Notes under the pieces: generated by a model | Told to the model about the DNA's origin: nothing | Databases searched by the model: none | The model's input: the letters and a program-made list of their open reading frames with translations, nothing else | Shown: positions 1 through 64,000 of the stretch, one piece after another | How positions within the stretch are numbered: the first letter of the stretch is position 1 | Layout of the letters: each line of letters starts with the position of its first letter | Source of the DNA: Escherichia coli | GTDB taxonomy: Bacteria > Pseudomonadota > Gammaproteobacteria > Enterobacterales > Enterobacteriaceae | Length of the DNA stretch: 64,000 bases | Strand: one strand, 5' to 3' | Assembly: GCF_041248615.1 (NCBI RefSeq) | Contig: NZ_CP158426.1 | Made by a program: the position numbers and the translations under genes

Positions 1-1075
1 TACCGCGCGCGGTTATCTCGATCAGGCCAAATCGCGCCCTAACCTGACCATTCGTACTCACGCCATGACCGATCATATCATTTTTGACGGCAAACGCGCG
101 GTGGGCGTCGAGTGGCTGGAAGGCGACAGCACCATTCCAACCCGCGCGACAGCGAATAAAGAGGTGCTGTTATGTGCAGGTGCGATCGCCTCTCCGCAGA
201 TCCTGCAACGTTCCGGCGTGGGTAGCGCTGAACTGCTGGCGGAGTTTGATATTCCGCTGGTGCATGATTTACCCGGCGTCGGCGAAAATCTTCAGGATCA
301 CCTGGAGATGTACCTGCAATATGAGTGCAAAGAACCGGTTTCCCTCTACCCTGCCCTGCAGTGGTGGAATCAGCCGAAAATCGGTGCGGAGTGGCTGTTT
401 GGCGGCACCGGCGTTGGTGCCAGCAACCACTTTGAAGCAGGCGGATTTATTCGCAGCCGTGAGGAATTTGCGTGGCCGAATATTCAGTACCATTTCCTGC
501 CAGTGGCGATTAACTATAACGGCTCGAACGCAGTGAAAGAGCACGGCTTCCAGTGCCACGTCGGATCGATGCGCTCGCCAAGCCGTGGGCATGTGCGGAT
601 TAAATCCCGCGACCCGCACCAGCATCCAGCGATTCTGTTTAACTACATGTCGCACGAGCAGGACTGGCAGGAGTTCCGCGACGCAATTCGCATCACCCGG
701 GAGATCATGCATCAACCGGCGCTGGATCAGTATCGTGGCCGCGAAATCAGCCCCGGTGTCGAATGCCAGACGGATGAGCAGCTCGATGAGTTCGTGCGTA
801 ACCACGCCGAAACCGCCTTCCACCCGTGCGGTACCTGCAAAATGGGTTATGACGAGATGGCAGTGGTTGACGCCGAAGGCCGCGTACACGGGCTGGAAGG
901 CCTGCGCGTGGTAGATGCGTCAATTATGCCGCAGATTATCACCGGCAATTTGAACGCCACGACTATTATGATTGGCGAGAAAATGGCGGATATGATTCGC
1001 GGGAAGGATGCGTTGCCGAGGAGCACGGCGGGATATTATGTGGCAAATGGGATGCCGGTGAGAGCGAAAAAATGA
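1..1075 (+). CDS. betA: Choline dehydrogenase (GMC oxidoreductase), 5'-partial; only the C-terminal ~337 aa lie in the window
   Basis: ORF 65..1075 translation has the GMC oxidoreductase C-terminal region (HPCGTCKMG...); the reading frame is open back to the window edge, so the true start is upstream of the window. Confidence 0.9.
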
Positions 1076-1110
1076 GTCGTGATGTGAACTGACTCAGGAA
1101 CCTATCAGAT

Positions 1111-1171
1111 TGAGAGTTACCGTTCTACTATGAGGACCGAATCCTTATATAAAACACTGAGGTAACTCTCA
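1111..1171. repeat. Perfect 11-bp inverted repeat (tgagagttacc / ggtaactctca) with a ~39-nt spacer, between betA and ykgH
   Basis: Read directly from the sequence; the arms are exact reverse complements. Function unknown. Confidence 0.5.
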
Positions 1172-1287
1172 TGCTTCATATCCAGTATTCATGATGCTGG
1201 CTTTTTGCTGATATTTACCCTGAACATTCCTGATACAGACTATTAATACAATCTTATCTGCGACAGATTTTATTTTCTGGATATATT

Positions 1288-1838
1288 ATGAGTGAACAAA
1301 TCAAACAGGATATCGATCTGATTGAGATTTTATTTTATCTGAAGAAAAAGATTCGTGTTATCCTTTTTATTATAGCTATCTGTATGGCAATGGTGCTGTT
1401 GTTTCTGTATATCAATAAAGATAATATAAAAGTGACTTACAGTCTAAAAATAAACCAAACAACACCAGGCATACTTGTTAGCTGTGATAGCAATAATAAC
1501 TTTGCCTGTCAGACCACAATGACTGAAGATGTTATTCAGCGAATTACTACATTTTTTCACACCAGCCCAGATGTCAAGAACAGAGAAATAAAACTGGAAT
1601 GGTCAGGAGATAAGAGAGATTTACCAACTGCTGTACAAAAATGATATACCTGACCAGGAACTGGTCATTGTATCCGAACGGTGATGGCTGTGTCACTATA
1701 AGCTCACCAGAAATAAAAAATAAATATCCTGCTGCCATTTGCCTGGCTCTGGGATTTTTTCTAAGCATTGTGATTTCTGTAATGTTTTGCCTTGTCAAAA
1801 AAATGGTAGATGAATACCAACAAAACTCTGGGCAGTAA
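1288..1838 (+). pseudogene. ykgH: ykgH-like membrane protein, apparently split by a +1 frameshift at an A5 run (about 1637..1641)
   Basis: ORFs 1288..1644 and 1641..1838 each contain one hydrophobic helix; adding one A to the A5 run fuses them into a single ~184-aa product (...TAVQK-MIYLTRNW...). Could be a real frameshift, a sequencing error, or two short overlapping genes. Confidence 0.5.
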
Positions 1839-2080
1839 TAAACAGCATTCTGATAGAGAGTGCCTGTATATAGCTGAAGTGACAATGACTGGGAAGGGAA
1901 CCCGTTTTCAGGAATGGATGCCTGTCTTTTTCACTGTAAATATCCTGGCATTACTAATGCCAGGATATTTAAAGAAGAGGAGCATAACCATGACAGAACG
2001 GGGTTAAGTCAGGTTGTCCTTAACGCTATTCACAACCTCGTATGCCGACTTCAGGTTTATGTCCAGACTTCATATCTCTC

Positions 2081-2776
2081 TCAGCAATCCTCAATAATCA
2101 GATACACCGCTTTCACCGGACCATGAACCCCAACGACTTTGATAAGCTCAATATCCGCCGTTGAACTAGGGCCGCTAATGATGTTAATGCAGGACGGCAT
2201 TCGTTCACCGGCCTGCGCTTTCTGATGCAATTTTTCTGCGAGTTGCGCTACACGCGGCAGGATTGTGCTTTTACGCAGGATAAAAAGAGAAGATTCCGGG
2301 AGCAGGCTCAATGAACGCCCGCGCCCGGCGGCGGAAAAAAGAACCACTCCTCCCGATTCGGTTAAACCATATTCAGCATACACTACGCCAACTTTAGCCT
2401 GCTCTGCTTGTGATATGTTCTCAATACCTTTCGCCGGATCCCAAACAACGGCATTGCATTCCTGCTGCAAACGTTCGCTAATCCCCAATTCCTCCAGCCT
2501 CGTGTCATCGCTAATCACGACCGACTGATCTCCCAGCTCTTTACACAGTCGTATTGCAGCTTCTGCCGCCTTCGCCTCGCTGGTCAGTTCACAGCGCGTC
2601 AACATAACATCGCTGGCAAACTGGATAAACGCGTCACAGCGCTGCTGTTGGTTAAGTGCGGTAAGCCGCTCGTTAGCATAGTTGTTAAGCGGCGCATCTT
2701 CTGCTTGCGGTTCAAGTCGCAGCGGGCGACCCAGTGCCTGAGCAACGTTATTCAAAAATTCGCTCCGATTATCCAT
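2081..2776 (-). CDS. ykgG: LutC-like protein of the ykgEFG (LutABC-type) lactate-utilisation cluster
   Basis: ORF 2081..2923 trimmed to the internal start MDNRSEF (231 aa); that start overlaps the ykgF stop by 8 nt, consistent with translational coupling. Confidence 0.85.
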   Translation of the reverse strand: MDNRSEFLNNVAQALGRPLRLEPQAEDAPLNNYANERLTALNQQQRCDAFIQFASDVMLTRCELTSEAKAAEAAIRLCKELGDQSVVISDDTRLEELGISERLQQECNAVVWDPAKGIENISQAEQAKVGVVYAEYGLTESGGVVLFSAAGRGRSLSLLPESSLFILRKSTILPRVAQLAEKLHQKAQAGERMPSCINIISGPSSTADIELIKVVGVHGPVKAVYLIIEDC

Positions 2777-4196
2777 TCTTTTTCTCCTGCGCCTGATGTT
2801 TCTTAAACCAACTACGGAAACTCTCTCCGTCAGCTTCAGGAAGATCGCGTGCTTCCATCCAGTCGCTAATCGCGCCAAATTTGAGTGGTGTTTTGCCGCC
2901 ATTGATAAACCAGCTTGCCGCATGAGCGCCGGCCATCATCCCGACTTTCCACAATCCTGGATGACTATTGGCATAAGCGAACATTTTTATCGCCCGTTGC
3001 TCTGCTTTTGCGGTGATCCCTTTTTCAGCCATCACCCGACGATGACGCAAAATCAGTTTTGACAGCGGAATACGCACCGGACACACGTTGTCACAAGCAG
3101 TGCATAAAGAGCAGGCGTAGGGTAAATCTTTAAAATCTTTATAGCCGCCAAGTAGCGGAGAAATCACCGCACCAATTGGCCCTGGATAAATAGAGCCATA
3201 TCCATGACCGCCAATATGGCGATATGCCGGACAAGTATTCATACAAGCCCCGCAGCGAATACAGCGCAGCACATCCCGAAATTCAGAGGCCAGCACCTCA
3301 GAACGCCCGTTATCGACAATAACCAGATGAAACTCTTCAGGACCATCAACGTGCCCCGCTTCGCGCGGTCCTGTCAGCCAGGTGTTGTATCCCGTCAAAC
3401 GTGCACCAACGGCACTGCGCGCCAGCATGGTGATCAATACATCTACCTCGGCAAACGTGGGGGCAATACGCTCCATTCCCATCACTGCAATATGCGTTTT
3501 AGGCAGCGTGGTACACATTCGCGCATTACCTTCATTGGTCACCAGGCATACCGAACCGGTCTCTGCCACCGCGAAATTACAGCCGGTAATACCTATTTCA
3601 GCACTGAGGAAATCTTCGCGGATTTTTTGCCGGATGAATAAGGTCATTGCTTCAGGCGTTTCCGACCCCTCATAGCCCAGACGTTCGTGTAGCACCCGAC
3701 GGATCTGATGGCGATCTTTATGAATTGCCGGGACCACAACATGAGAGGGCGGATCTTGATCCAGCTGGAGAATGTATTCACCCAGATCGGTTTCAATCAC
3801 CTGAATGCCAGCATCCTGCAACACATGATTGACACCAATCTCTTCGGTCACCATCGATTTAGATTTCACCACCTTCCGGGCATTTTTGCGTTGGGCAACC
3901 TGTAAAATGTAGCGAGTGGCGTCTTCTTTAGTTTTTGCAAAATAGACGTGACCGCCGTTTTGCGTCACTTTTTCTGAGAGCTGGTACAGATAAGCGTCGA
4001 GATTACTCAGAACATGATCACGTATCTGGGCGGCCCGATCGCGCCACTCCTCCCAGTGCCCCAATTCATCGACCATTTTTTGCCGATTTGCCCCGATACG
4101 CTGCTGCGCGTTTGCCACCGCTTTGCGCATGATCGGATCTTCAATTTGCTGACGGATGCGTGTCTTAAAATCTGTATTACTGGTTTTGATCGACAT
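2769..4196 (-). CDS. ykgF: LutB-like iron-sulfur protein (4Fe-4S ferredoxin-type Cys clusters)
   Basis: 475-aa ORF with CxxCxxCxxxCP motifs (CIRCGACMNTCP, CSLCTACDNVCP). Confidence 0.9.
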   Translation of the reverse strand: MSIKTSNTDFKTRIRQQIEDPIMRKAVANAQQRIGANRQKMVDELGHWEEWRDRAAQIRDHVLSNLDAYLYQLSEKVTQNGGHVYFAKTKEDATRYILQVAQRKNARKVVKSKSMVTEEIGVNHVLQDAGIQVIETDLGEYILQLDQDPPSHVVVPAIHKDRHQIRRVLHERLGYEGSETPEAMTLFIRQKIREDFLSAEIGITGCNFAVAETGSVCLVTNEGNARMCTTLPKTHIAVMGMERIAPTFAEVDVLITMLARSAVGARLTGYNTWLTGPREAGHVDGPEEFHLVIVDNGRSEVLASEFRDVLRCIRCGACMNTCPAYRHIGGHGYGSIYPGPIGAVISPLLGGYKDFKDLPYACSLCTACDNVCPVRIPLSKLILRHRRVMAEKGITAKAEQRAIKMFAYANSHPGLWKVGMMAGAHAASWFINGGKTPLKFGAISDWMEARDLPEADGESFRSWFKKHQAQEKKNG

Positions 4197-4206
4197 CTTT
4201 ATATCC

Positions 4207-4926
4207 TCAGCGGCTCATCAGCACTTCAGCAATATGCATTACTTTGACTTTCTGCCCTTCCCGTTGTAATCGCCCACTGATGTTCAGCAGGCAACTCACG
4301 TCAGCACCAATTAAATACTCAGGGCGGACTTCCATCAGGTGCGCAACCTTTTCTTTCACCATCTCGCCGGATATTTCGGCCATTTTGACCGAGAACGTGC
4401 CGCCAAATCCGCAGCAGGTATCCTGTTCAGCAAAGGTCAACAGCTCCAGTCCACGCACATTTTTCAGCAGCATAAGTGGCTCGTCCTTCACCCCCAGCTT
4501 ACGGGCCAGGCTACAAGATGGGTGATACACCGCTCTCCCTTGCAAACTGGCACCTACATCGACTACCCCTAATGTATTAACAATAAAAGAGGTGAGATCC
4601 TGCATACGCGCGGCAACCTTTTCGGCACGTGATGCCCATTCAGGCTCATCCGCCAGATACGTTGGGTAACTTTTTACGGCATAGGTACAGGAGCCAGCCG
4701 GTGAAATAATGGGATCGTCGTTATCCTCCAGTGCGGCGATCAGATTTTTCATCCCTGGAATCGCTTCTTTGATATAACCACTATTGATCGCAGGCTGACC
4801 GCAGCATCCCTGTTTCTCCGGGAAATTTACGCGACAGCCGAGTTTTTCCAGTAGCAGCACGGAGTCTCGTGCCATTCTTGATTTCAGGGCGTCACCAATA
4901 CAGGTGACAAAGAAATTGACATTCAC
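4207..4926 (-). CDS. ykgE: LutA-like cysteine-rich (CCG-domain) Fe-S oxidoreductase
   Basis: 239-aa ORF with CCG motifs (QGCCGQP, DTCCGFGG); first gene of the ykgEFG operon. Confidence 0.9.
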   Translation of the reverse strand: MNVNFFVTCIGDALKSRMARDSVLLLEKLGCRVNFPEKQGCCGQPAINSGYIKEAIPGMKNLIAALEDNDDPIISPAGSCTYAVKSYPTYLADEPEWASRAEKVAARMQDLTSFIVNTLGVVDVGASLQGRAVYHPSCSLARKLGVKDEPLMLLKNVRGLELLTFAEQDTCCGFGGTFSVKMAEISGEMVKEKVAHLMEVRPEYLIGADVSCLLNISGRLQREGQKVKVMHIAEVLMSR

Positions 4927-5453
4927 AACTAATACTCCATTACTTCATGCCCATTTATGCCCGATGGTTCCCCCCTTCCGGGGGATCAATCATCAATAAA
5001 TATGGCGTTCTTTTTTAATTGGCTAGCAACATACCACCCCTCATTTGTATGACAAATGATAATCTTTCATCCAAACTTCAAATGCAATAACTAATTTTAT
5101 TTCTTTCGGCATCGCTCACATTTTATAGGGAAATCGACGATCATTTTTGGCATAAGAAATCCATTTAAAAAGGCTACATCCCTTATACCTATTCAGTGCT
5201 ACTTATTCAGGGGTTATTGAGATATACACTGATGGTGTACAAACAAAATCACCAACAATAATTACGTATCAAGTAATAATCGGCATTTTATTTAATTGAA
5301 GCAATTTAGTTTGCATTTTTATTTAAAAACTGAGCTAGAGTCCATCAGAAAAAAATATATAAAGCCCAAACCACCGTTGGAAATAGAAATAGTTGAAAGG
5401 CTCACAACTCCCGGAATGCGGATTATCTTTGACCTGATTTCTGGCGGTTTTAT

Positions 5454-6308
5454 TCAGGGTGCAAGCTGTCTGACCCTTTCCCGATATTCTCCCGGAGTAC
5501 AACCAAACTCGCGGACAAACGCCTTGTGAAAAGATGATTCACTGGCATAGCCTACTGACTCAGCGATCACCACAACAGGGAGCATTTCCCGGGAAAACAT
5601 CTGGGCCGCTATTTGTAGACGCAACTTTGTTAATACAGCTAGCGGCGTGGTTCCGGAAACATCACGGAAAAGCTGGGCAAAACTTGCCCGGGACATGTGG
5701 GCGATGCTGGCCAGCGATTCGACGGTCCAGGCGTGTCCTGGCATTTCCAGCATTTGCTGTATTACCGCACCAAGACGTGGATGCAGAAGCAAACTGAGAA
5801 TGTTTTTCTCTGTATTAACCTGTGCAATCCACTCACGCACCGCGAGGGTAAAGAATGTAGCGCAGATCTGGCTACACAGAGCATCCACTCCCGGCATTGC
5901 CGATCTGGATTCCTGTTGTAAAAACGGGATCGCCTCCCTCAGCCAGTTATATTCCACGCTATGGTTCACTGGTGCTACAAACAGCGTTTCCGGCAAAGAC
6001 GTTAAAAAATAACGCGCCGAATGTTGCAGCCGAAGAGTGCCACAGACAATACAGGTCGATTCATTATCGACATGACTCAGGCGATGAGCTGAATTTTGTG
6101 GTAGCAGGACCACATTTCCCGGGCGTAATGTAAAAATCTCTCCCGTCGGCATTTCCAGCTTCGCCGCTCCTTGCGTTAACGCATGCCAACGAATAACCGA
6201 CAATTCCCCGGCACCATGTGGAAGTTGCCAGTCACTTCCTAACACGCAATTCTTATCGATCGTTCCTTGTGGAGCGTTAAGCATCAACAAACGGCTAAGA
6301 GCATCCAT
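5454..6308 (-). CDS. rclR: AraC-family, HOCl-responsive activator of rclABC
   Basis: ORF 5454..6359 trimmed to Met18 (MDALSRLL...), giving 284 aa; C-terminal AraC helix-turn-helix; transcribed divergently from rclA. Confidence 0.85.
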   Translation of the reverse strand: MDALSRLLMLNAPQGTIDKNCVLGSDWQLPHGAGELSVIRWHALTQGAAKLEMPTGEIFTLRPGNVVLLPQNSAHRLSHVDNESTCIVCGTLRLQHSARYFLTSLPETLFVAPVNHSVEYNWLREAIPFLQQESRSAMPGVDALCSQICATFFTLAVREWIAQVNTEKNILSLLLHPRLGAVIQQMLEMPGHAWTVESLASIAHMSRASFAQLFRDVSGTTPLAVLTKLRLQIAAQMFSREMLPVVVIAESVGYASESSFHKAFVREFGCTPGEYRERVRQLAP

Positions 6309-6534
6309 ATCAGACTCCTGAGTAGTTTTTTGATTACAAACACCAACTATCTTAGTCAATAATTAATCTAATACCATCAAATAGTTAATCATGATTTTTG
6401 TTTTATGATTCTGATTAAGAAAAAGAAAATACCAGACGATAAGACAAAATATCAAGCGTTGTGAAGAAATGTTATTTGCTCTTTTGCGTCTATAGTCATG
6501 ATGTCAAATGAACGCGTTTCGACAGGAAATCATC

Positions 6535-7860
6535 ATGAATAAATATCAGGCAGTTATTATTGGTTTTGGCAAGGCTGGAAAAACATTAGCCGTCACGCTG
6601 GCAAAAGCAGGTTGGCGTGTGGCTCTCATCGAACAATCAAATGCAATGTATGGCGGGACCTGTATTAATATCGGCTGTATCCCAACCAAAACATTGGTTC
6701 ATGACGCACAGCAGCACACAGATTTTGTCCGTGCCATACAGCGTAAAAATGAAGTGGTTAATTTTTTACGTAATAAGAATTTTCATAATCTTGCGGATAT
6801 GCCCAATATCGACGTGATCGACGGCCAGGCGGAGTTTATCAATAATCATAGCCTGCGTGTTCATCGGCCTGAGGGAAATCTGGAAATTCATGGCGAGAAA
6901 ATTTTTATTAATACCGGTGCACAAACCGTGGTTCCGCCAATTCCTGGAATTACCACCACGCCAGGAGTATATGACAGCACCGGATTACTTAATCTAAAAG
7001 AATTGCCTGGGCATTTAGGTATTTTAGGCGGCGGATATATTGGCGTTGAGTTCGCCTCTATGTTCGCTAATTTTGGCAGCAAGGTAACCATTTTAGAAGC
7101 AGCTTCGCTGTTTTTGCCTCGGGAAGATCGGGATATTGCTGATAATATCGCGACGATTTTACGCGATCAGGGCGTCGATATTATCCTCAATGCCCATGTG
7201 GAGCGAATCAGTCACCATGAAAATCAAGTGCAAGTGCATAGCGAGCACGCCCAACTGGCGGTGGATGCACTGTTAATAGCTTCCGGTCGTCAACCGGCTA
7301 CCGCTTCGTTACATCCAGAAAATGCCAGTATCGCAGTAAACGAGCGCGGGGCAATTGTCGTTGACAAGCGATTACATACCACCGCAGACAATATTTGGGC
7401 GATGGGAGATGTTACCGGCGGGCTGCAATTTACTTATATTTCACTGGATGATTACCGCATTGTACGTGATGAGTTACTGGGTGAAGGCAAACGTAGTACT
7501 GATGATCGGAAAAATGTGCCTTATTCCGTATTTATGACACCGCCCCTGTCCAGGGTTGGTATGACAGAAGAACAAGCCAGAGAGAGTGGTGCTGATATTC
7601 AGGTGGTGACATTGCCTGTAGCTGCAATTCCGCGTGCCAGAGTGATGAATGATACTCGTGGGGTATTAAAAGCGATTGTTGATAATAAAACCCAACGTAT
7701 ATTAGGGGCATCACTGCTGTGTGTTGACTCCCACGAGATGATTAATATAGTGAAAATGGTGATGGATGCCGGGCTGCCTTATAGCATATTACGCGATCAG
7801 ATATTTACTCATCCGTCGATGAGCGAATCACTCAATGATCTATTTTCATTAGTCAAATAA
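6535..7860 (+). CDS. rclA: Pyridine nucleotide-disulfide oxidoreductase of the reactive-chlorine resistance operon
   Basis: ORF 6508..7860 trimmed to Met10 (441 aa); FAD-binding GxGxxG motif (IIGFGKAG) and redox-active CINIGC motif; AGGA ribosome-binding site upstream of 6535. Confidence 0.9.
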   Translation: MNKYQAVIIGFGKAGKTLAVTLAKAGWRVALIEQSNAMYGGTCINIGCIPTKTLVHDAQQHTDFVRAIQRKNEVVNFLRNKNFHNLADMPNIDVIDGQAEFINNHSLRVHRPEGNLEIHGEKIFINTGAQTVVPPIPGITTTPGVYDSTGLLNLKELPGHLGILGGGYIGVEFASMFANFGSKVTILEAASLFLPREDRDIADNIATILRDQGVDIILNAHVERISHHENQVQVHSEHAQLAVDALLIASGRQPATASLHPENASIAVNERGAIVVDKRLHTTADNIWAMGDVTGGLQFTYISLDDYRIVRDELLGEGKRSTDDRKNVPYSVFMTPPLSRVGMTEEQARESGADIQVVTLPVAAIPRARVMNDTRGVLKAIVDNKTQRILGASLLCVDSHEMINIVKMVMDAGLPYSILRDQIFTHPSMSESLNDLFSLVK

Positions 7861-7956
7861 ACTCAAAATCAGACGCCAGAACAAATATTCTGGCGTCTCA
7901 GAGAAAAGAATCTTATTAATTCTCTGTAACTCTATAAACTCTTAATCACTTCATTG

Positions 7957-8205
7957 ATGGTATTTTATATATTTAAAAAATCCGTTTTATTTGCAACACT
8001 ATTATCTGGCGTTATGGCATTTTCCACCAATGCAGATGATAAAATAATTCTGAAACATATCAGCGTCTCGTCAGTATCAGCATCACCGACAGTTCTGGAG
8101 GATGCCATTGCTGATATAGCCAGAAAATATAATGCTTCATCCTGGAAAGTCACATCGATGCGAATTGATAATAATTCAACCGCAACAGCAGTATTGTATA
8201 AATAA
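7957..8205 (+). CDS. rclB: Small periplasmic protein with signal peptide (DUF1471-type)
   Basis: ORF 7954..8205; first ATG at 7957; N-terminal signal peptide ending ...AFSTNA; sits between rclA and rclC. Confidence 0.8.
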   Translation: MVFYIFKKSVLFATLLSGVMAFSTNADDKIILKHISVSSVSASPTVLEDAIADIARKYNASSWKVTSMRIDNNSTATAVLYK

Positions 8206-8216
8206 GGATGTTCACA

Positions 8217-8810
8217 ATGGAAAAATACCTGCATCTGTTAAGTCGGGGAGATAAAATTGGCCTGACATTGATTCGTCTGAGTATTGCGATTGTTTTTATG
8301 TGGATTGGGTTATTAAAGTTTGTCCCTTACGAGGCAGACAGCATTACACCATTCGTCGCAAACAGTCCACTAATGTCGTTCTTTTATGAACACCCGGAAG
8401 ACTATAAACAGTATCTGACTCACGAAGGCGAATACAAACCAGAAGCAAGGGCATGGCAATCGGCCAATAATACCTATGGTTTTTCCAACGGTCTTGGCGT
8501 CGTGGAGGTGATTATTGCTCTGCTGGTTTTGGCTAATCCTGTCAATCGCTGGTTAGGTTTATTGGGAGGGCTGATGGCATTTACCACACCGTTGGTAACA
8601 CTCTCATTTTTAATCACCACCCCGGAGGCATGGGTACCCGCATTGGGTGACGCTCATCATGGTTTCCCTTATTTATCCGGTGCTGGTCGCCTGGTATTGA
8701 AAGATACTCTGATGCTGGCAGGTGCTGTCATGATAATGGCAGATTCGGCGCGGGAAATTCTTAAACAACGCAGTAATGAATCCAGTTCAACGTTAAAAAC
8801 TGAATATTGA
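8217..8810 (+). CDS. rclC: Inner-membrane protein (DUF417-type) of the rcl operon
   Basis: ORF 8208..8810 trimmed to MEKYLHLL (197 aa); AGGA 9 nt upstream; multiple hydrophobic helices. Confidence 0.85.
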   Translation: MEKYLHLLSRGDKIGLTLIRLSIAIVFMWIGLLKFVPYEADSITPFVANSPLMSFFYEHPEDYKQYLTHEGEYKPEARAWQSANNTYGFSNGLGVVEVIIALLVLANPVNRWLGLLGGLMAFTTPLVTLSFLITTPEAWVPALGDAHHGFPYLSGAGRLVLKDTLMLAGAVMIMADSAREILKQRSNESSSTLKTEY

Positions 8811-8843
8811 TAATCCGAACACTGTCTGTTGTTCACTTTTTCA

Positions 8844-8881
8844 GGCGTCAGGCCCCCTTTCTGATGATGAAGCCTGACGCC
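8844..8881. terminator. Hairpin (ggcgtcaggc ... gcctgacgcc) between convergent rclC and the aldo-keto reductase; candidate bidirectional terminator
   Basis: 10-bp perfect inverted repeat read from the sequence, in a convergent intergenic gap. Confidence 0.5.
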
Positions 8882-8969
8882 ATATTACCGGAGATATGAC
8901 AGAGTGAAGATCAATATCACTCCCCTGTTAAAAGATTCTTGTCGTCTCAGGTAAAATACATGATTAATA

Positions 8970-9854
8970 TCAATCATGTATTTTTACAGCAAGACAACCA
9001 CGAACAAATTCAGGATTAAAATGTTTTACCGACTCCCCAACATAACCCAAATCAAGCGAACTAATTTGTGCCATTTCTTTCTCTGTCAGTGAGAAATCCC
9101 AGATAGCAAAATTTTCTTCGATACGCTGTTGATGTGTCGATTTCGGAATAACGACCACTCCCCGTTGAATATTCCAACGCAGAATGACTTGAGAAATCGA
9201 TTTTTGATGGGCATCTGCAATACTCTGAAGCAGATTATTTTCAAAGGGTTTATGTCGTCCACCACCTAACGGAGCCCATGCTTCAGGCTGCACGTTATAA
9301 TACTTCATGGTTGCCAGCGCCTCTGGTTGGGCAAAATAGGGATGCAACTCGACCTGGTTGACCATCGGTTTAACTCTTACCGTTTCACAAAAGTTCGCCA
9401 GAACATGAGGATAGAAATTGGAAACCCCAATTGCTTTTAATTTGCCCTCTTCATAGGCATCTTCGAGTGCACGCCACGCACTGAAATAATCGCGCATAGC
9501 CTGGTGCAATAAATAGAGGTCGAAGTATTCTAGTCCCGATTTTTTTAATGATGCTTCAATACCTGCTTTTGCCGTATCCTGATTCAACATATCCTGCACC
9601 CACAATTTAGACGTTATAAATAACTCATCTCGGGTACATAAACCTTCAGATATAGCTTCACGAACGGCTTCACCGACGGCATCTTCATTACCGTATACCG
9701 CTGCAGTGTCGATGAGTCGATAACCCGTGCGGATAGCATTCAACACTGACTGTTTGCACACGTCTTTATCGGTAACCTGAAAAACACCAAATCCCATCAT
9801 CGGCATTTTCAGATTGTTACTTAATACGGAAAATTCCACTGTCAGTCCCTCCAT
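8970..9854 (-). CDS. Aldo-keto reductase (2,5-diketo-D-gluconate reductase-like)
   Basis: 294-aa ORF with an AKR fold signature (LIDTAAVYGNE, IGVSNF); paralogous to the ORF at 17221..18072; the real start may be the GTG 15 nt downstream, which follows a GGAGG. Confidence 0.8.
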   Translation of the reverse strand: MEGLTVEFSVLSNNLKMPMMGFGVFQVTDKDVCKQSVLNAIRTGYRLIDTAAVYGNEDAVGEAVREAISEGLCTRDELFITSKLWVQDMLNQDTAKAGIEASLKKSGLEYFDLYLLHQAMRDYFSAWRALEDAYEEGKLKAIGVSNFYPHVLANFCETVRVKPMVNQVELHPYFAQPEALATMKYYNVQPEAWAPLGGGRHKPFENNLLQSIADAHQKSISQVILRWNIQRGVVVIPKSTHQQRIEENFAIWDFSLTEKEMAQISSLDLGYVGESVKHFNPEFVRGCLAVKIHD

Positions 9855-10462
9855 TAGGTATGAACAATGAGTCTACGTTAAAACGTAACCTCAAATTAGT
9901 ATGTGGATTTTGATATCACTTATGCAAAAAATTCATTAATAATGTAGGACTGAAACCTCTCTATTTTTGGGGCAATGAAGCAGACGCTATCAGTGCTTTT
10001 GCCTTGGGACTTGCTGTTTTTGATACACTTAAGGCCCAGGACATAACGAAAATGTGCGATATTACAAAGAATTAACGGAGAATGTGATGATCAGGCAGAA
10101 GATTCTACAGCAGCTCCTGGAGTGGATTGAGTGCAATCTTGAGCACCCTATTTCAATCGAAGATATCGCACAGAAATCTGGCTACAGCAGACGCAACATC
10201 CAGCTTCTGTTCCGAAATTTCATGCATGTGCCTTTGGGAGAATACATTCGCAAACGAAGGCTTTGTCGTGCCGCCATTCTTGTCCGACTCACCGCGAAAT
10301 CTATGCTTGATATTGCACTCTCTTTACATTTTGACTCACAGCAGTCATTCAGCCGCGAATTTAAAAAGTTATTCGGCTGCTCTCCCCGTGAATACCGCCA
10401 CCGTGATTATTGGGATCTCGCAAATATCTTCCCTTCTTTTTTAATACGTCAACAGCAAAAGA

Positions 10463-10467
10463 CGGAG
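10463..10467. repeat. 5-bp target-site duplication (CGGAG), left copy
   Basis: Identical 5-mer immediately flanks both ends of IS2. Confidence 0.7.
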
Positions 10468-10478
10468 TGGATTTGCCC

Positions 10479-11384
10479 CTATATTTCCAGACACCTGTTA
10501 TCACTTAACCCATTACTGGCCTGCTGCCGCAGATATTCCCGTGGCGAGCGATAACCCAGTGCACTATGCGGATGCCATTCGTTATAATGCTCGAACGCCT
10601 CTGCAAGGTTCTTTGCTGCCGTTAACCCGTCTGGTTTAGGCATGATACTGATGTAGTCACGCTTTATCGTTTTCACGAAGCTCTCTGCTATGCCGTTACT
10701 CTCCGGACTCCGCACCGCCGTGTTCTTCGGTTCAAGCCCCAATATCCGGGCAAACTGCCGTGTTTCATTAGCCCGGTAGCATGAACCATTATCCGTCAGC
10801 CACTCTACTGGAGACGCCGGAAGCTCGTTGCCGAAGCGGCGTTCCACCGCTCCCAGCATGACGTCCTGTACTGTTTCACTGTCGAAGCCGCCCGTAGTGA
10901 CTGCCCAGTGCAGTGCCTCACGGTCACAGCAGTCCAGCGCGAACGTGACTCGCAGTTTTTCTCCGTTATCACAGCGGAACTCGAACCCGTCAGAGCACCA
11001 TCGTTGATTGCTTTCTTTCACGGCCACTTTGCCAGTATGTGCCCGTTTCGATGGCGGTACAGCGGTTTTTCGCTCAAGCAACAGCGCATTCTGGCGCATG
11101 ATCCGGTAAACACGTTTGGCATTGATCGCAGGCGTACCATCAAGTTCGGCCTGTCTGCGAAGCAGCGCCCATACCCGACGATAACCATACGTGGGCAGCT
11201 CTCCGATAACATGGTGTATACGGAGAAGCACATCCGTATCATCTGAGTGACGGCTGCGGCGACCATCTTTCCAGTCATCGGTTCGTCTGAGAATTACGTG
11301 CAACTGCGCACGCGACACCCGGAGACAACGGCTGACTAAGCTTACTCCCCATCCCCGGGCAATAAGGGCGCGTGCGCTATCCAC
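10479..11384 (-). CDS. insD: IS2 OrfB (InsD), DDE transposase catalytic component
   Basis: 301-aa ORF starting [15 protein letters not shown]...; overlaps insC as expected for programmed -1 frameshifting in this family. Confidence 0.9.
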
Positions 11385-11707
11385 TTTTTTGCACGCCCGT
11401 ATTCAACGGCTTCTTTAAGGAGTTCATTTTCCATCGTTTTTTTGCCGAGCAGGCGCTGGAGTTCTTTAATCTGCTTCATGGCAGCAGCAAGTTCAGAGGC
11501 AGGAACGACCTGCTCTCCTGCGGCCACAGCAGTAAGACTTCCCTCCTGGTATTGCTTGCGCCAGAGAAATAACTGGCTGGCTGCCACACCGTGTTGCCGG
11601 GCAACAAGGGAGACCTTCATTCCCGGTTCAAAACTCTGCTGAACAATAGCGATCTTTTCCTGTGTAGTACGCCGTCTGCGTTTCTCCGGTCCTAAGACAT
11701 CAATCAT
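11342..11707 (-). CDS. insC: IS2 OrfA (InsC), helix-turn-helix transposase component
   Basis: ORF 11342..11752 trimmed to [13 protein letters not shown] (121 aa). Confidence 0.9.
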
Positions 11708-11798
11708 CTGCTCTCCAATGACTAGTCTAAAAACTAGTATTAAGACTATCACTTATTTAAGTGATATTGGTTGTCTGGAGATTCATGGGGCCAGTCTA

Positions 11799-11803
11799 CG
11801 GAG
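11799..11803. repeat. 5-bp target-site duplication (CGGAG), right copy
   Basis: Matches the left copy at 10463..10467. Confidence 0.7.
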
Positions 11804-12404
11804 TGTAGATTAGTCAACTTTCCTGAGACACCTATTTTTGGCAATTCATTTAAATATGATATTGAAGTATCGAATAAATCACCGGATGAAGAAGTCAAAC
11901 TGCGACGTCATCATTTAGCCAGATGTATGAAGAATTTTAAGACGGATATCTATTTCGTCTCCACATTCGAACCGTCAACAAAATCGGTCGATTTGCTCAC
12001 AGTTGAAACTTTTGCCGGTACGGTATGCAAACAAACCGATTCAGAGATGTCGAAAGAGTGGACAATTAACCGAGGACTGTATGCCTCTTTCCGCTATGAA
12101 GGTGAGTGGGAGCACTACCCTGAATGGGCGCGAAACCTCTATCTGATGGAATTACCTGCCAGGGGGTTAGCCAGAGTGAACGGCAGTGATATTGAGCGAT
12201 TTTATTACAATGAAAACTTCGTCGAAATTGATAGCAATAACATTGTTTGCGAAATTTTTATCCCCGTTCGCCCGGTTTAGCCTGTAAATCCATCACATAA
12301 GATTTACCCTACCCTGCCACCGTCTAATCGGTACCAGGGTAGGTATTCAGTAAATAATGGCACTGCGCATGTCAACGCCATTATTATTTATTACATCGTC
12401 GTTT

Positions 12405-15400
12405 TTATTTCTCCTCAGCACCTTCAGTATCTGCAGGAACGGCGTTAATTGTCACAGTCACTGGTTTCATTTCATACCCTCCATATGTCAAAGAGTTGAA
12501 TGTGAATGTGTATGTACCTGGCTTGTTGGTACTAAATGTACGCGTGATTTTCCCGCTCGCGAAATGGTCATTTTTCGACGGCAGGAACTGATAATCCGCC
12601 TCTGTCACCCCTTCCGGAGCCTCAATGTCGACCCACATGGTTCCTCCTACGGGGTTGACACCCGACATCAGAGTAACCGTCAGTGTTGCAGTAGTCTTCC
12701 CGTCCGCCACCAGAGAATCTACACGCTCTGGAGATGCAGCGAGCTCCGCGTTTTTATCATCCGCGACGAATTTAGATTCGGCAGTTTTCGTCGATTCCTG
12801 ACCGTCGGCCTGTTCCACTTTCGCCGTGAGTGTATATGTCGCTGCGACACTGGTCGTGGCGGTGAAAATAGCCTGTCCTTGCTCATTCGTTGTCGCCGTC
12901 CCATCGGGATCCAGAGCTAAATTTGCCGGGCTAGCAGTCAGCGTCACTTCGCTATCTTTCACCAAATTCTTATTGGCATCAGTCACCGTAACTTTATACG
13001 TTTGTTTGGCTTTGCCGTCCGCCAGTGCATAGTTGCCAATCACCTCAATACTGGAGACGGTTGCGGTAGCCTTATCGGCTACAAACGTTATAGTCTGCGT
13101 ATTCGAAGGCTGGCTATTCCCTGCCGATGCCGTGATCTCATACGTTCCGGCAGTCACTGAAACCACCTGCAACTCTGCTTTCCCCTCATCGTTGGCTTTC
13201 ACCCAGACATTATCGCCAGTAAGCGGCTTGACACCCCGGGGCAGATTAAAGGTCACCAGAGTTCCTGGAACAGGGTTACCGTTTTTATCCTCAACGGTCG
13301 CCGTCAGCGTAAAGGCATCTTTGCCGTTTGCCACTTTTTGAACGGCGGTGTCTACCTGCAGGTTTGCCTGACCGGTGCTGGCATCCGCGTTGAATTTCAC
13401 CGTGACCGTCTTCTGAGCACCATTCACCGAAGCGGAAATATAGTGTTCTCCCGCAACCGTTGACATAAGCTCAATGTCCACTTTACCTGCCGCATTGGTT
13501 GTTACTGTATTCCCCGTCTTGCTAGTCACACCCTGCGGTAAAGTCAGCGTAACTTCTTGTCCCTGCAACGGGTTACCATAGCTGTCCACGACGGTCAGGG
13601 TTACCTGGTTAGCAGACTGTCCATTTGCCAGTTGGTTATTCACCTTCACCGCCATATCACTGATCACTGCCCGGGAAGCGTCGCCTGCAACATTCAGCAC
13701 CAGTGGCTGAGCAACGGCATTTTGGCCGTTCACGCGTGGCATCACAGACAACTGACCTGCAGCCGATCCCAGCGTTAAGGTCGCCACGTAGACCCCATTA
13801 CCTTTCTCTGTCCAGTTTCCTGCTGAAGGACGCTCACTCCCCGTGCTGGCGGCACCGCTAAACACTGGTGCATCTGGCTTCAGCCCGGTGACCGGGTTCC
13901 CGTACGCATCCTTCACGGTGAAGGTGAGTTCCGTCGTCGTTTTGACGACCGGAGCCTTATTGTCCGCAACAAGCGTAGAGTTAGCTGATGACATCTCTCC
14001 AGCGATGACCGTCAACTGCGCGGCTTCGGTGGCTGCTGGCTGGCCATTGAAGAGAGGCATGACGCGAAGCTCGCCCGTCTTTCCGCCTGTGGTCAACGTA
14101 GCAACATAGGAACCGTCACCTTTTTCGGTCCAACTGGAAACGGTCGCCCCTTCAGAGGCGGTCCCCGTCAAACTTGCCGACAACGAAAGACCACTGATAG
14201 CGTTGCCATGTGCATCTTTTGCAATAAGCGTCACGGTTGTGCTTTCGCCGGCTTTTACGTGATCTTCTGCGACGGAGACTTTCGACTGGTTTGAAGATAA
14301 CGCATCAGCCACCACGGTTACTTTTGCCGCATTTGCTGCCGCATCCTGTCCATTTAGCTTCGGCATAACTTCTAATTCACCCGCCGTAGAGCCGAGAGTA
14401 ATTTGCGCAGTCCACGTCCCATCACCATTATTTGTCCAGCCCGATGCCGTAGAACCTACAGCAGCGGCACCCGCTAATGACGGCGCTTCCGGCGTGAGGC
14501 TGGTCACAGGGTTGTCATAGGCATCTTTTGCCGTCCAGATTGCCGTAACTGTACCGCCGACCACCGGTTTATCAGGATTCAGGGTGATGGACGAATGTGC
14601 TGCATCAAGCGGCCCGGCAACAAACTTCAGCGTTTGTTGTAATGTGCCCAGCTGATACTGCTCGCTGAAGGCACGCACAACAACGTTTCCGGCACGGGTC
14701 GAAGAAACCGTGGCGCTGTAAACCCCAGGTTTTATTTCCGAAATGGCACCAACGGTAACACCATTAGTGTCTTGCGGAACAAGTCGCAGGCGGCTGGCTT
14801 CTCCCGTCACCGGATTACCCTCGGAGTCCACCGCAGTCAGCGTCAGCGTGTAGGCTTGCTGACCATCAGCAACCACGTCACCTGACGGCTCGTTAGCACT
14901 CAGGGTGGAGTTTGCCACATCCATCATCGTGGCCCGCAGTTCTGCAGTGACGGTTTTGCTCATGCCATCAACGCTAACAGTAATCGTTGCCTCACCTGAC
15001 TGCGTTCCGGTAGTAAAGACAGACTGATACACCCCTGCTTCAGTTTCGGTGAACTCACCCAGTGTTGGCTTTGCCTGTGATTTAGTGGCCTTCAGAGAAC
15101 GAGTCACAATATTTCCAGCCGGTTTGAAAGTTAGTTCAGTCTTGATCTGATCTTTCATGCCCGTGACTGGCTGACCCTCGGCGTCGCGCAGAGACAGCAC
15201 CAGCGGCTTTTGCTCATTACCGTTAGCAAGCATTTGAATACGGCTCTGACCGTCAAGCGTTAACGCCGTACGATCGGCGCTCATACCAGCTCCGCTAATA
15301 ACCACTTCTGTCTGCACACGTTTCGAGGCATTGCCTTTGTTATCGTAGGCAATCGCTGAAACCGCATAATAATTGTCTTTGCCTGCCTGATAAGCCGGGA

Positions 15401-16655
15401 GCGTCACTTGCCACTGATTGCCCTGCCCCGTAATTTTTCCGCCTGCGGCCAGCAAAGACGGCGCTTCCCATTGCACATTTTTCAGACCGTGAGTTGCTTT
15501 GCTGACCACAAGCCCCAGGGAAACCGTCTGGCCGCCCTTGCCTTCAATACGCTCAGGCAGAGCAATACGGATCACTTCAGATTTGCGATACTCAAGAACG
15601 ATATTGTTATTACGCTCAACCAGGTCATAGCGGCTGCCTGCCAGCATTCGACGCTCGCGAATGCTGTCTGTATCGAGTTGTTTTTCCAGAGGTTCGCCAA
15701 TCCGATAATTAACTTCCAGGCCAAAGCGAGTGTCATTCTCACCACTCTTGCCCTGCTTATGCCCAGCACTCAGGGTCAGAAGAGGCACTGGCGTGTAATT
15801 CACTTCAGCGGTAATCGCATGTGGATCTTTCTGGCGTTTATCTTTACCAAACAGCCCGACTTCATCGCCATAATACTGTTCATACATCAGGCTTGCGCCA
15901 AGCTGCGGCCAGGCAGGTAAATAGCCCTCAGCACGAATATCCCAGCCATTCGCCGGGCGTTCCTGATAATCCTCAACATCCGGCGATTTTTTCCAGCCAG
16001 AAGCCCGGATATAACCATTGGCGCTCAGTTTCAAATAATCACGCCAGTATTCCGCACCAACACCAATGCGGGTATGACTACGGGATAAATCATGATCGAT
16101 AAAAGTATTCACCCCCGCCATCCAGTCATTTTCTGAAAAATGACGCCAGCCAAAACCAATATTTGACTGAGTACGATCGTCGGTACGATGTATTGCCCCC
16201 TGAGTGAATAACATATTTGTCGGTGTATCATAAATCGGATAAAGCATTTCCAGCGAAGAGTCCTTCAGCGAGAAATTTTTATCGACATTCAGTTTGACGC
16301 GCGCAGTACCATATTTCCCGAGCCACTCCTGAATTTCCTGGTTAGCTTTAGCGGTGGCCATTCCGGTAATAAAGTTACGTGTCGCATCGCTATCTGGCTG
16401 ACTGCTTAAAAATGTCCCGGCATTAGCGGCAAGCGACGCGACATTTTTCTCCACGTTATTATCAGCAGTTACCGTAGTATTTTCCATGCTCAACCGTGGC
16501 TGAACCGCATGCTGCGCACGTGCTGCCATTACTGGCGTAAAGGTGACAGCGAGTGGAAAAAGAACCTGAACAGAGATATTTGCCCACGCCACGCAGCGGG
16601 CCAGAACTGAATAACGAAATCGTGGTTGTTTATGACCTGTTTTATAACGTGACAT
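12405..16655 (-). CDS. eaeH: Intimin/invasin-family outer-membrane adhesin with a long array of Big domains; full length (1416 aa)
   Basis: Single uninterrupted 1416-aa ORF; N-terminal signal/beta-barrel region followed by repeated Ig-like segments. Confidence 0.9.
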   Translation of the reverse strand: MSRYKTGHKQPRFRYSVLARCVAWANISVQVLFPLAVTFTPVMAARAQHAVQPRLSMENTTVTADNNVEKNVASLAANAGTFLSSQPDSDATRNFITGMATAKANQEIQEWLGKYGTARVKLNVDKNFSLKDSSLEMLYPIYDTPTNMLFTQGAIHRTDDRTQSNIGFGWRHFSENDWMAGVNTFIDHDLSRSHTRIGVGAEYWRDYLKLSANGYIRASGWKKSPDVEDYQERPANGWDIRAEGYLPAWPQLGASLMYEQYYGDEVGLFGKDKRQKDPHAITAEVNYTPVPLLTLSAGHKQGKSGENDTRFGLEVNYRIGEPLEKQLDTDSIRERRMLAGSRYDLVERNNNIVLEYRKSEVIRIALPERIEGKGGQTVSLGLVVSKATHGLKNVQWEAPSLLAAGGKITGQGNQWQVTLPAYQAGKDNYYAVSAIAYDNKGNASKRVQTEVVISGAGMSADRTALTLDGQSRIQMLANGNEQKPLVLSLRDAEGQPVTGMKDQIKTELTFKPAGNIVTRSLKATKSQAKPTLGEFTETEAGVYQSVFTTGTQSGEATITVSVDGMSKTVTAELRATMMDVANSTLSANEPSGDVVADGQQAYTLTLTAVDSEGNPVTGEASRLRLVPQDTNGVTVGAISEIKPGVYSATVSSTRAGNVVVRAFSEQYQLGTLQQTLKFVAGPLDAAHSSITLNPDKPVVGGTVTAIWTAKDAYDNPVTSLTPEAPSLAGAAAVGSTASGWTNNGDGTWTAQITLGSTAGELEVMPKLNGQDAAANAAKVTVVADALSSNQSKVSVAEDHVKAGESTTVTLIAKDAHGNAISGLSLSASLTGTASEGATVSSWTEKGDGSYVATLTTGGKTGELRVMPLFNGQPAATEAAQLTVIAGEMSSANSTLVADNKAPVVKTTTELTFTVKDAYGNPVTGLKPDAPVFSGAASTGSERPSAGNWTEKGNGVYVATLTLGSAAGQLSVMPRVNGQNAVAQPLVLNVAGDASRAVISDMAVKVNNQLANGQSANQVTLTVVDSYGNPLQGQEVTLTLPQGVTSKTGNTVTTNAAGKVDIELMSTVAGEHYISASVNGAQKTVTVKFNADASTGQANLQVDTAVQKVANGKDAFTLTATVEDKNGNPVPGTLVTFNLPRGVKPLTGDNVWVKANDEGKAELQVVSVTAGTYEITASAGNSQPSNTQTITFVADKATATVSSIEVIGNYALADGKAKQTYKVTVTDANKNLVKDSEVTLTASPANLALDPDGTATTNEQGQAIFTATTSVAATYTLTAKVEQADGQESTKTAESKFVADDKNAELAASPERVDSLVADGKTTATLTVTLMSGVNPVGGTMWVDIEAPEGVTEADYQFLPSKNDHFASGKITRTFSTNKPGTYTFTFNSLTYGGYEMKPVTVTINAVPADTEGAEEK

Positions 16656-17205
16656 TGAGATAATTTCCTGATGAACGAATTAACGAACATAGGCAGACAC
16701 AAATAATGGCGTCTGCTTGTCAGAAAAACCGGGGATTTCCCGGTTTCCTTTTCCGCAGAAAAGGAAATACCTTTATGTAAGAAAGTACACCGCCACCTAA
16801 TATATCCAGTGTCTGTAGCCACTCATCAGGTGGTTGGGCGCGGGATTATATTTTTATTTATGGGTAAAAATTTAGCTTTTTGTGCAAGTTATTAAATAGA
16901 TACTTAAGTTATATTTCTTACTCTGCGGGCAGTGAATAATTCATTATTAAGAGTGAATAATAATGACCCGTCTTTAATTAACTGCTATTGGGAGTACGTC
17001 GAAGTGAGTATATACGCCAGGATAAACCAATATATTTTTTATGGACATTCATTTATATTCATCGGACTGTAAATTCCGGGGATATCGAACTTGCACTACT
17101 CATCGCAACACTCAAACAGATTTATGAATTTTGTTCATAACCCCTGACAAATCCTGCCGTCTAATCGAGCTTTTCCCTTTACGTTATGCTTCTCATGAAC
17201 GATAA

Positions 17206-20129
<2,924 letters not shown>

Positions 20130-20211
20130 CTAAACTTTCAGGAGATTTATTATGAATAAACGTATCCTCACGATTATGCCATTCTTCTTACCGATATTCT
20201 GACACACATCA

Positions 20212-21138
20212 TTAACTTTCTATTTTTACTCTTTTCTCCACCATAAAATCAATAAAAGCACGAACTTTAGAGGGCATTCTCACCCGTGATGAAACATATA
20301 TATAAAATCCAGGAAATGAAACGGCCCAATCCTCAAGAATCGGCTGTAACTTGCCCGCATTGATATGTTCAGCGATTGCAAAATCCAGATGTTGAATGAT
20401 ACCCGTTCCATTCAGCGCCATTCGTATCATGCTTTCGTCATCATTAGAAATATACTTACCTGAAACCTCTATTTCGAACTCTTCATTACCCCCCACAACA
20501 TTAGAAAACTCCCATGCAGAGAGTGCACCGCTACTTTTATGCCGCAACCGAAGGCAATTATGGTTACTCAGTTCCTGAGGCGTTTCAGGAATACCGTGTT
20601 CTTTTAAATAATCTGGCGATGCCACAGTAACCAGTTTAATAAGCGGAGAAACAGGAACGGCAGTCATATGCTCATCCAGTCCTTGCTCAAGACGTATGCC
20701 CACATCACAGCCGTCCGCAATAATGTTAGATAAACCGTCATCCATAATGAGTTCTATCTTTGTTTTGGGGTAACGAGTAAGAAACTCGCCAATATGAGGC
20801 TCAACAAGCATCCGTGCTGCAACACGGGAGGAATTTATTCTCAACAGGCCTGTAGGTTCAAGTTGGGTATCACCAACATCTTTCAAAGCATCATCAATTT
20901 GCCCCAAAGCCGACACCAGCACTTCATACAGACGCTGTCCTTCCTCAGTAAGCGACATATTGCGGGTCGTACGGTATATCAGCTTGGTGTTAAGACGTTC
21001 CTCAAGAGATTTTAAATTCTGGGACAATGCGGCCCGCGTAATACCCATTTCAGAAGCGGCTCTGGAAAAACTGCCGGCACGAACAATAAGCGCAAACCAG
21101 GCAAGAGAAGGCAAAATTGAAGGCTCTATTTTCATCAT
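20212..21138 (-). CDS. LysR-family transcriptional regulator, divergent from the hydrolase/oxidoreductase pair
   Basis: ORF 20212..21201 trimmed to MMKIEPSILPSL... (308 aa); LysR helix-turn-helix. Confidence 0.85.
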   Translation of the reverse strand: MMKIEPSILPSLAWFALIVRAGSFSRAASEMGITRAALSQNLKSLEERLNTKLIYRTTRNMSLTEEGQRLYEVLVSALGQIDDALKDVGDTQLEPTGLLRINSSRVAARMLVEPHIGEFLTRYPKTKIELIMDDGLSNIIADGCDVGIRLEQGLDEHMTAVPVSPLIKLVTVASPDYLKEHGIPETPQELSNHNCLRLRHKSSGALSAWEFSNVVGGNEEFEIEVSGKYISNDDESMIRMALNGTGIIQHLDFAIAEHINAGKLQPILEDWAVSFPGFYIYVSSRVRMPSKVRAFIDFMVEKRVKIES

Positions 21139-21294
21139 TGTAAACCTTAACTTAACACTGTGATAGATATTAGACCATTGATGATAACCAATACAAGTCA
21201 TACTATTACGCCGTTCTCGATATGAACACGAATGCCAGTTGCGGATAATAGAAATGATATTTAAATCTGTTTAGGCAAATCCCCGGAGCTTGAA

Positions 21295-22215
21295 ATGAAA
21301 ACTGTTTCGATAAAACATACTTACTGGGATATAGCTGCTGATATCTATTTCCCTGACGATTTTAATAGTGAAAAAAAGTATCCTGCCATTATCAGCGCCC
21401 ATCCAATTGGAAGCTGCAAAGAACAGACATCGGGTAGTGTGTATGGTGCCGCCCTGGCAAAAGCTGGCTTTATCGTCATTGCTTTTGATGCCAGTTTTCA
21501 GGGAAGCAGCGGTGGAGAACCGCGTTATCTGGAAGATCCAACAATGCGAGTAAAAGACTTCAGCATTGTCGTTGATTACCTTACCACCTTACCTTACGTT
21601 GATGCCGGGCGTATTGGTGTACTGGGTATTTGTGGTGGAGGTGGATATGCCATTAATGCCGCAATGACAGAACGTCGAATTAAAGCTATTGGTACTGTCA
21701 CGGGTGCAAACTACGGGCGTCTTATGCGTGAGGGATTTACAGCGTTTAATCCTATCGGAGCACTCGAAGCGATGGCGCAACAAAGAACAGACGAAGCTAA
21801 CGGCGCAAAACTTCGCGTAGATGATTTACTCCCCTCTTCTCCGGATGCAGCTCTTGAAGCGGGATTAACAGAAATAGACCTTTTTGAAGCCACAGAATAT
21901 TATCGTTCGCCACGAGGCTGTGCACCTAATGGGGTAAATCGTTCGCTATTCTCACATCAGACTGTTGCCGTGGGTTGGGATGCATTTCATCTTGCAGAAG
22001 TCCTGTTAACTCAACCAATAATGGTTGTGGTGGGCGATAGAGTGGGCGCATTTGGTGCCTACCGTGACGGCTGCGAAATTATTGGCCGCGCTGCCTCAAA
22101 ACATAAAGAGCTGGTCGTGGTTGAAGGTTATTCACATTACGACCTGTATGATAAGCCAGAACCTGTGAAACAGGCACTCGAAAAATTAATTCCTTTTTAT
22201 AAAACACATTTGTAA
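21295..22215 (+). CDS. Alpha/beta hydrolase with a Cys nucleophile elbow (dienelactone-hydrolase-like), cytoplasmic
   Basis: 306-aa ORF; GICGGGG in the position where serine hydrolases carry GxSxG; no signal peptide. Confidence 0.75.
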   Translation: MKTVSIKHTYWDIAADIYFPDDFNSEKKYPAIISAHPIGSCKEQTSGSVYGAALAKAGFIVIAFDASFQGSSGGEPRYLEDPTMRVKDFSIVVDYLTTLPYVDAGRIGVLGICGGGGYAINAAMTERRIKAIGTVTGANYGRLMREGFTAFNPIGALEAMAQQRTDEANGAKLRVDDLLPSSPDAALEAGLTEIDLFEATEYYRSPRGCAPNGVNRSLFSHQTVAVGWDAFHLAEVLLTQPIMVVVGDRVGAFGAYRDGCEIIGRAASKHKELVVVEGYSHYDLYDKPEPVKQALEKLIPFYKTHL

Positions 22216-22387
22216 TAATCTTACAGGGAGATTCCTTATCTCCCTGACATTTATCCTTTATTGACTACACAACAACAATAAAATTACTCAAAAAGAATTC
22301 TATTAAAGGAAAAAAGCATCAAAAAGTAGCAACTCAACTTATTAAGATTATACGCATTAAAATCAGATAAACATTTGAGGTATTGTT

Positions 22388-23530
22388 ATGACAAATAAAC
22401 ACCCATCATTGTTTTCTCCTTTTATGCTGACAGAAAAAATAAAGCTACGTAATCGTATCGTTATGGCCCCTATGACGACCTGGTCAGCGAATCCTGATGG
22501 AACCATCTCTGAGCAAGAACTCGAATTTTATAAACGCCGCTCACAAAATGTTGGTTTAGTAATAACAGGATGTACCTATGTCACGCCAAGCGGCATTGGG
22601 TTTACTCATGAATTTGCCGCGTATGACGACCGTTTCATTAACAGCCTTGAAAAGTTAGCAGCGGCAGCCAAAAGTGGCGGTGCTCCGGCTATTTTGCAGA
22701 TTTTCCACGCCGGTAATAAAGCCATCCCGGAGCTTGTACCAAATAACGATGTTATTAGTGCCAGCGCATCAAGCGTAAAATCTGGTGACTTTATGAAGAG
22801 AGTGGTACAAAGCAGGGAAATGACTGAAAACGAAATTCAGGAAACCATTAGAGCATTCGGAGATGTCACAAAAAGGGCGATTAAAGCAGGTTTTGATGGC
22901 ATTGAACTTCATGGTGCGCACGGATTCCTTCTACAGAATTTCTTCTCCCCTCTATTTAACCAGCGTAATGACCGATGGGGAGGAGATCTCGAAAGACGTA
23001 TGCGATTCCCGCTGGCCGTATTACAGGAAGTAAAAAATGTAGTCTATGAATATGCGACAAAGCCCTTTGCCATCGGTTACAGAATATCTCCTGAAGAATC
23101 TGCAACAGGGGGGCTGCGGATAGAGGATACTTATAAACTCCTTGATCGGCTCATTGCATCCGGTATTTCGTATATACATACCTCGCTGGTCAGTATTAAC
23201 GATAGCTACCCTGTTGAGTCGCCAAATGGCCCCCGAACTATTGAATTGATTTTAAATCATATTGCAGGCAGAGTGCCGGTAATCGCTGCAGGTAAAATAC
23301 GCACACCGTCTCAGGCTCAAGAAGCAATTTCCACTGGCCTGCCACTTGTTGCGATCGGTAAAGGGCTGGTGATAAATCCAGAATGGGTGACTTTAGCTGA
23401 ATCAGGTAGAAGCCATGAAATTCAAACAACCCTTAATCCACAACTTGTTCCTGAATTAACCATTCCGGATAAACTATGGGATCAAATTCAGGCATCGAAA
23501 GGAACTGGCTGGTTTCCGTTAATGGATTAA
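22388..23530 (+). CDS. Old Yellow Enzyme-family NADH:flavin oxidoreductase (ene-reductase)
   Basis: 380-aa ORF with a typical OYE N-terminus (...VMAPMTT...) and TIM-barrel flavoprotein length. Confidence 0.8.
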   Translation: MTNKHPSLFSPFMLTEKIKLRNRIVMAPMTTWSANPDGTISEQELEFYKRRSQNVGLVITGCTYVTPSGIGFTHEFAAYDDRFINSLEKLAAAAKSGGAPAILQIFHAGNKAIPELVPNNDVISASASSVKSGDFMKRVVQSREMTENEIQETIRAFGDVTKRAIKAGFDGIELHGAHGFLLQNFFSPLFNQRNDRWGGDLERRMRFPLAVLQEVKNVVYEYATKPFAIGYRISPEESATGGLRIEDTYKLLDRLIASGISYIHTSLVSINDSYPVESPNGPRTIELILNHIAGRVPVIAAGKIRTPSQAQEAISTGLPLVAIGKGLVINPEWVTLAESGRSHEIQTTLNPQLVPELTIPDKLWDQIQASKGTGWFPLMD

Positions 23531-24001
23531 ATATCTATTACTCTCCCGAGTGTAAAACTATCAAACCAATGAGTAACCGATACAGCCTCGCAAATTCTTT
23601 CAGATAATTAACCCGTCACTGCGGCACGTTCTCTCATAAGGCGTGCCTGCTGTGTAATCCAGTATGGATCCAGCATAGTTGACGGCTTAATAGACTCAAT
23701 TCCTTTCCCAGGTTACCAACAACGATATCTTGTATAACACCCCAGAAGATACGACATTATGATGAGATGAGGTATGCTCCTCAGCGCCAATCAACGCCAG
23801 GGCTGGGCCAGTTTTGAGATCAGACTCATTCCCGGACTGACTTCAGGCGACATATATCAATGACGTTGGGGCAATAAAAGATAGCCGATGTAATACATCT
23901 ATTCAAATTTGTGATACATGTCAAAAAATTGGTTGACCAAACTCGTTATTTATATAAGGGCACTTACGAAGTGCACTCTTTTTTAAAGCGAGGAAGTACC
24001 A

Positions 24002-24103
24002 ATGAAAGAGAATAAAGTACAACAAATCAGTCATAAACTGATTAATATCGTTGTTTTTGTCGCAATTGTAGAATACGCCTATTTATTTCTCCATTTCTAT
24101 TAA
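24002..24103 (+). CDS. ykgR: Small hydrophobic protein, 33 aa (MKENKVQQISHKLINIVVFVAIVEYAYLFLHFY)
   Basis: Short ORF below the ORF-track cutoff, preceded by aggaag; one predicted transmembrane helix; a degenerate copy lies at about 43320..43392. Confidence 0.6.
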   Translation: MKENKVQQISHKLINIVVFVAIVEYAYLFLHFY

Positions 24104-24429
24104 TAACGGCAATAAACTGTTCACTTCAGTGATATTAAAAAATATGCATCCTCTCCCTTTTTTGTAAGTAATTATTATATCCGTGGGAGAGGAATACACG
24201 CTGTCCGGCAATCAATCAAACTGCGATAAATCATCGGCCAGTAAAATGGAGATAGCCTCCATTCTCGAAAAATTCATACTCTCAGCGAAACCATCACTCA
24301 TCAAGGCGTTTATGGGAGCGTCGCCAATGGCTGCTAACAATGCCAGACTTCCCCGTTGCCGAAATTCCACATACCACAAATGGTCACAGGGATTGGGTGT
24401 TGAAATGATCCGGATGAGCATGTATCTTT

Positions 24430-24453
24430 ATGGTTATGTTATAACATAACAGG
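24430..24453. promoter_or_regulatory. Zur box overlapping the ykgM promoter (palindromic core ATGTTATAACAT)
   Basis: Perfect 12-bp palindrome in an AT-rich context immediately upstream of the ykgM start; matches the Zur operator architecture. Confidence 0.7.
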
Positions 24454-24461
24454 TAAAAATG

Positions 24462-24725
24462 ATGAAGCCCAATATCCATCCTGAGTATCGTACTGTGGTG
24501 TTCCACGACACCAGTGTTGATGAGTACTTTAAAATCGGCTCGACTATCAAAACAGACCGTGAGATTGAGCTGGATGGCGTAACGTATCCGTACGTGACAA
24601 TTGATGTCTCTTCTAAATCGCACCCGTTCTATACAGGGAAGCTGAGAACAGTGGCATCAGAAGGAAATGTTGCACGATTCACCCAACGTTTTGGTCGTTT
24701 TGTTAGCACGAAAAAGGGGGCATGA
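24462..24725 (+). CDS. ykgM: Zinc-independent paralog of ribosomal protein L31 (type B)
   Basis: ORF 24459..24725; protein [16 protein letters not shown]... lacks the CxxC zinc ribbon (87 aa from the second ATG). Confidence 0.9.
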
Positions 24726-24865
24726 TGAAAGTCCTTAACTCTCTGCGTACCGCAAAAGAACGCCATCCAGACTGTCAGATTGTGAAGCGAAAAGGACGGC
24801 TATATGTGATTTGTAAATCTAATCCACGTTTTAAGGCCGTTCAGGGTCGTAAGAAAAAACGTTGA
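24725..24865 (+). CDS. ykgO: Zinc-independent paralog of ribosomal protein L36 (46 aa)
   Basis: Short [49 protein letters not shown]; its start overlaps the ykgM stop (ATGA). Confidence 0.85.
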
Positions 24866-24915
24866 TTCAAAATTCGACGAATTAACGATATTTGTCTGAT
24901 TAATAATCAGACCGG

Positions 24916-24955
24916 ATTAATGTTGGTGTATTTATTACACCAGCATTAATTTTCC
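24916..24955 (+). terminator. Rho-independent terminator candidate after ykgMO (attaatgttggtgta ... tacaccagcattaat, then T-run)
   Basis: Inverted repeat followed by TTTT, read from the sequence. Confidence 0.55.
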
Positions 24956-25879
24956 TGAGGATGTATCTTCCTGTTCATTTAAGGTCAACTGCCTGACGTT
25001 TCTCTCCGAATATTCCATTATATTAATGTTGACTTGTTGACCAGGTGCGCCCTGTATGCTGGCATCAACTCTCTTTTAGACTGAACACGCCACTCAGTTT
25101 CCTCCCTTTGCGACGCAGCCTGCATTTACACTCAAACGGTTAAGATGATAAATGTGGTAAATCTGTTGGTACTGACATAAAAACGTTTACGCCACAGGAA
25201 CGGCCTGATCCACCGGTAACCCCATCGCCGACGTTCGAGTGCCAGTTAGAGTAACGCGCACAGATGACTGAATGCAGTGCCCTGGCAAAGAGGCCATCGT
25301 TCCTGTGACAACTGGCAGTCTTCGTTTAACTTCACTTAATTTGGCTCTTAGGGGGCTTACCGGACAGATGACGTACTTACACCTGTTTAATTTTTCATCA
25401 CTTATTGGGATGAACACCCATAACCATTTTGTGCGGCATGTTAATCCATTAAAACACCTTACTGATTGGCAAATCATCTTTAATTATGACTCATGATAGT
25501 TTTATATTCTATTTCTTATCATTTAAACTTGTTTTTTTACTAGTCCATTACACAACACATTAAGACTATTCCTAACACCTCAGGGCAAAGTTCCTGGCTA
25601 ATATAAAATGCAAGTAAGAATTGAACGTTATATTGCCAATAACCTTATGAAACTGAATGTCTTTTTCTTCTTATCAAAAAAGCAATATTTTCATTTTTTG
25701 TAAATATTGACTTAACCATGGAATTCCTTTTCTGTTCACATATTGACACTCATCAGGAAAAAAACATAAATTTAAACCTAATCGAAATAATTAAAACTTA
25801 ATCTCGTTTAACCTATATTGATATGTGCTACGTATCTTATTTACTTCCGATTTACTAAAGAAACTGAATGTACCTGTAA

Positions 25880-26491
<612 letters not shown>

Positions 26492-26565
26492 ACTCCAGGC
26501 AAGTTAGTTTTAAAAAATGACTCACAGGGACATCACGTCCTCAATTCAACTCGGGAAGAAAAGCA

Positions 26566-27153
26566 ATGAAAAAAAAGGTTCTGGCAATAGCTCTGGTAAC
26601 GGTGTTTACCGGTACAGGTGTGGCGCAGGCTGCTGACGTAACAGCTCAGGCTGTAGCGACCTGGTCAGCAACAGCCAAAAAAGACACCACCAGTAAGCTG
26701 GTTGTGACGCCACTCGGTAGCCTGGCGTTCCAGTATGCCGAAGGCATTAAAGGTTTTAACTCACAGAAAGGTCTATTTGACGTGGCTATCGAGGGTGACT
26801 CAACGGCTACCGCCTTTAAACTGACCTCACGTCTTATCACCAACACCTTAACCCAGTTGGATACCTCAGGTTCCACACTGAATGTGGGCGTGGATTATAA
26901 CGGCGCGGCAGTCGAAAAAACTGGCGATACCGTGATGATCGATACCGCCAACGGCGTACTGGGCGGCAACCTTAGCCCACTGGCTAACGGTTACAATGCC
27001 AGCAATCGTACCACCGCACAGGATGGTTTCACTTTCTCCATCATCAGCGGCACCACCAATGGTACCACCGCAGTAACCGATTACAGCACTCTACCGGAAG
27101 GCATCTGGAGCGGCGACGTTAGCGTACAGTTCGACGCGACCTGGACCAGTTAA
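26566..27153 (+). CDS. ecpA: E. coli common pilus major pilin
   Basis: 195-aa ORF with a signal peptide (...VAQA) and Thr/Ser-rich pilin-like sequence. Confidence 0.9.
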
Positions 27154-27210
27154 TCTCTCTGATGTACCAGCAGGGGTAGCCCCCCTGCTTTATTCCTGGA
27201 CGGAATTGTT

Positions 27211-27879
27211 ATGAAAAAGCACCTTCTGCCTCTCGCTCTGCTGTTTTCCGGAATATCTCCGGCCCAGGCGCTGGATGTCGGCGATATATCATCGTTTATG
27301 AACAGTGACAGCAGCACGCTGAGCAAAACGATCCAAAACAGTACCGACAGTGGCCGCCTCATCAATATCCGTCTCGAACGGCTCTCTTCACCGCTTGACG
27401 ACGGGCAGGTTATCGCAATGGACAAGCCGGATGAGTTGCTACTCACTCCCGCCAGCTTGCTGCTACCCGCCCAAGCCAGCGAAGTGATCCGCTTCTTCTA
27501 TAAGGGACCAGCAGATGAAAAAGAGCGCTACTACCGCATTGTCTGGTTTGATCAGGCCCTCAGTGATGCGCAGCGCGATAATGCCAACCGTAGCGCTGTG
27601 GCCACTGCTTCCGCCCGCATCGGCACCATTCTGGTCGTCGCCCCCCGCCAGGCGAACTACCACTTTCAGTACGCCAACGGCTCCCTGACAAATACAGGAA
27701 ATGCGACGCTGCGGATCCTCGCCTACGGCCCCTGCCTGAAAGCCGCCAATGGTAAGGAGTGTAAAGAGAATTACTACCTGATGCCGGGCAAGTCGCGTCG
27801 TTTTACCCGCGTGGACACGGCGGATAACAAAGGACGGGTTGCACTTTGGCAGGGTGATAAGTTCATTCCCGTGAAATAG
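27211..27879 (+). CDS. ecpB: Ecp periplasmic chaperone
   Basis: 222-aa ORF with signal peptide; position in the operon. Confidence 0.85.
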
Positions 27880-27904
27880 ATAGCTGTGCAGATGGATAAC
27901 GACA

Positions 27905-30430
27905 ATGCCTTTACGACGGTTCTCCCCAGGACTGAAAGCCCAGTTTGCCTTCGGCATGGTCTTTTTGTTCGTTCAGCCCGATGCCAGCGCTGCTGACATA
28001 AGTGCGCAGCAAATAGGTGGGGTGATTATTCCGCAGGCCTTCAGTCAGGCGCTCCAGGACGGCATGAGCGTCCCGCTTTATATTCATCTCGCCGGTAGCC
28101 AGGGTCGCCAGGACGATCAGCGAATCGGCAGCGCTTTTATCTGGCTGGATGATGGACAGCTACGCATCCGGAAAATACAGCTGGAAGAGAGTGAAGATAA
28201 CGCCAGTGTCAGCGAACAAACTCGACAGCAGCTGATGGCTCTGGCGAACGCCCCGTTCAATGAGGCCCTTACCATCCCCCTGACTGACAACGCGCAGCTG
28301 GATCTCAGCTTGCGCCAACTGCTGCTGCAGCTAGTGGTCAAGCGCGAAGCGCTGGGCACCGTACTACGCTCACGTAGCGAAGACATCGGGCAGTCCAGTG
28401 TTAACACCCTCAGCAGTAATCTGAGCTATAACTTCGGCGTCTATAACAACCAGTTGCGTAACGGCGGGAGCAACACATCCAGCTATCTGTCGCTGAATAA
28501 CGTTACTGCACTGCGCGAACATCACGTGGTGCTCGACGGCTCGCTGTACGGGATCGGTAGCGGTCAACAGGACAGTGAATTATATAAAGCGATGTATGAA
28601 CGCGATTTTGCCGGTCACCGATTTGCCGGTGGAATGCTCGACACCTGGAACTTGCAGTCCTTAGGGCCGATGACCGCCATTTCAGCAGGGAAGATTTACG
28701 GCCTTTCCTGGGGAAACCAGGCCAGCTCCACCATCTTCGACAGCAGCCAGTCAGCCACGCCAGTGATCGCCTTTTTACCGGCGGCGGGCGAAGTACATCT
28801 CACCCGTGATGGGCGGCTACTAAGCGTTCAGAACTTCACCATGGGCAATCATGAAGTGGATACCCGGGGTCTACCGTACGGTATTTACGATGTGGAAGTT
28901 GAGGTCATCGTTAACGGTCGCGTGATCAGCAAACGCACTCAACGGGTCAATAAGCTGTTTAGCCGGGGGCGCGGCGTCGGTGCACCACTGGCGTGGCAGA
29001 TATGGGGCGGTAGCTTTCATATGGATCGCTGGTCGGAAAACGGGAAAAAGACGCGACCAGCCAAAGAGAGTTGGCTGGCAGGTGCCTCGACCTCCGGCTC
29101 ACTGAGTACGCTTAGCTGGGCGGCAACGGGATATGGATACGATAATCAGGCCGTGGGTGAAACCCGTCTGACGCTGCCGCTTGGGGGGGCGATCAACGTT
29201 AACCTGCAAAATATGCTGGCCAGTGACAGCTCATGGAGCAGCATCGCCAGCATCAGCGCCACTCTACCGGGAGGCTTCAGTTCGCTGTGGGTTAATCAGG
29301 AAAAAACCCGCATTGGCAATCAATTGCGACGTAGCGATGCCGACAACCGTGCAATCGGCGGCACACTCAACCTGAACTCACTGTGGTCGAAGCTGGGCAC
29401 ATTCAGCATCAGCTACAATGATGACCGCCGTTACAACAGCCATTATTACACGGCAGATTACTATCAAAATGTCTACAGCGGTCCCTTTGGTTCGCTTGGC
29501 CTGCGGGCCGGTATTCAGCGCTATAACAACGGCGACAGCAACGCCAATACAGGGAAATATATCGCTCTCGATCTCTCGCTACCACTGGGCAACTGGTTTA
29601 GCGCAGGGATGACCCATCAAAACGGCTACACCATGGCAAACCTGTCAGCACGCAAACAGTTTGATGAAGGAACCATTCGCACTGTTGGTGCCAATCTGTC
29701 ACGAGCCATCTCCGGCGATACCGGTGATGACAAAACCCTCAGCGGTGGGGCGTATGCACAGTTCGACGCTCGTTACGCCAGCGGAACGCTGAACGTTAAT
29801 AGCGCGGCGGACGGCTACATCAATACCAATTTGACCGCCAACGGCAGCGTCGGCTGGCAGGGTAAAAACATCGCTGCCAGCGGGCGGACCGATGGCAACG
29901 CTGGGGTGATATTCGACACTGGCCTGGAGAACGATGGTCAGATCAGCGCCAAAATCAACGGGCGGATTTTCCCGCTTAACGGCAAGCGTAACTATCTCCC
30001 GCTCTCTCCCTATGGAAGATATGAGGTGGAGTTGCAGAACAGCAAAAACTCACTCGACAGTTACGATATCGTCAGCGGTCGCAAAAGTCATCTGACTCTC
30101 TATCCAGGCAATGTCGCTGTCATTGAGCCAGAGGTGAAGCAGATGGTTACCGTCTCCGGTCGTATCCGTGCGGAAGACGGCACACTGCTGGCTAACGCAC
30201 GGATTAACAACCATATCGGCCGAACCCGAACCGATGAAAACGGCGAGTTTGTCATGGACGTGGATAAGAAATACCCCACTATCGATTTTCGCTACAGTGG
30301 CAATAAAACCTGCGAAGTGGCACTGGAACTCAACCAGGCGCGCGGTGCCGTCTGGGTCGGTGATGTGGTCTGCAGCGGCCTCTCATCGTGGGCGGCGGTG
30401 ACGCAGACAGGAGAAGAGAATGAGAGTTAA
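27905..30430 (+). CDS. ecpC: Ecp outer-membrane usher
   Basis: 841-aa ORF with signal peptide; size and position typical of a pilus usher. Confidence 0.85.
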
Positions 30431-32063
30431 CCTACTGATAGCGATGATAATCTTTGCGCTAATCTGGCCTGCAACCGCGCTCAGAGCGGCAGTGAGCAAA
30501 ACAACCTGGGCGGATGCTCCGGCACGCGAGTTTGTGTTTGTCGAAAACAACTCAGACGACAACTTTTTCGTCACGCCTGGCGGGGCGCTGGATCCGCGCC
30601 TGACCGGTGCCAACCGCTGGACCGGTTTAAAATACACTGGCTCAGGAACCATCTATCAGCAAAGCCTCGGCTACATTGATAACGGTTACAACACCGGCCT
30701 TTATACCAACTGGAAGTTTGATATGTGGCTGGAAAATTCACCAGTTTCATCTCCTTTAACTGGCTTGCGCTGCATCAACTGGTACGCAGGGTGTAATATG
30801 ACCACCAGTCTTATCCTGCCGCAAACCACCGACGCCAGTGGATTTTATGGCGCGACGGTGACCAGCGGCGGCGCGAAGTGGATGCACGGCATGTTGTCAG
30901 ACGCGTTTTACCAGTATCTGCAACAAATGCCCGTCGGCAGCAGCTTTACAATGACCATCAATGCCTGCCAGACCTCTGTGAACTATGACGCCAGTAGCGG
31001 CGCACGCTGTAAGGATCAGGCCTCCGGCAACTGGTATGTTCGCAACGTCACCCATACGAAAGCAGCAAATCTGCGGTTGATAAATACCCACTCGCTGGCG
31101 GAAGTATTTATCAACAGCGACGGAGTACCGACTCTGGGCGAAGGGAACGCCGACTGCCGGACGCAAACCATCGGCAGCCGTTCAGGATTAAGTTGTAAGA
31201 TGGTTAACTATACCCTGCAAACAAACGGACTCAGCAACACCTCAATCCATATATTCCCGGCGATCGCCAACTCGTCGTTAGCCTCGGCCGTCGGGGTGTA
31301 CGATATGCAGTTCAGTCTGAATGGCAGTTCATGGAAACCGGTGAGCAATACTGCCTATTACTACACCTTCAACGAGATGAAGAGCGCAGACTCGATCTAT
31401 GTTTTCTTCTCGAGCAACTTCTTTAAACAGATGGTGAACCTCGGGATCAGCGATATCAACACCAAAGATCTATTCAACTTTCGCTTTCAGAACACCACAT
31501 CACCGGAGTCTGGCTGGTATGAATTTTCTACCTCCAACACGCTGATTATCAAACCCCGTGATTTCAGCATCAGTATTATCTCCGATGAATATACTCAGAC
31601 ACCGTCGCGGGAGGGATATGTTGGCAGCGGCGAGTCGGCACTCGATTTCGGCTATATCGTAACCACCAGCGGTAAAACAGCTGCCGACGAAGTGCTGATC
31701 AAGGTGACCGGACCCGCGCAGGTGATTGGCGGGCGCTCCTATTGTGTCTTCAGCTCCGATGATGGTAAGGCGAAAGTACCGTTCCCGGCGACGCTTTCCT
31801 TTATTACCCGCAGCGGAGCTACAAAAACCTACGATGCCGGGTGCGATGATAGCTGGCGGGATATGACCGATGCGCTGTGGCTGACCACACCGTGGACTGA
31901 TATCTCTGGCGAAGTGGGGCAGATGGATAAGACCACAGTCAAATTTTCGATTCCAATGGATAACGCCATTTCGCTGCGTACGGTAGATGATAACGGCTGG
32001 TTTGGCGAAGTCAGCGCTTCAGGAGAGATTCATGTTCAGGCGACGTGGCGTAACATTAACTAA
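30420..32063 (+). CDS. ecpD: Ecp tip adhesin / polymerised minor subunit
   Basis: 547-aa ORF overlapping the ecpC stop. Confidence 0.85.
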
Positions 32064-32742
32064 GGCCCTGCTGACAGTGGTCTGTATGCTGGCGGCACCT
32101 TTGACACAGGCGATTTCGGTCGGCAATCTGACTTTTTCACTGCCGTCCGAGACTGACTTTGTCAGCAAACGTGTAGTGAATAACAACAAAAGCGCACGGA
32201 TATACCGTATTGCCATCAGTGCTATCGATAGCCCGGGCAGCAGTGAATTGCGCACCCGACCGGTGGATGGTGAACTGCTTTTCGCCCCCCGCCAGCTGGC
32301 GTTGCAGGCTGGTGAGAGCGAGTATTTTAAATTTTACTATCATGGTCCACGGGATAACCGCGAGCGCTACTACCGGGTCTCATTTCGCGAGGTCCCCACT
32401 CGCAACCAGACAAGACGCAGCCCAACCGGCGGCGAGGTTAGCACGGAGCCGGTGGTGGTGATGGATACCATTCTGGTAGTACGACCACGTCAGGTTCAAT
32501 TTAAATGGTCCTTCGACCAGGTGACAGGAACGGTAAGTAACACTGGCAACACATGGTTTAAGCTACTGATTAAGCCAGGATGTGATTCGACCGAAGAGGA
32601 AGGCGATGCCTGGTACCTACGTCCGGGAGACGTTGTTCATCAGCCTGAGTTACGTCAGCCGGGGAATCATTATCTGGTCTATAACGACAAATTCATTAAG
32701 ATTAGCGATTCCTGTCCTGCTAAGCCCCCTTCGGCGGACTAA
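32032..32742 (+). CDS. ecpE: Ecp second chaperone
   Basis: ORF 31987..32742 trimmed to MFRRRGVTL... (236 aa); signal peptide; paralogous to EcpB. Confidence 0.8.
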
Positions 32743-33054
32743 GACTTATCCATCGGTCGAGGGAAGAACTCCACCTCAGAGCCCCAAAAATCGTTTAAAT
32801 GATGTGGAAGCGATCGTCAATATCACCTGTAACGATGGGCTTTCTCATATGCACACAATAGTGTTCAGGAGACACGGAAAGGTACCAGGCAGCCTGCTAA
32901 CGAGTGGTTTATTCACGAATTAGTACGTAAAATCGGTAACGGCTGGAAATCATTCAATACTCACACTATCGAAAGTTCCCCAGCCAACCGCGGTACGTTC
33001 TTACATACGATGTACCGCTGTTCTCTTTACGATTTATAGCTGTACTGGTGAATT

Positions 33055-33384
33055 ATGAGCAATCTGAATCCATGCATGACGTGTGGTGCCTGTTGTGCAT
33101 TTTTCCGCGTCTCTTTTTACTGGGCCGAAGCCGACGATGCTGGCGGTACCATTCCCGCCAGGCTCACTGAACAAATATCCCCTTTTCACCGATGCATGAG
33201 CGGTACCAATCAGAAAAACCCCCGATGTATTGCCCTTGCAGGAACACCGGGCAAAAATGCCTGCTGCACGATATATAAAAATCGATCGTCCACGTGCAGA
33301 GAATTCGCCATGTCTGGTGAGAACGGAGTCGTCAATGAGGCTTGCAATCGTGCAAGAGCTAAATACGGGCTGACACCGTTATAA
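33055..33384 (+). CDS. ykgJ: Cys-rich YkgJ-family putative zinc/iron-binding protein
   Basis: 109-aa ORF with clustered cysteines ([15 protein letters not shown]). Confidence 0.8.
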
Positions 33385-33632
33385 ATATGCAATAATTAAT
33401 TGCACTGCCCCGCCAGCTATAATCGCGGGGCTTCGTTTTTCAGGGATAACAAAACCCGAAACTTCTTCCATCTGCCAGCAACAATGCCTCTTCCTCTATA
33501 GTGTTCTCCGGATCTACAGCATCCTGAAGTAGCGCGATGTACTCACGGGCTATCTGCTTCAGAAAGTAAAAAGCAATGTTTTTAACCTATAAAAATGGCG
33601 CTGCATTTGCGCCATTTTTATTATTCAATGCA

Positions 33633-34247
33633 TTATCTGTTTGAGCCTAAAGGGATCTCAGGGTCTGGCTCATGAGTAATTCTGTTTCGTAAATCTCTGC
33701 GAATAATTTCAATGGACCAGAACCAGACTAAATGTCCAAAAATTTCAGAAACATTCTCATACCACGGGAGATCAAACAGAGGTGGCGTCAGTCCCATGAG
33801 AGGGAATGAAATCATATGAACAAAAAGTTGGGCTAAAGCACCTGCCAGTAAGCCCTGCCAGAGTTTAATTTTTGGAAATACTTCAGCGACCACACAATAA
33901 CCGACAGCAAACACTATCGAAAAGATAATATGCGTAACACCAACCCAGTTAAAGACATGCCCGGCAAAGGTATAAACAGCCGCATTGGGATCTGTCAGCC
34001 CCAACCAGTCTCGAAGAAAAATATACGGAGGATTGAGAAAATTACGGGAGCAATCAATTTGCCCAGCAGCCCTGATTAATGATTCCGGGCCACACGCTGC
34101 ATTAAACATATCCACCGGGCTACGTGGCGGCAATGGAACTTCAGCCCCCCACTTCACAAATGCGGAAACAACGCCAGCAATCAGCCCAATGAATGCAGCA
34201 AGACCATAACGTCTGCGGTTCGGTGGAGTTTGTTCAAATATATTCAT
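33633..34247 (-). CDS. yagU: Inner-membrane protein (DUF1440 family)
   Basis: 204-aa hydrophobic ORF. Confidence 0.85.
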
Positions 34248-34652
34248 ATCTACCCTGCTTGTACCATTATGTTATACACCTCTTCAGGAGTATTCATAAA
34301 ATAAGACAAATGTAAAGAACTGTATTGTTTTGTATAATGCAATGGTGACTAATCGCCAATGAATATAAGCACCATCATTTCTCCCTATTTTTATGTTAGA
34401 AGTGACAAAGATTTGCAGGGTGATGCTGAGCTGACAATCACAGGTTTCCTTATCGGTTTTTGCATCGCACAACTAAAGCAATAAACTAGCTCCCGTCATC
34501 GGCGAATATGAATTAATTAGCCGGGCTCATAGCTGCATTCGCGTTTTAAGAATAATCCTCCTGCTCTCACCGACTATGCTTAACGTTTAAAAAAGCATCA
34601 GCACTCTCGCAACGCACTCTTATTTTCCCCTTTAGAATACCGGAGGCCTGGT

Positions 34653-35342
34653 ATGAGCAACCAAGGCGAATACCCCGAAGATAATCGGGTTGGGAAGCAC
34701 GAGCCGCACGATTTTAGTTTGACCCGTCGCGATCTGATTAAAGTCAGCGCCGCAACGGCGGCGACCGCCGTGGTTTATCCTCATTCTACGCTTGCGGCAA
34801 GCGTTCCGGCAGCTACACCCGCGCCAGAGATAATGCCCCTGACACTTAAGGTGAACGGCAAAACCGAGCAGTTGGACGTTGATACCCGAACCACGCTACT
34901 GGACGCTTTGCGTGAAAATCTGCATCTGATCGGTACCAAGAAAGGTTGCGATCACGGACAGTGCGGAGCCTGTACCGTGCTGGTCAATGGTCGAAGGCTT
35001 AATGCCTGCCTGACGCTTGCAGTCATGCATCAGGGGGCCGAGATCACCACCATTGAAGGCCTGGGTTCACCAGACCATCTTCATCCTATGCAGGCGGCCT
35101 TTATCAGACATGATGGCTTCCAGTGCGGCTACTGCACCTCCGGGCAAATTTGCTCATCAGTAGCGGTGCTAAAAGAGATTCAGGACGGCATTCCCAGTCA
35201 CGTCACGGTCGATTTGGTTTCCCCTCCAGAAAGAACTGCCGATGAGATCCGTGAACGTATGAGCGGCAACATCTGTCGCTGTGGTGCATACGCTAACATC
35301 CTTGCCGCCATTGAAGACGCTGCGGGGGAGATAAAATCATGA
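34653..35342 (+). CDS. paoA: Periplasmic aldehyde oxidoreductase, 2Fe-2S/4Fe-4S subunit with Tat signal
   Basis: 229-aa ORF; twin-arginine motif (TRRDLIK) and ferredoxin Cys motifs. Confidence 0.9.
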
Positions 35343-36295
35343 AGGCGTTTACCTATGAACGTGTGAACACCCCTGCCGAGGCGGCACTTAGTGCTCAGCG
35401 CGTACCCGGCGCAAAATTTATCGCGGGCGGGACCAATCTGCTGGACCTGATGAAGCTGGAAATTGAAACGCCCACCCACCTTATCGATGTGAACGGGCTC
35501 GGGCTCGATAAGATTGAAGTGACCGACGCGGGTGGGCTGCGCATCGGCGCACTGGTACGGAACACCGACCTGGCGGCTCACGAGCGCGTGCGTCGTGATT
35601 ATGCGGTACTCTCCCGCGCCCTGCTCGCTGGCGCGTCTGGTCAGTTACGTAATCAGGCAACCACCGCAGGTAATCTGCTCCAGCGCACGCGCTGCCCCTA
35701 TTTTTACGACACCAATCAGCCCTGCAATAAGCGCCTGCCCGGGAGCGGCTGCGCGGCACTTGAAGGCTTTAGCCGTCAGCACGCGGTGGTAGGCGTAAGC
35801 GAAGCCTGCATTGCCACCCATCCGAGCGATATGGCGGTCGCAATGCGGTTGCTGGATGCGGTAGTGGAAACCATCACGCCGGAGGGAAAGACTCGCAGTA
35901 TCACACTGGCTGATTTTTATCACCCTCCGGGAAAAACGCCGCACATTGAAACCGCCCTGCTTCCCGGTGAGCTTATCGTTGCGGTGGCATTACCTCCGCC
36001 GCTCGGCGGAAAACATATCTACCGCAAGGTGCGCGATCGCGCCTCCTACGCCTTTGCCCTGGTATCGGTCGCGGCGATTATTCAGCCTGACGGCAGCGGG
36101 CGCGTCGCGCTGGGCGGAGTAGCACATAAGCCCTGGCGCATTGAGGCTGCGGATGCTCAGCTATCCCAGGGGGCGCAGGCCGTGTATGACGCGCTGTTCG
36201 CCAGCGCCCATCCCACCGCTGAAAACACCTTTAAACTCCTGTTGGCGAAGCGAACGCTTGCCTCCGTACTGGCTGAAGCGAGGGCACTGGCATGA
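35339..36295 (+). CDS. paoB: Aldehyde oxidoreductase FAD-binding subunit
   Basis: 318-aa ORF, translationally coupled to paoA. Confidence 0.9.
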
Positions 36296-38490
36296 AATTT
36301 GATAAACCCGCAGGGGAAAACCCGATCGATCAGCTGAAGGTTGTCGGTCGTCCCCATGACCGCATCGACGGACCGCTGAAAACTACCGGCACGGCACGCT
36401 ACGCCTACGAATGGCATGAAGAAGCCCCCAACGCCGCCTATGGTTATATCGTCAGTTCCGCCATTGCCAAAGGACGCCTCACCGCCCTTGATACGGACGC
36501 CGCGCAAAAAGCGCCGGGCGTACTGGCTGTCATTACCGCCAGTAACGCTGGGGCACTCGGCAAAGGCGACAAAAACACCGCCAGGCTGTTAGGCGGCCCC
36601 ACTATTGAGCACTATCATCAGGCCATTGCGCTGGTAGTGGCTGAGACCTTCGAACAGGCGCGAGCGGCGGCCTCGCTGGTGCAGGCGCACTATCGCCGTA
36701 ATAAAGGAGCTTACTCCCTGGCGGACGAGAAACAGGCCGTCAGTCAGCCGCCGGAAGACACGCCCGATAAAAATGTTGGTGACTTTGACGGGGCTTTCAC
36801 CTCCGCTGCGGTAAAGATTGATGCTACCTACACGACCCCGGACCAGAGCCATATGGCGATGGAGCCGCATGCCTCGATGGCCGTCTGGGATGGGAATAAG
36901 CTTACCCTCTGGACCTCAAATCAGATGATTGACTGGTGCCGCACCGATCTGGCAAAAACGCTGAAAGTGCCCGTGGAGAATGTGCGTATTATCTCCCCGT
37001 ATATCGGCGGAGGGTTTGGCGGCAAGCTGTTCCTGAGAAGCGATGCGCTGCTGGCGGCCCTCGCCGCCCGTGCGGTGAAACGTCCGGTTAAAGTGATGCT
37101 CCCCCGCCCCACTATTCCCAATAACACCACGCACCGCCCCGCCACCCTTCAGCACTTGCGTATCGGTACTGACCAGAGCGGGAAAATCACCGCTATCTCA
37201 CATGAAAGCTGGTCCGGAAACCTGCCCGGTGGCACGCCGGAAACGGCGGTACAGCAAAGCGAATTACTCTACGCAGGGGCAAACCGTCATACAGGCCTGC
37301 GGCTCGCCACGCTTGATTTGCCGGAAGGGAACGCCATGCGTGCGCCCGGCGAAGCCCCCGGTCTGATGGCGCTCGAAATCGCGATCGACGAACTGGCGGA
37401 AAAAGCGGGCATCGATCCCGTCGAGTTTCGCATCCTGAATGACACTCAGGTTGACCCCGCCGACCCGACGCGCCGCTTCTCTCGCCGTCAGCTTATCGAG
37501 TGCTTGCGCACCGGAGCGGATAAATTTGGCTGGAAGCAGCGCAACGCCACACCCGGACAGGTACGCGACGGGGAGTGGCTAGTCGGCCACGGTGTTGCGG
37601 CGGGCTTTCGCAATAATCTGCTGGAAAAATCGGGTGCGCGGGTTCACCTAGAACAAAACGGCACCGTTACCGTGGAAACGGACATGACCGATATTGGCAC
37701 TGGCAGCTACACCATTCTGGCCCAGACGGCAGCGGAAATGCTTGGCGTACCGCTGGAGCAGGTTGCGGTTCACCTCGGCGATTCCAGTTTCCCGGTTTCT
37801 GCGGGTTCTGGTGGACAATGGGGCGCGAATACCTCCACCTCCGGCGTTTACGCCGCCTGTGTGAAGCTTCGCGAAATGATTGCCTCGGCAGTCGGGTTTG
37901 ATCCTGAGCAGTCGCAGTTTGCCGACGGCAAGATTACCAACGGTACCCGAAGCGCCACGCTACGTGAGGCCACCGCAGGCGGTAGACTGACAGCGGAAGA
38001 GAGCATTGAATTCGGAACACTGAGCAAGGAGTACCAGCAATCGACCTTTGCCGGGCATTTTGTGGAGGTCAGCGTGCATAGCGCGACGGGAGAAGTTCGG
38101 GTCCGACGTATGCTCGCCGTGTGCGCAGCGGGGCGCATTCTGAATCCGAAAACCGCACGCAGCCAGGTCATTGGCGCAATGACTATGGGCATGGGCGCGG
38201 CACTGATGGAGGAGCTGGCGGTAGATGACCGTTTGGGCTACTTCGTTAATCACGATATGGCGGGGTATGAGGTGCCGGTTCATGCGGATATCCCAAAACA
38301 GGAGGTGATTTTCCTGGATGATACCGACCCCATCTCCTCCCCGATGAAGGCCAAAGGTGTCGGTGAGCTGGGCCTGTGCGGCGTGAGCGCGGCTATCGCC
38401 AACGCGGTGTATAACGCCACCGGTATTCGGGTACGGGATTATCCCATCACTCTGGATAAGCTGCTCGATAAACTGCCGGATGTGGTTTAA
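36292..38490 (+). CDS. paoC: Aldehyde oxidoreductase molybdopterin-binding catalytic subunit
   Basis: 732-aa ORF of the xanthine dehydrogenase family. Confidence 0.9.
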
Positions 38491-38499
38491 GGAGGAACA

Positions 38500-50344: not shown

Positions 50345-50604
50345 GTGAAGTGTCCCAGCCTGTTTATCTACGGCTTAAAAAGTGTTCGAGGGGAAAATAG
50401 GTTGCGCGAGATTATAGAGATCTGGCGCACTAAAAACCAGTATTTCACATGAGTCCGCGTCTTTTTACGCACTGCCTCTCCCTGACGCGGGATAAAGTGG
50501 TATTCTCAAACATATCTCGCAAGCCTGTCTTGTGTTGACAACATTTTCTGCTAACCCTGTGACCTGCAATACTGTTTTGCGGGTGATCGACAAGGAGACT
50601 TAAC

Positions 50605-52062
50605 GTGTCTGAACTGTCTCAATTATCTCCACAGCCGCTGTGGGATATTTTTGCCAAAATCTGTTCTATTCCTCACCCGTCCTATCATGAAGAGCAACTC
50701 GCTGAATACATTGTTGGTTGGGCAAAAGAGAAAGGTTTCCATGTCGAACGCGATCAGGTAGGTAATATCCTGATTCGTAAACCTGCTACCGCAGGTATGG
50801 AAAATCGTAAACCGGTCGTCTTGCAGGCCCACCTCGATATGGTGCCACAGAAAAATAACGACACCGTGCATGACTTCACTAAAGATCCTATCCAGCCTTA
50901 TATTGATGGCGAATGGGTTAAAGCGCGCGGCACCACGCTGGGTGCGGATAACGGCATTGGTATGGCGTCTGCGCTGGCGGTTCTGGCTGACGAAAACGTG
51001 GTTCACGGCCCGCTGGAAGTGCTGCTGACCATGACCGAAGAAGCCGGTATGGATGGTGCTTTTGGCTTACAGAGCAACTGGTTGCAGGCTGATATTCTGA
51101 TTAACACCGACTCCGAAGAGGAAGGTGAAATCTACATGGGTTGCGCGGGGGGTATCGACTTCACCTCCAACCTGCATTTAGATCGTGAAGCGGTTCCAGC
51201 TGGTTTTGAAACCTTCAAGTTAACCTTAAAAGGCCTGAAAGGCGGTCACTCCGGCGGTGAAATCCACGTTGGCCTGGGTAATGCCAACAAACTGCTGGTG
51301 CGCTTCCTGGCGGGTCATGCAGAAGAGCTGGACCTGCGCCTTATCGATTTCAACGGTGGCACACTGCGTAACGCCATCCCGCGTGAAGCCTTTGCGACCA
51401 TTGCTGTCGCAGCTGATAAAGTCGACGCCCTGAAATCTCTGGTGAATACCTATCAGGAGATCCTGAAAAACGAGCTGGCAGAGAAAGAGAAAAATCTGGC
51501 ATTGCTGCTGGACTCTGTTGCGAACGATAAAGCTGCCCTGATTGCGAAATCTCGCGATACCTTTATTCGTCTGCTGAACGCCACCCCGAACGGTGTGATC
51601 CGCAATTCCGATGTGGCAAAAGGTGTGGTGGAAACCTCCCTGAACGTCGGTGTGGTGACCATGACTGACAATAACGTAGAAATTCACTGCCTGATCCGTT
51701 CTCTGATCGACAGCGGTAAAGACTACGTGGTGAGCATGCTGGATTCGCTGGGTAAACTGGCTGGCGCGAAAACCGAAGCGAAAGGCGCATATCCTGGCTG
51801 GCAGCCGGACGCTAATTCTCCGGTGATGCATCTGGTACGTGAAACTTATCAGCGTCTGTTCAACAAGACGCCGAACATCCAGATTATCCACGCGGGCCTG
51901 GAATGTGGTCTGTTCAAAAAACCGTATCCGGAAATGGACATGGTTTCTATCGGGCCAACAATCACCGGTCCACACTCTCCGGATGAGCAAGTTCACATCG
52001 AAAGCGTAGGTCATTACTGGACACTGCTGACTGAGCTGCTGAAAGAAATTCCGGCGAAGTAA
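50605..52062 (+). CDS. pepD: Cytosolic non-specific dipeptidase (aminoacyl-histidine dipeptidase)
   Basis: 485-aa ORF of the M20 peptidase family. Confidence 0.95.
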   Translation: MSELSQLSPQPLWDIFAKICSIPHPSYHEEQLAEYIVGWAKEKGFHVERDQVGNILIRKPATAGMENRKPVVLQAHLDMVPQKNNDTVHDFTKDPIQPYIDGEWVKARGTTLGADNGIGMASALAVLADENVVHGPLEVLLTMTEEAGMDGAFGLQSNWLQADILINTDSEEEGEIYMGCAGGIDFTSNLHLDREAVPAGFETFKLTLKGLKGGHSGGEIHVGLGNANKLLVRFLAGHAEELDLRLIDFNGGTLRNAIPREAFATIAVAADKVDALKSLVNTYQEILKNELAEKEKNLALLLDSVANDKAALIAKSRDTFIRLLNATPNGVIRNSDVAKGVVETSLNVGVVTMTDNNVEIHCLIRSLIDSGKDYVVSMLDSLGKLAGAKTEAKGAYPGWQPDANSPVMHLVRETYQRLFNKTPNIQIIHAGLECGLFKKPYPEMDMVSIGPTITGPHSPDEQVHIESVGHYWTLLTELLKEIPAK

Positions 52063-52118
52063 TTATTTGATTTGCTGCCGGATGGCGTTTAATCGCCTTC
52101 CGGCAGTTTCATCCTTCA

Positions 52119-52673
52119 TTATCCTTCGATAAAAGCCATCCCTGTAAATGTCCGTCTCGGGTTGCCACGTTCAATCTGGTGATGGAACATTCGCCGCCGC
52201 GATTTCAGCACCGCGCTATTTTCCTGTTGCTGTTGTTCCAGCGTCCAGGCAATCAGCAATCGCGCCAGCCGCTTGTTAGCATGCCCAGAAACAAGTTTTT
52301 GCGCCCATGATGAGGCCGATACGGACTCGGACAAATCCACTGAATAGTGCCGCACCAACTTTCGCTTAATGCCCATGCGTTATCGCCATCCAGAGAAATC
52401 AGCGCCGAACGCAGCGTGTCAGAGTAGCGGCCCGTTTCTGTTTCCAGCACCGTTACCGCGACGTCTTGCCGGGTAAAAACGACCAACAGAGAATAACGCT
52501 GCGCCAATCGGGTAGCCGCGTCCGGGGTGTAAATCTGGCATCCCTACTACGCGCTGCATGTTGGGTAAATTTGCCGTGGTGTGTAATTGTTGAATCGCTA
52601 AACTCTCGATCCACAGGTCATCAGATGCGATGGTAAATACCGCATCGGATAAGGGACGAATATATTTGCCCAT
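52119..52673 (-). pseudogene. prfH: Decayed RtcB-like ligase / release-factor-H (prfH) module: an RtcB N-terminal stub followed by frame-disrupted prfH pieces
   Basis: ORF 52419..52673 begins like RtcB (MGKYIRPLSDAVF...[10 protein letters not shown]) then breaks off; ORFs 52253..52507 and 52119..52376 carry release-factor-like segments in two different frames. Confidence 0.6.
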
Positions 52674-52917
52674 GTATCATTCCATTTATACTCGTCATAC
52701 TTCAAGTTGCATGTACTGCGACTCGAATTATTTAGAGTATATAAATATAAAAATCAGGAAATGGCAGACGAATCCAGGGCAAGAAAAAAGAATTAATCCT
52801 GGAAAGGTCTGCAAAGAGTCATTGATAAAGGATTTGTCATGATTTACCTCCTTGCAGTTTGTGGAATAAGAAAACGCGCACATACCAGGCGGGCGTTATT
52901 TTCATTGCAAGCTGGAT

Positions 52918-53370
52918 TTAATGTTGCGGTTTATATCGCATAGAAAAATTAGTAAACCACGCTCCCCTGCATTCAACGCGCTGCTGCTTAACTGTCTGAA
53001 AACCATAACGTTCAAAAAAGGGTTTTGCGGTTATGCTGGCGTCCACTGTAAGTTCGGATTCAGACTTAATCAAAGGTTTTAACAAAGCGCTGGCAACCCC
53101 ACGGCGGGTGTATTCAGGGTCAACAAATAACATATCGATATAGTGTTCAACGCAGGTAATAAAGCCGACCAGTTTTGCATTAATGACTGCAACCCGCACT
53201 TGTGATTTCGCGAGTTTCTCCTTCCAGCGAGATTCGTCAATCTGCGCCCAGGCGGCAATTTGTTGTGGTGAATAATGCTGACTGGCGGTCATCGTAACCG
53301 CTCTAATGAAAATAGCGCATAGTTGCTGAAAATCGCCAGGCTGATAATCTCTTATTTGTATGTTATTCAT
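52918..53370 (-). CDS. yafP: GNAT-family acetyltransferase of the dinB operon
   Basis: 150-aa ORF. Confidence 0.85.
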   Translation of the reverse strand: MNNIQIRDYQPGDFQQLCAIFIRAVTMTASQHYSPQQIAAWAQIDESRWKEKLAKSQVRVAVINAKLVGFITCVEHYIDMLFVDPEYTRRGVASALLKPLIKSESELTVDASITAKPFFERYGFQTVKQQRVECRGAWFTNFSMRYKPQH

Positions 53371-53379
53371 AATATAAAT

Positions 53380-53778
53380 TCAAAAACGCATGCGAAACGC
53401 TTCTGCCATTTTTCCAATTTTATGCATTTGGTTGTTATCTCGAGCCAGTTTATGAGGTTCAGGCTTCAGAATGGCAATGAGCAACCATGCTTGCTCATCA
53501 AACGCCCCCTGACAATATACCAAATGCGCTTCGTCATTCGTTCTGCTGAATTGGCGCAACTGTGGCGGAAATGGATTATTCACATTTGCCAGATGAATAT
53601 GAGCAACTCGCTCAAATTTGATTAATGGCCAGGTAAACGAGTCGTCGTAGAGTGCATCGCGACCAAATATATCTGGCAAAATACCGTCACGCTTATAGGA
53701 AATAAAATCCGCCGTTAACGCATCAAGTTCCTCTGCTGTAAGTTGCAGGCGAATAAGTTTTGTTTTGAATACCCGCAT
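53380..53778 (-). CDS. yafO: Ribosome-dependent mRNA interferase toxin
   Basis: 132-aa ORF directly downstream of yafN. Confidence 0.85.
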   Translation of the reverse strand: MRVFKTKLIRLQLTAEELDALTADFISYKRDGILPDIFGRDALYDDSFTWPLIKFERVAHIHLANVNNPFPPQLRQFSRTNDEAHLVYCQGAFDEQAWLLIAILKPEPHKLARDNNQMHKIGKMAEAFRMRF

Positions 53779-53780
53779 CC

Positions 53781-54074
53781 TTATTCCTTAAAGTCATTGA
53801 AATCATCATCCGTCATATCATTAAGATATTGTTCAGCGCGGCGTGTAATTTCCTCTAATCTTGCAGCACTCGGACGGAAGCGCGCCTTTATGGGCTTTTT
53901 CTCCTCTTGTTCAGCAAGCATGTCCATTAACGCTTCGAATGCGCTGGCACTTAAGAGATATCCTGCGGGGCGATTATTAGAAAGAACCGCAACCGGTTGA
54001 TCAATAAAGTATTTAGCTGGGTTTTTACGTAACTCAGTGATATTGACCGATTTTTCAGCGAGAATTCGATGCAT
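53781..54074 (-). CDS. yafN: Antitoxin of the YafN-YafO pair (Phd/YefM-like)
   Basis: 97-aa ORF. Confidence 0.85.
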   Translation of the reverse strand: MHRILAEKSVNITELRKNPAKYFIDQPVAVLSNNRPAGYLLSASAFEALMDMLAEQEEKKPIKARFRPSAARLEEITRRAEQYLNDMTDDDFNDFKE

Positions 54075-54125
54075 ACAGTGATCCCCTCATAATAATGCAC
54101 ACCAGAATAGACATAATAGTATACA

Positions 54126-55181
54126 TCATAATCCCAGCACCAGTTGTCTTTCCATTTGAGGGTCAAGCAACGTCACATGCAGCCCCACCAGTCGCACACC
54201 GCGCCCGCCGCGGCGTTCATCCCAGGTTTTACGCGCGGTGGCGATTAGATCAGCTTTATTCAGCCGCGGCCAGACGTGCTCCTGAGTAGTTTGCTGAAAA
54301 TCGTCGAACTTTAATTTCACCCCCTGGCGAGCAATCAGTAAATCAGGTTTTACTTTTGCCAGACGACGTTCAAGTTCCGGATACAGCCGCTCGATAATCG
54401 CTTCACATTCAGACCAGTGATGAATATCTTCCGCCATCGTGCGTTCCACGCCGACAGATTTTCGCAACCGTTCGCTGTTAACGTCGCGCTCGTCAATCCC
54501 CTGACTACGCTCCCACAAAATGCGGCCAAATTTGCCAAAACGTTTGAGCAGAGTCACCAGATCACACTTTTGCACATCACCGCAGGTCCGCAGCCCCATC
54601 GCTTCCAGTTTTGCCGCCGAGACTTTGCCGACGCCGGGGATTTTTGCCAGCGGTAAGGTTTGTAAAAATGTCGGAACTTCTGCCGGCGTAATCACAAACT
54701 GGCCGTTGGGTTTATTCATGTCGGAGGCGATTTTGGCGAGAAACTTTACTGGTGCCACGCCCGCAGACGCCGTCAGTTGCAGCTCGTTGAAGATTGTCTG
54801 GCGGATTTCCTGGGCGATGAGGGTCGCAGAACCGTGGCAATGGACGCTATCAGTGACATCGAGATAGGCTTCATCCAGTGACAACGGTTCAATACGCGAG
54901 GTGTAGCGCGAGAAGATTTCACGGATATGATTTGAGGCTTCTTTGTAGGCGTCAAAGCGCCCCGGAAGCAAGGTGAGATGTGGGCATAATTTGAGCGCCA
55001 TCCCTGTCGGCATAGCGCTACGTACGCCAAATTTACGCGCGGGATAATTGGCGGTGCTGATCACCCCCCGACGTTCGCGGCTGCCGCCAATAGCAATAGG
55101 GATATCGCGCAGGGCGGGATTGTCGCGCATCTCCACTGCGGCGAAAAAGCAGTCCATATCCACATGAATGATTTTACGCAT
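54126..55181 (-). CDS. dinB: DNA polymerase IV (Y-family translesion polymerase)
   Basis: 351-aa ORF starting [17 protein letters not shown]. Confidence 0.95.
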
Positions 55182-55197
55182 TGCTCACCTCTCAACA

Positions 55198-55213
55198 CTG
55201 GTAAAGTATACAG
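55198..55213. promoter_or_regulatory. LexA box (CTG-N10-CAG: ctggtaaagtatacag) in the dinB promoter
   Basis: Palindromic SOS-box-like sequence about 17-32 bp upstream of the dinB start codon. Confidence 0.75.
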
Positions 55214-55251
55214 TGATTTCAGGGTTTGAGAAATGCGTAAAGATTCAGCAT

Positions 55252-56175
55252 CTAGCGCGTTCGCTGCGAAAGCACCTGCTGCTTATCCAGCTTTTGCACC
55301 AGCGGCTGCACCACTTTATCCCCATGCTGACCAAAGTATTGATACAGCGTATCGGACGCACTTTTGGTCAGCACCATAATCTCAATGCGTCGGTTGCCCG
55401 CGCTTTGCGGATTTTTGGCATCCAGCAGCATCTGGTCCGCCATTGCGCTTACCTGCATCACTTTATCTTCCGGCATTCCAGCCTCTTCCAGCACCCGACG
55501 GGCCGAAAGCGCGCGATCGCCCGAAAGGTTCCAGTTGTTGTAGATATTGTTTTTGTAGGCCATCGCATCGGTATGCCCGGTGATGATGATCTTATTGTCG
55601 AGCGAATCAAAAACCGGCGCTAACTCCACCAGCAAAGTTTTAAAGAACGGCATAATCTGCGCGCTGCCGCGTTCAAACATATTGCGGTTCTGGTCATCTT
55701 TAATCAGCACGCGCAGTCCCTGGGGAACAATCTCCATCTCCAGATTCGCTTCCATATGCGCATCACGGGCGATGGTGTTGATACTGGTTGCCAGCTCACC
55801 AAGCTCAGTAGCGGATTTCTTCTTCAGCAGCGCCGTTTTCTCATTGACGTCACGCGCTTTTTTCTCCGTCTCTTCCGGCACCGCCACGGTGGCAGGTTTT
55901 GGCGGATGAGACGGGCTGATTTTATTTAACGGCGACAACCCGCCGCCATTGAAAATCGACTGCCCGTGCAGCGCGGCGATAATGCTTTCACGCTCGGATT
56001 TACTGACGCTGTTGACAATCCACAGCGTCATAAACAGCGCCATCATTGCCAAAGTAAAGTCGGCGAACGCCACCTTCCACGCCCCGCCGTGGTGCCCGGC
56101 ATGATTCTTTTTGATCTGCCGCCGGACGATGGTGGTTTTTGCCCCACGCTCGCGGCGGTTGCCCGTCTTTCTCAT
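55252..56175 (-). CDS. lafU: Flag-2 lateral-flagellar stator protein, MotB-like
   Basis: ORF 55252..56208 trimmed to MRKTGNRRERG...; the start overlaps the lafT stop; MotB-like N-terminal helix and C-terminal OmpA-like domain. Confidence 0.8.
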   Translation of the reverse strand: MRKTGNRRERGAKTTIVRRQIKKNHAGHHGGAWKVAFADFTLAMMALFMTLWIVNSVSKSERESIIAALHGQSIFNGGGLSPLNKISPSHPPKPATVAVPEETEKKARDVNEKTALLKKKSATELGELATSINTIARDAHMEANLEMEIVPQGLRVLIKDDQNRNMFERGSAQIMPFFKTLLVELAPVFDSLDNKIIITGHTDAMAYKNNIYNNWNLSGDRALSARRVLEEAGMPEDKVMQVSAMADQMLLDAKNPQSAGNRRIEIMVLTKSASDTLYQYFGQHGDKVVQPLVQKLDKQQVLSQRTR

Positions 56176-56177
56176 GC

Positions 56178-57041
56178 TTATTCTTGCTCCAGCATCGCAT
56201 TCACCCACGCGTCGAGGTTGGCGAAGGTCGGTTTGGACGCCAGATGCAGCAGCTTACGCCCGGCGTCCACTGCCAGCAGCGTCGGTTTGCCGCCTGCCTG
56301 CGCCACCAGCACGGTGCGCACGCATTCCAGCAAAGAATGTTCTGCCCGCGCCTGTTGTTCCATGGCGTTGGCGAGCGGGTCCATCAGGCAGTAGCAGATA
56401 AAGACGCCTAAAAACGTCCCCACCAGCGCTGCCGCCACTTTCAGGCCAATCAGTGCGATAGAGCCGTCAATCGACTGCATGGTGATGATGATGCCCAACA
56501 CCGCCGCACAAATGCCAAACCCCGGCATCGCTTCGGCGGTACGTTGCAGCGAGCGCGACGGCGTTAGCAGCGACTCTTCCGCGGTGTCCAGTTCCTGATC
56601 GAGAATGCCTTCCAGTTCATGGGCGTCGATTTTACCCATCGCCATCAGGCGAAAGTTATCGGCAATAAAGGTCACCAGCCGCTTCTGGGTTAACACCAGC
56701 GGGTATTTCTGGAAAATGGTGCTCTCTTCCGGTTGCTCGATATGCTGATCCAGCATGCGCAGGCCGCCGTTTTGCACCATTTCGAGCAACTCATACAGGC
56801 ACATTAATAGCTGACGCTGAAACTCCGGCCCGAGCTGTTTTTTACTGATCACGCCTTTAATTTGATGAGCAATCTCTTTCAGCACATGTTTCGGATTACC
56901 AATAATCATCGCCCCGAAGCCCGCGCCTAAAATAATGATCATTTCCGCCGGTTGCCAGATAGCCACTAATTGCCCGCCCGCTTCAAAATAACCGCCAAAT
57001 ACGCAGCCGAGCACCACCAGTAAACCTAATATTTTTTGCAT
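56178..57041 (-). CDS. lafT: Flag-2 stator protein, MotA-like
   Basis: 287-aa four-helix membrane ORF. Confidence 0.8.
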   Translation of the reverse strand: MQKILGLLVVLGCVFGGYFEAGGQLVAIWQPAEMIIILGAGFGAMIIGNPKHVLKEIAHQIKGVISKKQLGPEFQRQLLMCLYELLEMVQNGGLRMLDQHIEQPEESTIFQKYPLVLTQKRLVTFIADNFRLMAMGKIDAHELEGILDQELDTAEESLLTPSRSLQRTAEAMPGFGICAAVLGIIITMQSIDGSIALIGLKVAAALVGTFLGVFICYCLMDPLANAMEQQARAEHSLLECVRTVLVAQAGGKPTLLAVDAGRKLLHLASKPTFANLDAWVNAMLEQE

Positions 57042-57053
57042 GATTTCTTCACT

Positions 57054-57773
57054 TTAATTCGGATAGACAAAATCACGAATTTTCTGCGCGATCTGTTTAT
57101 TCAGTTGACAAATACGGGCTTCGGTTAGCCCTAATACCAGCGCAATCTCTTTGAGATTCATCTCATGCTGGTAATACATGGAGAGGATCAGTTGCTCTTT
57201 TTCGCTTAATAGTGAAAGTGCGTGTTGCAGCATTTGCTGGGTGACAAACTGATCTTCCAGTTCCCTGCCAGCAAGTGGAATGCCTTGCCCTTCGCCGTTC
57301 AGCAGTTCGTCAAGGCTGGCGAGCGTTTCCGCCCCTTCCAGTTGCTGATATTCGAGATAATCTTCATGCGAGATCCCTTCCACGGCCAGTTCTGACCACT
57401 CAGGCTCGTGCCCCAGTTTTTTACGCGTTTCGCGAATCAGGTCTTTCATCTGATGATATTTCTGTCGCAGCTGGCGCGGTCGCCAGTCGAGAGCGCGCAG
57501 CTCATCCAGGATCGCGCCGCGAATACGGTGCACGGCATAGCCCGCAAAACCTTCGTCCGGCAGTCCGTAGCGGCGAATGGCATTAAGCAGCCCCATTAAC
57601 GCCGTTTGTTCCATATCCTGACGATCAATAATGCAATTACACTGCGGGGCAAGTTGCCGCACAACTTTACGCACCAGTGGTAAATAGGCCTGCAAGTAGT
57701 GGCTCTCCTGCTGCGGGGTTAATACCGGCGCGGCAGCAAATTCTTCTGACTCGAATAATACGTCCTGTAGCAT
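57054..57773 (-). CDS. lafS: Flag-2 flagellar sigma factor (FliA / sigma-28 family)
   Basis: 239-aa ORF with sigma-70-family regions 2 and 4. Confidence 0.8.
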   Translation of the reverse strand: MLQDVLFESEEFAAAPVLTPQQESHYLQAYLPLVRKVVRQLAPQCNCIIDRQDMEQTALMGLLNAIRRYGLPDEGFAGYAVHRIRGAILDELRALDWRPRQLRQKYHQMKDLIRETRKKLGHEPEWSELAVEGISHEDYLEYQQLEGAETLASLDELLNGEGQGIPLAGRELEDQFVTQQMLQHALSLLSEKEQLILSMYYQHEMNLKEIALVLGLTEARICQLNKQIAQKIRDFVYPN

Positions 57774-57792
57774 GTTTATATCCGCCTGGTGA

Positions 57793-58260
57793 TTACTGGA
57801 AGACCACTTTTTTCACCAGCAAATCCTTATATGGTGCGCTCATTTTGCGACGTTGAAGGTCTTTCTTTAACGCATCCGAAATCAGTTTGCGGATGGCAGA
57901 TATTTTCATGCCGCGCAAATCTTCAAATTTCATTTCCGTCAGGCATTCAACCGCAATACTTTGATACAGCGGCTCCTGATGTTTTATTTTTTCCGCTTCT
58001 TTGTCACTGGCGACCACCATCACTAATTCCGCCGACAAATAATGGTCCGCGCCGTTGTTGTCATGCAGCGTGACAATGGTTTCCGGCAACGTCACAAATA
58101 CGCTTTTGCTTTCATCCAGGGTTTCCACCGTTTCCGTCTGCGCGGCGGCAGTCGGTTTTCCTTTTCCGGCATAATGATGCCAGACACCCCATCCAGCTCC
58201 GGCCCCCACCACCAACGCCAGAACGGCGCTGACCACGCCCGCCACCACGATTTTCTTCAT
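57793..58260 (-). CDS. lafF: Flag-2 FliL-like basal-body-associated protein
   Basis: 155-aa ORF with a single N-terminal transmembrane helix. Confidence 0.7.
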   Translation of the reverse strand: MKKIVVAGVVSAVLALVVGAGAGWGVWHHYAGKGKPTAAAQTETVETLDESKSVFVTLPETIVTLHDNNGADHYLSAELVMVVASDKEAEKIKHQEPLYQSIAVECLTEMKFEDLRGMKISAIRKLISDALKKDLQRRKMSAPYKDLLVKKVVFQ

Positions 58261-58267
58261 ATTGCCT

Positions 58268-59329
58268 TTACACTTTGATCAAAACGGATTCGTTCTGTTG
58301 AAATTGAGGCGCATCATCAAGCTGTAAGGCGGCACTCACCTCTTCCTGCTGATGGCCCGACTGTTGTTGTTGCTGCGACTGCCCTTCGGAGGAAACCTGT
58401 ACGTTCACCTCCATAAAATTTTGCGCCGTCAGATGCTGGCGGAGATCGTCGCTAAACTGTTGTAACGCGCGGCAAACTTCACTTTGGTTCGCGCCGATGT
58501 GCACCATCAGTTTGCCGTTATCGAGTTGTACGACGATCTCGAGCTTGCCAAGCGACGGTGGATCGAGACGGATGGTGGAGATCTGCTGTTGTTTGTTGAG
58601 CTGAAAGTGGATCTGATCTTTCAACAGCGTCGTCAGTTTTTCGCCCAGTTCGTCCATTGAAAGCGTGGCTGGTTTGGCGACAATCTCCTGATGCTGGCTG
58701 ACCAGCTCCGGCGTCTTAACCTGCAACACCGCACGCGCAATAACCGGTTCGCTGTCCGGCACTTTTTCCGTTTTACGCTCGACCTGTGGGCGCGCGGTCA
58801 CACGGGTTAGTTCAGGTTTCGGGCGAGCGGGCTGTGTTGAGACGCGCGGCTGCGTCGGCGCAATGGCATGTAAATCTTCACTGGCGTAAGTCGCCAGCCT
58901 GGCCTGCTGTTCGGGTTTCGCCTGCGGCAACTGACCGATCAGCTCCTGCAACTGCGGCGGCAACGGCGTGAGTTCCTGCTGTTGCGTCGGGCGTTGCGGC
59001 GCTTTTTGCACCACCGCTTTCGTCACTTGCTGGATAACCGGCGATGTTGCGACGTTTCGCGGCTGCGGCGTGTCCTGATGCGGCGCGGTAGGTTGCGGAA
59101 GTAACAGCGCCATTAGCGCCTGCATCGCCACCGGATCGTTCTCCTGCGGGCGCGTCGCCTGTTGCTGACTGGTTTTAGCGCTATGAACGCGCTCCGCCAC
59201 CGCCGCGACCGCCATTTTCGGCAGGGTAAACGCGGGCGCGTTTTCACCGCTCACCGGCGGTAAAATACCCGTTTTCAGCGACGCCGTTTCCACAAGCGTT
59301 CCGAGCGTGGCAAGCAATGCCGGATTCAT
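58268..59329 (-). CDS. lafE: Flag-2 hook-length control protein (FliK-like)
   Basis: 353-aa Pro/Gln-rich ORF. Confidence 0.7.
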   Translation of the reverse strand: MNPALLATLGTLVETASLKTGILPPVSGENAPAFTLPKMAVAAVAERVHSAKTSQQQATRPQENDPVAMQALMALLLPQPTAPHQDTPQPRNVATSPVIQQVTKAVVQKAPQRPTQQQELTPLPPQLQELIGQLPQAKPEQQARLATYASEDLHAIAPTQPRVSTQPARPKPELTRVTARPQVERKTEKVPDSEPVIARAVLQVKTPELVSQHQEIVAKPATLSMDELGEKLTTLLKDQIHFQLNKQQQISTIRLDPPSLGKLEIVVQLDNGKLMVHIGANQSEVCRALQQFSDDLRQHLTAQNFMEVNVQVSSEGQSQQQQQSGHQQEEVSAALQLDDAPQFQQNESVLIKV

Positions 59330-59637
59330 GACTTCTCCGAAAGTAAATTAACAATTGAGTAGGCCAGTACGCCTTCCTGATGCCGCTGATGCTGTTCCAT
59401 ACGCGCCTTCAACACTTCTGCACGCTGCTCGCGCCGTTTAATCAGGGCATTAAACGCGCCGTACAGCTGCGCCTTCACCGCACACAACTGCGCCGCGTCG
59501 GTTTCCGCCGCCACGTAATCGTGAAACTGGCGCATCAACTGCTGATGCAGTGCCGGAAGCCGTCGCCAGCGTTGCTTGTCGAGGGCTTCGTTCATCGCCT
59601 CAACCAGTGCGAAAAGTTGCCTGCGTTGTTTTTCCAT
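59326..59637 (-). CDS. lafD: Flag-2 FliT-like export chaperone
   Basis: 103-aa helical ORF located between the FliS-like and FliK-like genes. Confidence 0.6.
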   Translation of the reverse strand: MEKQRRQLFALVEAMNEALDKQRWRRLPALHQQLMRQFHDYVAAETDAAQLCAVKAQLYGAFNALIKRREQRAEVLKARMEQHQRHQEGVLAYSIVNLLSEKS

Positions 59638-59641
59638 CGTC

Positions 59642-60034
59642 TTAACCCAGCTTGCCCGAAAGCCCTTCCCAGCCTTCGCGCAGGTTACTTAAGATCAGCA
59701 TCACTTCATCGATTTTCTCTGCCGACAGTTCGCCGCTGGCTTCATACAATCGGTAAACGCAGTGGTCATAGAGGCGCGAAAGGTTGACCACCAGCTCGCC
59801 GCCGGTTTCAAACTCCAGCGAACTGGTGAGCGCATTGAGAATGTCGATGCATTTATTGATGCTCTGGGCTTTCTTCTCGAAACGCCGCCCTTCAATATGG
59901 CTTTTGGCGCGTTCCAGCTCGTCCATCAGGCCAGAAAACAGCACCAGCACCAGTTCCAGAGGCGATGCCGCCGCGGTACGCGCCGCGAGATCGATCTCTT
60001 TATATTGCGAATAGCCGTCCTGTACATGGTACAT
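59642..60034 (-). CDS. lafC: Flag-2 flagellin-specific chaperone (FliS-like)
   Basis: 130-aa ORF. Confidence 0.8.
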   Translation of the reverse strand: MYHVQDGYSQYKEIDLAARTAAASPLELVLVLFSGLMDELERAKSHIEGRRFEKKAQSINKCIDILNALTSSLEFETGGELVVNLSRLYDHCVYRLYEASGELSAEKIDEVMLILSNLREGWEGLSGKLG

Positions 60035-60056
60035 CTTTAGGGATATTCCTTCTGAG

Positions 60057-64000: not shown

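What the first reader, a model, noticed from the sequence alone, without database searches (positions are those of the whole stretch)
1111..1171. Perfect 11-bp inverted repeat with a long loop downstream of betA
An 11-bp stem with a ~39-nt loop is atypical for an intrinsic terminator (no T-run, large loop). It could be a protein-binding palindrome or a structured RNA element in the betA 3' region or ykgH leader.
Basis: seen in the sequence. Interest (0 to 1): 0.3.

Follow-up and report, generated by a model that had tools for sequence, protein, structure and literature searches.

The report
Fossil insertion-sequence end after betA
The inverted repeat after betA is the surviving left end of a decayed IS481-family mobile element, whose hairpin originally covered the ribosome-binding site of its transposase gene; it is an ordinary molecular fossil, not a betA or ykgH control element by origin.

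Summary
The perfect 11-bp inverted repeat (1111-1121 / 1161-1171) is real. On its own it is at chance level for a 64-kb window, and the '39-nt loop' is wrong: the interior is paired, giving one compound hairpin (-26 kcal/mol, z -5.2). It is not a terminator. A canonical one sits at 1182-1209.

Window ~1069-1180 is the first ~112 bp of a 1,201-bp IS481-family insertion sequence, the same lineage as the E. coli ylbG pseudogene. Intact multi-copy versions exist in some E. coli strains and plasmids. A covariance model built only from intact copies hits the window once (1084-1185, 55.6 bits, E ~1e-9).

In intact copies the right arm holds the transposase Shine-Dalgarno and the A of ATG. The stem is kept in 58 of 59 diverged copies, with compensatory double substitutions. 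Including the left arm raises the RBS opening cost from ~5 to 13-19 kcal/mol.

Most likely original role: translational occlusion of the transposase, probably alongside an antisense RNA (near-threshold Rfam psRNA2 hits on the opposite strand).

In this window the transposase and the ~6-kb PAI-X island were deleted at 1180/1181, leaving a fossil in the betA 3' UTR. The arms are oddly well conserved among E. coli alleles, which is unexplained. Low interest.

The parts
1..1075 (+). 3' part of betA (choline dehydrogenase); stop codon TGA at 1073-1075
   Evidence: ORF 65-1075. Annotated betA in K-12 and other genomes at the homologous place.
1069..1180 (+). Relic of the left end (IS positions ~1-112) of a 1,201-bp IS481-family insertion sequence of the ylbG type
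   Evidence: BLAST to the intact IS: positions 39-112 = window 1107-1180, 85%. Gapless fixed-register match of IS positions 1-27 to 1069-1095 is 18/27, P ~2e-5. Covariance model R1, trained on intact copies only, hits 1084-1185 at 55.6 bits, E 1.4e-9; it is the only significant hit in the window (a 16-bit reverse-strand echo of the palindrome has E 0.86).
1069..1094 (+). Decayed terminal inverted repeat (IRL; intact form TGTATTAGTCGCGACTTGATCTGACA); it contains the betA stop codon
   Evidence: Alignment A3, and the intact IRL/IRR defined.
1111..1121 (+). Left arm of the hairpin, TGAGAGTTACC; its GTTACC half belongs to the extended terminal repeat shared by both IS ends
1122..1160 (+). Interior of the hairpin (not a free loop): inner helices around a CCGAA terminal loop; the most variable part among E. 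coli alleles
   Evidence: Fold. 15 of 40 columns are variable among 11 alleles.
1161..1171 (+). Right arm, GGTAACTCTCA; it overlaps the former transposase Shine-Dalgarno (GAGG, 1159-1162) and the A of the former start codon (ATG, 1171-1173)
   Evidence: Alignments with ylbG, plasmid and intact copies, where an annotated IS481-family transposase CDS starts at this ATG.
1171..1194 (+). Remnant reading frame, ATG CTT CAT ATC CAG TAT TCA TGA; only the first 10 nt (1171-1180: codons M, L, H and the first base of the fourth codon) derive from the transposase gene
1180..1181 (.). Deletion junction: in about 40% of E. coli genomes the rest of the decayed IS (to position ~165) plus the ~6-kb PAI-X island (ipbA/fimX, hyxR, hyxA, hyxB) lies between these two bases
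1182..1209 (+). Terminator-like hairpin CCAGTATTCATGATGCTGG followed by CTTTTTG; the probable real end of the betA transcript in island-free strains
   Evidence: Terminator scan. In island-bearing genomes it lies downstream of hyxB.
1288..1644 (+). 5' part of ykgH; in this strain it is broken into ORFs of 118 aa and 65 aa

Best explanation
Window ~1069-1180 is a fossil of the left end of an IS481-family insertion sequence. The IS inserted at the very end of betA, so betA's stop codon now lies in the decayed terminal repeat.

In the living element, the 11-bp arms and the paired interior form a ~24-bp hairpin in the transposase 5' leader. The right arm contains the Shine-Dalgarno sequence, the spacer and the A of the AUG. 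Any transcript that carries the left arm, including read-through from a neighbouring gene, has its ribosome-binding site locked in the stem, so transposase is not translated.

The same palindrome is probably also the body of an antisense RNA made from a promoter in the first 36 nt of the transposase gene. That would be a second layer of repression.

In this window a deletion at 1180/1181 removed the transposase gene, the antisense promoter and the adjacent PAI-X island. The hairpin therefore has nothing left to regulate. It is now simply part of the betA 3' UTR, just upstream of the real terminator at 1182-1209.

What is shown: identity, homology, conservation, covariation and computed occlusion. 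What is inferred: translational repression, the antisense RNA, and lack of a present-day function.
For: Identity:
- A second copy, 84-85% identical, abuts ylbG and a plasmid gene.
- ylbG matches NCBIfam NF033577 'IS481 family transposase' with E 2e-25, below that model's full-length cut-off (89.9 v 224 bits) because it is a 123-aa fragment; intact copies are annotated IS481 family transposase.
- An intact 1,201-bp copy has 26-bp terminal repeats, a TCTTATC target duplication and a 346-aa transposase, and the strain that carries it holds 6 places matching the element.
- The window matches IS positions 39-112 at 85% and positions 1-27 at 18/27.
- The covariance model hits the window at 55.6 bits, E 1.4e-9.

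Direction of evolution: island-bearing genomes keep the homology to IS position ~165, so the island-free allele is a deletion derivative.

Function in the intact IS:
- The hairpin is present in 58 of 59 distinct copies from Enterobacterales, Vibrionales, Alteromonadales, Moraxellaceae and Betaproteobacteria. Median 24 bp and -25.5 kcal/mol.
- RNAalifold recovers exactly the outer stem.
- 95.9% of cells are paired.
- There are compensatory double changes, G-C to A-U in 3 sequences and A-U to C-G or G-C in 2, with only one uncompensated change at these pairs.
- Pairing falls to about 50% when partners are slid by one column.
- These changes are not mirrored at the IS right end.
- SD and AUG lie in the right arm. 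The opening energy is 13-19 kcal/mol with the left arm and about 5 without it.

Precedent: the IS200 tnpA leader stem-loop sequesters the SD and blocks 30S binding (PMC4513863). ISPpu9 is similar (PMC8450116).
Against: - No transcript start or 3' end has been mapped for this IS or for this spacer.
- The promoter scan found no acceptable sigma-70 promoter at the IS left end. It is therefore unknown whether the native mRNA includes the left arm. The hairpin could give constitutive attenuation, or protection against read-through only.
- The arms are more conserved in sequence than pairing alone requires, so other constraints overlap: the SD/start context, the extended terminal repeat and the antisense RNA.
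- Covariation cannot tell the sense strand from the antisense strand. Wobble evidence is 1 G-U against 3 C-A cells.
- Among 11 E. coli relic alleles the arms vary at 1 of 22 columns against 28 of 75 for the rest of the relic, p = 0.003. That is unexpected for a functionless fossil.
Confidence: 0.8

Rival explanations
1. The palindrome's main role in the living IS is as an antisense small RNA (psRNA2-like). It would be transcribed from the minus strand, starting near the transposase ATG and running through the hairpin to the IS end. It would pair with the transposase leader and block translation, like art200 of IS200 or RNA-OUT of IS10. The hairpin would be that sRNA's own stem.
For: - Rfam RF02349 psRNA2 matches the minus strand of the IS left end in all 11 intact copies tested, at 31-61 bits and E 1e-5 to 1e-12. 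Its consensus is the reverse complement of the outer stem, the inner stem and IRL.
- Synonymous variation is suppressed at codons 3-5 (CAT 60/60, ACT 62/63) and codons 10-12. On the minus strand these read TTGTGT-16 nt-TAGTAT, with a predicted start at the ATG, which is where the psRNA2 model begins.
- IS200 precedent.
Against: - All hits are below the family gathering score of 65.
- The source paper for psRNA2 could not be found, so I could not verify that it is a detected transcript or on which strand.
- The putative promoter is weak (7 of 12) and was not picked up by the scan.
- This reading is not exclusive of SD sequestration; in IS200 both act.
- In the window the deletion junction destroys the -10 and removes the -35, and there is no Rfam hit there. 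At most it is a dead copy.
Confidence: 0.35
2. The relic hairpin has been co-opted by the host. As a stable 3'-UTR structure it would protect betIBA mRNA from 3' exonucleases or assist termination. This would matter most in PAI-X-bearing strains, where no canonical terminator follows betA.
For: - Arms vary at 1 of 22 columns against 28 of 75 for the rest of the relic among 11 alleles, p = 0.003.
- The relic is retained in well over 90% of 5,426 complete E. coli genomes.
- It lies in the betA 3' UTR in the sense orientation.
- In island-bearing loci the sequence after the hairpin has no terminator-like site nearby.
Against: - The 11 alleles fall into a few haplogroups and were not analysed on a tree.
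- TGCTTCATA, outside the stem, is equally conserved (1 of 9), so pairing is not the only thing preserved.
- One strain has an uncompensated arm change and one has an IS1 in the loop.
- A K-12 3'-end dataset lists no 3' end in this spacer, although bet expression was probably low in those conditions.
- There is no U-tract.
Confidence: 0.2
3. The arms are conserved as double-stranded DNA sites for the transposase (part of an extended terminal repeat), not as an RNA hairpin.
For: - Both IS ends share GATCTGACA...GTTACCnGTTTT...GGTGTC.
- The variable base after GTTACC co-varies between the left and right ends.
- The left arm TGAGAGTTACCGGTT is 93% complementary to the subterminal right end.
Against: - Only the GTTACC half of the left arm lies in that shared repeat.
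- The compensatory changes (L035, L057/L061, L068, L082) are in the left-specific GAGA half. They are matched in the SD-ATG arm, not at the IS right end, which stays GACAGTTACC.
- This reading does not explain why the SD-ATG region should be complementary to the left arm.
Confidence: 0.1
4. It is a chance palindrome, a host transcription-factor site, a MITE or a small-protein gene.
For: - An 11-bp perfect repeat is expected about once per shuffled window.
- An 11-codon ORF (ATGAGGACC...TAA, 1130-1165) lies in the interior.
Against: - Homology to an IS end with E ~1e-9.
- No right-end repeat or target duplication around the relic, and only two chromosomal sites (betA and ylbG) in most genomes, so it is not a MITE.
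- The interior ATG is lost in K-12 and other alleles, so it is not a conserved ORF.
- A 39-bp spacing is unsuitable for a dimeric factor.
Confidence: 0.02

Closest known systems
ylbG pseudogene of E. coli K-12 (truncated IS481-family element next to mnmH/selU) and the intact 1,201-bp IS481-family IS found in some E. coli chromosomes and IncF-type plasmids
   Same: Same IS lineage. There is a collinear match from the terminal repeat through the hairpin to the first codons ATGCTTCATA, and the arms are identical.
   Different: The window copy keeps only about 112 bp, has no transposase codons beyond the third, is more diverged (85%), and is fused to the ykgH-proximal terminator by a deletion. No public source gives this IS a specific name.
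IS200 tnpA 5'-UTR stem-loop with antisense art200 (PMC4513863)
   Same: An inverted repeat in the IS left end whose 3' arm contains the Shine-Dalgarno sequence. For IS200 it has been shown to block 30S binding. An antisense sRNA is encoded across the same palindrome.
   Different: A different IS family (IS200/IS605, HUH transposase) with no sequence relationship. For the IS481-type element nothing has been tested experimentally. The resemblance is one of mechanism, not of membership.
Rfam RF02349 psRNA2 ('Proteobacterial sRNA psRNA2')
   Same: Its consensus sequence and structure are the reverse complement of this IS lineage's left end: outer stem, inner stem and terminal repeat.
   Different: It is on the opposite strand. 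Intact relatives score 31-61 bits, under the 65-bit cut-off. The window relic gives no hit at all. The Rfam entry is typed as an sRNA gene, not as part of an insertion sequence.
Fold-back or read-through protection hairpins of other IS elements such as IS10 and IS50 (from my own knowledge of the Mahillon and Chandler 1998 review; not checked here)
   Same: An upstream sequence near the IS end pairs with the transposase ribosome-binding site, so externally initiated transcripts are not translated.
   Different: In those elements the native promoter is known to lie between the two arms. Here the promoter is unmapped.

Membership tests
Left end of the ylbG-type IS481-family insertion sequence | Sequence-plus-structure match to a model built from intact copies | tested here: met
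   Model R1 (59 intact copies, none from the betA locus) hits window 1084-1185, full length, 55.6 bits, E 1.4e-9. It is the only significant hit in the 64 kb (a 16-bit reverse-strand echo has E 0.86).
Left end of the ylbG-type IS481-family insertion sequence | Terminal inverted repeat (TGTATTAG...GATCTGACA) at the correct distance from the hairpin | tested here: met
   Gapless, same spacing (IS position 43 = window 1111). 18 of 27 identities, P ~2e-5. The repeat is decayed.
Intact, autonomous IS481-family insertion sequence | Transposase gene, right-end inverted repeat and target-site duplication | tested here: not met
   Homology stops at IS position 112 (window 1180). No other match to the IS anywhere in the window. 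This is a relic, not an element.
SD-sequestering leader hairpin of a transposase mRNA (mechanistic class; IS200 is the tested example) | Shine-Dalgarno and start codon lie inside one arm of a conserved stem | tested here: met
   GAGG at 1159-1162 and ATG at 1171-1173 against the right arm at 1161-1171. The same arrangement holds in 58 of 59 intact copies.
SD-sequestering leader hairpin of a transposase mRNA (mechanistic class; IS200 is the tested example) | Pairing maintained by compensatory substitutions | tested here: met
   Two pairs show double changes in 5 sequences. 95.9% of cells are paired, against about 50% when partners are slid.
SD-sequestering leader hairpin of a transposase mRNA (mechanistic class; IS200 is the tested example) | The stem reduces ribosome binding or translation | not testable with these tools
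   Only computed: opening energy 13-19 against about 5 kcal/mol.
Rfam RF02349 psRNA2 | Score at or above the curated gathering threshold (65 bits) | tested here: not met
   The window gives no hit at E up to 10. Intact relatives score 31.4-61.1 bits on the minus strand.
Intrinsic (Rho-independent) terminator | G+C-rich stem with a short loop, followed directly by a U-run | tested here: not met
   It is not reported by the terminator scan, and UGCUUCAUA follows the stem. The neighbouring hairpin at 1182-1200 plus CTTTTTG does qualify.
MITE (miniature inverted-repeat transposable element) | Both terminal repeats of a parent IS, a flanking target duplication, and many dispersed copies | tested here: not met
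   The two arms are internal to the left end and are not the IS termini. There is no right end. The median is 2 sites per genome (betA and ylbG).

The most novel reading that the evidence does not exclude
The fossil hairpin has been kept by selection in E. coli as a functional 3'-UTR structure of the bet operon mRNA, acting as a stabiliser or termination aid. That would be an exaptation of a transposase translational operator. It would explain why the arms are nearly invariant while the rest of the relic is about 37% variable among alleles.
Probability: 0.2. Interest if true: 0.45.

Novelty: new member of a known kind. Interest (0 to 1): 0.3.

Why it matters
The main value is for annotation.

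- It explains an unannotated conserved palindrome in the betA-ykgH spacer of E. coli, including K-12, as an IS relic.
- It shows that the betA stop codon and, in some strains, the last six BetA codons are IS-derived.
- It defines the left boundary of the uropathogen-associated PAI-X island (fimX/ipbA-hyxRAB) as a decayed IS481-family element.
- It shows that the island-free allele is a deletion derivative.
- It indicates that the Rfam sRNA family psRNA2 corresponds to an insertion-sequence end.
- It indicates that a widespread IS481-family lineage carries a conserved RBS-occluding hairpin, with a possible antisense RNA. This is a testable regulatory design of a kind already known from IS200 and IS10.

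None of this overturns current understanding.

Tried and rejected
- **Rfam on the window:** scanning 800-2200 at E up to 10 found nothing relevant.
- **Promoter scans:** the window spacer and the intact IS gave no convincing promoter for the transposase or within the hairpin. The tempting idea of a native promoter inside the loop (TTGATA-N15-17-TACAAA/TATACA) stays unverified. I do not rely on it.
- **Megablast trap:** the first search suggested that the hairpin is absent from island-bearing genomes. That was an artefact of divergence. Blastn and alignment showed it is present, with the island inserted 3' of it.
- **IS3-family or MITE idea:** I first suspected this from the TG...CA arms. It was rejected once ylbG matched the IS481 family and the true termini were found.
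- **K-12 3'-end mapping:** the supplement of PMC7815308 lists no 3' end in the spacer, and the supplement of PMC6061677 is not held. This is uninformative.
- **Literature searches:** searches for ylbG/IS481, for an IS481-family leader hairpin and for the origin of psRNA2 found nothing specific. PMC5054453 (PsRNA server) is unrelated to psRNA2.
- **IS name:** public protein names give only 'IS481 family transposase'.
- **Small upstream helix:** the helix around CTTGAAAAG is only 73.5% paired, so I left it as a side observation.
- **Not attempted:** betA loci of other Escherichia or Enterobacteriaceae species.

Full report
**1. Observation**

The window opens in the 3' part of E. coli betA (stop at 1073-1075). 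ykgH starts at 1288. The reported repeat is exact: TGAGAGTTACC at 1111-1121 and its complement at 1161-1171, 39 nt apart.

Taken alone it is not remarkable. Perfect repeats of at least 11 bp with a 3-60 nt spacer occur 0.96 times per dinucleotide-shuffled 64-kb window. 54% of shuffles have at least one, and the real window holds nine.

The description 'long loop' is wrong. The 39 nt pair among themselves, giving one compound hairpin with a 5-nt terminal loop. Window 1105-1177 folds at -26.2 kcal/mol against -11.6 +/- 2.8 for shuffles, z = -5.2. The hairpin has no T-run. A separate terminator-like hairpin with a T-run lies at 1182-1209. Rfam gave no relevant hit in the window.

**2. A first clue and a trap**

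Megablast of 1050-1320 against 5,426 complete E. coli genomes gave full-length matches in 3,252 genomes. About 2,000 others matched only from window 1178 onward. Those genomes carry hyxA and hyxB next to ykgH.

A full locus shows the ~6-kb PAI-X island (ipbA/fimX, hyxR, hyxA, hyxB) between betA and ykgH (the island is described in PMC7545054). The hairpin is not missing there. It is present with identical arms and a diverged interior, and the island begins just 3' of it:

- Left junction: ...CATGCTTCATA | GTGACAACC
- Right junction: ...CTATAAACA | TCCAGTATTC
- This corresponds to window 1180/1181.

**3. What it is**

A sensitive search with 1095-1181 found a median of two places per genome, up to nine, and 117 places on plasmids. 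The extra copies are 84-85% identical over the whole hairpin. They sit immediately upstream of, and overlap by 10 bp, a gene annotated 'helix-turn-helix domain-containing protein': ylbG in K-12-lineage chromosomes and a pseudogene on plasmid NZ_CP010187.1.

- ylbG matches NCBIfam NF033577 'IS481 family transposase' with E 2e-25, below that model's full-length cut-off because it is a 123-aa fragment, and Pfam HTH_29.
- An intact element (L009, NZ_CP148401.1; that genome holds six places matching the element) is 1,201 bp long. It has 26-bp terminal repeats beginning TGTATTAG, a TCTTATC target duplication and a 346-aa transposase.
- The hairpin occupies IS positions 43-103. The right arm contains the last two bases of the Shine-Dalgarno GAGG, the spacer and the A of the transposase ATG.
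- The window matches IS positions 39-112 at 85% (1107-1180).
- In the same gapless register, IS positions 1-27 match at 18/27, P ~2e-5.

The relic therefore spans about 1069-1180, and betA's stop codon lies inside the decayed terminal repeat.

A covariance model built only from intact copies finds one significant hit in the whole window: 1084-1185, full length, 55.6 bits, E 1.4e-9. It also finds the corresponding relics in K-12, O157 and other alleles.

In island-bearing genomes the homology continues to IS position ~165 at 75%. The island-free allele, as in this window and in K-12, must therefore be a deletion derivative. An island insertion could not begin by chance with the next bases of the same IS.

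**4. How the hairpin works in the living element**

A scan of one genome per species returned 80 loci of this IS lineage, with transposases 78-99% identical. Hosts include Enterobacterales, Vibrionales, Alteromonadales, Moraxellaceae, Betaproteobacteria and others. In an alignment of 59 upstream regions the arms are almost invariant.

- RNAalifold's consensus structure is exactly the outer stem.
- Pair counting gives 95.9% paired cells.
- There are compensatory double substitutions at two pairs. G-C changes to A-U in Acinetobacter (2 sequences) and Moraxella. A-U changes to C-G in Methylotenera and to G-C in Alkanindiges. Only one change at these pairs is uncompensated, in a degenerate Arsenophonus copy.
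- Pairing collapses to about 50% when partners are slid by one column.
- Folding each copy alone pairs the arms in 58 of 59. The median is 24 bp and -25.5 kcal/mol, and 54 of 59 are a single unbranched hairpin.
- The free energy needed to expose SD through AUG+5 is 13-19 kcal/mol when the transcript includes the left arm and about 5 kcal/mol when it starts after it. This holds in three diverged copies and in the relic.

I infer a translational operator that keeps the transposase ribosome-binding site closed in any leader that contains the left arm, including read-through from outside genes. This design is proven for IS200 (PMC4513863) and reported for ISPpu9 (PMC8450116). From my own knowledge it is also described for IS10 and IS50.

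The native promoter is not identifiable. I cannot say whether the element's own mRNA escapes the hairpin.

**5. Overlapping constraints and rivals**

*DNA-level constraint.* Both IS ends share an extended repeat (GATCTGACA, then GTTACCnGTTTT...GGTGTC). At the left end it is interrupted by a ~21-nt insert. The GTTACC half of the left arm belongs to this repeat, so a DNA-level (transposase-binding) constraint probably overlaps the RNA one. The compensatory changes, however, lie in the left-specific GAGA half. They are matched in the SD-ATG arm, not at the IS right end. This favours pairing within one strand.

*Antisense RNA.* Rfam RF02349 psRNA2 hits the minus strand of the left end of every intact copy tested, at 31-61 bits against a gathering score of 65. 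Its consensus is the reverse complement of the outer stem, the inner stem and the terminal repeat. Codons 3-5 and 10-12 of the transposase show almost no synonymous variation. On the minus strand they read TTGTGT-16 nt-TAGTAT, with a predicted start at the ATG. An antisense RNA in the manner of art200 or RNA-OUT is therefore a credible second layer. I could not find the psRNA2 source paper. Covariation cannot assign the strand.

**6. The relic today**

In this window the deletion removed the following:

- the transposase gene beyond its first 10 nt;
- the -35 element and most of the -10 element of the putative antisense promoter;
- the PAI-X island.

The hairpin is now transcribed, if at all, as part of the betA 3' UTR, 10 nt ahead of the terminator-like hairpin.

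One observation is not explained by 'dead fossil'. Among 11 E. coli alleles (9 haplotypes) the arms vary at 1 of 22 columns, against 28 of 75 for the rest of the relic, Fisher p = 0.003. This could reflect exaptation as a 3'-end stabiliser, hairpin-templated repair, or non-independence of the alleles. I leave it open and rate exaptation at about 0.2.

A K-12 3'-end dataset shows no end in this spacer, but the bet operon was probably poorly expressed in those conditions.

**7. Comparison with what is known, and verdict**

The window feature is a member of the ylbG-type IS481-family left end. The model hit and the collinear terminal repeat are both met. It is not an intact IS, a MITE, a terminator or an Rfam psRNA2 member; the defining features of each were tested and not met. 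It works like, but is unrelated to, the IS200 leader stem-loop.

The kinds involved are all known: IS relics, RBS-occluding leader hairpins and IS-encoded antisense RNAs. The specific relic is not among the features annotated at this locus in the K-12 RefSeq record. No source names this IS. I found no description of its hairpin.

Verdict: a real and correctly located repeat whose interpretation changes from 'betA/ykgH regulatory palindrome' to 'fossil of a transposase translational operator'. Low to moderate interest (0.3). Novelty: a new member of a known kind.

Noticed in passing
window 1180-1181; L006 6057-12147: Presence/absence polymorphism of the ~6-kb PAI-X island (ipbA/fimX, hyxR, hyxA, hyxB) exactly at this junction in about 40% of E. 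coli genomes. Its left border is the continuation of the decayed IS481-family element, so the island-free allele is a deletion derivative. Strain SW07099 has the island-type hairpin haplotype but no island.
   Followed up: partly
window 1061-1094: The betA stop codon (1073-1075) lies inside the decayed IS terminal repeat. Alleles with one extra base in the A-run (O157, EC42405, 33F4, 24A16) are annotated with a 1,689-bp betA instead of 1,671 bp, so BetA reads six more codons into IS-derived sequence.
   Followed up: partly
window 1288-1838: ykgH is broken in this strain into ORFs of 118 aa (1288-1644) and 65 aa (1641-1838), against 222 aa in K-12. The alignment to K-12 ykgH shows a large non-alignable internal segment. 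Several other strains also carry ykgH pseudogenes (internal stop in O157, IS3 insertion in FDAARGOS_1300).
   Followed up: partly
window 1937-1971: A strong, perfect hairpin with ~15-bp arms (TAAATATCCTGGCAT...ATGCCAGGATATTTA) between the convergent ykgH and ykgG genes. It looks like a bidirectional terminator. A K-12 dataset lists an 'orphan' 3' end at 324578 (minus strand) near the homologous place.
   Followed up: no
L039 484-698, L072 516-699, L009 1458-1607 (minus strand): The Rfam sRNA family RF02349 psRNA2 corresponds to the reverse complement of the left end of this IS481-family lineage. The family appears to be an insertion-sequence end catalogued as an sRNA.
   Followed up: partly
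L009 1616-1645 and homologous positions in L011-L090: Synonymous sites of transposase codons 3-5 (CAT ACT AAC) and 10-12 (AAA CAC AAA) are almost invariant across hosts, while neighbouring four-fold sites are saturated. On the minus strand they form TTGTGT-16 nt-TAGTAT, a candidate antisense promoter.
   Followed up: partly
L009 1508-1565 and 2650-2708: The two IS ends share about 60 nt of extended inverted repeat. The left end carries a ~21-nt insert (CnnnnCTTGAAAAGnTGAGA) that contains a small variable helix around an almost invariant TTGAAA. That helix is 73.5% paired and two of its pairs show double changes. The motif TCTGACA occurs three times, at both ends and at the stop codon.
   Followed up: partly
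L098 (NZ_CP069707.1 3762320-3763150): In strain E41 an IS1A element is inserted inside the hairpin interior (after ...GGGGGACCGA), splitting the two arms.
   Followed up: no
window 1104-1118 and 1316-1330: Direct repeat ATCAGATTGAGAGTT / ATCTGATTGAGATTT joins the left flank and left arm of the hairpin to codons 10-14 of ykgH. In the island-bearing allele 14 nt are identical (E 0.012 in a small search). It is possibly chance.
   Followed up: no
window 7871, 8953, 31076, 33589, 46853, 55325, 61508: Seven further perfect inverted repeats of at least 11 bp with short spacers elsewhere in the window. They were not examined.
   Followed up: no

What the first reader, a model, noticed from the sequence alone, without database searches (positions are those of the whole stretch)
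1288..1838. ykgH split by a homopolymer frameshift
One extra A in the A5 run at 1637..1641 would fuse two ORFs into a single two-helix membrane protein. This may be phase-variable expression, a recent pseudogene, or a sequencing error in a homopolymer.
Basis: seen in the sequence. Interest (0 to 1): 0.3.

Follow-up and report, generated by a model that had tools for sequence, protein, structure and literature searches.

The report
ykgH pseudogene made by 118-bp deletion
The split gene is real, but it was broken by loss of a 118-base internal block rather than by a slip in the run of five A's; it is an ordinary, already-annotated dead copy of the non-essential E. coli membrane-protein gene ykgH, inherited by many strains.

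Summary
The two ORFs (1288..1644, 118 aa; 1641..1838, 65 aa) and the A5 run at 1637..1641 exist as described, and adding one A would fuse them. The proposed cause is wrong. Intact ykgH is 669 bp (222 aa) and carries the same A5 run. The window lacks 118 bp (K-12 gene nt 347-464, codons 116-155), with a unique junction at 1633|1634 and no microhomology. Since 118 = 3x39+1, the frame shifts, and the A5 run merely lies 3 bases downstream.

It is not a sequencing error. The window is E. coli NRZ14408, and the same junction with A5 occurs in 4 of 5,426 complete genomes. Ten of ten independent assemblies checked also have it, and the junction-derived 118-aa product was seen on 636 public contigs.

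It is not phase variation. A6 occurs in 0 genomes, and A4 in 1 that is already decayed.

RefSeq already marks the locus as a frameshifted pseudogene. The deleted block holds W129, one of the family's two invariant residues, and most of a helical hairpin, so a +1 "repair" would probably not restore function.

Side result: intact YkgH appears to be a miniature polysaccharide co-polymerase (Wzz/Wzc/KpsE-like) fold. No held paper links ykgH to Wzz. Low interest overall.

The parts
1288..1838 (+). ykgH pseudogene (551 bp; the intact gene is 669 bp / 222 aa)
   Evidence: Synteny betA-ykgH-ykgG and 96-98% identity to annotated ykgH. RefSeq annotates exactly 1288..1838 of this record as 'hypothetical protein, pseudo, frameshifted'.
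1633..1634 (+). Deletion junction: 118 bp (K-12 ykgH nt 347-464, codon 116 position 2 to codon 155 position 2, residues E116-Y155) are missing between these two bases
   Evidence: Alignment to K-12 and strain 2c3 ykgH. The breakpoint is unique with 0 bp of microhomology. The junction 40-mer occurs in 4 of 5,426 complete genomes and in 10 of 10 independent loci checked.
1288..1644 (+). 5' remnant ORF, 118 aa: TM1 plus part of the periplasmic domain, ending in the junction-derived out-of-frame residues V-Q-K-stop
   Evidence: The exact product was seen on 636 public contigs.
1641..1838 (+). 3' remnant ORF, 65 aa, starting at the native internal Met158 codon: end of the return helix, two short strands and TM2. 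There is no Shine-Dalgarno sequence upstream
   Evidence: The upstream 25 nt, GAGATTTACCAACTGCTGTACAAAA, lack a purine-rich ribosome-binding site.
1637..1641 (+).
   Evidence: A5 in K-12 and 2c3 intact genes. The exact A5 60-mer occurs in 3,932 genomes, A6 in 0, and A4 in 1.
1937..1971 (.). Perfect 16-bp-stem hairpin between convergent ykgH and ykgG, probably a bidirectional terminator. It is unaffected by the deletion
   Evidence: RNA fold -28.9 kcal/mol, z = -8.1 against shuffles.

Best explanation
Window 1288..1838 is a dead copy of ykgH. An ancestor of this strain's lineage lost 118 bp from the middle of the gene (codons 116-155). Because 118 is one more than a multiple of three, translation from the normal start runs out of frame after Ala115, adds Val-Gln-Lys and stops at 1642-1644. 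The downstream 65-aa ORF is simply the old reading frame resuming at the native Met158 codon. The A5 run is an unchanged bystander 3 bases past the junction. The allele is stably inherited and has moved onto several haplotype backgrounds by recombination. The gene is dispensable, probably poorly expressed, and broken in unrelated ways in other E. coli, so this is neutral gene decay and not a regulatory switch. Shown: the deletion, its junction, its distribution and the stability of the tract. Inferred: loss of function and neutrality.
For: Deletion and junction:
- The alignment shows a single 118-bp gap with a unique breakpoint, and A5 in both the intact and the deleted alleles.

Polarity (a deletion here, not an insertion elsewhere):
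- Relatives at 21-31% identity contain the segment, including invariant W129.

Real and heritable:
- The junction is present in 4 complete genomes from Germany, Spain, the USA and the UK.
- The exact junction-derived 118-aa product is on 636 contigs, and the index lists it in 1,111 blocks of the collection.
- All 10 loci inspected have the same junction and A5.

Not a single clone:
- The upstream 1.2 kb is identical or differs by 1 SNP, but the downstream flanks differ by 0, 5-7, 34 or 41-42 SNPs per ~1.3-1.4 kb. One haplotype changes inside the pseudogene, from position 1665.

Tract stability:
-.

Loss of function:
- The AlphaFold model (pLDDT 84.5) places the deleted residues in the H109-143 / H153-167 helical hairpin.
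- W129 is one of only two invariant residues in the family.

Dispensability and recurrent decay:
- Other lesions include an IS1 insertion, a 168-bp deletion plus A4, a frameshift at another A-run and a truncation.
- About 265 of 5,426 genomes gave no match to the query.
- ykgH is used as an integration site, and a reporter integrated there was expressed about 4-fold lower than at lacZ, which the authors suggest may reflect silencing (PMC8497626).

Existing annotation:
- RefSeq already annotates it as a frameshifted pseudogene.
Against: - There are no expression or protein data for this allele. The ATGA stop/start overlap could in principle allow some reinitiation on the 65-aa ORF.
- Divergence of the pseudogene from the nearest intact allele (1.8%) is no higher than in the flanks (1.0-4.8%). 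There is therefore no positive signature of relaxed selection, though only about 10 sites inform this.
- The molecular mechanism of the deletion is unknown. There is no microhomology at the junction, and a nearby 8-bp near-repeat, GAG(A/C)TTTA, is not in register with the breakpoints.
Confidence: 0.93

Rival explanations
1. Phase-variable (contingency) expression: the A5 tract slips between A5 and A6 and so switches a fused 183-aa protein on and off.
For: Adding one A does restore a single ORF. ykgH is AT-rich with many short homopolymers. Homopolymer frameshifts do occur in ykgH in other strains: A4 in FDAARGOS_1285, and a frameshift at the A6 run in P0036.
Against: - The tract has the ancestral length. 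The frame is broken by the 118-bp deletion.
- A6 occurs in 0 of about 5,047 genomes, and all 10 deletion-carrying loci checked have A5.
- No frame-restored protein was seen among the cluster members listed and fetched.
- From general knowledge of contingency loci, five bases is shorter than the mononucleotide tracts that switch at useful rates.
- The 'ON' product would lack invariant W129 and the helical hairpin.
Confidence: 0.01
2. Sequencing or assembly artefact in a homopolymer, or an assembly collapse that removed 118 bp, in this one record.
For: No sequencing details could be obtained for NRZ14408, because the genome paper (PMC5365728) is not held. Indel errors at homopolymers are a known artefact of long-read assemblies (general knowledge).
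Against: The identical junction and A5 occur in four complete genomes from different laboratories, in NCBI draft assemblies and in metagenome scaffolds. The exact junction-derived product is on 636 contigs. The missing 118 bp are unique coding sequence and not a repeat.
Confidence: 0.01
3. A functional split gene: the two fragments (TM1 fragment and TM2 fragment) are both translated through termination-reinitiation at the ATGA overlap, and they retain or gain a function.
For: There is an ATGA stop/start overlap at a native Met codon. Both ORFs are intact in all 10 carriers checked, and the allele has persisted long enough to recombine onto several backgrounds.
Against: - There is no Shine-Dalgarno sequence before ORF2.
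- The conserved core (W129 and the helical hairpin) is absent from both fragments.
- One carrier haplotype has a first-codon-position change in ORF2, at 1734.
- ykgH is broken in many unrelated ways elsewhere, which fits dispensability.
- Intact ORFs in a short, young pseudogene are expected by default.
Confidence: 0.04

Closest known systems
E. coli K-12 ykgH (b0310; UniProt YKGH_ECOLI, 222 aa, uncharacterised predicted inner-membrane protein)
   Same: Same chromosomal position between betA and ykgG. About 96-98% DNA identity outside the deletion, with the same start, stop and A5 run.
   Different: It lacks nt 347-464 (codons 116-155) and is out of frame afterwards, so no 222-aa product is made.
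Ordinary lineage-specific pseudogenes made by internal deletion (bacterial gene decay), as flagged 'frameshifted' by NCBI PGAP
   Same: A single disabling indel in a non-essential accessory gene, vertically inherited and annotated as pseudo in all four complete genomes.
   Different: Nothing notable, except that the allele is fairly widespread (636 contigs) and sits on several recombinant haplotypes.
Homopolymer contingency loci (slipped-strand phase variation, e.g. poly-G/poly-C tracts in Neisseria, Haemophilus and Campylobacter)
   Same: A mononucleotide run lies next to the point where the frame breaks, and a 1-base change would alter the frame.
   Different: The tract is only 5 bases, has the ancestral length and does not vary among thousands of genomes. 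The frame is broken by a deletion elsewhere.
Polysaccharide co-polymerases (PCP: Wzz/WzzE/FepE, Wzc, KpsE), which the intact YkgH protein resembles
   Same: - Topology: TM1, a periplasmic alpha/beta base with a helical hairpin, then TM2.
- The top Foldseek PDB hits are all PCPs: Wzc E 1e-4, prob 1.0, TMq 0.46-0.52, then WzzE and KpsE.
- Two divergent YkgH relatives pass Pfam's GNVR threshold.
- The family profile's best PDB sequence hits are WzzB 6rbg and FepE.
   Different: - At 222 aa it is much smaller than Wzz (~330 aa) or Wzc (~720 aa).
- YkgH itself is below the Pfam thresholds for Wzz (18.5 vs 25.5 bits) and GNVR (10.6 vs 27.7).
- It is not in a polysaccharide gene cluster; its neighbours are bet and lut genes.
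- No kinase domain, oligomer state or function has been tested.

Membership tests
ykgH orthologue (E. coli) | Syntenic position between betA and ykgG-ykgF-ykgE | tested here: met
   ORFs and RefSeq annotation of the window and of comparison genomes.
ykgH orthologue (E. coli) | High nucleotide identity to annotated ykgH over the whole retained length | tested here: met
   96-98% identity in more than 4,800 genomes, matched in 2 pieces flanking the 118-bp gap.
ykgH orthologue (E. coli) | Intact single ORF of about 222 aa | tested here: not met
   The gene is 551 bp and split into 118-aa and 65-aa ORFs, so it is a pseudogene of the family and not a functional member.
Homopolymer phase-variation (contingency) locus | Tract length differs from the in-frame ancestral length and is the cause of the frame change | tested here: not met
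   A5 in the intact K-12 and 2c3 genes and in the window alike. The frame change comes from the 118-bp deletion.
Homopolymer phase-variation (contingency) locus | Tract length is polymorphic among closely related strains or populations | tested here: not met
   The exact A5 60-mer occurs in 3,932 genomes, A6 in 0 and A4 in 1. All 10 deletion carriers have A5. Variation within a single culture was not testable.
Homopolymer phase-variation (contingency) locus | Both frame states give a meaningful ON/OFF product | tested here: not met
   The hypothetical ON product (183 aa) lacks residues 116-155, including invariant W129 and most of the helical hairpin.
Sequencing or assembly artefact | The feature is confined to one assembly or one sequencing technology | tested here: not met
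   The same junction occurs in complete, draft and metagenome assemblies from several countries.
Polysaccharide co-polymerase (PCP) superfamily, for the intact YkgH protein | Two-TM topology with a periplasmic alpha/beta base and a helical hairpin (PCP fold) | tested here: met
   AlphaFold2 model with pLDDT 84.5. The Foldseek top 34 PDB hits are all Wzc, WzzE or KpsE, with best E 1.1e-4 and TMq up to 0.52.
Polysaccharide co-polymerase (PCP) superfamily, for the intact YkgH protein | Significant match to the Pfam Wzz (PF02706) or GNVR (PF13807) models | tested here: inconclusive
   YkgH is itself below threshold: Wzz 18.5/25.5 bits and GNVR 10.6/27.7 bits. Homologues P0063 and P0089 pass GNVR at 33.2 and 31.4 bits, so the link is only transitive.
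Polysaccharide co-polymerase (PCP) superfamily, for the intact YkgH protein | Works with a Wzy polymerase or an ABC exporter, and is encoded in a polysaccharide cluster | tested here: not met
   Its neighbours are betA and ykgG/F/E (lut). The contexts of distant homologues were uninformative. Biochemical function is not testable here.

The most novel reading that the evidence does not exclude
The deletion allele is not simply dead. The 118-aa TM1 fragment, possibly together with a reinitiated 65-aa TM2 fragment from the ATGA overlap, might persist as a truncated mini-PCP-like membrane peptide with residual or dominant-negative activity on envelope polysaccharide handling, and this could explain why the allele is widespread. 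Separately, intact YkgH may be the smallest known polysaccharide co-polymerase-fold protein, an orphan 'mini-Wzz' of unknown partner.
Probability: 0.04. Interest if true: 0.45.

Novelty: already known. Interest (0 to 1): 0.08.

Why it matters
For the finding itself, very little. It is a routine, already-annotated pseudogene of a dispensable gene, and the correction (a 118-bp deletion instead of a homopolymer slip) mainly prevents a false phase-variation call. It is also a useful caution: a homopolymer beside a frame break in an AT-rich gene can be a bystander, and comparison with an intact orthologue settles the matter at once. The junction 40-mer could serve as a lineage marker.

The only part with wider value is the side result that intact YkgH has a miniature PCP (Wzz/Wzc/KpsE-like) fold. 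That gives a testable hypothesis for an uncharacterised E. coli K-12 y-gene.

Tried and rejected
- Microhomology or direct repeats at the deletion ends. There are none at the junction. An 8-bp near-repeat, GAG(A/C)TTTA, lies 10 bp left of the left breakpoint and abuts the right one, but slippage between its copies would delete 128 bp and does not give the observed product. The deletion mechanism is left open.
- A frame-restored allele (deletion + A6). The junction search found only 4 exact hits. The cluster members of about 183-184 aa turned out to be an N-terminally partial full-length protein (P0004) and a different frameshift (P0036).
- The lone A4 genome as evidence of tract instability. 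It also carries an independent 168-bp deletion, so the 1-bp loss lies in an already dead gene. This corrects my earlier notebook entry.
- Relaxed selection on the pseudogene. Its divergence from the nearest intact allele is similar to the flanks, and there are too few sites to conclude anything.
- Genomic context of distant YkgH homologues as a clue to function. The contigs are short metagenome pieces and uninformative.
- NCBIfam and direct PDB sequence searches with YkgH alone found nothing significant.
- The NRZ14408 genome paper (PMC5365728), wanted for sequence type and sequencing method, is not held.
- The apparent 634 downstream 'SNPs' in L018 are an offset artefact of my ungapped comparison in an indel-rich assembly, not real divergence.

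Full report
**What is in the sequence.** Window 1288..1838 holds two overlapping ORFs on the + strand. The first is 1288..1644 (118 aa, stop TGA at 1642-1644) and the second is 1641..1838 (65 aa, ATG at 1641-1643), so they overlap as ATGA. An A5 run lies at 1637..1641. Inserting one A there fuses the ORFs into a 183-aa product with an N-terminal and a C-terminal hydrophobic helix. The neighbours are betA upstream and ykgG/ykgF/ykgE (LutC/LutB/LutA-like) convergent downstream, so the locus is E. coli ykgH.

**What really broke the gene.** The 701-bp region matches more than 4,800 complete E. coli genomes at 96-98% identity, but in two pieces spanning about 819 bp. Intact ykgH is 669 bp / 222 aa in a K-12 derivative and 666 bp in strain 2c3.
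- Alignment to these shows one gap of exactly 118 bp in the window, between positions 1633 and 1634.
- In K-12 gene coordinates the missing block is nt 347-464, running from codon 116 position 2 to codon 155 position 2 (residues E116-Y155).
- The breakpoint is unique and has no microhomology.
- Because 118 = 3x39+1, the reading frame shifts. After Ala115 the ribosome reads Val-Gln-Lys-stop.
- The 65-aa ORF is the original frame resuming at the native Met158 codon.
- The A-run is A5 in the intact genes as well. It is an unchanged bystander 3 bases past the junction.
- The gene is 35% GC and contains eight homopolymer runs of at least 5 bases, the longest an A7 at 1797-1803. Finding one next to the frame break is not remarkable.

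**Deletion, not insertion.** YkgH relatives at only 21-31% identity contain the segment. It includes W129, one of only two invariant residues in the family alignment. The long form is therefore ancestral.

**Not an artefact.** The window is E. coli NRZ14408 (NZ_LT599825.1, 100% identical over 25 kb).
- A 40-mer centred on the junction occurs in 4 of 5,426 complete genomes: NRZ14408, isolate 362 (Madrid), KE55 (Dallas, urine) and AF40 (UK, rectal swab).
- The exact 118-aa product has a C-terminus created by the junction. It has been seen on 636 public contigs, and the index lists it in 1,111 blocks of the collection.
- In all 10 loci whose DNA I inspected, the junction 40-mer and A5 are identical. 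These include NCBI draft genomes and metagenome scaffolds.

**Not a single recent clone.** The 1.2 kb upstream is identical, or differs by 1 SNP, in every carrier. The downstream flank differs by 0, 5-7, 34 or 41-42 SNPs per ~1.3-1.4 kb. In one haplotype (L016) the differences begin inside the pseudogene, at 1665. The allele has therefore been carried onto different backgrounds by recombination. Two substitutions have arisen within the pseudogene among the four complete-genome carriers: 1727, a synonymous third-position change in the old frame, and 1734, a first-position change.

**Not phase variation.**
- A 60-mer spanning the run is exactly A5 in 3,932 genomes. The sampled variants all span 60 bases, so they are substitutions.
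- An A6 version is exact in 0 genomes.
- An A4 version is exact in 1 genome, FDAARGOS_1285. That gene also carries an independent 168-bp deletion, so it was already decaying.
- No deletion-plus-A6 allele was found.
- A +1 'repair' would still lack residues 116-155.

**What was lost.** YkgH is a very small family. Only 46 of 1.84 billion representative proteins match at E <= 1e-3. Most of those are E. coli fragments, and about eight are divergent full-length relatives.
- An AlphaFold2 model from this shallow alignment is confident (mean pLDDT 84.5). It shows TM1 (22-42), a small alpha/beta base, a helical hairpin (H109-143, H153-167), two short strands and TM2 (188-220). The deletion removes most of the hairpin.
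- Foldseek against the PDB returns only polysaccharide co-polymerases at the top: Wzc (E 1.1e-4, prob 1.0, TMq 0.46-0.52), then WzzE and KpsE.
- YkgH itself is below the Pfam thresholds for Wzz and GNVR. Two relatives, P0063 and P0089, pass the GNVR threshold.
- The family profile's best PDB sequence hits are WzzB 6rbg (E 0.0086) and FepE.
- Intact YkgH thus appears to be a miniature PCP-fold protein. Membership is supported by fold and by transitive sequence links. It is not supported by direct threshold-passing matches or by genomic context.
- No paper in the held library mentions both ykgH and Wzz.

**Dispensability.** ykgH is broken in unrelated ways in other strains.
- The lesions seen are an IS1 insertion, the 168-bp deletion plus A4, a frameshift at the A6 run giving ...SSPEIKK* (P0036) and a truncation after ...HNGR (P0006).
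- About 265 of 5,426 genomes gave no match to the 701-bp query.
- The literature treats ykgH as a predicted inner-membrane protein of unknown function (bioRxiv 10.1101/2024.11.06.622226) and uses it as a chromosomal integration site. A reporter integrated there was expressed about 4-fold lower than at the nearby lacZ locus, which the authors suggest may reflect silencing by protein occupancy (PMC8497626).
- The gene sits in a 30-39% GC pocket between flanks of 50-57% GC.

**Verdict.** This is a real feature with a mistaken mechanism. It is a lineage-specific ykgH pseudogene created by a 118-bp internal deletion, and RefSeq already annotates it as 'frameshifted' in all four complete genomes. 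It is ordinary gene decay. The residual uncertainty is whether either fragment is expressed. The ATGA overlap would allow reinitiation, but there is no Shine-Dalgarno sequence before the second ORF, and the conserved core is absent from both fragments.

Noticed in passing
window 1288-1838 (intact form: L001:1589-2257): Intact YkgH, an uncharacterised K-12 y-gene product, models confidently (pLDDT 84.5) as a miniature polysaccharide co-polymerase fold. The top PDB fold hits are all Wzc, WzzE or KpsE. Two distant relatives pass Pfam's GNVR threshold. The family is tiny (46 hits among 1.84 billion representatives). No held paper links ykgH with Wzz.
   Followed up: partly
window 1937-1971: A perfect 16-bp-stem hairpin (AAAUAUCCUGGCAUUA/CUA/AUGCCAGGAUAUUU; -28.9 kcal/mol, z = -8.1) lies between convergent ykgH and ykgG and is probably a bidirectional terminator. 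A RIL-seq study proposed an sRNA from the ykgH 3' UTR in K-12 that northern blots did not confirm (PMC8175672). If that sRNA is real it would lie here, untouched by the deletion.
   Followed up: partly
other genomes: NZ_CP124339 (H12), NZ_CP070152 (L008), proteins P0036 and P0006: ykgH is inactivated independently in other E. coli: by an IS1 insertion, by a 168-bp deletion plus A5->A4, by a frameshift at the A6 run (window equivalent 1715-1720), and by truncation after ...HNGR. This is recurrent decay of a dispensable gene.
   Followed up: partly
window 1076-2080 compared with L005, L016 and L019: Carriers of the deletion share an identical betA-side haplotype but have at least four different ykgG-side haplotypes. 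One breakpoint lies inside the pseudogene, between 1641 and 1665. The ykgH-ykgG interval therefore looks like a recombination boundary.
   Followed up: partly
window 10087-12280: An IS3-family element (transposase at 10479-11707, minus strand) splits a regulator gene with a helix-turn-helix N-terminus and a GyrI-like C-terminus into two annotated partial pseudogenes. The same insertion is present in strain 21AH004.
   Followed up: no
window 24900-25125; 39636-40763; 51999-52553: RefSeq annotates further pseudogenes in the window: ykgL (frameshifted), an MFS transporter with an internal stop, and prfH/rtcB remnants.
   Followed up: no
window ~55100-64000: A lateral-flagella (Flag-2) gene cluster is present next to dinB-yafNOP: lafU, motA, a FliA-like sigma factor, fliL, fliK, fliS, fliD and lafA. 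From my own knowledge, this cluster is largely deleted in K-12.
   Followed up: no
window 43324-43392 and 24002-24103: Besides the intact ykgR small-membrane-protein gene, a second partial ykgR copy and a partial LysR-domain fragment lie near tRNA-Thr (44031-44106). This suggests an old duplication or rearrangement scar beside the tRNA.
   Followed up: no

What the first reader, a model, noticed from the sequence alone, without database searches (positions are those of the whole stretch)
5454..8810. Complete rclR-rclABC reactive-chlorine resistance locus
All four genes are full length with the expected divergent regulator arrangement. This is a known system, listed as context for the neighbouring redox island.
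Basis: established knowledge. Interest (0 to 1): 0.25.

Follow-up and report, generated by a model that had tools for sequence, protein, structure and literature searches.

The report
Known E. coli rcl oxidant-defence locus
This is the well-studied E. coli rclR-rclABC gene cluster that protects the cell from bleach-like immune oxidants, so it is ordinary, except that in this strain the small gene rclB has ATA instead of its normal ATG start codon, a change found in only 2 of about 5,100 E. coli genomes.

Summary
Window 5454-8810 runs exactly from the rclR stop codon to the rclC stop codon of an E. coli chromosome. It is 100% identical to strains NRZ14408 and isolate 362, and the locus is present in about 5,050 of 5,426 complete E. 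coli genomes. All four products pass NCBI's curated equivalog cut-offs, have K-12 lengths (284/441/78/197 aa) and differ from K-12 by 1-2 residues. The catalytic and sensing cysteines are present. rclR is divergent from rclABC across a 226-bp control region. The system is already known: RclR is an oxidant-activated AraC-type activator, RclA is an NAD(P)H-dependent HOSCN/Cu(II) reductase, and the mechanism of RclB and RclC is unknown.

One correction to "all four genes are full length": the conserved rclB start codon ATG is ATA here (G to A at 7971). Only 2 of 5,150 records share this. Orthologues in other genera show this ATG is the ancestral start. An Escherichia-only in-frame ATG four codons upstream has no Shine-Dalgarno. 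RclB output is therefore probably much reduced.

Noticed in passing: the rclA-rclB spacer carries a second copy of the conserved rclA-promoter box. It has the same box to -10 spacing in other genera, which also have a terminator after rclA. This suggests rclBC has its own promoter.

The parts
5454..6308 (-). rclR: AraC-family, oxidant-activated transcriptional activator. 284 aa, with an N-terminal Cupin_6 sensing domain and a C-terminal HTH_18 domain.
   Evidence: NCBIfam NF040475 equivalog scores 554.6 bits against a cut-off of 400. Pfam finds Cupin_6 and HTH_18. The protein has 2 aa differences from K-12 (L111V, T242M) and the same length. Cys21 and Cys89 are present. The start is ATG with an AGGAG Shine-Dalgarno, dG -6.9. 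RefSeq annotates rclR at this position.
6309..6534 (.). Divergent rclR/rclA control region, 226 bp. It contains a conserved 35-nt box at 6433-6467, followed after 23 nt by the -10 hexamer TATAGT (6491-6496), with no good -35. The rclA Shine-Dalgarno AGGAAA lies at about 6523-6528.
   Evidence: The region differs from K-12 by 6 substitutions and one 1-nt indel in 226 bp. Within the box, 21 positions are invariant across four loci from three genera, and the -10 hexamer (TATAGT/TATACT/TATAAT) sits at a fixed spacing. That the box is the RclR operator is an inference. No footprint was found in the literature searched.
6535..7860 (+). rclA: cytoplasmic FAD-dependent pyridine-nucleotide-disulfide oxidoreductase, 441 aa. 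It is an HOSCN reductase and a Cu(II) reductase.
   Evidence: NF040477 equivalog scores 869.1 bits against a cut-off of 740. It matches the solved E. coli RclA structures 6KGY/6KYY/6KOD at E = 6e-295 over residues 1-441. Pfam finds Pyr_redox_2 and Pyr_redox_dim. The active-site Cys43-x4-Cys48 motif and the C-terminal His426/Glu431 are present. It has 2 aa differences from K-12.
7861..7968 (+). rclA-rclB spacer, 108 bp. It contains a perfect palindrome at 7871-7898 lying inside a 35-nt box (7870-7904) that resembles the rclA-promoter box.
   Evidence: The RNA hairpin has dG -19.3 kcal/mol and z -5.96. The palindrome is unique in the window, with 0.01 copies expected by chance. The box matches 17 of the 21 invariant positions of the PrclA box. 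Only 2 of 127,932 window positions reach that level, and the other is the PrclA box itself. The block is conserved in L011 and L005. No U-run follows the hairpin on the + strand.
7969..8205 (+). rclB: small periplasmic DUF1471 (YdgH/BhsA/McbA-like) protein. The precursor is 78 aa with a Sec-type signal peptide, MFKK-SVLFATLLSGVMAF-STNA|DD. Its conserved start codon is ATA in this strain. An in-frame ATG at 7957 (and a TTG at 7954) lies upstream.
   Evidence: NF040474 scores 150.6 bits against a cut-off of 100, and Pfam finds PF07338. The ATA is read directly, and K-12 has ATG at this codon. The ATA 42-mer is exact in 2 full-length records and the ATG 42-mer in about 4,994. Met at this position is conserved in homologues. 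Orthologous loci have an in-frame stop upstream of this ATG. The Shine-Dalgarno duplex is -3.1 kcal/mol for 7969 and +1.9 for 7957.
8217..8810 (+). rclC: DUF417 inner-membrane protein, 197 aa, without cysteines.
   Evidence: NF040476 equivalog scores 341.0 bits against a cut-off of 275. Pfam DUF417 matches at 2.2e-80. It has 1 aa difference from K-12 (T82S). Hydrophobic segments are present. It has its own AAGGA Shine-Dalgarno, dG -6.3, 11 nt after the rclB stop.

Best explanation
The region is the chromosomal rclR-rclABC locus of Escherichia coli, in the same arrangement as in K-12.

How it works. Steps taken from the literature are shown experimentally. Steps about this strain are inferred.
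- RclR is an AraC-family activator. Oxidation of Cys21 and Cys89 by reactive chlorine species or by HOSCN switches it on, and it then raises transcription from the rclA promoter more than 100-fold.
- RclA uses NAD(P)H, FAD and the Cys43/Cys48 redox pair to reduce HOSCN to thiocyanate at a near-diffusion-limited rate. It also reduces Cu(II).
- RclB (periplasm) and RclC (inner membrane) add to HOCl and HOSCN resistance by a mechanism that is still unknown. They probably act together.

What is strain-specific. The conserved rclB initiation codon is ATA instead of ATG. I infer that RclB synthesis is strongly reduced. It would be limited to the roughly 1-2% initiation expected from AUA, plus whatever the Shine-Dalgarno-less AUG four codons upstream provides. 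rclR, rclA and rclC are unaffected, and rclC has its own Shine-Dalgarno.
For: Identity and arrangement:
- The stretch is 100% identical to two RefSeq E. coli chromosomes that annotate rclR, rclA, rclB and rclC at these positions.
- All four products exceed the NCBIfam equivalog cut-offs.
- Lengths are the same as in K-12, with 1-2 aa differences per protein.
- RclA matches PDB 6KGY at E = 6e-295.
- The key residues RclR C21/C89 and RclA C43/C48/H426/E431 are present.

Mechanism, from papers:
- RclR is activated through Cys21 and Cys89 and induces rclABC (PMC7464077).
- RclA reduces HOSCN with kcat/KM of 9e7 M-1 s-1. C43A and C48A mutants are inactive, and HOSCN induces rclA more than 256-fold (PMC9335216).
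- RclA also has Cu(II) reductase activity (PMC7527725).
- Deletion mutants of rclB and rclC are HOSCN-sensitive, and their mechanism is unknown (PMC12096828).

The rclB start codon:
- The codon at 7969 is ATA.
- The variant occurs in only 2 of 5,150 full-length records, which come from two different isolates, one German and one Spanish.
- Met at this position is conserved in all homologues aligned, down to 35-54% identity.
- Orthologous loci have an in-frame stop upstream and a GGAA or AGGAAA Shine-Dalgarno before this ATG.
- The distance from the -10-like hexamer to the start codon is 36 nt in both E. coli and L005.
- AUA initiates at 1-2% (range 0.02-3%) of AUG.
Against: No expression or phenotype data exist for this strain.

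The true RclB start has not been mapped experimentally in any paper I could read. Gene callers used for the ENA and Logan assemblies choose the upstream ATG, giving the 82-aa form MVFYMFKK, and that ATG is intact here. Initiation there would give a slightly longer signal peptide and an identical mature protein.

RefSeq (PGAP) treats the gene as intact.

The original RclR paper (Parker 2013, PMC3820890) could not be read, so statements about RclR rest on secondary sources.
Confidence: 0.93

Rival explanations
1. The locus is fully intact. RclB is translated normally from the in-frame ATG at 7957, or that ATG was always the real start, so the ATG-to-ATA change is just a silent-in-effect Met5Ile substitution in the signal peptide n-region.
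For: ATG 7957 is present and in frame in both the window and K-12. The 82-aa form is what several gene callers predict across Escherichia. The leader is AU-rich and weakly structured. The n-region MVFYIFKK would still be a workable signal peptide (inference).
Against: There is no Shine-Dalgarno complementarity upstream of 7957 (dG +1.9 against -3.1 for 7969). The MVFY extension exists only in Escherichia. Orthologues in other genera start at the K-12 position, with an in-frame stop upstream. If the codon were an ordinary internal Met it would be expected to vary, yet it is ATG in about 4,994 of 5,150 records and Met in every homologue aligned except the window.
Confidence: 0.3
2. The ATA is a sequencing or assembly error and the real sequence is ATG.
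For: The variant is very rare, in 2 of 5,150 records, and lies in an AT-rich run.
Against: The same base is present in two independent complete assemblies from different countries, with different chromosome sizes: NRZ14408 at 5.34 Mb and isolate 362, Madrid, at 4.86 Mb. It is also in the window itself. It is a substitution, not a homopolymer-length error.
Confidence: 0.03
3. The genes are paralogues or look-alikes rather than the rcl system itself. For example, they could be a MerA-type hypothiocyanite reductase, or the UPEC rcrARB island, whose RcrB is an RclC homologue.
For: RclA also scores 598 bits against the hypothiocyanous acid reductase MerA model, and RclC belongs to the same DUF417 family as RcrB.
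Against: The MerA-type model's cut-off (650 bits) is not reached, whereas the RclA cut-off is. Synteny with K-12 is exact: ykgEFG - rclR - rclABC - ykgA/IS3. Nucleotide identity to the K-12 genes is 98-99%.
Confidence: 0.01

Closest known systems
E. coli K-12 MG1655 rclR (b0305) - rclA (b0304) - rclB (b0303) - rclC (b0301)
   Same: Gene order, orientation and lengths (284/441/78/197 aa) are the same. Nucleotide identity is 98.1-99.3%, with 1-2 aa differences per protein. The 226/225-bp control region, the spacer palindrome and the flanking ykgEFG genes are also shared.
   Different: The rclB start codon is ATA instead of ATG, and A replaces T at 7929 in the -10-like hexamer of the spacer. The downstream neighbour is an intact aldo/keto reductase, where K-12 has only the ykgQ pseudogene remnant.
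Orthologous rclR-rclABC loci of other Enterobacteriaceae (L005/L006; RclA 73% and RclB 54% identical)
   Same: They share the same four genes, the same divergent arrangement, the conserved promoter box upstream of rclA and the related box upstream of rclB.
   Different: These loci have a canonical intrinsic terminator directly after rclA and a good -10 (TATTAT) 23 nt after the rclB-upstream box. E. coli lacks the terminator and has a degenerate hexamer there.
UPEC rcrARB (RcrR repressor, RcrB = RclC homologue)
   Same: It is a DUF417 membrane protein that confers HOCl resistance under a redox-sensing regulator (PMC12096828; PMC9600549, listed).
   Different: It is a different locus with a different regulator (a repressor rather than an AraC-type activator), and it has no RclA or RclB partner. 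The window genes meet the RclC equivalog model and K-12 synteny.
Pseudomonas aeruginosa RclR-RclX, and the RclA-type HOSCN reductases of Gram-positive bacteria (Har, MerA)
   Same: The RclR homologue responds to HOCl and HOSCN. RclA homologues are widespread HOSCN reductases (PMC7950407, PMC9335216).
   Different: P. aeruginosa RclR controls a peroxiredoxin-like RclX, not RclABC. Gram-positive bacteria have RclA alone. The full RclA+B+C set is restricted to Enterobacteriaceae.

Membership tests
RclR (NCBIfam NF040475, reactive chlorine-specific AraC-family regulator) | Full-length match above the curated equivalog cut-off, with a Cupin_6 N-terminal domain and an AraC-type HTH C-terminal domain | tested here: met
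   554.6 bits against a cut-off of 400, model positions 1-283 of 284. Pfam finds Cupin_6 at residues 2-162 and HTH_18 at 199-278.
RclR | Redox-sensing cysteines Cys21 and Cys89 | tested here: met
   Cysteines are at positions 21, 86, 89, 145, 149 and 270. The role of Cys21 and Cys89 is taken from PMC7464077, citing Parker 2013.
RclR | Oxidant-dependent activation of rclABC transcription | not testable with these tools
   This needs an induction assay, such as qRT-PCR of rclA with and without HOCl or HOSCN in wild-type and rclR-deleted backgrounds.
RclA (NF040477; flavoprotein disulfide reductase, HOSCN/Cu(II) reductase) | Equivalog-level match and identity with the solved E. coli RclA structure | tested here: met
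   869.1 bits against a cut-off of 740. PDB 6KGY/6KYY/6KOD match at E = 6e-295 over residues 1-441.
RclA | Active-site CxxxxC (Cys43/Cys48), which is required for HOSCN reduction, plus the C-terminal His-Glu dyad of the dimer interface | tested here: met
   The motifs GGTC43INIGC48IP and FTH426PSMSE431 are present. The requirement for C43 and C48 is from PMC9335216.
RclB (NF040474; DUF1471 periplasmic protein) | Family match, signal peptide, and position between rclA and rclC | tested here: met
   150.6 bits against a cut-off of 100, and PF07338. The n-h-c signal peptide with a TNA|DD cleavage site is read from the sequence. Gene order is shown.
RclB | Canonical initiation codon at the conserved start | tested here: not met
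   The codon at 7969-7971 is ATA. It is ATG in about 4,994 of 5,150 E. coli records and in orthologues of other genera.
RclC (NF040476; DUF417 inner-membrane protein) | Equivalog-level match, hydrophobic membrane segments, and position immediately downstream of rclB | tested here: met
   341.0 bits against a cut-off of 275. DUF417 matches at 2.2e-80. Kyte-Doolittle segments are found. The gap after rclB is 11 nt and carries rclC's own Shine-Dalgarno.
rcl locus architecture | rclR transcribed divergently from rclA-rclB-rclC, at the K-12 chromosomal position next to ykgEFG | tested here: met
   The same architecture is seen in another genus, L005.

The most novel reading that the evidence does not exclude
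rclBC may not be simply the distal part of an rclABC operon. It may have its own RclR-type promoter in the rclA-rclB spacer.

Evidence for this reading:
- A 35-nt box at 7870-7904 repeats the conserved rclA-promoter box. It matches 17 of 21 invariant positions and is unique among about 128,000 window positions.
- In other genera the box is followed after exactly 23 nt by a -10 hexamer (TATTAT), the same geometry as at PrclA.
- Those genera also place an intrinsic terminator between rclA and rclB.
- One locus carries rclBC alone.

Escherichia has lost the terminator and weakened the -10. This could explain the published, unexplained 10-fold lower rclB and rclC mRNA.

Together with this, the ATA start codon in this lineage would be a natural near-null rclB allele, usable to separate RclB function from RclC function.
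Probability: 0.35. Interest if true: 0.35.

Novelty: already known. Interest (0 to 1): 0.12.

Why it matters
As filed, it matters little. It is a correct annotation of a well-characterised E. coli stress locus and serves as context.

Two small points could be useful to people who work on the system.
- This lineage is a naturally occurring rclB start-codon mutant, found in 2 of about 5,100 genomes. RclB is required for full HOSCN and HOCl resistance, but its mechanism is unknown.
- The rclA-rclB spacer carries a second copy of the conserved promoter box. This gives a concrete, testable explanation for the reported discrepancy between rclA and rclBC transcript levels, and a candidate operator sequence for RclR, which I could not find described.

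Tried and rejected
- Reading the primary RclR paper (Parker 2013, PMC3820890): it is not held, so RclR biochemistry is cited through PMC7464077, PMC9335216 and PMC7527725.
- Rfam scan of the whole window: nothing in or near the locus, only IS009 and one tRNA elsewhere.
- Generic sigma-70 and terminator scan: promoter-like hits were no more frequent than in shuffles, and PrclA was missed because it lacks a -35. The only strong hairpin, at 7871-7898, was reported on the minus strand because the U-run is on that side.
- Direct-repeat search in the control region: no families, only weak inverted repeats.
- Word-indexed protein search with RclB: it returned only Escherichia sequences. The exhaustive HMMER search was needed to reach other genera.
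- Ungapped PWM built from four PrclA boxes: it ranks the rclB-upstream box second in E. coli, K-12 and L011, but does not recover it in L005 or L007 and recovers it only weakly in L010. Cross-genus support therefore rests on the alignment, the invariant-position count and the conserved 23-nt spacing, not on the PWM.
- Reading the spacer palindrome as a conserved RNA hairpin: rejected as the main explanation. L010 lacks the left arm, and the L005 changes are not compensatory.
- Identity-band counting with an 80-nt query: considered and dropped because four K-12/window differences fall in that span. A 42-nt query containing only the start-codon difference was used instead, in both allelic versions.
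- Sequencing error and paralogue explanations: rejected (see the rival explanations).
Full report
**1. What is at 5454-8810**

Six-frame ORF listing shows one long ORF on the minus strand (5454-6359) and three on the plus strand (6508-7860, 7954-8205, 8208-8810). Megablast of window 5300-9000 against 5,426 complete E. coli genomes finds the stretch in 5,180 genomes. In 5,047 of them at least 80% of the query is covered, always at 95-100% identity. Two records are 100% identical: NZ_LT599825.1 (strain NRZ14408) and NZ_OW967178.1 (isolate 362).

The RefSeq annotation of the identical record, transferred to window coordinates, gives the four genes below:
- rclR 5454-6308 (-)
- rclA 6535-7860 (+)
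- rclB 7969-8205 (+)
- rclC 8217-8810 (+)

The window is an E. coli chromosome. It is base-for-base identical to NRZ14408 from position 1 to 43,982 and diverges after that.

**2. Membership tests**

All four products exceed NCBI's curated equivalog cut-offs:

| Protein | Score (bits) | Cut-off (bits) |
|---|---|---|
| RclR | 554.6 | 400 |
| RclA | 869.1 | 740 |
| RclB | 150.6 | 100 |
| RclC | 341.0 | 275 |

- Pfam gives Cupin_6 + HTH_18 for RclR, Pyr_redox_2/Pyr_redox_dim for RclA, YdgH/BhsA-like for RclB and DUF417 for RclC.
- RclA matches the solved E. coli RclA structures 6KGY/6KYY/6KOD at E = 6e-295 over all 441 residues.
- Against K-12 MG1655 the four genes have identical lengths (284/441/78/197 aa), no internal stops, 98.1-99.3% nucleotide identity and 1-2 amino-acid differences each. 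The 226-bp divergent control region differs from K-12 at 6 substitutions and one 1-nt indel.
- The functionally defined residues are present: RclR Cys21 and Cys89, RclA Cys43-x4-Cys48 and His426/Glu431. RclB and RclC have no cysteines, as published.
- Shine-Dalgarno complementarity supports the annotated starts of rclR (-6.9 kcal/mol), rclA (-4.3) and rclC (-6.3).

**3. How it works**

This section is established knowledge, cited from papers.
- RclR is an AraC-family activator specific for reactive chlorine species. Oxidation of Cys21 and Cys89 activates it and induces rclA, rclB and rclC 100- to 500-fold (PMC7464077, summarising Parker 2013). It is also strongly activated by HOSCN, with rclA induced more than 256-fold (PMC9335216).
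- RclA is a flavoprotein disulfide reductase. It reduces HOSCN to SCN- with NADH at kcat/KM = 9e7 M-1 s-1 by a ping-pong mechanism through Cys43/Cys48. It also has Cu(II) reductase activity that protects against HOCl plus copper (PMC7527725).
- RclB (periplasmic, DUF1471) and RclC (inner membrane, DUF417) are each needed for full HOCl and HOSCN resistance. Their mutants behave alike, and their mechanism is explicitly stated to be unknown (PMC12096828).

Applying this to the window is an inference from near-identity to K-12.

**4. The one departure: the rclB start codon**

At the annotated rclB start the window reads ATA, where K-12 reads ATG. This is a G-to-A change at 7971.

*How rare it is.* I used a 42-nt query (7941-7982) in which this is the only difference between K-12 and the window.
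- The ATA version is matched exactly and over its full length by only two records, NRZ14408 and isolate 362 from Madrid. The other two hits at 99% identity or above are 27-nt partial matches.
- 5,148 records differ from the ATA version.
- The ATG version is matched exactly by 4,996 records, two of them partial.
- The two carriers are different isolates with chromosomes of 5.34 and 4.86 Mb, so this is a lineage allele and not a sequencing error.
- RefSeq nevertheless annotates rclB as intact from the ATA in both carriers.

*Which start is real.* An in-frame ATG (7957) and TTG (7954) lie four and five codons upstream in both K-12 and the window. Some gene callers use the ATG, giving the 82-aa form. 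Four lines of evidence favour 7969 as the conserved start.
- Met at this column is present in every Escherichia homologue and in distant homologues found by an exhaustive HMMER search, at 35-54% identity. The MVFY extension occurs only in Escherichia.
- In an orthologous rclR<->rclABC locus of another genus (L005; RclA 73% identical) and in an rclBC-only locus (L007), the ATG at this position is preceded by an in-frame stop and by a GGAA or AGGAAA Shine-Dalgarno.
- Anti-Shine-Dalgarno pairing is -3.1 kcal/mol with 6-nt spacing for 7969, but +1.9 for 7957 and +1.6 for 7954.
- The distance from the upstream -10-like hexamer to this codon is 36 nt in both E. coli and L005.

AUA initiates at about 1-2% of AUG (range 0.02-3% across constructs) in E. 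coli (bioRxiv 10.1101/063800). I therefore infer, at about 60%, that RclB output is strongly reduced in this lineage. The alternative, at about 30%, is that ATG 7957 compensates and yields the same mature protein after signal-peptide cleavage. rclC should not be affected, because it has its own Shine-Dalgarno 11 nt after the rclB stop.

**5. Noticed while checking: the rclA-rclB spacer**

- Ten bases after the rclA stop there is a perfect palindrome, AGACGCCAGAA-caaata-TTCTGGCGTCT, at 7871-7898. Its RNA fold has dG -19.3 kcal/mol and z = -5.96. It is unique in the window and is not followed by a U-run on the coding strand.
- The block is much better conserved than the rest of the spacer, both in an E. 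albertii-like locus (L011) and in another genus (L005).
- Aligning the rclR-rclA control regions of four loci from three genera reveals a 35-nt box (window 6433-6467) with 21 invariant positions. It is followed after exactly 23 nt by the -10 hexamer TATAGT, TATACT or TATAAT, with no -35. This layout is expected for an activator-dependent promoter.
- The spacer box (7870-7904) matches the PrclA box at 21 of 35 positions, including 17 of the 21 invariant positions. Of 127,932 positions on both strands of the window, only the PrclA box itself and this site reach 17. A PWM built from the four PrclA boxes ranks the spacer box second in the window, in K-12 and in L011.
- Upstream of rclB in the other lineages, the box is again followed after 23 nt by a -10-like hexamer: TATTCT in L011, TATTAT in L005, TATTAT in L010 and TATTTA in L007. 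E. coli has a degenerate hexamer at that position, TACTCT in K-12 and AACTCT in this window.
- Three non-Escherichia loci place a canonical intrinsic terminator directly after rclA. One locus has rclBC without rclA, next to its own Cupin_6/AraC regulator.
- The palindrome is not conserved as a structure. L010 lacks the left arm, and the changes in L005 are not compensatory.

Together these observations suggest that rclBC ancestrally has its own RclR-type promoter, and that Escherichia lost the intervening terminator. This would account for the published observation that rclB and rclC mRNA is about ten-fold lower than rclA mRNA. [quoted passage not shown]

There are caveats. The ungapped PWM fails in L005 and L007. 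Only a handful of loci were examined. The Escherichia sequences are close relatives. I also could not read the primary RclR paper, so the site may already have been described, although searches of the held literature found no description.

**6. Verdict**

- It is wrong in one detail. rclB lacks its conserved ATG in this strain.
- Novelty: already known.
- Interest: low, 0.12.
- The most novel reading not excluded is the internal rclBC promoter together with a natural rclB start-loss allele. I give it a probability of about 0.35, and it would be of modest interest if true.

Noticed in passing
window 7870-7904 (palindrome 7871-7898); L005 2902-2936; L010 187-221; L011 2914-2948: The rclA-rclB spacer carries a second copy of the conserved rclA-promoter box. 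It matches 17 of 21 invariant positions and is unique among about 128,000 window positions. In other genera a -10-like hexamer follows after the same 23-nt gap as at PrclA. This may be an RclR-type internal promoter for rclBC, which could explain the published 10-fold lower rclBC mRNA.
   Followed up: partly
L005 2858-2884; L010 about 144-166; L008 about 3054-3078: Orthologous loci outside Escherichia have a canonical intrinsic terminator (GC stem plus a T-run) immediately after the rclA stop. E. coli and the E. albertii-like locus lack it, as a roughly 50-nt gap in the alignment.
   Followed up: partly
window 7929: The window has A where K-12 has T inside the -10-like hexamer of the spacer (AACTCT against TACTCT). 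This further weakens an already poor hexamer. Its population frequency was not measured.
   Followed up: no
L007 (Logan ERR12069621 contig), 3001-3814: An rclB-rclC pair occurs without rclA. It lies downstream of betB/betA-like genes, followed by a histidine kinase and a separate Cupin_6/AraC (RclR-like) regulator on the opposite strand. So rclBC can exist as an independent unit.
   Followed up: no
L008/L009 (NCBI GCA_016503095.1 and GCA_016505545.1; mrkH-type neighbours, probably Klebsiella): Only a remnant of rclB remains. Its N-terminus is unrelated and the called ORF overlaps the end of rclA. No rclC gene was called, although an rclC-like start (ATGGAAAAATATCTTCG) is visible at L008 3243.
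   Followed up: no
window 8970-9839 (-): An intact DkgA-like aldo/keto reductase lies directly downstream of rclC. K-12 has only the 129-bp ykgQ pseudogene remnant at this position.
   Followed up: partly
window 10087-12280: A Rob-like AraC + GyrI-like regulator gene, the ykgA homologue, is split by an IS3-family element (10479-11707). The HTH half is at 10087-10467 and the GyrI-like half at 11792-12280. In K-12, IS3A sits next to truncated ykgA and eaeH.
   Followed up: partly
hit H3, NZ_CP139953.1 (strain Nord1): rclA is interrupted by an IS1A insertion in this human isolate, so it is a natural rclA knock-out. In addition, about 246 of 5,426 complete genomes give no match to the locus at all.
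   Followed up: no
154 and 72 matches on records typed as plasmids, e.g. NZ_CP132549.1 (XL1-Blue, 242 kb): The rcl locus appears on some plasmid records. The XL1-Blue example is probably the F' proAB-lac episome, which would carry this chromosomal segment. That is an inference and was not checked.
   Followed up: no
window 43983 onward; tRNA at 44154-44226 (-): The window is identical to NRZ14408 up to 43,982 and then goes out of register. The tRNA-Thr lies about 120 bp further along than in NRZ14408, so the window comes from a close relative rather than from that assembly, or there is an indel near a ykgR/LysR pseudogene cluster.
   Followed up: no
window 1288-1838, 24900-25125, 39636-40763: In the 100%-identical RefSeq record, three neighbouring genes are marked as pseudogenes: a frameshifted hypothetical gene at the ykgH position, frameshifted ykgL, and an MFS transporter with an internal stop.
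   Followed up: no
window 33427-33627 (-): Rfam IS009 family match (187.8 bits) between ykgJ and yagU. It is the only non-tRNA RNA-family hit in the window.
   Followed up: no
window 17221-23530: This block holds two further aldo/keto reductases, two LysR regulators, an alpha/beta hydrolase and an NADH-dependent flavin oxidoreductase, between fdeC and ykgR.
   Followed up: no

Follow-up and report, generated by a model that had tools for sequence, protein, structure and literature searches.

The stretch of DNA analysed here (the window, 64 kb from the chromosome of Escherichia coli NRZ14408) contains ykgA, a gene encoding a Rob-like regulator of the AraC family, split in two by an insertion sequence (IS) of the IS2 type. 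Both pieces of the gene lie on the plus strand. The 5′ fragment (10087-10467, codons 1-127, a pseudogene CDS in PGAP) encodes an AraC-type bipartite helix-turn-helix (HTH) DNA-binding domain (residues ~2-106; Pfam HTH_18 at 2.7e-20 over residues 27-106, and HTH_AraC at 7e-17) followed by a linker of 21 residues. The 3′ fragment (11804-12280, codons 128-285 plus the stop), which has no start codon or promoter of its own, encodes the whole GyrI-like effector-binding domain (Pfam GyrI-like, 7.6e-13) and falls within a second PGAP pseudogene CDS (11792-12280). The gene is bordered by a divergent aldo/keto reductase gene (8970-9839) and by a convergent gene for the FdeC adhesin (fdeC, 12405-16655). 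RefSeq describes the locus in NRZ14408 as two pseudogene fragments flanking an IS3-family transposase; it is already marked as a pseudogene in public annotation.

The IS interrupts ykgA after codon 127 and has the 5-bp sequence CGGAG on either side (10463-10467 and 11799-11803), so that the first-pass annotation of this DNA, made from the letters alone, was right in describing a complete IS2-type element with intact duplications. Excision of the IS together with one CGGAG yields an uninterrupted open reading frame (ORF) of 858 nt, encoding a Rob-like protein of 285 aa, and this restored ORF is 100% identical to the intact ykgA of at least 40 complete genomes, among them isolate 362 from Madrid. 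Since the empty site of isolate 362 carries a single CGGAG, the two copies in NRZ14408 arose by duplication of the target site and are not a repeat present by chance.

Anatomy and identity of the inserted element

The element (10468-11798, 1331 bp) has its transposase genes on the minus strand and presents the features that mark members of IS2: a length of ~1331 bp, imperfect inverted repeats of 41 and 42 bp, overlapping orfA and orfB genes with an A6G site, and a 5-bp target duplication. The right and left inverted repeats (IRR, 41 nt, 10468-10508; IRL, 42 nt, 11757-11798) share 31 matching positions with one gap. orfA (11342-11707, minus strand) encodes a protein of 121 aa with an HTH_Tnp_1 domain (Pfam, 7e-19), and orfB (10479-11384, minus strand) one of 301 aa with a DDE integrase core (Pfam rve at 8e-20, rve_3 and HTH_21). 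Both are intact, OrfB being devoid of internal stops, and their overlap holds an AAAAAAG site (~11384-11390, IS position 409), at which OrfA and OrfB are predicted to be joined by -1 programmed frameshifting; PGAP covers the transposase with one 'programmed frameshift' fusion CDS (10479-11707).

Alignment to the IS2A copy of K-12 was gapless and placed the element within the IS2 type, although it is not the K-12 copy. The two are alike in their length of 1331 bp, their inverted repeats, the order of orfA and orfB with the A6G site, and the 5-bp target duplication, but they are separated by 60 substitutions without any indel (95.49% nucleotide identity). One difference lies within the last 41 nt at the IRR end and one substitution in IRL (IS position 13); OrfA departs from K-12 InsC at a single residue and OrfB from K-12 InsD at 13 of its 301 residues. 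By the ISfinder convention, two copies are the same element when they share >95% nucleotide or >98% amino-acid identity. The nucleotide value is marginally above the former limit, and that for OrfB (288/301, 95.7%) is below the latter, and we consider that the ykgA-resident element, judged by its sequence, is best called a variant or isoform of IS2. The PGAP product names also differ, being 'IS3 family transposase' here and 'IS3-like element IS2 family transposase' for K-12-type copies. No further IS2 copies were found inside the 64-kb window; the NRZ14408 chromosome has 13 IS2-type matching places, one of which (100990-102320) is identical to the copy in ykgA.

The interrupted regulator and its truncated product

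The restored YkgA fits the Rob-like class of two-domain regulators, with a bipartite HTH domain and a C-terminal GyrI-like domain colinear with those of Rob. Its PDB matches are Rob (1.2e-38), SoxS (4.8e-27), RamA (2e-20) and MarA (1e-17). As in Rob (PDB 1D5Y, 7VWY), to which YkgA residues 5-283 align colinearly, an HTH domain is followed by a ~20-residue linker and a GyrI-like domain, but the identity between the two proteins is only ~39%. The first-pass annotation had placed the break exactly at the boundary between the two halves, and it does fall there: the GyrI-like profile begins at the junction residue (E127/C128), matching profile positions 2-155 of 155. The corresponding point in Rob is E127/H128, close to the end of the Rob 1-133 truncation that has been studied experimentally (PMC9178005).

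The 5′ fragment runs into the right end of IS2 to form a chimeric ORF on the plus strand (10087-10554), which comprises 127 residues of YkgA and 28 encoded by IS2, with a TAA stop inside the IS. The IS-derived tail had been noticed before, at about 29 residues and on an ORF beginning at GTG (10054-10554); the count is 28, and the annotated start, which is preceded by a Shine-Dalgarno sequence, is the ATG at 10087. Because the DNA-binding domain is complete and the native start, the Shine-Dalgarno sequence and the upstream region are untouched by the insertion, a protein of 155 aa could be made. That the whole DNA-binding domain persists in this ORF, as had been claimed, is borne out by the alignment of all 107 residues of SoxS to YkgA residues 2-106 and by an AlphaFold model of the chimera, which places seven helices within residues 2-104 (pLDDT 72-93); the 49 residues beyond position 106 are linker and IS-derived tail, and the model falls below a pLDDT of 50 over residues 121-155. 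From sequence and model, the truncated product (hereafter the stub) would have the HTH-only architecture, namely a complete seven-helix domain and no second domain. The exact 155-aa sequence is found on only 6 contigs in a collection of 15 billion proteins.

MarA, SoxS and RamA have evolved to act as single-domain proteins, and their control lies in how much is synthesised and in turnover by Lon. The stub resembles them in that its 127 YkgA residues hold everything that aligns with SoxS (107 aa) and with the core of MarA and RamA, including the seven predicted helices; it differs in being an accidental truncation that ends in a 21-residue linker and a 28-residue IS-derived tail without confident structure. 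In recognition helix 3, YkgA reads SRRNIQLLF, against SKW(H/Y)LQR(M/L)F in Rob, SoxS and RamA; R36 and L40 of YkgA align with W42 and R46 of MarA, whereas Rob, SoxS, RamA and MarA keep the W and the R. Helix 6 of YkgA (SQQSFSR) is conserved. W42 and R46 are reported to be important for strong binding of MarA to the mar promoter (PMC11633057), and with R36 and L40 in their place, binding of the stub to mar, sox or rob boxes is unlikely.

Distribution of IS2 within ykgA

We surveyed 5426 complete genomes, in 4631 of which ykgA was matched at ≥80% coverage, and searched for intragenic IS2 with pairs of synthetic queries representing both orientations. IS2 lies within ykgA in 37 genomes, at ~13 sites (nt 147, 186, 260, 374, 381, 426, 490, 574, 609, 610, 614, ~650 and 693) and in both orientations, and seven other insertions with 5-bp duplications occur at the ykgA locus. 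The possibility that IS2 always enters the gene in the same orientation was rejected: 27 genomes (8 sites) share the orientation seen in NRZ14408, against 10 genomes (5 sites) with the opposite one. Nor did the sites give any signal that IS2 spares the DNA-binding domain: a binomial test gave P = 0.23 for the 3 of 13 that fall within the first 37% of ykgA. IS2 at exactly nt 381 is present in four of the 5426 genomes: NRZ14408, 21AH004, 21AH006 and 21AH007.

Isolate 362 is near-clonal to NRZ14408, with 2 mismatches in 10,469 bp to the left of the insertion and none in 17,003 bp to the right, and because its site is empty, the insertion in NRZ14408 must be recent, having occurred after the two separated. 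The recent date proposed in the first-pass annotation is thereby upheld, but the proposal that the event is probably strain-specific holds only in part, since the same nucleotide is occupied, in the same orientation, in 21AH004/006/007, and IS2 sits at ~12 other positions of ykgA elsewhere. These three genomes are ~1.3% diverged from NRZ14408 over 42 kb, and their IS2 copies differ from that of NRZ14408 at 26 of 1331 positions. The presence of different IS2 variants at one nucleotide in diverged lineages suggests an insertion hot spot, and a single ancestral insertion shared by NRZ14408 and 21AH004 was judged less likely, because isolate 362 lacks the insertion and the two genomes are 1.3% diverged.

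Such an ancestral insertion could have passed between lineages when a short segment was exchanged by homologous recombination, its IS being overwritten later by gene conversion from other IS2 copies of each genome, and two observations speak for it: the flanks of the insertion are identical over 2496 bp to the left and 1149 bp to the right, in contrast to the ~1.3% difference of the surrounding 42 kb, and donors for conversion are plentiful, NRZ14408 having 13 IS2 matching places and 21AH004 having 15. Nevertheless, we regard this history as rather improbable. With isolate 362 empty at the site and identical to NRZ14408 over 17 kb on one side, it requires both an import confined to a 3.6-kb tract and conversion over the full length of the IS, the 26 differences between the two IS copies being evenly spread along the element. 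The identical flanks are expected in any case, because the ykgA allele around the insertion is a common one, which at least 40 genomes share at 100% identity. Moreover, a second site, ~55 bp upstream of ykgA and with the duplication CTTAG, repeats the pattern in two unrelated backgrounds, and a third lineage has IS2 just 7 bp away from nt 381, again in the shared orientation.

A sequence resembling the IS2 end may contribute to the preference. IS3-family elements can insert beside sequences that resemble their own ends, as described for IS911. In ykgA, an IRR-like motif (TTTCC(TG)AGACACCT, 11819-11833, plus strand; TTTCCTGAGACACCT) begins 16 nt beyond the insertion point, on its right side, and agrees with the corresponding part of IRR (TTTCCAGACACCT) in orientation and almost in register. 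Its local-alignment score of 20 is within the top 1.7% of 3800 background windows, which is weak evidence. Three independent insertion sites, at nt 374, 381 and 426, flank the motif, which recalls the pattern of IS911. The match is short, however, covering just 13 nt and including a 2-nt gap; its background probability is ~0.017, and other ykgA sites lack it, no IR-like sequence scoring above background beside nt 609, 614, 693 or 947 or at the site ~55 bp upstream. The motif may explain the local hot spot. With different IS2 variants at the same nucleotide and in the same orientation at two sites, this locus provides a compact natural system in which to study how IS2 chooses its targets, and this by-product of the analysis is perhaps more useful, to transposon biologists, than the disruption itself.

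Discussion

We think it likely that the structure described here is an ordinary disruption of ykgA, brought about by the recent insertion of an IS2 variant that resides in this chromosome in multiple copies. Its position would have been set by the target preference of IS2 in an AT-rich locus, possibly guided by the IR-like motif nearby, and not by selection for a particular protein product. ykgA would be functionally split, with its 5′ part still transcribed and translated from the native signals into a chimera made of the DNA-binding domain, the linker and the unstructured IS-encoded residues, and with the GyrI-like domain gone. The net effect would most likely be the loss, or a strong reduction, of effector-responsive regulation by YkgA, leaving a pseudogene. 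Elsewhere, some lineages carry a frameshift or nonsense lesion in ykgA in addition to an IS2 copy, and the overall pattern of lesions looks as expected of a decaying, dispensable gene. As it stands, the event matters little, being another case of an accessory regulator broken by an IS, here in a clinical E. coli with multidrug resistance.

The consequences would be very different if the 155-aa product were a stable DNA-binding-only protein of the size of MarA or SoxS, acting constitutively on the targets of YkgA. A mobile element would then have rendered constitutive an AraC-family regulator that is otherwise ligand-gated, in an isolate resistant to carbapenems and colistin, and the allele would open a first way into the function of YkgA, the fourth paralogue of the MarA/SoxS/Rob group. 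Much of what such a protein would need is in place: a complete DNA-binding domain aligned with all of SoxS, a predicted seven-helix fold and native translation signals. MarA, SoxS and RamA show that the fold can work without a second domain, and work by Ariza and colleagues in 1995 reportedly found an N-terminal fragment of Rob to be active when overproduced. The C-terminal domain of Rob also acts as an off-switch, through 'sequestration-dispersal' (PMC9178005), so that its loss from a protein of this kind might in principle bring de-repression. [quoted passage not shown] The stub in addition bears a foreign tail that is predicted, like the last part of the linker, to lack structure; the substitution of MarA W42 and R46 makes marbox promoters unlikely targets, and no targets of YkgA are known (PMC2064960). 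The way in which the allele is distributed points in the same direction, since no more than 4 of 5426 complete genomes and 6 contigs of the large protein collection carry it, which makes it very rare, since three lineages have IS2 inside the DNA-binding domain, and since the repeated use of one nucleotide and one orientation speaks for target preference, while selection for a truncation would need neither. This evidence, indirect as it is, leans against the stub being a constitutively active regulator, and we hold that reading to be unlikely.

A broader version of the same idea would take the linker of ykgA as a recurrent breakpoint, at which lineages repeatedly generate DNA-binding-only constitutive regulators of a YkgA regulon, stable enough to act, with the IS2 hot spot serving as a naturally occurring switch for domain removal. 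The linker has indeed been truncated independently by three routes, namely IS2 insertion at codons 125-127 (three lineages), a T6-to-T5 frameshift leaving 118 aa and a stop at Q123 leaving 122 aa, and ORFs of HTH-only length are found in E. coli on 332 (118 aa), 76 (122 aa) and 6 (155 aa) contigs. The first 116 codons are, moreover, almost invariant among alleles (0-1 aa differences). These recurrent truncations could be read as convergence; we consider a switch of this kind very unlikely.

The insertion might alternatively act through transcription, either because read-through or a hybrid promoter of IS2 alters the expression of the neighbours or because antisense transcription silences the ykgA stub. 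The transposase genes face the 5′ half of ykgA and the aldo/keto reductase gene; read-through across IRR would therefore run against the coding direction of the stub but along that of the reductase gene. IS2 can form hybrid promoters, as Jaurin and Normark reportedly found for ampC in 1983, and the orientation of NRZ14408 is the one seen in 27 of the 37 genomes that have IS2 inside ykgA. Against this, a promoter scan of positions 9800-12450 gave 2 promoter-like sites, where shuffled sequence would give 3.5, and neither IS junction had one; by inspection, there is no -10-like hexamer 16-18 nt from the TGGAAA of IRR at the junction between IRR and its flank, and fdeC, past the IRL end, is convergent with ykgA. 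The ratio of 27:10 counts genomes and not events, the corresponding numbers of sites being 8 and 5, and both orientations occur. We give a transcriptional effect very little credence. The same 9800-12450 scan found no terminators, and an Rfam scan of positions 8500-13000 found no RNA family.

The reading that we favour, an ordinary disruption, has a parallel in K-12, whose ykgA (b0300) is the same gene, is likewise annotated as a pseudogene and has its 3′ end truncated by a mobile element. The K-12 lesion is different in kind: an IS3A-associated deletion, which starts at ykgA nt 687 and reaches halfway into eaeH/fdeC, has removed the DNA between, so that K-12 keeps the HTH domain and ~60% of the GyrI-like domain. 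In NRZ14408, by contrast, both halves of ykgA and fdeC are intact, and precise excision of the IS would reverse the event.

A recent IS2 insertion splits ykgA

The gene ykgA, which encodes a Rob-like regulator of the AraC family, is interrupted by a 1331-bp IS2-type insertion sequence (10468-11798) with its transposase genes on the minus strand, and the two pentamers flanking it are identical copies of the target-site duplication CGGAG (10463-10467 and 11799-11803). The terminal inverted repeats (41 and 42 nt) are imperfect, matching at 31 positions. Both orfA (11342-11707, minus; Pfam HTH_Tnp_1) and orfB (10479-11384, minus; Pfam rve, rve_3 and HTH_21) are intact, and their overlap contains the slippery site AAAAAAG. 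The complete IS2 with intact CGGAG duplications proposed in the first-pass annotation is thus borne out. Aligned to IS2A of E. coli K-12, the copy is colinear, with 95.49% identity, 60 substitutions and no indels, and is therefore a complete IS2-type element, yet a diverged variant; OrfA differs from its K-12 IS2A counterpart at 1 of 121 residues and OrfB at 13 of 301. In structure the element is IS2 in every respect, and solely its identity to the reference is marginal. PGAP names its product 'IS3 family transposase', the name for K-12-type copies being 'IS3-like element IS2 family transposase'. It is the only copy inside the window.

Deleting the IS and one CGGAG in silico restores an uninterrupted ORF of 858 nt (285 aa). 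Judged by its sequence, reconstituted YkgA has the architecture of a Rob-like regulator: it is colinear with Rob across residues 5-283 (E = 1.2e-38), its residues 2-106 align to the entire SoxS (107 aa), and Pfam places HTH_18 at residues 27-106. The insertion breaks the gene after codon 127, equivalent to Rob E127/H128, and the GyrI-like profile starts (position 2 of 155) precisely at the junction residue, so the original description of a split exactly between the HTH and GyrI-like halves is accurate. The upstream frame runs from ATG 10087, which is the PGAP start and has GGAG 7 nt 5' of it, to a TAA (10552-10554) in the IS right end, and would yield a chimera of 155 aa, 127 from YkgA and 28 encoded by the IS. 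This ORF had been correctly read as keeping the whole DNA-binding domain, but not as carrying about 29 IS residues or starting at 10054, which is an in-frame GTG upstream of the annotated ATG. The 3' half (11804-12280) lacks its own start codon, and the ORF listed from 11771 opens at a TTG within the IS.

The window is 100% identical to positions 4131666-4195665 of the chromosome (NZ_LT599825.1) of E. coli NRZ14408, a multidrug-resistant clinical isolate with resistance to carbapenem and other drugs (PMC8694152), described as carbapenem- and colistin-resistant in the genome paper as cited in PMC10790570. Thirteen places on this chromosome match the IS, one at 100% identity. RefSeq treats the HTH and GyrI-like parts of the locus as pseudogene fragments on either side of an IS3-family transposase with a programmed frameshift. 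The insertion is recent and of the ordinary IS2 type, and the pseudogene status of the locus is already in the annotation. Over the 10,469 bp left of the IS, isolate 362 (NZ_OW967178.1, Madrid) has 2 mismatches to the window, and over the 17,003 bp right of it none; its ykgA is intact, equal to the reconstituted gene, with a single CGGAG. A nearly clonal relative thus has a true empty site, and the insertion is therefore recent, as first suspected. At least 40 more complete genomes carry the intact allele at 100% identity.

The insertion had also been thought probably strain-specific, which holds only in part, since the same nucleotide (nt 381 of intact ykgA) is occupied in three other genomes. 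Four of 5426 complete genomes carry IS2 at exactly this position: NRZ14408 and 21AH004, 21AH006 and 21AH007, Tokyo isolates from cats and dogs. These are not close kin of NRZ14408 (530 differences across 42 kb, about 1.3%), being identical to it solely over 2.5 kb left and 1.15 kb right of the IS, and their IS copy has 26 differences from its copy, spread evenly along the element. Because NRZ14408's own relative, isolate 362, has an empty site, the most economical reading of these sequences is that two different IS2 variants inserted independently, hitting one nucleotide in one orientation. Recombination with later gene conversion of the IS is a less probable explanation.

The truncated product as a hypothetical regulator

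That the ykgA stub acts as a constitutive, gain-of-function HTH-only regulator is a legitimate hypothesis, but an unsupported one that we consider improbable. In its favour, the DNA-binding domain, start codon and upstream region are all untouched; MarA, SoxS and RamA show that a fold of this kind can work by itself; and the C-terminal domain of Rob is an off-switch (PMC9178005), the loss of whose counterpart might likewise favour an active stub. An AlphaFold model of the chimera, built on a shallow alignment of four sequences, predicts seven helices in residues 2-104 (pLDDT 72-93), but residues 121-155 fall below 50. Rob truncated to residues 1-133 is reported to form inclusion bodies, and its C-terminal domain to shield the N-terminal one from Lon and ClpYQ (PMC9178005). 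The likeness of the chimera to MarA and SoxS is restricted to domain content. Recognition helix 3 reads SRRNIQLLF in YkgA and SKW(H/Y)LQR(M/L)F in Rob, SoxS, RamA and MarA, so that R36 and L40 occupy the positions of MarA W42 and R46, residues highlighted for strong mar promoter binding (PMC11633057). With these replacements, binding to mar/sox/rob boxes is unlikely even if the protein is stable, and reconstituted YkgA, by sequence, lacks the helix-3 residues of marbox-type recognition. Moreover, YkgA has no assigned function or targets according to PMC2064960, K-12 has its own truncated ykgA, and in three lineages IS2 has hit the DNA-binding domain itself (3 of 13 sites), its sparing of that domain not being significant (P = 0.23).

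HTH-only-length ORFs arise by three distinct linker lesions: a T6-to-T5 frameshift (run at 10437-10442, codons ~117-119; 118 aa, 332 contigs), a stop at Q123 (codon 123; 122 aa, 76 contigs) and the IS2 chimera (155 aa, 6 contigs). This recurrence would cut towards a retained role for the stub. However, the 118-aa and 122-aa alleles (among comparison loci L003 and L006) both bear a second lesion, an IS2 farther downstream, as would be expected if a dispensable gene were decaying step by step at mutable sites, although the stub may keep a role despite these second lesions.

Between allele groups (loci L003-L008) the 5' part of ykgA (10087-10467) is 94.9-98.9% identical (97.7-98.9% in four of five), with 0-1 amino acid changes between groups in codons 1-116, whereas identity in the 3' half (11804-12280) drops to 85.6-88.7% in most groups. 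One common allele has 852 nt rather than 858. The contrast could mark a recombination boundary beside hypervariable fdeC, or the effector domain may be under diversifying selection.

Probable IS2 target reuse at the ykgA locus

The most useful by-product of this analysis is evidence of site-specific IS2 target reuse at the ykgA locus. The gene is detectable in ~5040 of the 5426 complete E. coli genomes (coverage of at least 80% in 4631), and a search with two synthetic queries, each fusing an upstream anchor to either IS end, placed IS2 inside it in 37 genomes, at ~13 positions and in both orientations. Twenty-seven genomes share the window's orientation (nt 147, 186, 374, 381, 426, 609, 614 and 693) and ten have the opposite one (nt 260, 490, 574, 610 and ~650); positions not read directly from sequence were deduced from the span of each match and could be a few nucleotides out. 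IS2 also lies outside the gene, ~55 bp and ~140 bp upstream of the start codon and 89 bp beyond the gene end. A crude uniform estimate from overall IS2 load, ignoring shared ancestry, predicts ~4 carrier genomes for a region of this length against the 37 observed. The locus appears to be one that IS2 favours as a target.

At the site ~55 bp upstream (duplication CTTAG; IS2 at 2648-3978 of loci L011 and L012), KOr024 and EC130, whose genetic backgrounds differ, hold distinct IS2 variants. Thus, two sites have same-nucleotide, same-orientation pairs in unrelated backgrounds, with variants differing by 26 nt (nt 381) and ~57 nt (CTTAG), which points to site-specific hot spots or to frequent gene conversion among IS copies. 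Ten bovine isolates carry IS2 at nt 374, 7 bp from nt 381 and in the same orientation. Sites 374, 381 and 426 flank a target motif, TTTCC(TG)AGACACCT, here TTTCCTGAGACACCT (11819-11833, starting 16 nt from the insertion point), which resembles the IS2 right-end core TTTCCAGACACCT and shares its orientation and register. It is a possible cause of the cluster but no more than a lead, since the match does no better than the top 1.7% of background windows, and the motif is absent from the other ykgA-locus IS2 sites.

Neighbouring genes

Promoter and terminator scans around the locus gave nothing above chance, and Rfam no match. Transcription of the IS2 transposase runs towards the 5' half of ykgA and towards the aldo/keto reductase gene divergent from it (8970-9839, minus), so antisense read-through is conceivable, but it is unsupported. 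This reductase gene is intact here; K-12 (ykgQ) and many other lineages keep just a 129-bp remnant. On the other side, fdeC (eaeH; 12405-16655, minus) is full length (1416 aa) and highly polymorphic: among complete genomes only isolate 362 shares the window allele, the second-best match has 98.0% identity, and along the gene 21AH004 diverges by ~3-5% per kb.

RefSeq annotates other decayed genes in the window: a frameshifted hypothetical gene (1288-1838) at the site of ykgH in 21AH004, a frameshifted ykgL (24900-25125), an MFS transporter gene broken by an internal stop (39636-40763), a partial second copy of ykgR (43324-43392) and a LysR fragment (43673-43903) adjoining tRNA-Thr (44031-44106). 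At the same tRNA-Thr, 21AH004 has instead an island that encodes a reverse transcriptase together with an AbiE toxin-antitoxin pair.

Follow-up and report, generated by a model that had tools for sequence, protein, structure and literature searches.

The open reading frame at positions 12405-16655 on the minus strand of the analysed window, a stretch of 64,000 nucleotides of Escherichia coli DNA, is almost certainly an ordinary chromosomal orthologue of fdeC (eaeH), encoding a type Ve inverse autotransporter adhesin, and the nearby IS2 a separate, recent insertion into ykgA. The intactness, domain architecture, orthology and synteny of fdeC were established, as were the position and orientation of IS2 and its empty site in a near-identical strain. 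No contradiction to the reading as an ordinary fdeC orthologue was found in the sequence.

Identity and distribution of the gene

According to the list of open reading frames, the coding sequence is a single uninterrupted frame of 1416 codons plus stop with an ATG start. The translation contains one terminal and zero internal stops. By our own arithmetic, the chance of a frame of this length remaining open is about (61/64)^1416, roughly 1e-30. The whole window is 100% identical to the chromosome of E. coli NRZ14408 (NZ_LT599825.1), for which RefSeq annotates fdeC (WP_001589766.1) at equal coordinates. In the alignment with FdeC of the ExPEC strain IHE3034 (ECOK1_0290; Nesta et al. 2012, PMC3324786; PDB 4E9L), 1343 of 1416 residues (95%) were identical at equal length and with 0 gaps. 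A hidden frameshift or truncation was ruled out by this full-length alignment. The first-pass annotation had described a single intact 1416-aa frame of the intimin/invasin family and proposed comparison with a characterised FdeC; the list of frames, the translation and the alignment agree with this description.

For FdeC, a length of 1416 aa, more than 91% amino-acid identity within the group and a pseudogene in K-12 were reported (Nesta et al. 2012, PMC3324786). The protein of the window aligns with this group over its full length at high identity, and the locus is conserved. The order rclRABC, aldo/keto reductase, ykgA, fdeC, two aldo/keto reductases and two LysR genes is common to NRZ14408, isolate 362, 21AH004 and IHE3034; thus, rcl and ykgA genes lie on one side of fdeC, and aldo/keto reductase and LysR genes on the other. 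Length, the architecture of a barrel followed by Ig-like modules and chromosomal neighbourhood are shared with IHE3034. The two loci differ by 73 substitutions in the protein and by the ykgA gene, which is intact and free of IS2 in IHE3034.

Of 5426 complete E. coli genomes, 4585 (~85%) carried at least 80% of fdeC. Former studies reported the gene in 99% of ExPEC (Nesta et al. 2012, PMC3324786) and in 67% of complete genomes and 83% of ECOR strains (Goh 2019). Intact fdeC is therefore the default state of E. coli and no special mark of this strain. The truncated eaeH of K-12 is the exception. The first-pass annotation had described the gene as fragmented in K-12, which is correct in that it is disrupted there, but it is truncated rather than broken into several fragments. 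In MG1655 the corresponding locus holds this gene as a pseudogene of 888 bp (b0297) covering aa 1-292, of which 284 of 292 residues are identical to the present protein. It abuts IS3A, which has replaced the rest of the gene together with the fdeC-side part of ykgA. In contrast, fdeC is complete in the window, and the insertion element is IS2 and interrupts ykgA only. The exact allele is rare, with only two complete E. coli genomes matching at 99% or above and a next best match of 96.7%. Presence, length, domains, K-12 truncation and regulation of the gene were already published between 2012 and 2019. FdeC has already been described as an adhesin and vaccine candidate, and the finding carries little weight as a discovery.

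Domain architecture and family membership

The domain annotation confirmed the long array of Big domains that had been expected for this protein, located behind an outer-membrane barrel. The N-terminal region (aa 1-47; 16515-16655, minus strand) consists of a basic stretch followed by a hydrophobic segment ending in PVMAARAQ, and is presumed from the translation to be a long signal peptide. Only 2 of its residues differ from IHE3034 FdeC. The beta-barrel translocator domain (aa 76-350; 15606-16430, minus strand) matched Pfam PF11924 (IAT_beta) with an E value of 5.4e-110 over profile positions 3-279 of 279. It also matched the solved barrels of invasin (4e1t, E 5e-85) and intimin (4e1s, E 1e-72).

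The passenger (aa 358-1416; 12408-15584, minus strand) was resolved by a segment-wise Pfam scan into ten Ig-like modules in tandem, each about 100 aa long. With the whole protein as query, nine Invasin_D3 and five Big_1 stretches were found. In the segment-wise scan modules 2-9, eight of the ten segments, each scored above the cut-off of Invasin_D3 and/or Big_1. Module 1 matched the intimin domain D00 (6tqd). Module 10 (aa 1298-1416) matched Ig-type models only and stayed just under the threshold (Invasin_D3, 29.8 vs 33 bits). Furthermore, aa 595-1008 correspond to the FdeC crystal structure 4e9l with hardly any difference, and the match to 1cwv was confined to aa 1006-1139. The N-terminal IAT_beta barrel and the C-terminal tandem Big_1/Invasin_D3 passenger are those of an inverse autotransporter.

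Intimin (EaeA) and Yersinia invasin (InvA) have a homologous 12-stranded barrel and a Big_1/Invasin_D3 Ig-like passenger as well. Neither a LysM domain nor a C-type lectin tip (Intimin_C) was detected in the Pfam scan of the whole product and its segments, in contrast to these two proteins with their C-terminal lectin domains (Intimin_C and invasin D5). Intimin proper was ruled out by the lack of LysM and Intimin_C and by the NCBIfam model NF033627 (intimin_all), which gave 387 bits, far below its cut-off of 1400 bits, and matched aa 62-467 only. Invasin proper was ruled out as well, the last module being of Ig type and without the lectin-like, integrin-binding domain D5. FdeC also differs from intimin by ten Ig modules instead of four (Heinz 2016, PMC4943183), and in the literature it binds collagens, not Tir or beta-1 integrins as intimin and invasin do (PMC3324786, PMC4943183).

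Proposed secretion, function and regulation

The route of secretion, the adhesion and the regulation outlined here are inferred from published work on orthologues. As in other family members, a long signal sequence at the N-terminus would carry FdeC across the inner membrane, and the barrel would insert into the outer membrane, aided by BAM and TAM. The ten-module C-terminal passenger would then thread out through the barrel and form a long stalk, which may bind host cells and collagens and promote biofilm. Binding of collagen I, III, V and VI by FdeC was described by Nesta et al. (2012, PMC3324786). Heinz (2016, PMC4943183) reported ten Big domains, TAM-assisted assembly and triggering of expression by host-cell contact, and showed for another FdeC allele that the passenger is exposed on the surface and that its assembly depends on BAM/TAM.

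Expression of fdeC probably starts from its own upstream region, an AT-rich divergent intergenic stretch of 565 bp (16656-17220) common to fdeC and the aldo/keto reductase gene starting at 17221, and taken to hold the native fdeC promoter. This region is reportedly silenced by H-NS and responsive to temperature and host-cell contact. For EHEC fdeC, control by H-NS and temperature is said to have been found by Easton in 2014. The GC content is 0.41 at 16500-16999, and the motif AGGAAA is located 9 nt upstream of the ATG. Promoter-like matches in the upstream region were not above shuffle expectation.

On the other side of the gene, the convergent spacer between the stop codons of fdeC and ykgA (12281-12404) was predicted to fold into three strong hairpins with -47.4 kcal/mol (z = -6.2); 0 of 200 shuffled sequences were as stable. 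It includes an inverted repeat at 12308-12343. No canonical T-tract terminator was found in a pattern scan 3' of fdeC, and no structured RNA or riboswitch was matched with Rfam at 8800-17400 (E <= 0.1).

Variation of the allele

Differences to IHE3034 FdeC are unevenly distributed. The barrel region (aa 100-400) is 100% identical, and the windowed identity drops to 75-90% at aa ~1070-1260 (12876-13448, minus strand; Ig modules 7-9) compared to 97-100% elsewhere. Most of the substitutions are thus found in surface-exposed modules. From this pattern, the translocator seems to be under purifying selection and the exposed parts to be diversifying rather than decaying. The binding properties of this allele could differ somewhat in modules 7-9.

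With regard to this variation, it was considered whether the frame is intact yet non-functional, a silent relic without any expression or with substitutions that disable it. In the strains studied, fdeC expression in vitro is low and needs host contact or relief from H-NS, and the number of residues differing from IHE3034 could be read in the same way. But the open frame is fully kept without gaps, the barrel is unchanged and the differences are mostly restricted to the exposed modules. In addition, FdeC of isolate 362, a second clinical isolate of independent origin, is identical to that of the window. A silent relic is accordingly highly improbable, and the reading as an ordinary fdeC orthologue is preferred.

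Insertion of IS2 into ykgA

The element at 10468-11798 (minus strand) is the only IS2 copy in the window. It resembles K-12 IS2A of the IS3 family in its length of 1331 bp, its two overlapping ORFs, its near-identical termini and a 5-bp duplication. Since 1271 of 1331 positions are identical without gaps (95.5%), leaving 60 substitutions, it is an IS2 isoform. The IRR end is located at 10468 and the IRL end at 11798. The transposase ORFs (11342-11752 and 10479-11384) encode 136 and 301 aa and are joined by a programmed frameshift according to the RefSeq label, which assigns them to the IS3 family. The terminal inverted repeats are imperfect, with arms of 33 nt and 76% complementarity. The target-site duplication CGGAG lies at 10463-10467 (left copy) and 11799-11803 (right copy).

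By this insertion ykgA is cut into a 5' fragment with the AraC-type helix-turn-helix part (10087-10467, plus strand; RefSeq pseudogene, C-terminus missing) and a 3' fragment with the GyrI-like domain between IS2 and the 3' end of fdeC (11799-12280, plus strand; RefSeq pseudogene, N-terminus missing). Excision of IS2 together with one copy of the duplication restored a single open ykgA frame. The gene is intact with 285 aa in isolate 362 and IHE3034. In isolate 362 (NZ_OW967178.1), the site is empty with a single CGGAG. Only 1 mismatch was found between this isolate and the window in 12,820 bp of flanks. IS2 appears to be a recent simple insertion into the convergent ykgA, beyond the 3' end of fdeC, which inactivates ykgA and leaves fdeC, its promoter and the 3' hairpins untouched.

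Possible effects of IS2 on fdeC

The first-pass annotation had placed fdeC adjacent to an IS2 that could influence its expression. The presence of IS2 was confirmed by its length, the match to IS2A and the CGGAG repeat. Adjacency is to be qualified, as the distance from IS2 is 606 bp to the stop codon of fdeC and 4857 bp to its start codon, and the first of these intervals contains the 3' part of ykgA and the structured spacer. The suggested influence found no anatomical support, because the element is inserted within ykgA on the 3' side of fdeC, its IRR faces away from fdeC and no plus-strand promoter-like site was found. Transcription of the transposase runs parallel to that of fdeC and leads away from the gene. 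In IS3-family elements, IS2 included, the outward -35 sits in IRR (PMC9330008), which is here the end far from fdeC. In the promoter scan of 11600-12700 no plus-strand promoter-like site was detected, and the total of matches was not above shuffle expectation. An outward IS2 promoter towards fdeC was rejected on these results. Leftward from IRR one promoter-like match (10452-10423) was found; it falls entirely within the original ykgA sequence and does not exceed what chance would give, and the IRR end was likewise rejected as a driver of the leftward neighbours.

An effect in cis might still be imagined by rightward transcription from IRL (11798) through the ykgA 3' fragment, giving antisense RNA to fdeC, or by changed topology or spreading of H-NS. 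Proximity alone could be put forward for this, and effects of IS elements on nearby genes are known (PMC9330008). However, the fdeC promoter is even farther from IS2 than the start codon, the IRL promoter reads inward, which is leftward in the window and away from fdeC, and three stable hairpins separate ykgA from fdeC. Moreover, the fdeC promoter region equals that of isolate 362, which is free of the element, base for base. An effect in cis is thus extremely improbable. The earlier view is to be corrected, as an element that lies downstream of fdeC and disrupts ykgA is in no position to drive the adhesin gene.

An effect on fdeC transcription in trans, by loss of YkgA, is conceivable. Were fdeC under the control of this AraC/GyrI-like regulator, the insertion would shift the expression of the adhesin, and the repeated insertions into ykgA would be a sign of selection for that shift. 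In accordance with this idea, the neighbourhood of ykgA and fdeC is conserved and the two genes occur together (ykgA in 4631 and fdeC in 4585 of 5426 genomes), as many as three putative regulators were noted in the fdeC cluster (Nesta et al. 2012, PMC3324786), and independent IS2 insertions into ykgA, within 5 bp of each other, are present in two or more backgrounds. On the other hand, the literature search on ykgA gave no paper that links YkgA to fdeC; one paper groups ykgA with superoxide-stress response genes, and in another YkgA is only named as one of the AraC-family regulators. Instead of diverging, as a regulator and its target usually do, ykgA and fdeC converge, and disruption of ykgA is rare, with at most ~76 extra split places among 5044 records. 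Target choice of IS2 is non-random, and a target-site preference alone would also give insertions of the same orientation a few bases apart without selection. Control of fdeC by YkgA is therefore very unlikely, and an ordinary fdeC orthologue next to a ykgA gene inactivated by a separate insertion remains the preferred reading.

As a small addition to the known picture, ykgA looks like a recurrent target of IS2, since independent copies within 5 bp of each other were found in unrelated backgrounds, at least two and probably three in number. That ykgA is an orientation-specific target whose loss might be selected via changed expression of fdeC or the flanking reductases is most doubtful. The one pointer to such selection is the clustering of the insertions. 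NRZ14408 and isolate 362 are a natural near-isogenic pair, with IS2 in ykgA and the empty site, respectively, and 1 SNP in 12.8 kb, and could be used to test for a link between YkgA and fdeC.

Intact FdeC orthologue

The window contains an intact orthologue of the adhesin FdeC (EaeH) with barrel and Ig array, in a conserved locus and with an AT-rich upstream region of its own (565 bp, GC 0.41). In the ORF list, fdeC is located on the minus strand at 12405-16655 (1416 aa, ATG start). No internal stops were found in the translated frame, and by our own arithmetic a frame this long would occur by chance with a probability of about 1e-30. The inverse-autotransporter barrel (IAT_beta) was assigned by Pfam to aa 76-350 (E 5e-110), along with nine Invasin_D3 and five Big_1 stretches in the protein. 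A Pfam scan by segment showed ten Ig-like modules, each roughly 100 aa long, with modules 2-9 individually above threshold, but neither a LysM domain nor a lectin tip. The ten modules agree with the "10 Big domains" published for FdeC (PMC4943183). All top NCBIfam matches were inverse-autotransporter N-terminal regions. The ORF is not an intimin, since the NCBIfam intimin model scored 387 bits at a cut-off of 1400. The single intact ORF with a long Ig array described by the first-pass annotation was thus confirmed by ORF list, stop-free translation and Pfam stretches; its assignment to eaeH/fdeC of the intimin/invasin family was correct, based on barrel, Ig-like modules and FdeC orthology.

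The protein was compared with FdeC of the ExPEC strain IHE3034, the protein characterised by Nesta et al. 2012 (PMC3324786). Both proteins are of equal length and share 1343 of 1416 residues (95%) without gaps; the gene order around fdeC matches as well. Identity in the barrel is 100% across aa 100-400, and the substitutions cluster at aa ~1070-1260. This gap-free conservation pattern argues against a silent or decayed gene, which is unlikely. The FdeC crystal fragment 4e9l is nearly identical to aa 595-1008, and the barrel matched the solved invasin and intimin barrels.

From 9500 to 18500, the window matches the chromosome of E. coli NRZ14408 (NZ_LT599825.1) at 100% identity; there, RefSeq names the ORF "fdeC: inverse autotransporter adhesin FdeC" (WP_001589766.1). 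That locus comprises rclR and rclABC, an aldo/keto reductase gene, the IS-split ykgA and fdeC, followed by two aldo/keto reductase genes, two LysR genes, a hydrolase and a flavin oxidoreductase; ykgR, ykgM, ykgO and then the ecp operon lie at the far end. Judging from the orthologue literature, fdeC would be under H-NS and temperature control, as reportedly described by Easton in 2014. After Sec export and TAM-assisted barrel insertion, the passenger would be displayed at the surface (PMC4943183). It may bind epithelial cells and collagens I, III, V and VI (PMC3324786), and FdeC would be expected to promote biofilm, with expression triggered by host-cell contact (PMC4943183).

Distribution in E. 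coli

The first-pass annotation described the gene as fragmented in K-12. This was right in substance, since eaeH of MG1655 (b0297) is an 888-bp pseudogene ending at IS3A, the counterpart of FdeC aa 1-292 (284/292 identical); ykgA is truncated by IS3A as well. Among 5426 complete E. coli genomes, 4585 contain at least 80% of fdeC; truncated forms were seen in K-12 derivatives and BL21. The K-12 truncation is the exception in E. coli. Published frequencies agree: fdeC was carried by 99% of ExPEC isolates in a study that explicitly mentions the K-12 pseudogene (PMC3324786), and among 126 complete genomes 67% had the complete gene, as did 83% of the ECOR strains (PMC6714894). Intactness as a notable feature was therefore not supported; the intact fdeC here is real, already known and ordinary.

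In MG1655 (313716-317567), an IS3A-associated deletion took most of eaeH. The aldo/keto reductase, LysR, hydrolase and oxidoreductase genes of the ykgR-eaeH interval are gone too, and ykgP and ykgQ are the remnants. The same gene block is missing in strain OkiPb01676, yet its fdeC is full-length.

IS2 insertion in ykgA

The window holds one IS2 copy (10468-11798). It is exactly 1331 bp long, gap-free and identical at 1271/1331 positions to the K-12 copy IS2A, with the expected ORFs of 136 and 301 aa on the minus strand. The element is flanked by 5-bp direct repeats CGGAG (10463-10467 and 11799-11803) and lies within ykgA (10087-12280, plus strand), which encodes a regulator with AraC-type HTH and GyrI-like domain and converges on fdeC. 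Removal of IS2 and one CGGAG in silico restored a single open ykgA frame. Isolate 362 (Madrid, NZ_OW967178.1) has an intact 285-aa ykgA with a single CGGAG and an identical FdeC protein. Since its flanks differ from the window at 1 of 12,820 bases, the insertion is recent; this comparison also indicates that fdeC and its promoter were unchanged by it.

An influence of the neighbouring IS2 on fdeC expression, as proposed in the first-pass annotation, was not supported, and such a cis effect is extremely improbable. IS2 lies past the fdeC 3' end, 606 bp from the stop codon; the start codon is 4857 bp away. Its end closest to fdeC is the left terminal repeat IRL (11798), whose promoter is directed leftward into the element and not towards fdeC. 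Fusion promoters of IS3-family elements, IS2 among them, take their outward -35 from the right repeat IRR (PMC9330008), which is situated at 10468 and faces away from fdeC. No plus-strand promoter-like site was detected between IS2 and fdeC by promoter scan. Furthermore, the convergent spacer between the fdeC and ykgA stops (12281-12404, 124 nt) forms three very stable hairpins (-47.4 kcal/mol, z = -6.2). No canonical T-tract terminator was found in this spacer, and no Rfam family matched across 8800-17400; the spacer may act as a terminator in both directions or as a REP-like insulator. Hence, given position, orientation, spacer and the IS2-free isolate 362, a cis effect has no anatomical basis. 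An effect of the loss of YkgA in trans is very unlikely, too. Although ykgA and fdeC are conserved, co-occurring neighbours (4631 and 4585 genomes, respectively), they are convergent, and no link between YkgA and fdeC was found in the literature.

IS2 and fdeC variation in other strains

In strain 21AH004, an IS2 isoform differing from that of the window at 26 of 1331 positions occupies the same ykgA site in the same orientation, with identical immediate flanks and the duplication CGGAG. In OkiPb01676, a canonical IS2 (99.8% identity to IS2A) sits in ykgA 5 bp further left; its orientation is the same, and its duplication is AAAAG. Further genomes contain IS2 at other ykgA positions. These repeated entries across strains suggest that 10458-10467 is a local IS2 insertion hot-spot; despite this, ykgA is contiguous in 4631 of the 5426 genomes.

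About 180 of the 213 differences between the window and 21AH004 fall inside 12750-17750. Within this interval lie the greater part of fdeC, its promoter and the beginning of the adjacent aldo/keto reductase gene; the 5.8 kb left of it contain only 6 differences. This clustering marks 12750-17750 as a recombination tract covering the adhesin gene. Such a tract is consistent with the rarity of the exact fdeC allele, found with at least 99% identity in 2 of 5426 genomes (next best 96.7%).

Other features of the window

A patch of gene remnants (39636-44106) adjoins a tRNA-Thr gene (44031-44106). It includes an MFS transporter with an internal stop (39636-40763), a partial second ykgR copy (43324-43392) and a LysR fragment (43673-43903). 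In IHE3034, the vat island occupies the locus beside this tRNA-Thr gene. Elsewhere, a frameshifted hypothetical gene (1288-1838), a frameshifted ykgL (24900-25125) and prfH/rtcB remnants (51999-52553) are annotated as pseudogenes. Part of the lateral-flagella (Flag-2) cluster, which is mostly deleted in K-12, is annotated as intact at 55132-64000, with lafU, motA, a FliA-type sigma factor, fliL, fliK, fliS, fliD and lafA.

What the first reader, a model, noticed from the sequence alone, without database searches (positions are those of the whole stretch)
20212..22215. Two paralogous LysR / Cys-hydrolase divergent pairs 20 kb apart, one hydrolase exported
The LysR (20212..21138) and hydrolase (21295..22215) pair has a counterpart at LysR 42228..43112 and hydrolase 40905..42041. 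The hydrolases share long blocks (RIGVLGICGGGGYAINAA vs RIGLLGICGWGGMALNDV; ELVVVEGYSHYDLYD vs ELVVVPGANHVDLYD) with Cys in place of the usual Ser nucleophile. Only the second has a signal peptide, suggesting cytoplasmic and periplasmic versions of the same chemistry under separate regulators.
Basis: seen in the sequence. Interest (0 to 1): 0.55.

Follow-up and report, generated by a model that had tools for sequence, protein, structure and literature searches.

The report
Two LysR-paired cysteine hydrolase cassettes
This E. coli strain carries two separately acquired gene cassettes, each a LysR regulator next to an alpha/beta hydrolase of the YcjY/PA2218 family. That family uses cysteine where most relatives use serine, has solved structures but no known substrate, and here has one member in the cytoplasm and one probably exported to the periplasm.

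Summary
Hyd1 (21295..22215) and Hyd2 (40905..42041) are homologous over their whole length (32% identity, E 4e-44), and each lies divergent to a LysR gene.

Both belong to the YcjY (PDB 5XB6) / PA2218 (PDB 2HDW) family. In the AlphaFold model the cysteine sits exactly at the nucleophile elbow, and it is nearly invariant across the family. The histidine is at its canonical position. The canonical acid after strand 7 is Ala family-wide, so a Cys-His-Asp triad is not confirmed.

Hyd2 very probably has a Sec signal peptide (cleavage SYA|D). RefSeq's shorter start call would remove it.

The pairs are not a local duplication:
- Each hydrolase is closer to orthologues in other phyla than to its partner here.
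- The cassettes differ in GC content.
- Both cassettes are absent from K-12.
- The two LysRs are the least similar pair among those compared.

E. coli has a third such pair, ycjY-pgrR. Across 78 genomes the recurring partners are a LysR, a tandem YcjY-type paralogue and an NmrA-like reductase.

The closest characterised relatives are the fungal polyketide thioesterases GrgF (Cys) and DcsB (Ser). The substrate remains unknown. I rate this a new member of a known but uncharacterised family, of modest interest.

The parts
19119..20012 (-). LysR_A. A third LysR of the same subfamily, beside two aldo-keto reductase genes. It is the closest relative (47%) of PgrR, the LysR partner of YcjY.
20212..21138 (-). 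LysR_B, the regulator divergent to Hyd1. It is 52% identical to the LysR divergent to the Hyd1 orthologue in Paraburkholderia.
21139..21294 (.). Divergent promoter region of LysR_B and Hyd1. It has a GGAG Shine-Dalgarno sequence 7 nt before the Hyd1 ATG. It holds the only GGTCTAAT in the 64-kb window (about 21169-21176, minus strand); that 8-mer occurs twice in the ycjY-pgrR intergenic region of K-12.
21295..22215 (+). Hyd1, a cytoplasmic YcjY-family Cys alpha/beta hydrolase of 306 aa. Cys113 codon at 21631..21633, His281 codon at 22135..22137, KEQ motif at residues 42-44.
22388..23530 (+). OYE-family NADH-dependent flavin oxidoreductase downstream of Hyd1. No terminator-like site was found between the two genes, so co-transcription is likely. 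The K-12 pseudogene ykgP lies in the surviving 3' stretch and is probably the remnant of this gene (overlap inferred, not aligned).
39636..40763 (-). DHA1-type MFS transporter downstream of Hyd2. In this window a TGG-to-TAG nonsense change at 39853 truncates it. The gene is intact in NZ_OW967178.1.
40905..42041 (-). Hyd2, a PA2218-type Cys alpha/beta hydrolase precursor of 378 aa. Cys168 codon at 41538..41540 (the only Cys in the protein), His353 codon at 40983..40985.
41952..42041 (-). Predicted Sec signal peptide of Hyd2, residues 1-30, MKAFTRTLKTAMPTMLLFASLSGVTTMSYA|D.
42042..42227 (.). Divergent promoter region of Hyd2 and LysR_C. It contains ATTAAT-N6-ATTAAT, CTAATCA and a perfect TATAAT. 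E. coli and Yersinia share TTTATAAC, CTCTAAT, CTA(A/C)CTATAAT and one ATTAAT copy, with Dickeya more divergent; the full interrupted repeat is present only in E. coli and, as TTAAT-N8-ATTAA, in Dickeya.
42228..43112 (+). LysR_C, the regulator divergent to Hyd2. The same LysR-hydrolase-MFS arrangement occurs in Dickeya and Yersinia.
43673..43903 (+). C-terminal LysR remnant, the counterpart of K-12 yagP. It is not part of either functional pair.

Best explanation
The window holds two independent accessory cassettes. Each consists of a LysR-type regulator transcribed divergently from a member of the YcjY/PA2218 family of alpha/beta hydrolases.

Proposed catalytic mechanism (inferred, not shown): these enzymes use a cysteine thiol at the nucleophile elbow (Hyd1 Cys113, Hyd2 Cys168) and the canonical histidine after strand 8 (His281, His353). 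The thiol attacks an acyl carbonyl (ester, lactone or thioester). This forms a thioester acyl-enzyme, which His-activated water then hydrolyses. The catalytic acid is non-canonical or absent.

Proposed roles (inferred): Hyd1 is cytoplasmic and probably co-transcribed with an OYE ene-reductase. Hyd2 is made with a Sec signal peptide, acts in the periplasm and is followed by an MFS transporter. Each LysR is expected to bind the shared intergenic region and switch on its hydrolase operon in response to the substrate or a related small molecule, by analogy with PgrR at ycjY.

Shown here: family membership, position and conservation of Cys and His, cassette boundaries, and recurrence of the LysR pairing. 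Inferred: export, regulation, and the nature of the substrate. My favoured substrate is an electrophilic or unsaturated ester or lactone that is passed to a reductase.
For: Family membership:
- PDB sequence hits to 5xb6 and 2hdw.

Cys at the elbow:
- Model secondary structure places it there.
- Ser of 9pjb, 7qjm and DcsB, and Cys of GrgF, align to it.
- Cys is present in 96 of 107 family representatives, and all ~75 hydrolase ORFs from diverse phyla in which the elbow could be read have it.
- His281 is present in 85 of 99 ungapped sequences.
- GrgF is described as a cysteine hydrolase/thioesterase (bioRxiv 10.1101/2020.12.16.421545).

Export of Hyd2:
- The N-terminal 30 aa are conserved across ten proteins named for nine genera of Enterobacterales, with a variable sequence but a retained hydrophobic core and an SYA|D/G site.
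- There are 3 K/R and no D/E in the first 25 residues. E. coli-Yersinia differences are biased to third codon positions.
- Hyd2 has a single Cys whereas Hyd1 has four.
- 36 of 107 family representatives have a similar hydrophobic N-terminal extension.

Regulation:
- A LysR of the same subfamily occurs in 28 of 78 loci, mostly divergent.
- LysR-Hyd2-MFS is conserved in Dickeya and Yersinia.
- PgrR binds the ycjY/ycjZ intergenic region and controls ycjY-ymjDC-mpaA (PMC5934670).

Reductase link:
- An NmrA-like gene lies downstream in 14 loci.
- K-12 ymjC is its N-terminal remnant, 54% identical over 46 aa.
- An OYE gene follows Hyd1 here and in 3 other loci.
Against: - No member of the family has a demonstrated substrate, so 'hydrolase' is itself an inference.
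- The canonical acid is missing (Ala at G247+3; position 248 is E/S/D; position 139 is D/N/C).
- I had no coordinates with which to measure a triad.
- No dedicated signal-peptide predictor was available.
- PGAP prefers the internal start at 41963, which also has a GGAG 8 nt upstream.
- No binding or expression data exist for LysR_B or LysR_C.
- The MFS partner of Hyd2 is nonsense-mutated in this strain.
Confidence: 0.6

Rival explanations
1. A LysR-hydrolase unit was duplicated within the E. coli lineage, and one copy then gained a signal peptide. This is the implied reading of 'paralogous pairs'.
For: The architecture is the same (divergent LysR plus the same hydrolase family) and the two units lie 20 kb apart.
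Against: - Identity is only 32% (hydrolases) and 29% (LysRs).
- Hyd1 is 81% identical to a Paraburkholderia orthologue and 76% to Mycobacterium and Rhodococcus orthologues. Hyd2 matches PA2218 at E 3e-125.
- The trees disagree: hydrolases group as ((Hyd1,YcjY),Hyd2), regulators as ((PgrR,LysR_A,LysR_C),LysR_B).
- GC is 0.44-0.46 versus 0.54-0.57.
- Each unit is a separate insertion/deletion relative to K-12.
- Exported and cytoplasmic clades exist family-wide.
Confidence: 0.03
2. The enzymes are acyltransferases, condensing enzymes or polymerases rather than hydrolases. The Cys would carry an acyl group that is passed to an acceptor, as in GrgF chain fusion, Fma-AT acyl transfer, or the proposed short-chain PHB polymerase role of YcjY.
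For: - YcjY was proposed as a cPHB polymerase from its GXCXG motif (Rychlewski, cited in PMC3709699).
Against: - No PKS, ACP or CoA-ligase genes were seen among the recurrent neighbours.
- A periplasmic Hyd2 would have no thioester donors.
- GrgF keeps an Asp at the canonical acid position while this family has Ala there.
Confidence: 0.15
3. They are peptidases for cell-wall or other peptides. This is suggested by YcjY lying in the PgrR peptidoglycan-recycling regulon next to mpaA, ycjG and mppA, and by the Pfam Peptidase_S15/S9 hits.
For: Peptidase_S15 is the best Pfam hit (E 7.5e-10 for Hyd1, 5.9e-6 for Hyd2). The K-12 context is ycjY-ymjD-ymjC-mpaA (PMC5934670).
Against: - The Pfam hits cover only the generic N-terminal core.
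- In other genomes the neighbours are reductases and a second paralogue, not murein genes.
- ymjC is the remnant of an NmrA-like gene that once separated ycjY from mpaA, so the mpaA adjacency looks secondary.
Confidence: 0.1
4. Hyd2 starts at the internal ATG at 41963, as RefSeq annotates, and is cytoplasmic. The upstream 26 codons would then be untranslated leader.
For: The PGAP call gives 352 aa. A GGAG lies 8 nt upstream of the internal ATG. Several database entries are 352 aa.
Against: - The upstream frame is open and conserved as protein across genera, with signal-peptide-type variation.
- E. coli-Yersinia differences in codons 1-26 are 3/5/11 by codon position.
- A GGGGA lies 5 nt before the ATG at 42041.
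- The protein has a single Cys.
- The PA2218 chain and one third of family representatives carry comparable extensions.
Confidence: 0.15
5. They are quorum-quenching acyl-homoserine lactonases of the UilS type.
For: The best NCBIfam hit is UilS lactonase, at 75 and 65 bits.
Against: The curated cut-off is 400 bits, and the match covers only the N-terminal half of the model. No AHL synthase or receptor was seen in the neighbourhood.
Confidence: 0.05

Closest known systems
E. coli YcjY (PDB 5XB6) with its divergent LysR regulator PgrR (YcjZ)
   Different: YcjY is core in K-12 and sits next to murein-peptide genes. Hyd1 is accessory and sits next to an OYE reductase. YcjY has Ser where Hyd1 has Asp248. 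In many bacteria a YcjY-type gene and a Hyd1-type gene lie in tandem, so they are distinct subfamilies.
Pseudomonas aeruginosa PA2218 (PDB 2HDW), a structural-genomics 'hypothetical protein'
   Same: Hyd2 is its close homologue (E 3e-125 over residues 23-375). Both have GICGWGG, an N-terminal extension, Asp after strand 6 and YYxxPRG(Y/F)H.
   Different: The function of PA2218 is unknown. Its neighbourhood was not examined here.
Fungal trans-acting polyketide alpha/beta hydrolases GrgF (PDB 6LZH) and DcsB (PDB 7D78)
   Different: Identity is only 18-21%. They act on PKS-bound acyl thioesters, and no PKS is present here. GrgF keeps the canonical Asp. DcsB uses Ser.
Dienelactone hydrolase (ClcD type, Cys-His-Asp; from general knowledge)
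   Same: An alpha/beta hydrolase with Cys at the nucleophile elbow, and several conserved Arg residues that could bind a carboxylate.
   Different: The Pfam DLH match is weak and partial (E 7.5e-5 and 8e-3). The proteins are larger, with a roughly 100-residue cap. The canonical Asp position is Ala.

Membership tests
YcjY/PA2218 family of alpha/beta hydrolases | Full-length sequence and fold similarity to 5XB6 and 2HDW | tested here: met
YcjY/PA2218 family of alpha/beta hydrolases | G-[ILVM]-C-x-x-G nucleophile elbow plus the K-E-Q motif after strand 3 and H-x-D-L-Y-D after strand 8 | tested here: met
   Hyd1 has GICGGGG, KEQ at 42-44 and HYDLYD. Hyd2 has GICGWGG, KEQ at 98-100 and HVDLYD. Family frequencies: Cys 96/107, KEQ 104-106/107.
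Cys-His-Asp catalytic triad (dienelactone-hydrolase type) | Cys at the strand 5/helix turn | tested here: met
   AF2 DSSP gives strand 102-112, C113, helix 114-125. Ser of 9pjb, 7qjm and 7d78 aligns to it.
Cys-His-Asp catalytic triad (dienelactone-hydrolase type) | His in the loop after strand 8 | tested here: met
   H281 directly follows strand 271-280. It aligns to the His of GrgF, 7qjm and 9pjb.
Cys-His-Asp catalytic triad (dienelactone-hydrolase type) | Conserved Asp in the loop after strand 7 | tested here: not met
   The position aligned to the Asp of GrgF/7qjm (G247+3) is Val in Hyd1 and Ala in 73/107 family members. Position 248 is E31/S27/D18. Position 139 after strand 6 is D62/N28/C10. 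No coordinates were available to measure distances.
Pfam DLH (PF01738) | Significant full-domain match | tested here: inconclusive
   E 7.5e-5 over residues 28-131 only (Hyd1). E 8.4e-3 over residues 139-188 (Hyd2).
Serine peptidases S15/S9 | Ser nucleophile in GxSxG | tested here: not met
   Cys is at that position. The Pfam matches cover only the N-terminal core.
UilS acyl-homoserine lactonase (NCBIfam NF047920) | Score above the curated cut-off of 400 bits | tested here: not met
   75 and 64.6 bits, N-terminal half only.
LysR-type transcriptional regulators | N-terminal HTH plus LysR substrate-binding domain, about 300 aa | tested here: met
   Full-length matches to many LysR models. The best is YafC at 192 bits, below its equivalog cut-off of 470. 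RefSeq names them 'LysR family transcriptional regulator'.
LysR-type transcriptional regulators | Divergent transcription from the regulated gene, with an interrupted palindromic box in the shared region | tested here: inconclusive
   The divergent arrangement is met. ATTAAT-N6-ATTAAT lies upstream of a TATAAT at Hyd2, with TTAAT-N8-ATTAA in Dickeya. No clear palindrome was found at Hyd1. No binding data exist.
Sec-dependent signal peptide (Hyd2) | Positive n-region, hydrophobic h-region, small residues at -3/-1 | tested here: met
   MKAFTRTLK / TAMPTMLLFASLSGVTTM / SYA|D. Kyte-Doolittle mean is 2.0 over 10 aa. It is conserved in nine genera. No dedicated predictor was available.
Sec-dependent signal peptide (Hyd2) | Actual cleavage and periplasmic location | not testable with these tools
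   Needs a PhoA fusion or N-terminal sequencing.
Fungal polyketide-releasing thiohydrolases (GrgF/DcsB; UniProt 'af380' family recalled from memory) | Homology over core and cap | tested here: met
Fungal polyketide-releasing thiohydrolases (GrgF/DcsB; UniProt 'af380' family recalled from memory) | Partner PKS or carrier protein in the gene cluster | tested here: not met
   No such gene was found among recurrent neighbours in 78 loci or in the window.

The most novel reading that the evidence does not exclude
The YcjY/PA2218 family is a large, biochemically untouched clade of thiol-dependent alpha/beta hydrolases (about 4,100 clusters at 50% identity with E <= 1e-10). It would have a non-canonical active site: Cys-His with Asn/Asp/Cys after strand 6 instead of the strand-7 Asp, plus an invariant Lys-Glu-Gln. 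It would work with a small NAD(P)H reductase (NmrA-like or OYE) in a widespread pathway for an unsaturated or electrophilic ester or lactone. The Hyd1 type is conserved at 60-80% identity from E. coli to actinobacteria and fungi. The pathway would have parallel cytoplasmic and periplasmic branches, each under its own LysR sensor.
Probability: 0.2. Interest if true: 0.55.

Novelty: new member of a known kind. Interest (0 to 1): 0.32.

Why it matters
The family has two crystal structures, thousands of members and a core E. coli representative (YcjY), but no known substrate. This strain carries three LysR-paired members in one genome: a cytoplasmic one with an ene-reductase, an exported one with a transporter, and ycjY-pgrR. 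That makes a convenient system for finding the inducers and substrates, because each LysR should report its own ligand. Both cassettes are deleted in K-12, which may help explain why they have not been studied. The practical value is in functional annotation rather than in a new principle.

Tried and rejected
- Literature searches for YcjY, PA2218, 5XB6, 2HDW, thiohydrolase, Bref-TH, Fma-AT and DcsB found no biochemical study of the family.
- NCBIfam gave no above-threshold family for the hydrolases, the NmrA-like partner or the Cyclophil_like2 partner.
- The Foldseek AFDB50 top 50 are all generically named; no characterised enzyme and no 'af380' entry appeared. My recollection that UniProt places YcjY in the 'polyketide transferase af380 family' therefore stays untested.
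- Model coordinates are not exposed, so triad geometry could not be measured.
- I looked for NmrA-hydrolase fusions among long family representatives and found none. The single 516-aa AFDB entry named 'NAD(P)-binding domain-containing protein' may be a merged gene call.
- The promoter/terminator scan was uninformative, with counts at shuffle level near Hyd1.
- The idea that K-12 yagP is the remnant of LysR_C was rejected. yagP matches the separate remnant at 43673..44022.
Full report
**1. Where the window comes from**

The window is E. coli chromosome. It is 100% identical over the two query stretches (19100-23600 and 39800-43200) to NZ_LT599825.1 and essentially identical to NZ_OW967178.1. 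The gene order is betBA, ykgEFG, rclRABC, fdeC, two aldo-keto reductases, two LysR genes, a hydrolase, an OYE reductase, ykgR/ykgMO, ecp, pao, an MFS gene, a hydrolase, a LysR gene, thrW and proAB.

**2.

- Hyd1 (21295..22215, 306 aa) and Hyd2 (40905..42041, 378 aa) align over their whole length at 32% identity, E 4e-44.
- The adjacent LysRs align at 29% identity, E 5e-48.
- Both pairs are divergently transcribed, across 156 bp and 186 bp.

**3. The hydrolase family**

Pfam and NCBIfam give only weak, partial matches: Peptidase_S15, PETase, DLH, and sub-threshold UilS lactonase.

The PDB is much clearer.
- Hyd1 matches E. coli YcjY (5XB6) at E 4e-67 and P. aeruginosa PA2218 (2HDW) at E 6e-44.
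- Hyd2 matches PA2218 at E 3e-125 and YcjY at E 2e-43.
- An AlphaFold model of Hyd1 built on 73 family sequences has pLDDT 96.7.
- A family profile matches GrgF and DcsB over core and cap, at E 2e-24 and 3e-25.

No paper in the library describes an activity for YcjY or PA2218. YcjY was once proposed as a short-chain PHB polymerase because of its GXCXG motif (PMC3709699). The Foldseek AFDB50 hits all carry generic names.

**4. Active site**

In the model, Cys113 sits between strand 102-112 and helix 114-125, which is the nucleophile elbow. His281 directly follows strand 271-280.

Ser-dependent relatives place their Ser on this Cys: GLSMGG in 9PJB, GISLGG in 7QJM and GMSFGG in DcsB. GrgF has a Cys there (GLCFGG). 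GrgF is described as a cysteine hydrolase/thioesterase (bioRxiv 10.1101/2020.12.16.421545) that fuses two polyketide chains (PMC8902786).

Family-wide conservation:
- Cys is present in 96 of 107 50%-identity representatives, and in every one of the ~75 ORFs from 78 genomic loci where the elbow could be read (the other few were fragments or lacked a regex match). Those loci span Proteobacteria, Actinobacteria, Bacteroidota, Firmicutes and others.
- A Lys-Glu-Gln motif after strand 3 is even more conserved, at 97-99%.

The third triad member is not where it should be.
- The position aligned to the Asp of GrgF and 7QJM (G247+3) is Ala in 73 of 107 sequences and Val in Hyd1.
- Position 248 is Glu/Ser/Asp: Asp in Hyd1, Glu in Hyd2, Ser in YcjY.
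- Position 139, after strand 6, is Asp 62 / Asn 28 / Cys 10: Asn in Hyd1 and YcjY, Asp in Hyd2.

Cys and His are therefore confirmed. A Cys-His-Asp triad is not. I could not measure geometry because coordinates are not exposed.

**5. Signal peptide of Hyd2**

From the ATG at 42041 the protein begins MKAFTRTLKTAMPTMLLFASLSGVTTMSYA|DSTNP.
- It has three basic residues and no acidic residue in the first 25.
- It has a hydrophobic core and small residues at -3 and -1.
- Hyd1 has nothing comparable.

The 30 residues are conserved as a signal-peptide-type sequence in Klebsiella, Rahnella, Leminorella, Erwinia, Yersinia, Dickeya, Leclercia, Buttiauxella and Serratia, plus a Hafnia entry shown in full only. 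The letters vary but the character and the SYA|D/G site are kept. E. coli-Yersinia nucleotide differences in these codons are 3/5/11 by codon position.

Hyd2 has one cysteine, the nucleophile. Hyd1 has four. That fits residence in the oxidising periplasm.

One third of family representatives (36 of 107) carry a similar hydrophobic N-terminal extension. Exported and cytoplasmic forms are therefore an old, family-wide split.

The caveat is that PGAP starts the gene at Met27 (41963). That site has a GGAG 8 nt upstream, while the long form has GGGGA 5 nt upstream. I put export at about 0.8.

**6. Not a local duplication**

- Hyd1 is 75-82% identical to proteins of Burkholderia, Cupriavidus, Pseudomonas, Stenotrophomonas, Rhodococcus, Mycobacterium and a Firmicute. 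It is about 60% identical to fungal proteins. It is only 32% identical to Hyd2.
- Among LysRs, LysR_B versus LysR_C is the least similar pair (29%). LysR_B is 52% identical to the LysR divergent to the Paraburkholderia Hyd1 orthologue. LysR_A (19119..20012) is 47% identical to PgrR and 42% to LysR_C.
- The hydrolase and regulator trees disagree.
- GC is 0.44-0.46 for LysR_B-Hyd1-OYE and 0.54-0.57 for MFS-Hyd2-LysR_C.
- Relative to K-12, window 17207..23438 and 39512..43672 are each missing as a block. This leaves ykgP, which lies in the retained 3' stretch and is probably the OYE remnant. It also leaves yagP, which matches the separate LysR remnant at 43673..44022 and not LysR_C.
- The Hyd1 block is complete in 1782 of 5426 complete E. 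coli genomes, and the Hyd2 block in 912.

**7. A recurring module**

E. coli K-12 already has a third instance: ycjY divergent to pgrR (ycjZ). PgrR binds that intergenic region and controls ycjY-ymjDC-mpaA (PMC5934670).

Across 78 loci from diverse species, the recurrent neighbours are as follows:
- a LysR of this subfamily in 28 loci, mostly divergent at position -1 or -2;
- a second, YcjY-type paralogue immediately upstream of the Hyd1-type gene in at least 12 loci;
- a 210-aa NmrA-like NAD(P)-binding protein in 14 loci, mostly immediately downstream;
- AraC-type regulators in 15 loci;
- a probable TetR-type regulator (assigned by eye from the representative sequence, not searched) in 7 loci;
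- the OYE reductase in 4 loci.

K-12 ymjC is the N-terminal remnant of that NmrA-like gene, 54% identical over 46 aa. The ancestral ycjY operon therefore also carried a reductase.

Hyd2-type genes keep the LysR-hydrolase-MFS order in Dickeya and Yersinia. They are repeatedly next to a Cyclophil_like2 protein.

The Hyd2 intergenic region shares a block from TTTATAAC... through CTCTAAT... to CTA(A/C)CTATAAT between E. coli and Yersinia, with Dickeya more divergent. The ATTAAT-N6-ATTAAT repeat itself is complete only in E. coli, with a TTAAT-N8-ATTAA variant in Dickeya.

GGTCTAAT occurs once in the whole window, in the Hyd1 intergenic region, and twice in the ycjY-pgrR region. This is suggestive of related operators, but the motif is short.

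**8. Interpretation**

The best-supported reading is two independently acquired LysR-controlled cassettes encoding thiol-dependent alpha/beta hydrolases of one uncharacterised family.
- Hyd1 is cytoplasmic and is followed by an ene-reductase, with no terminator-like site found between them.
- Hyd2 is exported and is followed by an MFS transporter, which carries a nonsense mutation in this strain.

The inferred chemistry is acyl-thioester covalent catalysis on an ester, lactone or thioester. The recurrent reductase partners and several conserved arginines (R77, R128, R164, R207) suggest a carboxylate-bearing, possibly unsaturated, substrate. That last step is speculation.

Rivals are listed with weights in the Rival explanations section: acyl transfer or polymerisation as in GrgF, murein-peptide peptidase, AHL lactonase, and a cytoplasmic Hyd2 from the internal start.

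**9. Verdict**

The finding is real and well described, but it concerns a known family. Two structures and a named E. coli member with a LysR partner already exist, and the 'paralogous pairs' are ancient family members rather than a duplication. Novelty: new member of a known kind. Interest is about 0.3.

Noticed in passing
window 39853 (MFS gene 39636..40763, minus strand): A single-base difference from NZ_OW967178.1 turns a Trp codon into TAG. This truncates the MFS transporter downstream of Hyd2 by about 70 residues in this strain.
   Followed up: yes
window 10470..11797: A 1.3-kb insertion relative to NZ_OW967178.1, with an 8-bp overlap at the junction. It encodes IS2-type InsC/InsD proteins and interrupts the AraC-type HTH gene (the ykgA homologue).
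   Followed up: partly
window about 43960..44200, next to tRNA-Thr (thrW): The window carries two tandem copies of a roughly 120-bp unit (CAATGGCACAAATACGGCACA...GTGAGGTAACT) where NZ_OW967178.1 is 120 bp shorter. This may be att-site debris at the thrW integration hotspot.
   Followed up: partly
window 17207..23438 and 39512..43672: Both blocks are absent from K-12 MG1655. The K-12 pseudogene ykgP lies in the stretch retained at the edge of the first deletion and is probably the 3' remnant of the OYE gene; I did not align it directly. yagP corresponds to the LysR remnant at 43673..44022, not to LysR_C. A ykgR fragment is annotated at 43324..43392.
   Followed up: yes
L008 7681..7934 (K-12 ymjD/ymjC): ymjC is the N-terminal remnant (54% identity over 46 aa) of the NmrA-like NAD(P)-binding gene that follows Hyd1-type hydrolases in other bacteria.
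   Followed up: yes
L006, L019, L021, L024-L026, L029, L033, L036-L039, L041, L042, L068, L078: Many bacteria carry a YcjY-type gene (GICAGAGY, NHMDLYD) and a Hyd1-type gene (GICGGGGY, SHYDLYD) in tandem. This suggests the two subfamilies work together; in E. coli they are at separate loci.
   Followed up: partly
window 21169..21176; 17159; 42148; L008 8855..8991: GGTCTAAT is unique in the window and lies in the Hyd1/LysR_B intergenic region, while it occurs twice between ycjY and pgrR. GTCTAAT also lies 60 nt upstream of the aldo-keto reductase operon. CTAATCA lies in the Hyd2/LysR_C region. These may be related LysR operator half-sites.
   Followed up: partly
window 20212..23530: The LysR_B-Hyd1-OYE block has GC 0.44-0.46, against about 0.50 for its flanks. 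Yet Hyd1 is 76-82% identical in protein sequence to orthologues named for Burkholderia and Mycobacterium, genera generally known to be GC-rich (their GC content was not measured here). This points to horizontal transfer under strong purifying selection.
   Followed up: partly
L009 6234..6743, L010 7601..8104, L090 3576..3998: A small Cyclophil_like2 (PF18050) protein recurs next to exported PA2218-type hydrolases. It is missing from the E. coli cassette.
   Followed up: no
AFDB50 hits A0A6N7CMT5 and A0AAD9IH99: A 516-aa 'NAD(P)-binding domain-containing protein' is 77% identical to Hyd1 over 305 residues. An 875-aa Prototheca protein is 59% identical. These could be fusions or merged gene calls, and they would bear on the reductase link.
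   Followed up: no

What the first reader, a model, noticed from the sequence alone, without database searches (positions are those of the whole stretch)
24002..24103. Small membrane protein ykgR upstream of Zur-regulated ykgMO, with a degenerate duplicate near thrW
A 33-aa hydrophobic ORF sits just upstream of the Zur box. A second locus (about 43320..43600) retains the ykgR 3' half, the last ~30 bp of ykgO and the terminator but has lost ykgM and most of ykgO. This implies an old duplication of the zinc-starvation ribosomal-paralog locus followed by loss of the coding core.
Basis: seen in the sequence. Interest (0 to 1): 0.4.

Follow-up and report, generated by a model that had tools for sequence, protein, structure and literature searches.

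The report
Known ykgR gene plus truncated relic
The 33-codon ORF is the known E. coli small membrane protein gene ykgR, and the second locus near thrW is a dead, already auto-annotated fragment of a ykgR-ykgM-ykgO locus, so the finding is real but ordinary.

Summary
Window 24002..24103 is ykgR (NF041474, 78 bits). It lies 334 bp upstream of the only Zur-box palindrome in the window (24437..24451), which precedes ykgM-ykgO.

Locus 2 matches locus 1 in two collinear blocks:
- 43324..43440 matches 24035..24152 at 90%: ykgR codons 12-33, the stop codon and 49 nt.
- 43440..43592 matches 24829..24981 at 75%: the last 11 ykgO codons plus the terminator region.
- 676 bp (Zur box, ykgM, most of ykgO) are missing between the blocks.

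It is not a REP element or a generic terminator. RefSeq already labels it a partial YkgR pseudogene. The same junction occurs in 900 of 5426 complete E. coli genomes. K-12 lacks it.

The "old duplication then decay" reading is only partly supported. Rare E. coli genomes carry an intact ykgR joined to the same deletion scar and ykgO tail, with no ykgMO, ecp or pao genes beside it. That ykgR shares three derived synonymous changes with locus 2. All five fixed locus 1 versus locus 2 differences in ykgR are synonymous. All seven later allele-specific changes are non-synonymous.

So the core was lost first, ykgR stayed under selection, and the 5' truncation came later. Locus 2 is most likely a remnant of that alternative haplotype.

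The parts
24002..24103 (+). ykgR: intact 33-aa small membrane protein gene with a polar N-terminus (residues 1-12) and a C-terminal hydrophobic helix
   Evidence: ORF. NF041474 78.1 bits, cutoff 40. Annotated as ykgR in K-12 and other genomes.
24035..24152 (+). Block A of locus 1: ykgR codons 12-33, stop codon and 49 nt of 3' flank; the part repeated at locus 2
   Evidence: BLAST, 90% over 118 nt, E=4e-35.
24153..24828 (+). 676-bp segment present at locus 1 and absent from locus 2: part of the ykgR-ykgM spacer, the Zur box, ykgM and the first 35 codons of ykgO
   Evidence: Gap between the two collinear BLAST blocks.
24437..24451 (.). Zur-box-like palindrome TGTTATAACATAACA just upstream of ykgM
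   Evidence: Only site in the window; 0.03 expected by chance. Zur repression of ykgM is established in PMC4219657 and PMC9825181.
24459..24725 (+). ykgM, type B (zinc-free) ribosomal protein L31; the K-12 start corresponds to 24462
   Evidence: NF002462 122.8 bits, cutoff 86.
24725..24865 (+). ykgO, type B ribosomal protein L36
   Evidence: NF002021 90.9 bits, cutoff 70.
24829..24981 (+). Block B of locus 1: last 11 codons and stop of ykgO plus the downstream hairpins, including the 17-bp terminator stem at 24914..24952 followed by a U-rich tail
   Evidence: BLAST, 75% over 154 nt, E=2e-27. Fold -32.2 kcal/mol, z=-6.1.
43324..43392 (+). ykgR pseudogene fragment: codons 12-33 plus stop. There is no ATG/GTG/TTG start in frame, and an in-frame TGA lies one codon upstream of the homology boundary, at 43321..43323.
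   Evidence: Sequence read; no ORF in this frame. NF041474 36.1 bits, below the cutoff of 40, matching profile positions 12-33. PGAP marks it 'incomplete; missing N-terminus'.
43393..43440 (+). Copy of the ykgR 3' flank, ending at the deletion junction (ATCCT|TTTC)
   Evidence: Only one fixed difference from E. coli locus 1 in 49 nt.
43441..43476 (+). ykgO tail remnant: TTT CAA GCT GTT CAG CGG CGT AAG AAA AAG TAT TAA, translating to FQAVQRRKKKY* against [11 protein letters not shown] in YkgO
   Evidence: Eight fixed differences in 33 nt, four of them at first or second codon positions. No YkgO with this tail among hits from 5.8 billion protein clusters.
43477..43592 (+). Decayed copy of the ykgO downstream region. 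The long hairpin survives (43527..43560), but the first hairpin is broken and the U-tract is lost.
   Evidence: Alignment. Fold -25.6 kcal/mol, z=-2.4.
42228..43112 (+). LysR-family regulator gene (LysR1) that always accompanies locus 2
   Evidence: Pfam HTH_1 plus LysR_substrate. 907 genomes carry the LysR1 3' end together with locus 2, against 900 with the junction; none has LysR1 alone.
43673..43903 (+). C-terminal remnant of a second LysR gene (LysR2, the yagP homologue). The BhsA-like and SDR genes that lie between locus 2 and LysR2 in other strains are deleted here.
   Evidence: Pfam LysR_substrate positions 137-207. Comparison with EC974. Match to K-12 yagP.
44151..44226 (-). thrW, tRNA-Thr (CGU), an island integration hotspot
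   Evidence: ARAGORN.

Best explanation
Locus 1 (24002..24103) is the known ykgR gene. It encodes a 33-residue single-helix membrane protein that the signal recognition particle recognises post-translationally; its physiological role is unknown. It is a separate gene 334 bp upstream of the Zur-repressed ykgM-ykgO promoter.

Locus 2 (43324..43592) is a non-functional relic. It consists of a ykgR fragment lacking promoter, ribosome-binding site, start codon and codons 1-11, joined through a 676-bp deletion scar to the last 11 codons of ykgO and a decayed terminator.

Shown:
- The same scar and ykgO tail occur next to an intact, sole ykgR in an alternative E. coli haplotype ('X-type': fdeC, ykgP remnant, ykgR, scar, BhsA-like, SDR, LysR2). 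This haplotype lacks ykgMO, ecp and pao at this locus.
- Locus 2 and X-type ykgR share three derived synonymous states.

Inferred order of events:
1. The ykgM-ykgO core was deleted.
2. The adjacent ykgR stayed intact and under purifying selection for a long time while the ykgO tail drifted.
3. An X-type segment starting at ykgR codon 12 became joined, through one illegitimate junction, behind LysR1 of a chromosome carrying the full ykgR-ykgMO-ecp-pao region.
4. The truncated copy then decayed neutrally.

On this view locus 2 is a footprint of recombination between two haplotypes of one locus, not a paralogue that decayed in place.
For: - Identity of ykgR, ykgM and ykgO.
- What is known about YkgR: (PMC7549839, PMC12648545).
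- Two-block homology and the 676-bp gap.
- No start codon or ORF at locus 2.
- PGAP pseudogene call.
- X-type haplotype in three complete genomes. Ten further X-type loci shown for a BhsA-like protein that the index lists in 763 blocks of the collection.
- Thirteen ordinary locus 1 sequences are ATT/GTC/ATT at 24043/24061/24067, whereas X-type and every locus 2 allele are ATC/GTT/ATA. The ~92%-identical lineage L006 carries the locus 1 state at all three sites. L007 carries it at 24043 and 24067 but has GTT, the locus 2 state, at 24061.
- Five fixed locus 1 versus locus 2 differences in 66 coding nt are all third-position synonymous (P about 0.001 under neutrality). Seven later allele-specific changes are all non-synonymous (Fisher p=0.0013).
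- The ykgO tail has 8 fixed changes in 33 nt, including 4 replacement-position changes, on the same branch.
- Four derived characters plus a 9-nt deletion unite all locus 2 alleles. X-types keep the ancestral states, including the ykgO TGA stop, and a longer junction.
- A simple crossover between locus 1 and today's truncated locus 2 cannot give X-type, because the first locus-2-like site lies only 8 nt inside the shared block.
- An X-type locus with locus-1-like states (L033) shows allelic exchange inside block A.
Against: - The direction of events is inferred, not shown. The data root only on about 270 nt, and the four deep lineages (two X-type, two locus 2 groups) are roughly equidistant at 94-95.5% over 1.6 kb.
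- The presumed parental chromosome with LysR1 but no locus 2 was not found in 5426 genomes.
- Block B is 21-25% diverged from locus 1, more than the 15% seen between E. coli and the ~92% lineage L006. This needs either an old or foreign origin of the X haplotype or fast neutral drift.
- The substitution counts are small (5 and 7).
- The 49-nt ykgR 3' flank is far better conserved than the synonymous sites (1/49 against 5 of about 17, p=0.003). The model does not explain this.
- Sister Escherichia species could not be surveyed.
Confidence: 0.5

Rival explanations
1. One reading: an ancient intragenomic duplication placed a second ykgR-ykgM-ykgO copy near thrW. The copy lost its core by deletion, kept a functional ykgR for a while, and later lost its 5' half. 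X-type genomes arose secondarily, by homologous recombination between the two ykgR copies, which deleted the 19 kb between them.
For: The two loci are direct repeats 19.3 kb apart, so recombination between them would produce exactly the X-type arrangement. The synonymous-only pattern is also compatible if the second ykgR was once full-length and functional. The high block B divergence fits an old paralogue.
Against: No genome has a second ykgR 5' half, so the required full-length duplicate is unobserved. With the truncated locus 2 seen in all 900 genomes, the crossover would have to fall within the first 8 nt of homology. The two deep X-type lineages both keep ancestral states and the longer junction that all locus 2 alleles lack, so X would have to come from unsampled basal locus 2 alleles. 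A tandem-duplication version predicts a copy truncated from birth and equal divergence of the two blocks, and neither is seen (6/115 against 33/152, p=1e-4). The flanking genes show no paralogy.
Confidence: 0.35
2. The similarity is only a generic terminator or a REP-like dispersed repeat, so there is no specific relationship to ykgR-ykgMO.
For: Block B contains hairpins.
Against: The match includes 69 nt of ykgR coding sequence and 36 nt of ykgO coding sequence in the correct order and orientation. There are no other copies in the window. E. coli genomes carry 1 copy as a median and at most 4. The fragment scores 36 bits on the YkgR HMM. There are no Rfam hits.
Confidence: 0.01
3. Locus 2 is still functional. 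It might encode a helix-only peptide started by frameshifting from the ATG at 43320 (ATGAAAA|CTG...), or an RNA or regulatory element in the well-conserved 49-nt flank.
For: ATG plus an AAAA run is conserved at the left edge in all 7 alleles. The 49-nt flank has only one fixed difference from locus 1.
Against: There is no in-frame start and an in-frame TGA sits one codon upstream of the homology boundary. Allele-specific changes are all non-synonymous and include helix-breaking L to P, I to T and F to S. No promoter-like site was found on the + strand upstream. The junction region has no fold signal, z=+0.37. There are no Rfam matches.
Confidence: 0.04

Closest known systems
ykgR (b4671) of E. 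coli K-12, small membrane protein YkgR (NCBIfam NF041474, Pfam PF28062)
   Same: Locus 1 encodes a protein with 100% of the expected sequence features, the same length, and the same position upstream of ykgM-ykgO. Locus 2 matches profile positions 12-33.
   Different: Locus 2 lacks the promoter, start codon and codons 1-11, and scores below the family cutoff (36.1 against 40 bits). It is a pseudogene fragment, not a member gene.
Zur-repressed ykgM-ykgO (type B L31/L36) zinc-starvation ribosomal paralogue operon
   Same: Locus 1 has the Zur-box palindrome, ykgM, ykgO and a strong terminator. Locus 2 keeps the last 11 ykgO codons and the terminator hairpin.
   Different: Locus 2 has no Zur box, no ykgM and only 11 of 46 ykgO codons. 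Those codons have drifted to a tail (FQAVQRRKKKY) found in no known YkgO.
RefSeq/PGAP pseudogene annotation 'small membrane protein YkgR; incomplete; missing N-terminus' (for example LQ124_RS23680 in NZ_OW967178.1)
   Same: Exactly the 69-nt stretch 43324..43392. It is annotated the same way in O157:H7, EC974 and other genomes.
   Different: The annotation does not record the adjoining deletion scar, the ykgO tail or the link to the X-type haplotype.
Lone ykgM paralogue in the urease island of some E. coli (for example pB39_V, STEC411)
   Same: It is another partial copy of the same locus in the E. coli pangenome, 78-81% identical to ykgM.
   Different: It keeps the part that locus 2 lacks (window 24399..24726) and has no ykgR or ykgO. 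It is not in this window, and no link to locus 2 was demonstrated.

Membership tests
YkgR small membrane protein (NF041474 / PF28062) | HMM score above the curated cutoff of 40 bits | tested here: met
   Locus 1 scores 78.1 bits over profile positions 1-33. The locus 2 fragment scores 36.1 bits over positions 12-33, which is below the cutoff, so only locus 1 is a member.
YkgR small membrane protein (NF041474 / PF28062) | Complete ORF of about 33 codons with a start codon and ribosome-binding site | tested here: met
   Locus 1 has GAGGAAG 7 nt before the ATG at 24002 and a 33-codon ORF. Locus 2 does not meet this: it has no ATG/GTG/TTG in frame and an in-frame TGA one codon upstream of the homology boundary.
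YkgR small membrane protein (NF041474 / PF28062) | Membrane insertion and expression of the protein | not testable with these tools
   Literature only: the plasmid-expressed His-tagged protein was detected, and it cross-linked to SRP post-translationally (PMC7549839).
Zur-regulated ykgM-ykgO operon | Type B L31 and L36 genes preceded by a Zur-box palindrome | tested here: met
   Locus 1: NF002462 122.8 bits, NF002021 90.9 bits, and the palindrome at 24437..24451, unique in the window. Locus 2 does not meet this: the Zur box, ykgM and 35 ykgO codons are absent.
REP / generic terminator repeat | Many dispersed copies per genome, with similarity limited to a palindromic unit | tested here: not met
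   There are two copies in the window. Genomes carry a median of 1 and at most 4. The similarity spans coding sequence of two genes.
Intragenomic duplicate (paralogue) that decayed in place | Two copies derived from one within a genome, with some genome showing both in fuller form | tested here: inconclusive
   No second ykgR 5' half was found in 5067 genomes. The intact sister of locus 2 occupies the locus 1 position in X-type genomes. The direction of events cannot be rooted with the available data.
Pseudogene under relaxed constraint | Loss of the synonymous bias in substitutions after inactivation | tested here: met
   There were 5 synonymous and 0 non-synonymous changes before the allele split, and 0 synonymous and 7 non-synonymous changes after it (Fisher p=0.0013).

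The most novel reading that the evidence does not exclude
Locus 2 is the footprint of an old recombination event with one illegitimate end. That event fused two deeply diverged haplotypes of the fdeC-thrW region: one with ykgMO-ecp-pao, and one with only ykgR next to a ykgMO deletion scar. The surviving X-type strains are then natural ykgMO/ecp/pao-less E. coli in which YkgR has been kept unchanged at the protein level. This would be the first comparative evidence that YkgR has a selected function independent of the zinc-starvation ribosomal paralogues.
Probability: 0.4. Interest if true: 0.3.

Novelty: already known. Interest (0 to 1): 0.18.

Why it matters
Little changes for genome biology. 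ykgR and the Zur-regulated ykgMO operon are textbook K-12 features, and the second locus is a dead fragment that annotation pipelines already flag.

There are two modest gains:
- Purifying selection on the 33-residue YkgR protein is documented. The protein is identical across haplotypes that differ at synonymous sites, and the gene is retained where ykgMO is deleted. This supports YkgR being a real, independently functional small protein.
- The relic marks a structurally polymorphic, recombination-prone stretch between fdeC and thrW. Natural strains lacking ykgMO, ecp and pao at this locus exist there and could be used for phenotyping.

Tried and rejected
- **Species-representative genome scan.** Sister Escherichia species therefore could not be surveyed.
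- **Exhaustive HMMER search with YkgR.** It gave only 9 hits, all Escherichia-like variants or assembly artefacts. P0008, which looked like an alternative N-terminus, is an IS2 insertion at a contig edge.
- **Search for an intact YkgO with the locus 2 tail (FQAVQRRKKKY).** None was found.
- **Plasmid search.** Hits are mislabelled chromosomes or F' factors. Salmonella, Klebsiella and Enterobacter match only the ykgM-ykgO coding sequence.
- **Possible link between the NmrA/BhsA-like genes beside ykgR in L007 and the SDR/BhsA-like genes beside locus 2.** No specific similarity.
- **Possible larger segmental duplication.** The gene upstream of locus 1 (window 21295..22215, a hydrolase-type ORF, not a LysR gene) shows no similarity to LysR1, the gene upstream of locus 2.
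- **Search for a lineage with intact ykgMO next to the BhsA-SDR-LysR2 cassette.** The cassette occurs at about 90% amino-acid identity in Pantoea, Atlantibacter and Enterobacter, in unrelated contexts.
- **Rfam scan of locus 1.** Nothing meaningful.
- **ORFs in the ykgR-ykgM spacer and across locus 2.** No Pfam match.
- **Global MAFFT alignment of the two loci.** It misplaced block B and was replaced by local BLAST.

Full report
**Source and observation.**
The window is E. coli. Its closest complete genome is NZ_OW967178.1, which is 100% identical over 3 kb around locus 2 and 98.9% identical across the thrW-proA segment just beyond it.

The ORF at 24002..24103 encodes MKENKVQQISHKLINIVVFVAIVEYAYLFLHFY. 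It scores 78.1 bits on NCBIfam NF041474, 'small membrane protein YkgR', where the cutoff is 40. K-12 annotates the same gene (b4671) in the same place upstream of ykgM and ykgO.

ykgM and ykgO follow and score 122.8 and 90.9 bits on the type B L31 and L36 models. The only Zur-box-like palindrome in the 64 kb window, TGTTATAACATAACA, lies at 24437..24451, directly before ykgM. That is 334 bp after the ykgR stop codon, so ykgR is a neighbour of the Zur-controlled promoter rather than a gene under it.

Published work shows that YkgR can be expressed, is a small membrane protein, and is bound post-translationally by SRP. Its function is unknown (PMC7549839, PMC12648545).

**The second locus.**
Local alignment gives two collinear blocks.
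- Block A: 43324..43440 matches 24035..24152 (106/118 identical, E=4e-35). It covers ykgR codons 12-33, the stop codon and 49 nt.
- Block B: 43440..43592 matches 24829..24981 (116/154 identical, E=2e-27). It covers the last 11 ykgO codons, the stop codon and the downstream hairpins.

Locus 1 positions 24153..24828 (676 bp) are missing from locus 2. That segment holds the Zur box, ykgM and 35 ykgO codons. thrW lies 559 bp further on.

Locus 2 has no in-frame start codon, and a TGA sits one codon upstream of the homology boundary. The long terminator hairpin survives without its U-tract, with z=-2.4 against z=-6.1 at locus 1.

The match spans coding sequence of two genes. Nothing else in the window matches. 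Genomes hold 1 copy as a median and 4 at most.

**Already annotated, and its distribution.**
PGAP labels 43324..43392 as a partial YkgR pseudogene, 'missing N-terminus', in every genome inspected.
- The deletion junction is present in 900 of 5426 complete E. coli genomes, including O157:H7.
- It is always accompanied by the upstream LysR gene: 907 genomes carry both, and none has that LysR gene alone.
- K-12 lacks locus 2 because window 39512..43672 is deleted there.
- The ykgR 5' half and promoter occur in 5067 of 5426 genomes and are effectively single copy. No complete genome has a second full ykgR.
- YkgR itself is a very narrow family: only 9 hits were found in 1.84 billion representative proteins.
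- Salmonella, Klebsiella and Enterobacter match only the ykgM-ykgO coding sequence.

**Substitution pattern.**
I aligned seven locus 2 alleles, which fall into two groups about 6% apart, with three E. coli locus 1 sequences and a ~92%-identical Escherichia lineage.

Fixed differences between locus 2 and locus 1:

| Region | Fixed differences | Note |
|---|---|---|
| ykgR coding | 5 of 66 nt | all third-position synonymous |
| ykgR 3' flank | 1 of 49 nt | |
| ykgO tail | 8 of 33 nt | 4 at replacement positions |
| Downstream of ykgO | 24 of 116 nt | |

After the two allele groups split, the ykgR part gained 7 changes. All are non-synonymous and include L to P, I to T and F to S.

Five synonymous changes out of five has a probability of about 0.001 under neutrality. 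The switch from synonymous to non-synonymous gives Fisher p=0.0013.

No YkgO with the locus 2 tail exists among database hits, so the tail drifted after inactivation. It follows that ykgO was destroyed first. The adjoining ykgR remained a selected gene for a long time, and its 5' truncation came later.

**The intact sister haplotype.**
I built a chimeric query from the locus 1 5' half and block A joined to the locus 2 junction and block B. It found three complete genomes (6EVA, wlxctx60 and GF4-3) with a single locus. Its order is fdeC, ykgP remnant, intact ykgR, the same scar and ykgO tail, BhsA-like gene, SDR gene and LysR2. None of the 19 kb from ykgM to LysR1 is present.

The index lists the exact BhsA-like protein of this 'X-type' haplotype in 763 blocks of the collection. 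All ten places shown are X-type.

X-type YkgR is identical in protein sequence to the standard one. Its gene has ATC/GTT/ATA at 24043/24061/24067, like every locus 2 allele. All 13 ordinary locus 1 sequences have ATT/GTC/ATT. L006 agrees with locus 1 at all three sites, while L007 agrees at two and has GTT at 24061.

X-types keep ancestral states where all locus 2 alleles are derived: GCC, TTT, CAG and the ykgO TGA stop. They also keep a junction that is 9 nt longer. One X-type locus (L033) has locus-1-like states at the three sites, which shows allelic exchange within block A.

**Interpretation.**
A crossover between locus 1 and today's truncated locus 2 cannot generate X-type, because the first locus-2-like site is only 8 nt into the shared block.

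A tandem-duplication origin predicts a copy truncated from birth and equal divergence of both blocks. Neither holds: fixed differences are 6/115 against 33/152, p=1e-4.

The best fit is that locus 2 is a remnant of the X-type haplotype, joined from ykgR codon 12 behind LysR1 of a chromosome carrying the full region.

This is an inference, with three main weaknesses:
- The four deep lineages are about equidistant.
- The parental LysR1-without-locus-2 chromosome is unsampled.
- Block B is more diverged (21-25%) than the same region between E. coli and the ~92% lineage (15%).

A true ancient duplication with a once full-length second ykgR remains a serious rival. The strong conservation of the 49-nt 3' flank relative to synonymous sites (p=0.003) is unexplained.

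**Verdict.**
The gene is known, and the relic is real but dead and already flagged by annotation. The evolutionary reading needs revision rather than rejection. Interest is low. The useful by-products are evidence of purifying selection on YkgR independent of ykgMO, and the existence of natural strains lacking ykgMO, ecp and pao at this locus.

Noticed in passing
window 10470..11797: An IS2-like element (136-aa and 301-aa transposase ORFs on the minus strand) interrupts an AraC-type HTH regulator gene. X-type and other genomes are contiguous across this point.
   Followed up: partly
window 43962..44018 and 44082..44138: A 57-nt direct repeat (89% identical, spaced 120 nt) lies just downstream of the thrW 3' end. 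The window has 120 bp more here than its closest genome, NZ_OW967178.1. The K-12 CP4-6 right end matches 44082..44202. These are probably old island attachment-site remnants.
   Followed up: partly
window 23960..23983: A terminator-like hairpin with a T-run (GCACTTACGAAGTGC ACTCTTTTTT) lies only about 18 nt upstream of the ykgR start codon, just before its ribosome-binding site. Its role is unknown; it could be an upstream-gene terminator or a leader element.
   Followed up: no
L010 3000..3263 (NZ_OQ420472.1) and L011 (CP061244.1): Some E. coli carry a lone ykgM paralogue, 78-81% identical, downstream of ureG in a urease island and next to a hok/gef gene. It has no ykgR or ykgO. Its homology spans window 24399..24726, which is part of the segment locus 2 lacks.
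   Followed up: partly
L005 1..92 (GCA_002809875.1): An IS2 end is inserted into ykgR at codon 11/12, the same position where locus 2 homology begins. This suggests an insertion or breakage hotspot.
   Followed up: partly
L006 4001..4954 (GCA_900603405.1, about 92% identical to E. coli): In this Escherichia lineage ykgR carries two compensating frameshifts, the ykgO tail has a 6-nt deletion, and no ykgM or ykgO genes were called. The whole locus appears to be decaying there.
   Followed up: no
window 43673: The LysR2 remnant begins at the same position where K-12 yagP homology begins, although the two strains have different left breakpoints (43681 here, 39511 in K-12). The shared right-hand deletion endpoint is unexplained.
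   Followed up: no
L017 about 6200..6235 (GF4-3): The deletion scar carries the 9-nt unit TTCAAGCTG three times in tandem. 6EVA has one unit plus an extra TTTCTGCTT. The junction is a slippage-prone site.
   Followed up: no
window 24104..24152 and 43393..43440: The 49-nt ykgR 3' flank has only one fixed difference between the loci, against 5 at about 17 synonymous sites (p=0.003). Minus-strand ORFs overlapping it share ...EVNSLLPLLIEME at both loci (24083..24211 and 43372..43446). No explanation was found.
   Followed up: partly
L039, L041-L043: The LysR-SDR-BhsA-like cassette that flanks locus 2 in other strains occurs at about 90% amino-acid identity in Atlantibacter, Pantoea and Enterobacter. 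It is also found in E. coli next to a resolvase, which suggests it moves horizontally.
   Followed up: partly
L003 and L014, from about 2797 and 3667: In some strains an AbiEii/AbiEi toxin-antitoxin pair and a reverse-transcriptase gene replace the sequence from the middle of the locus 2 block B hairpin onwards, at the position equivalent to window ~43555.
   Followed up: no
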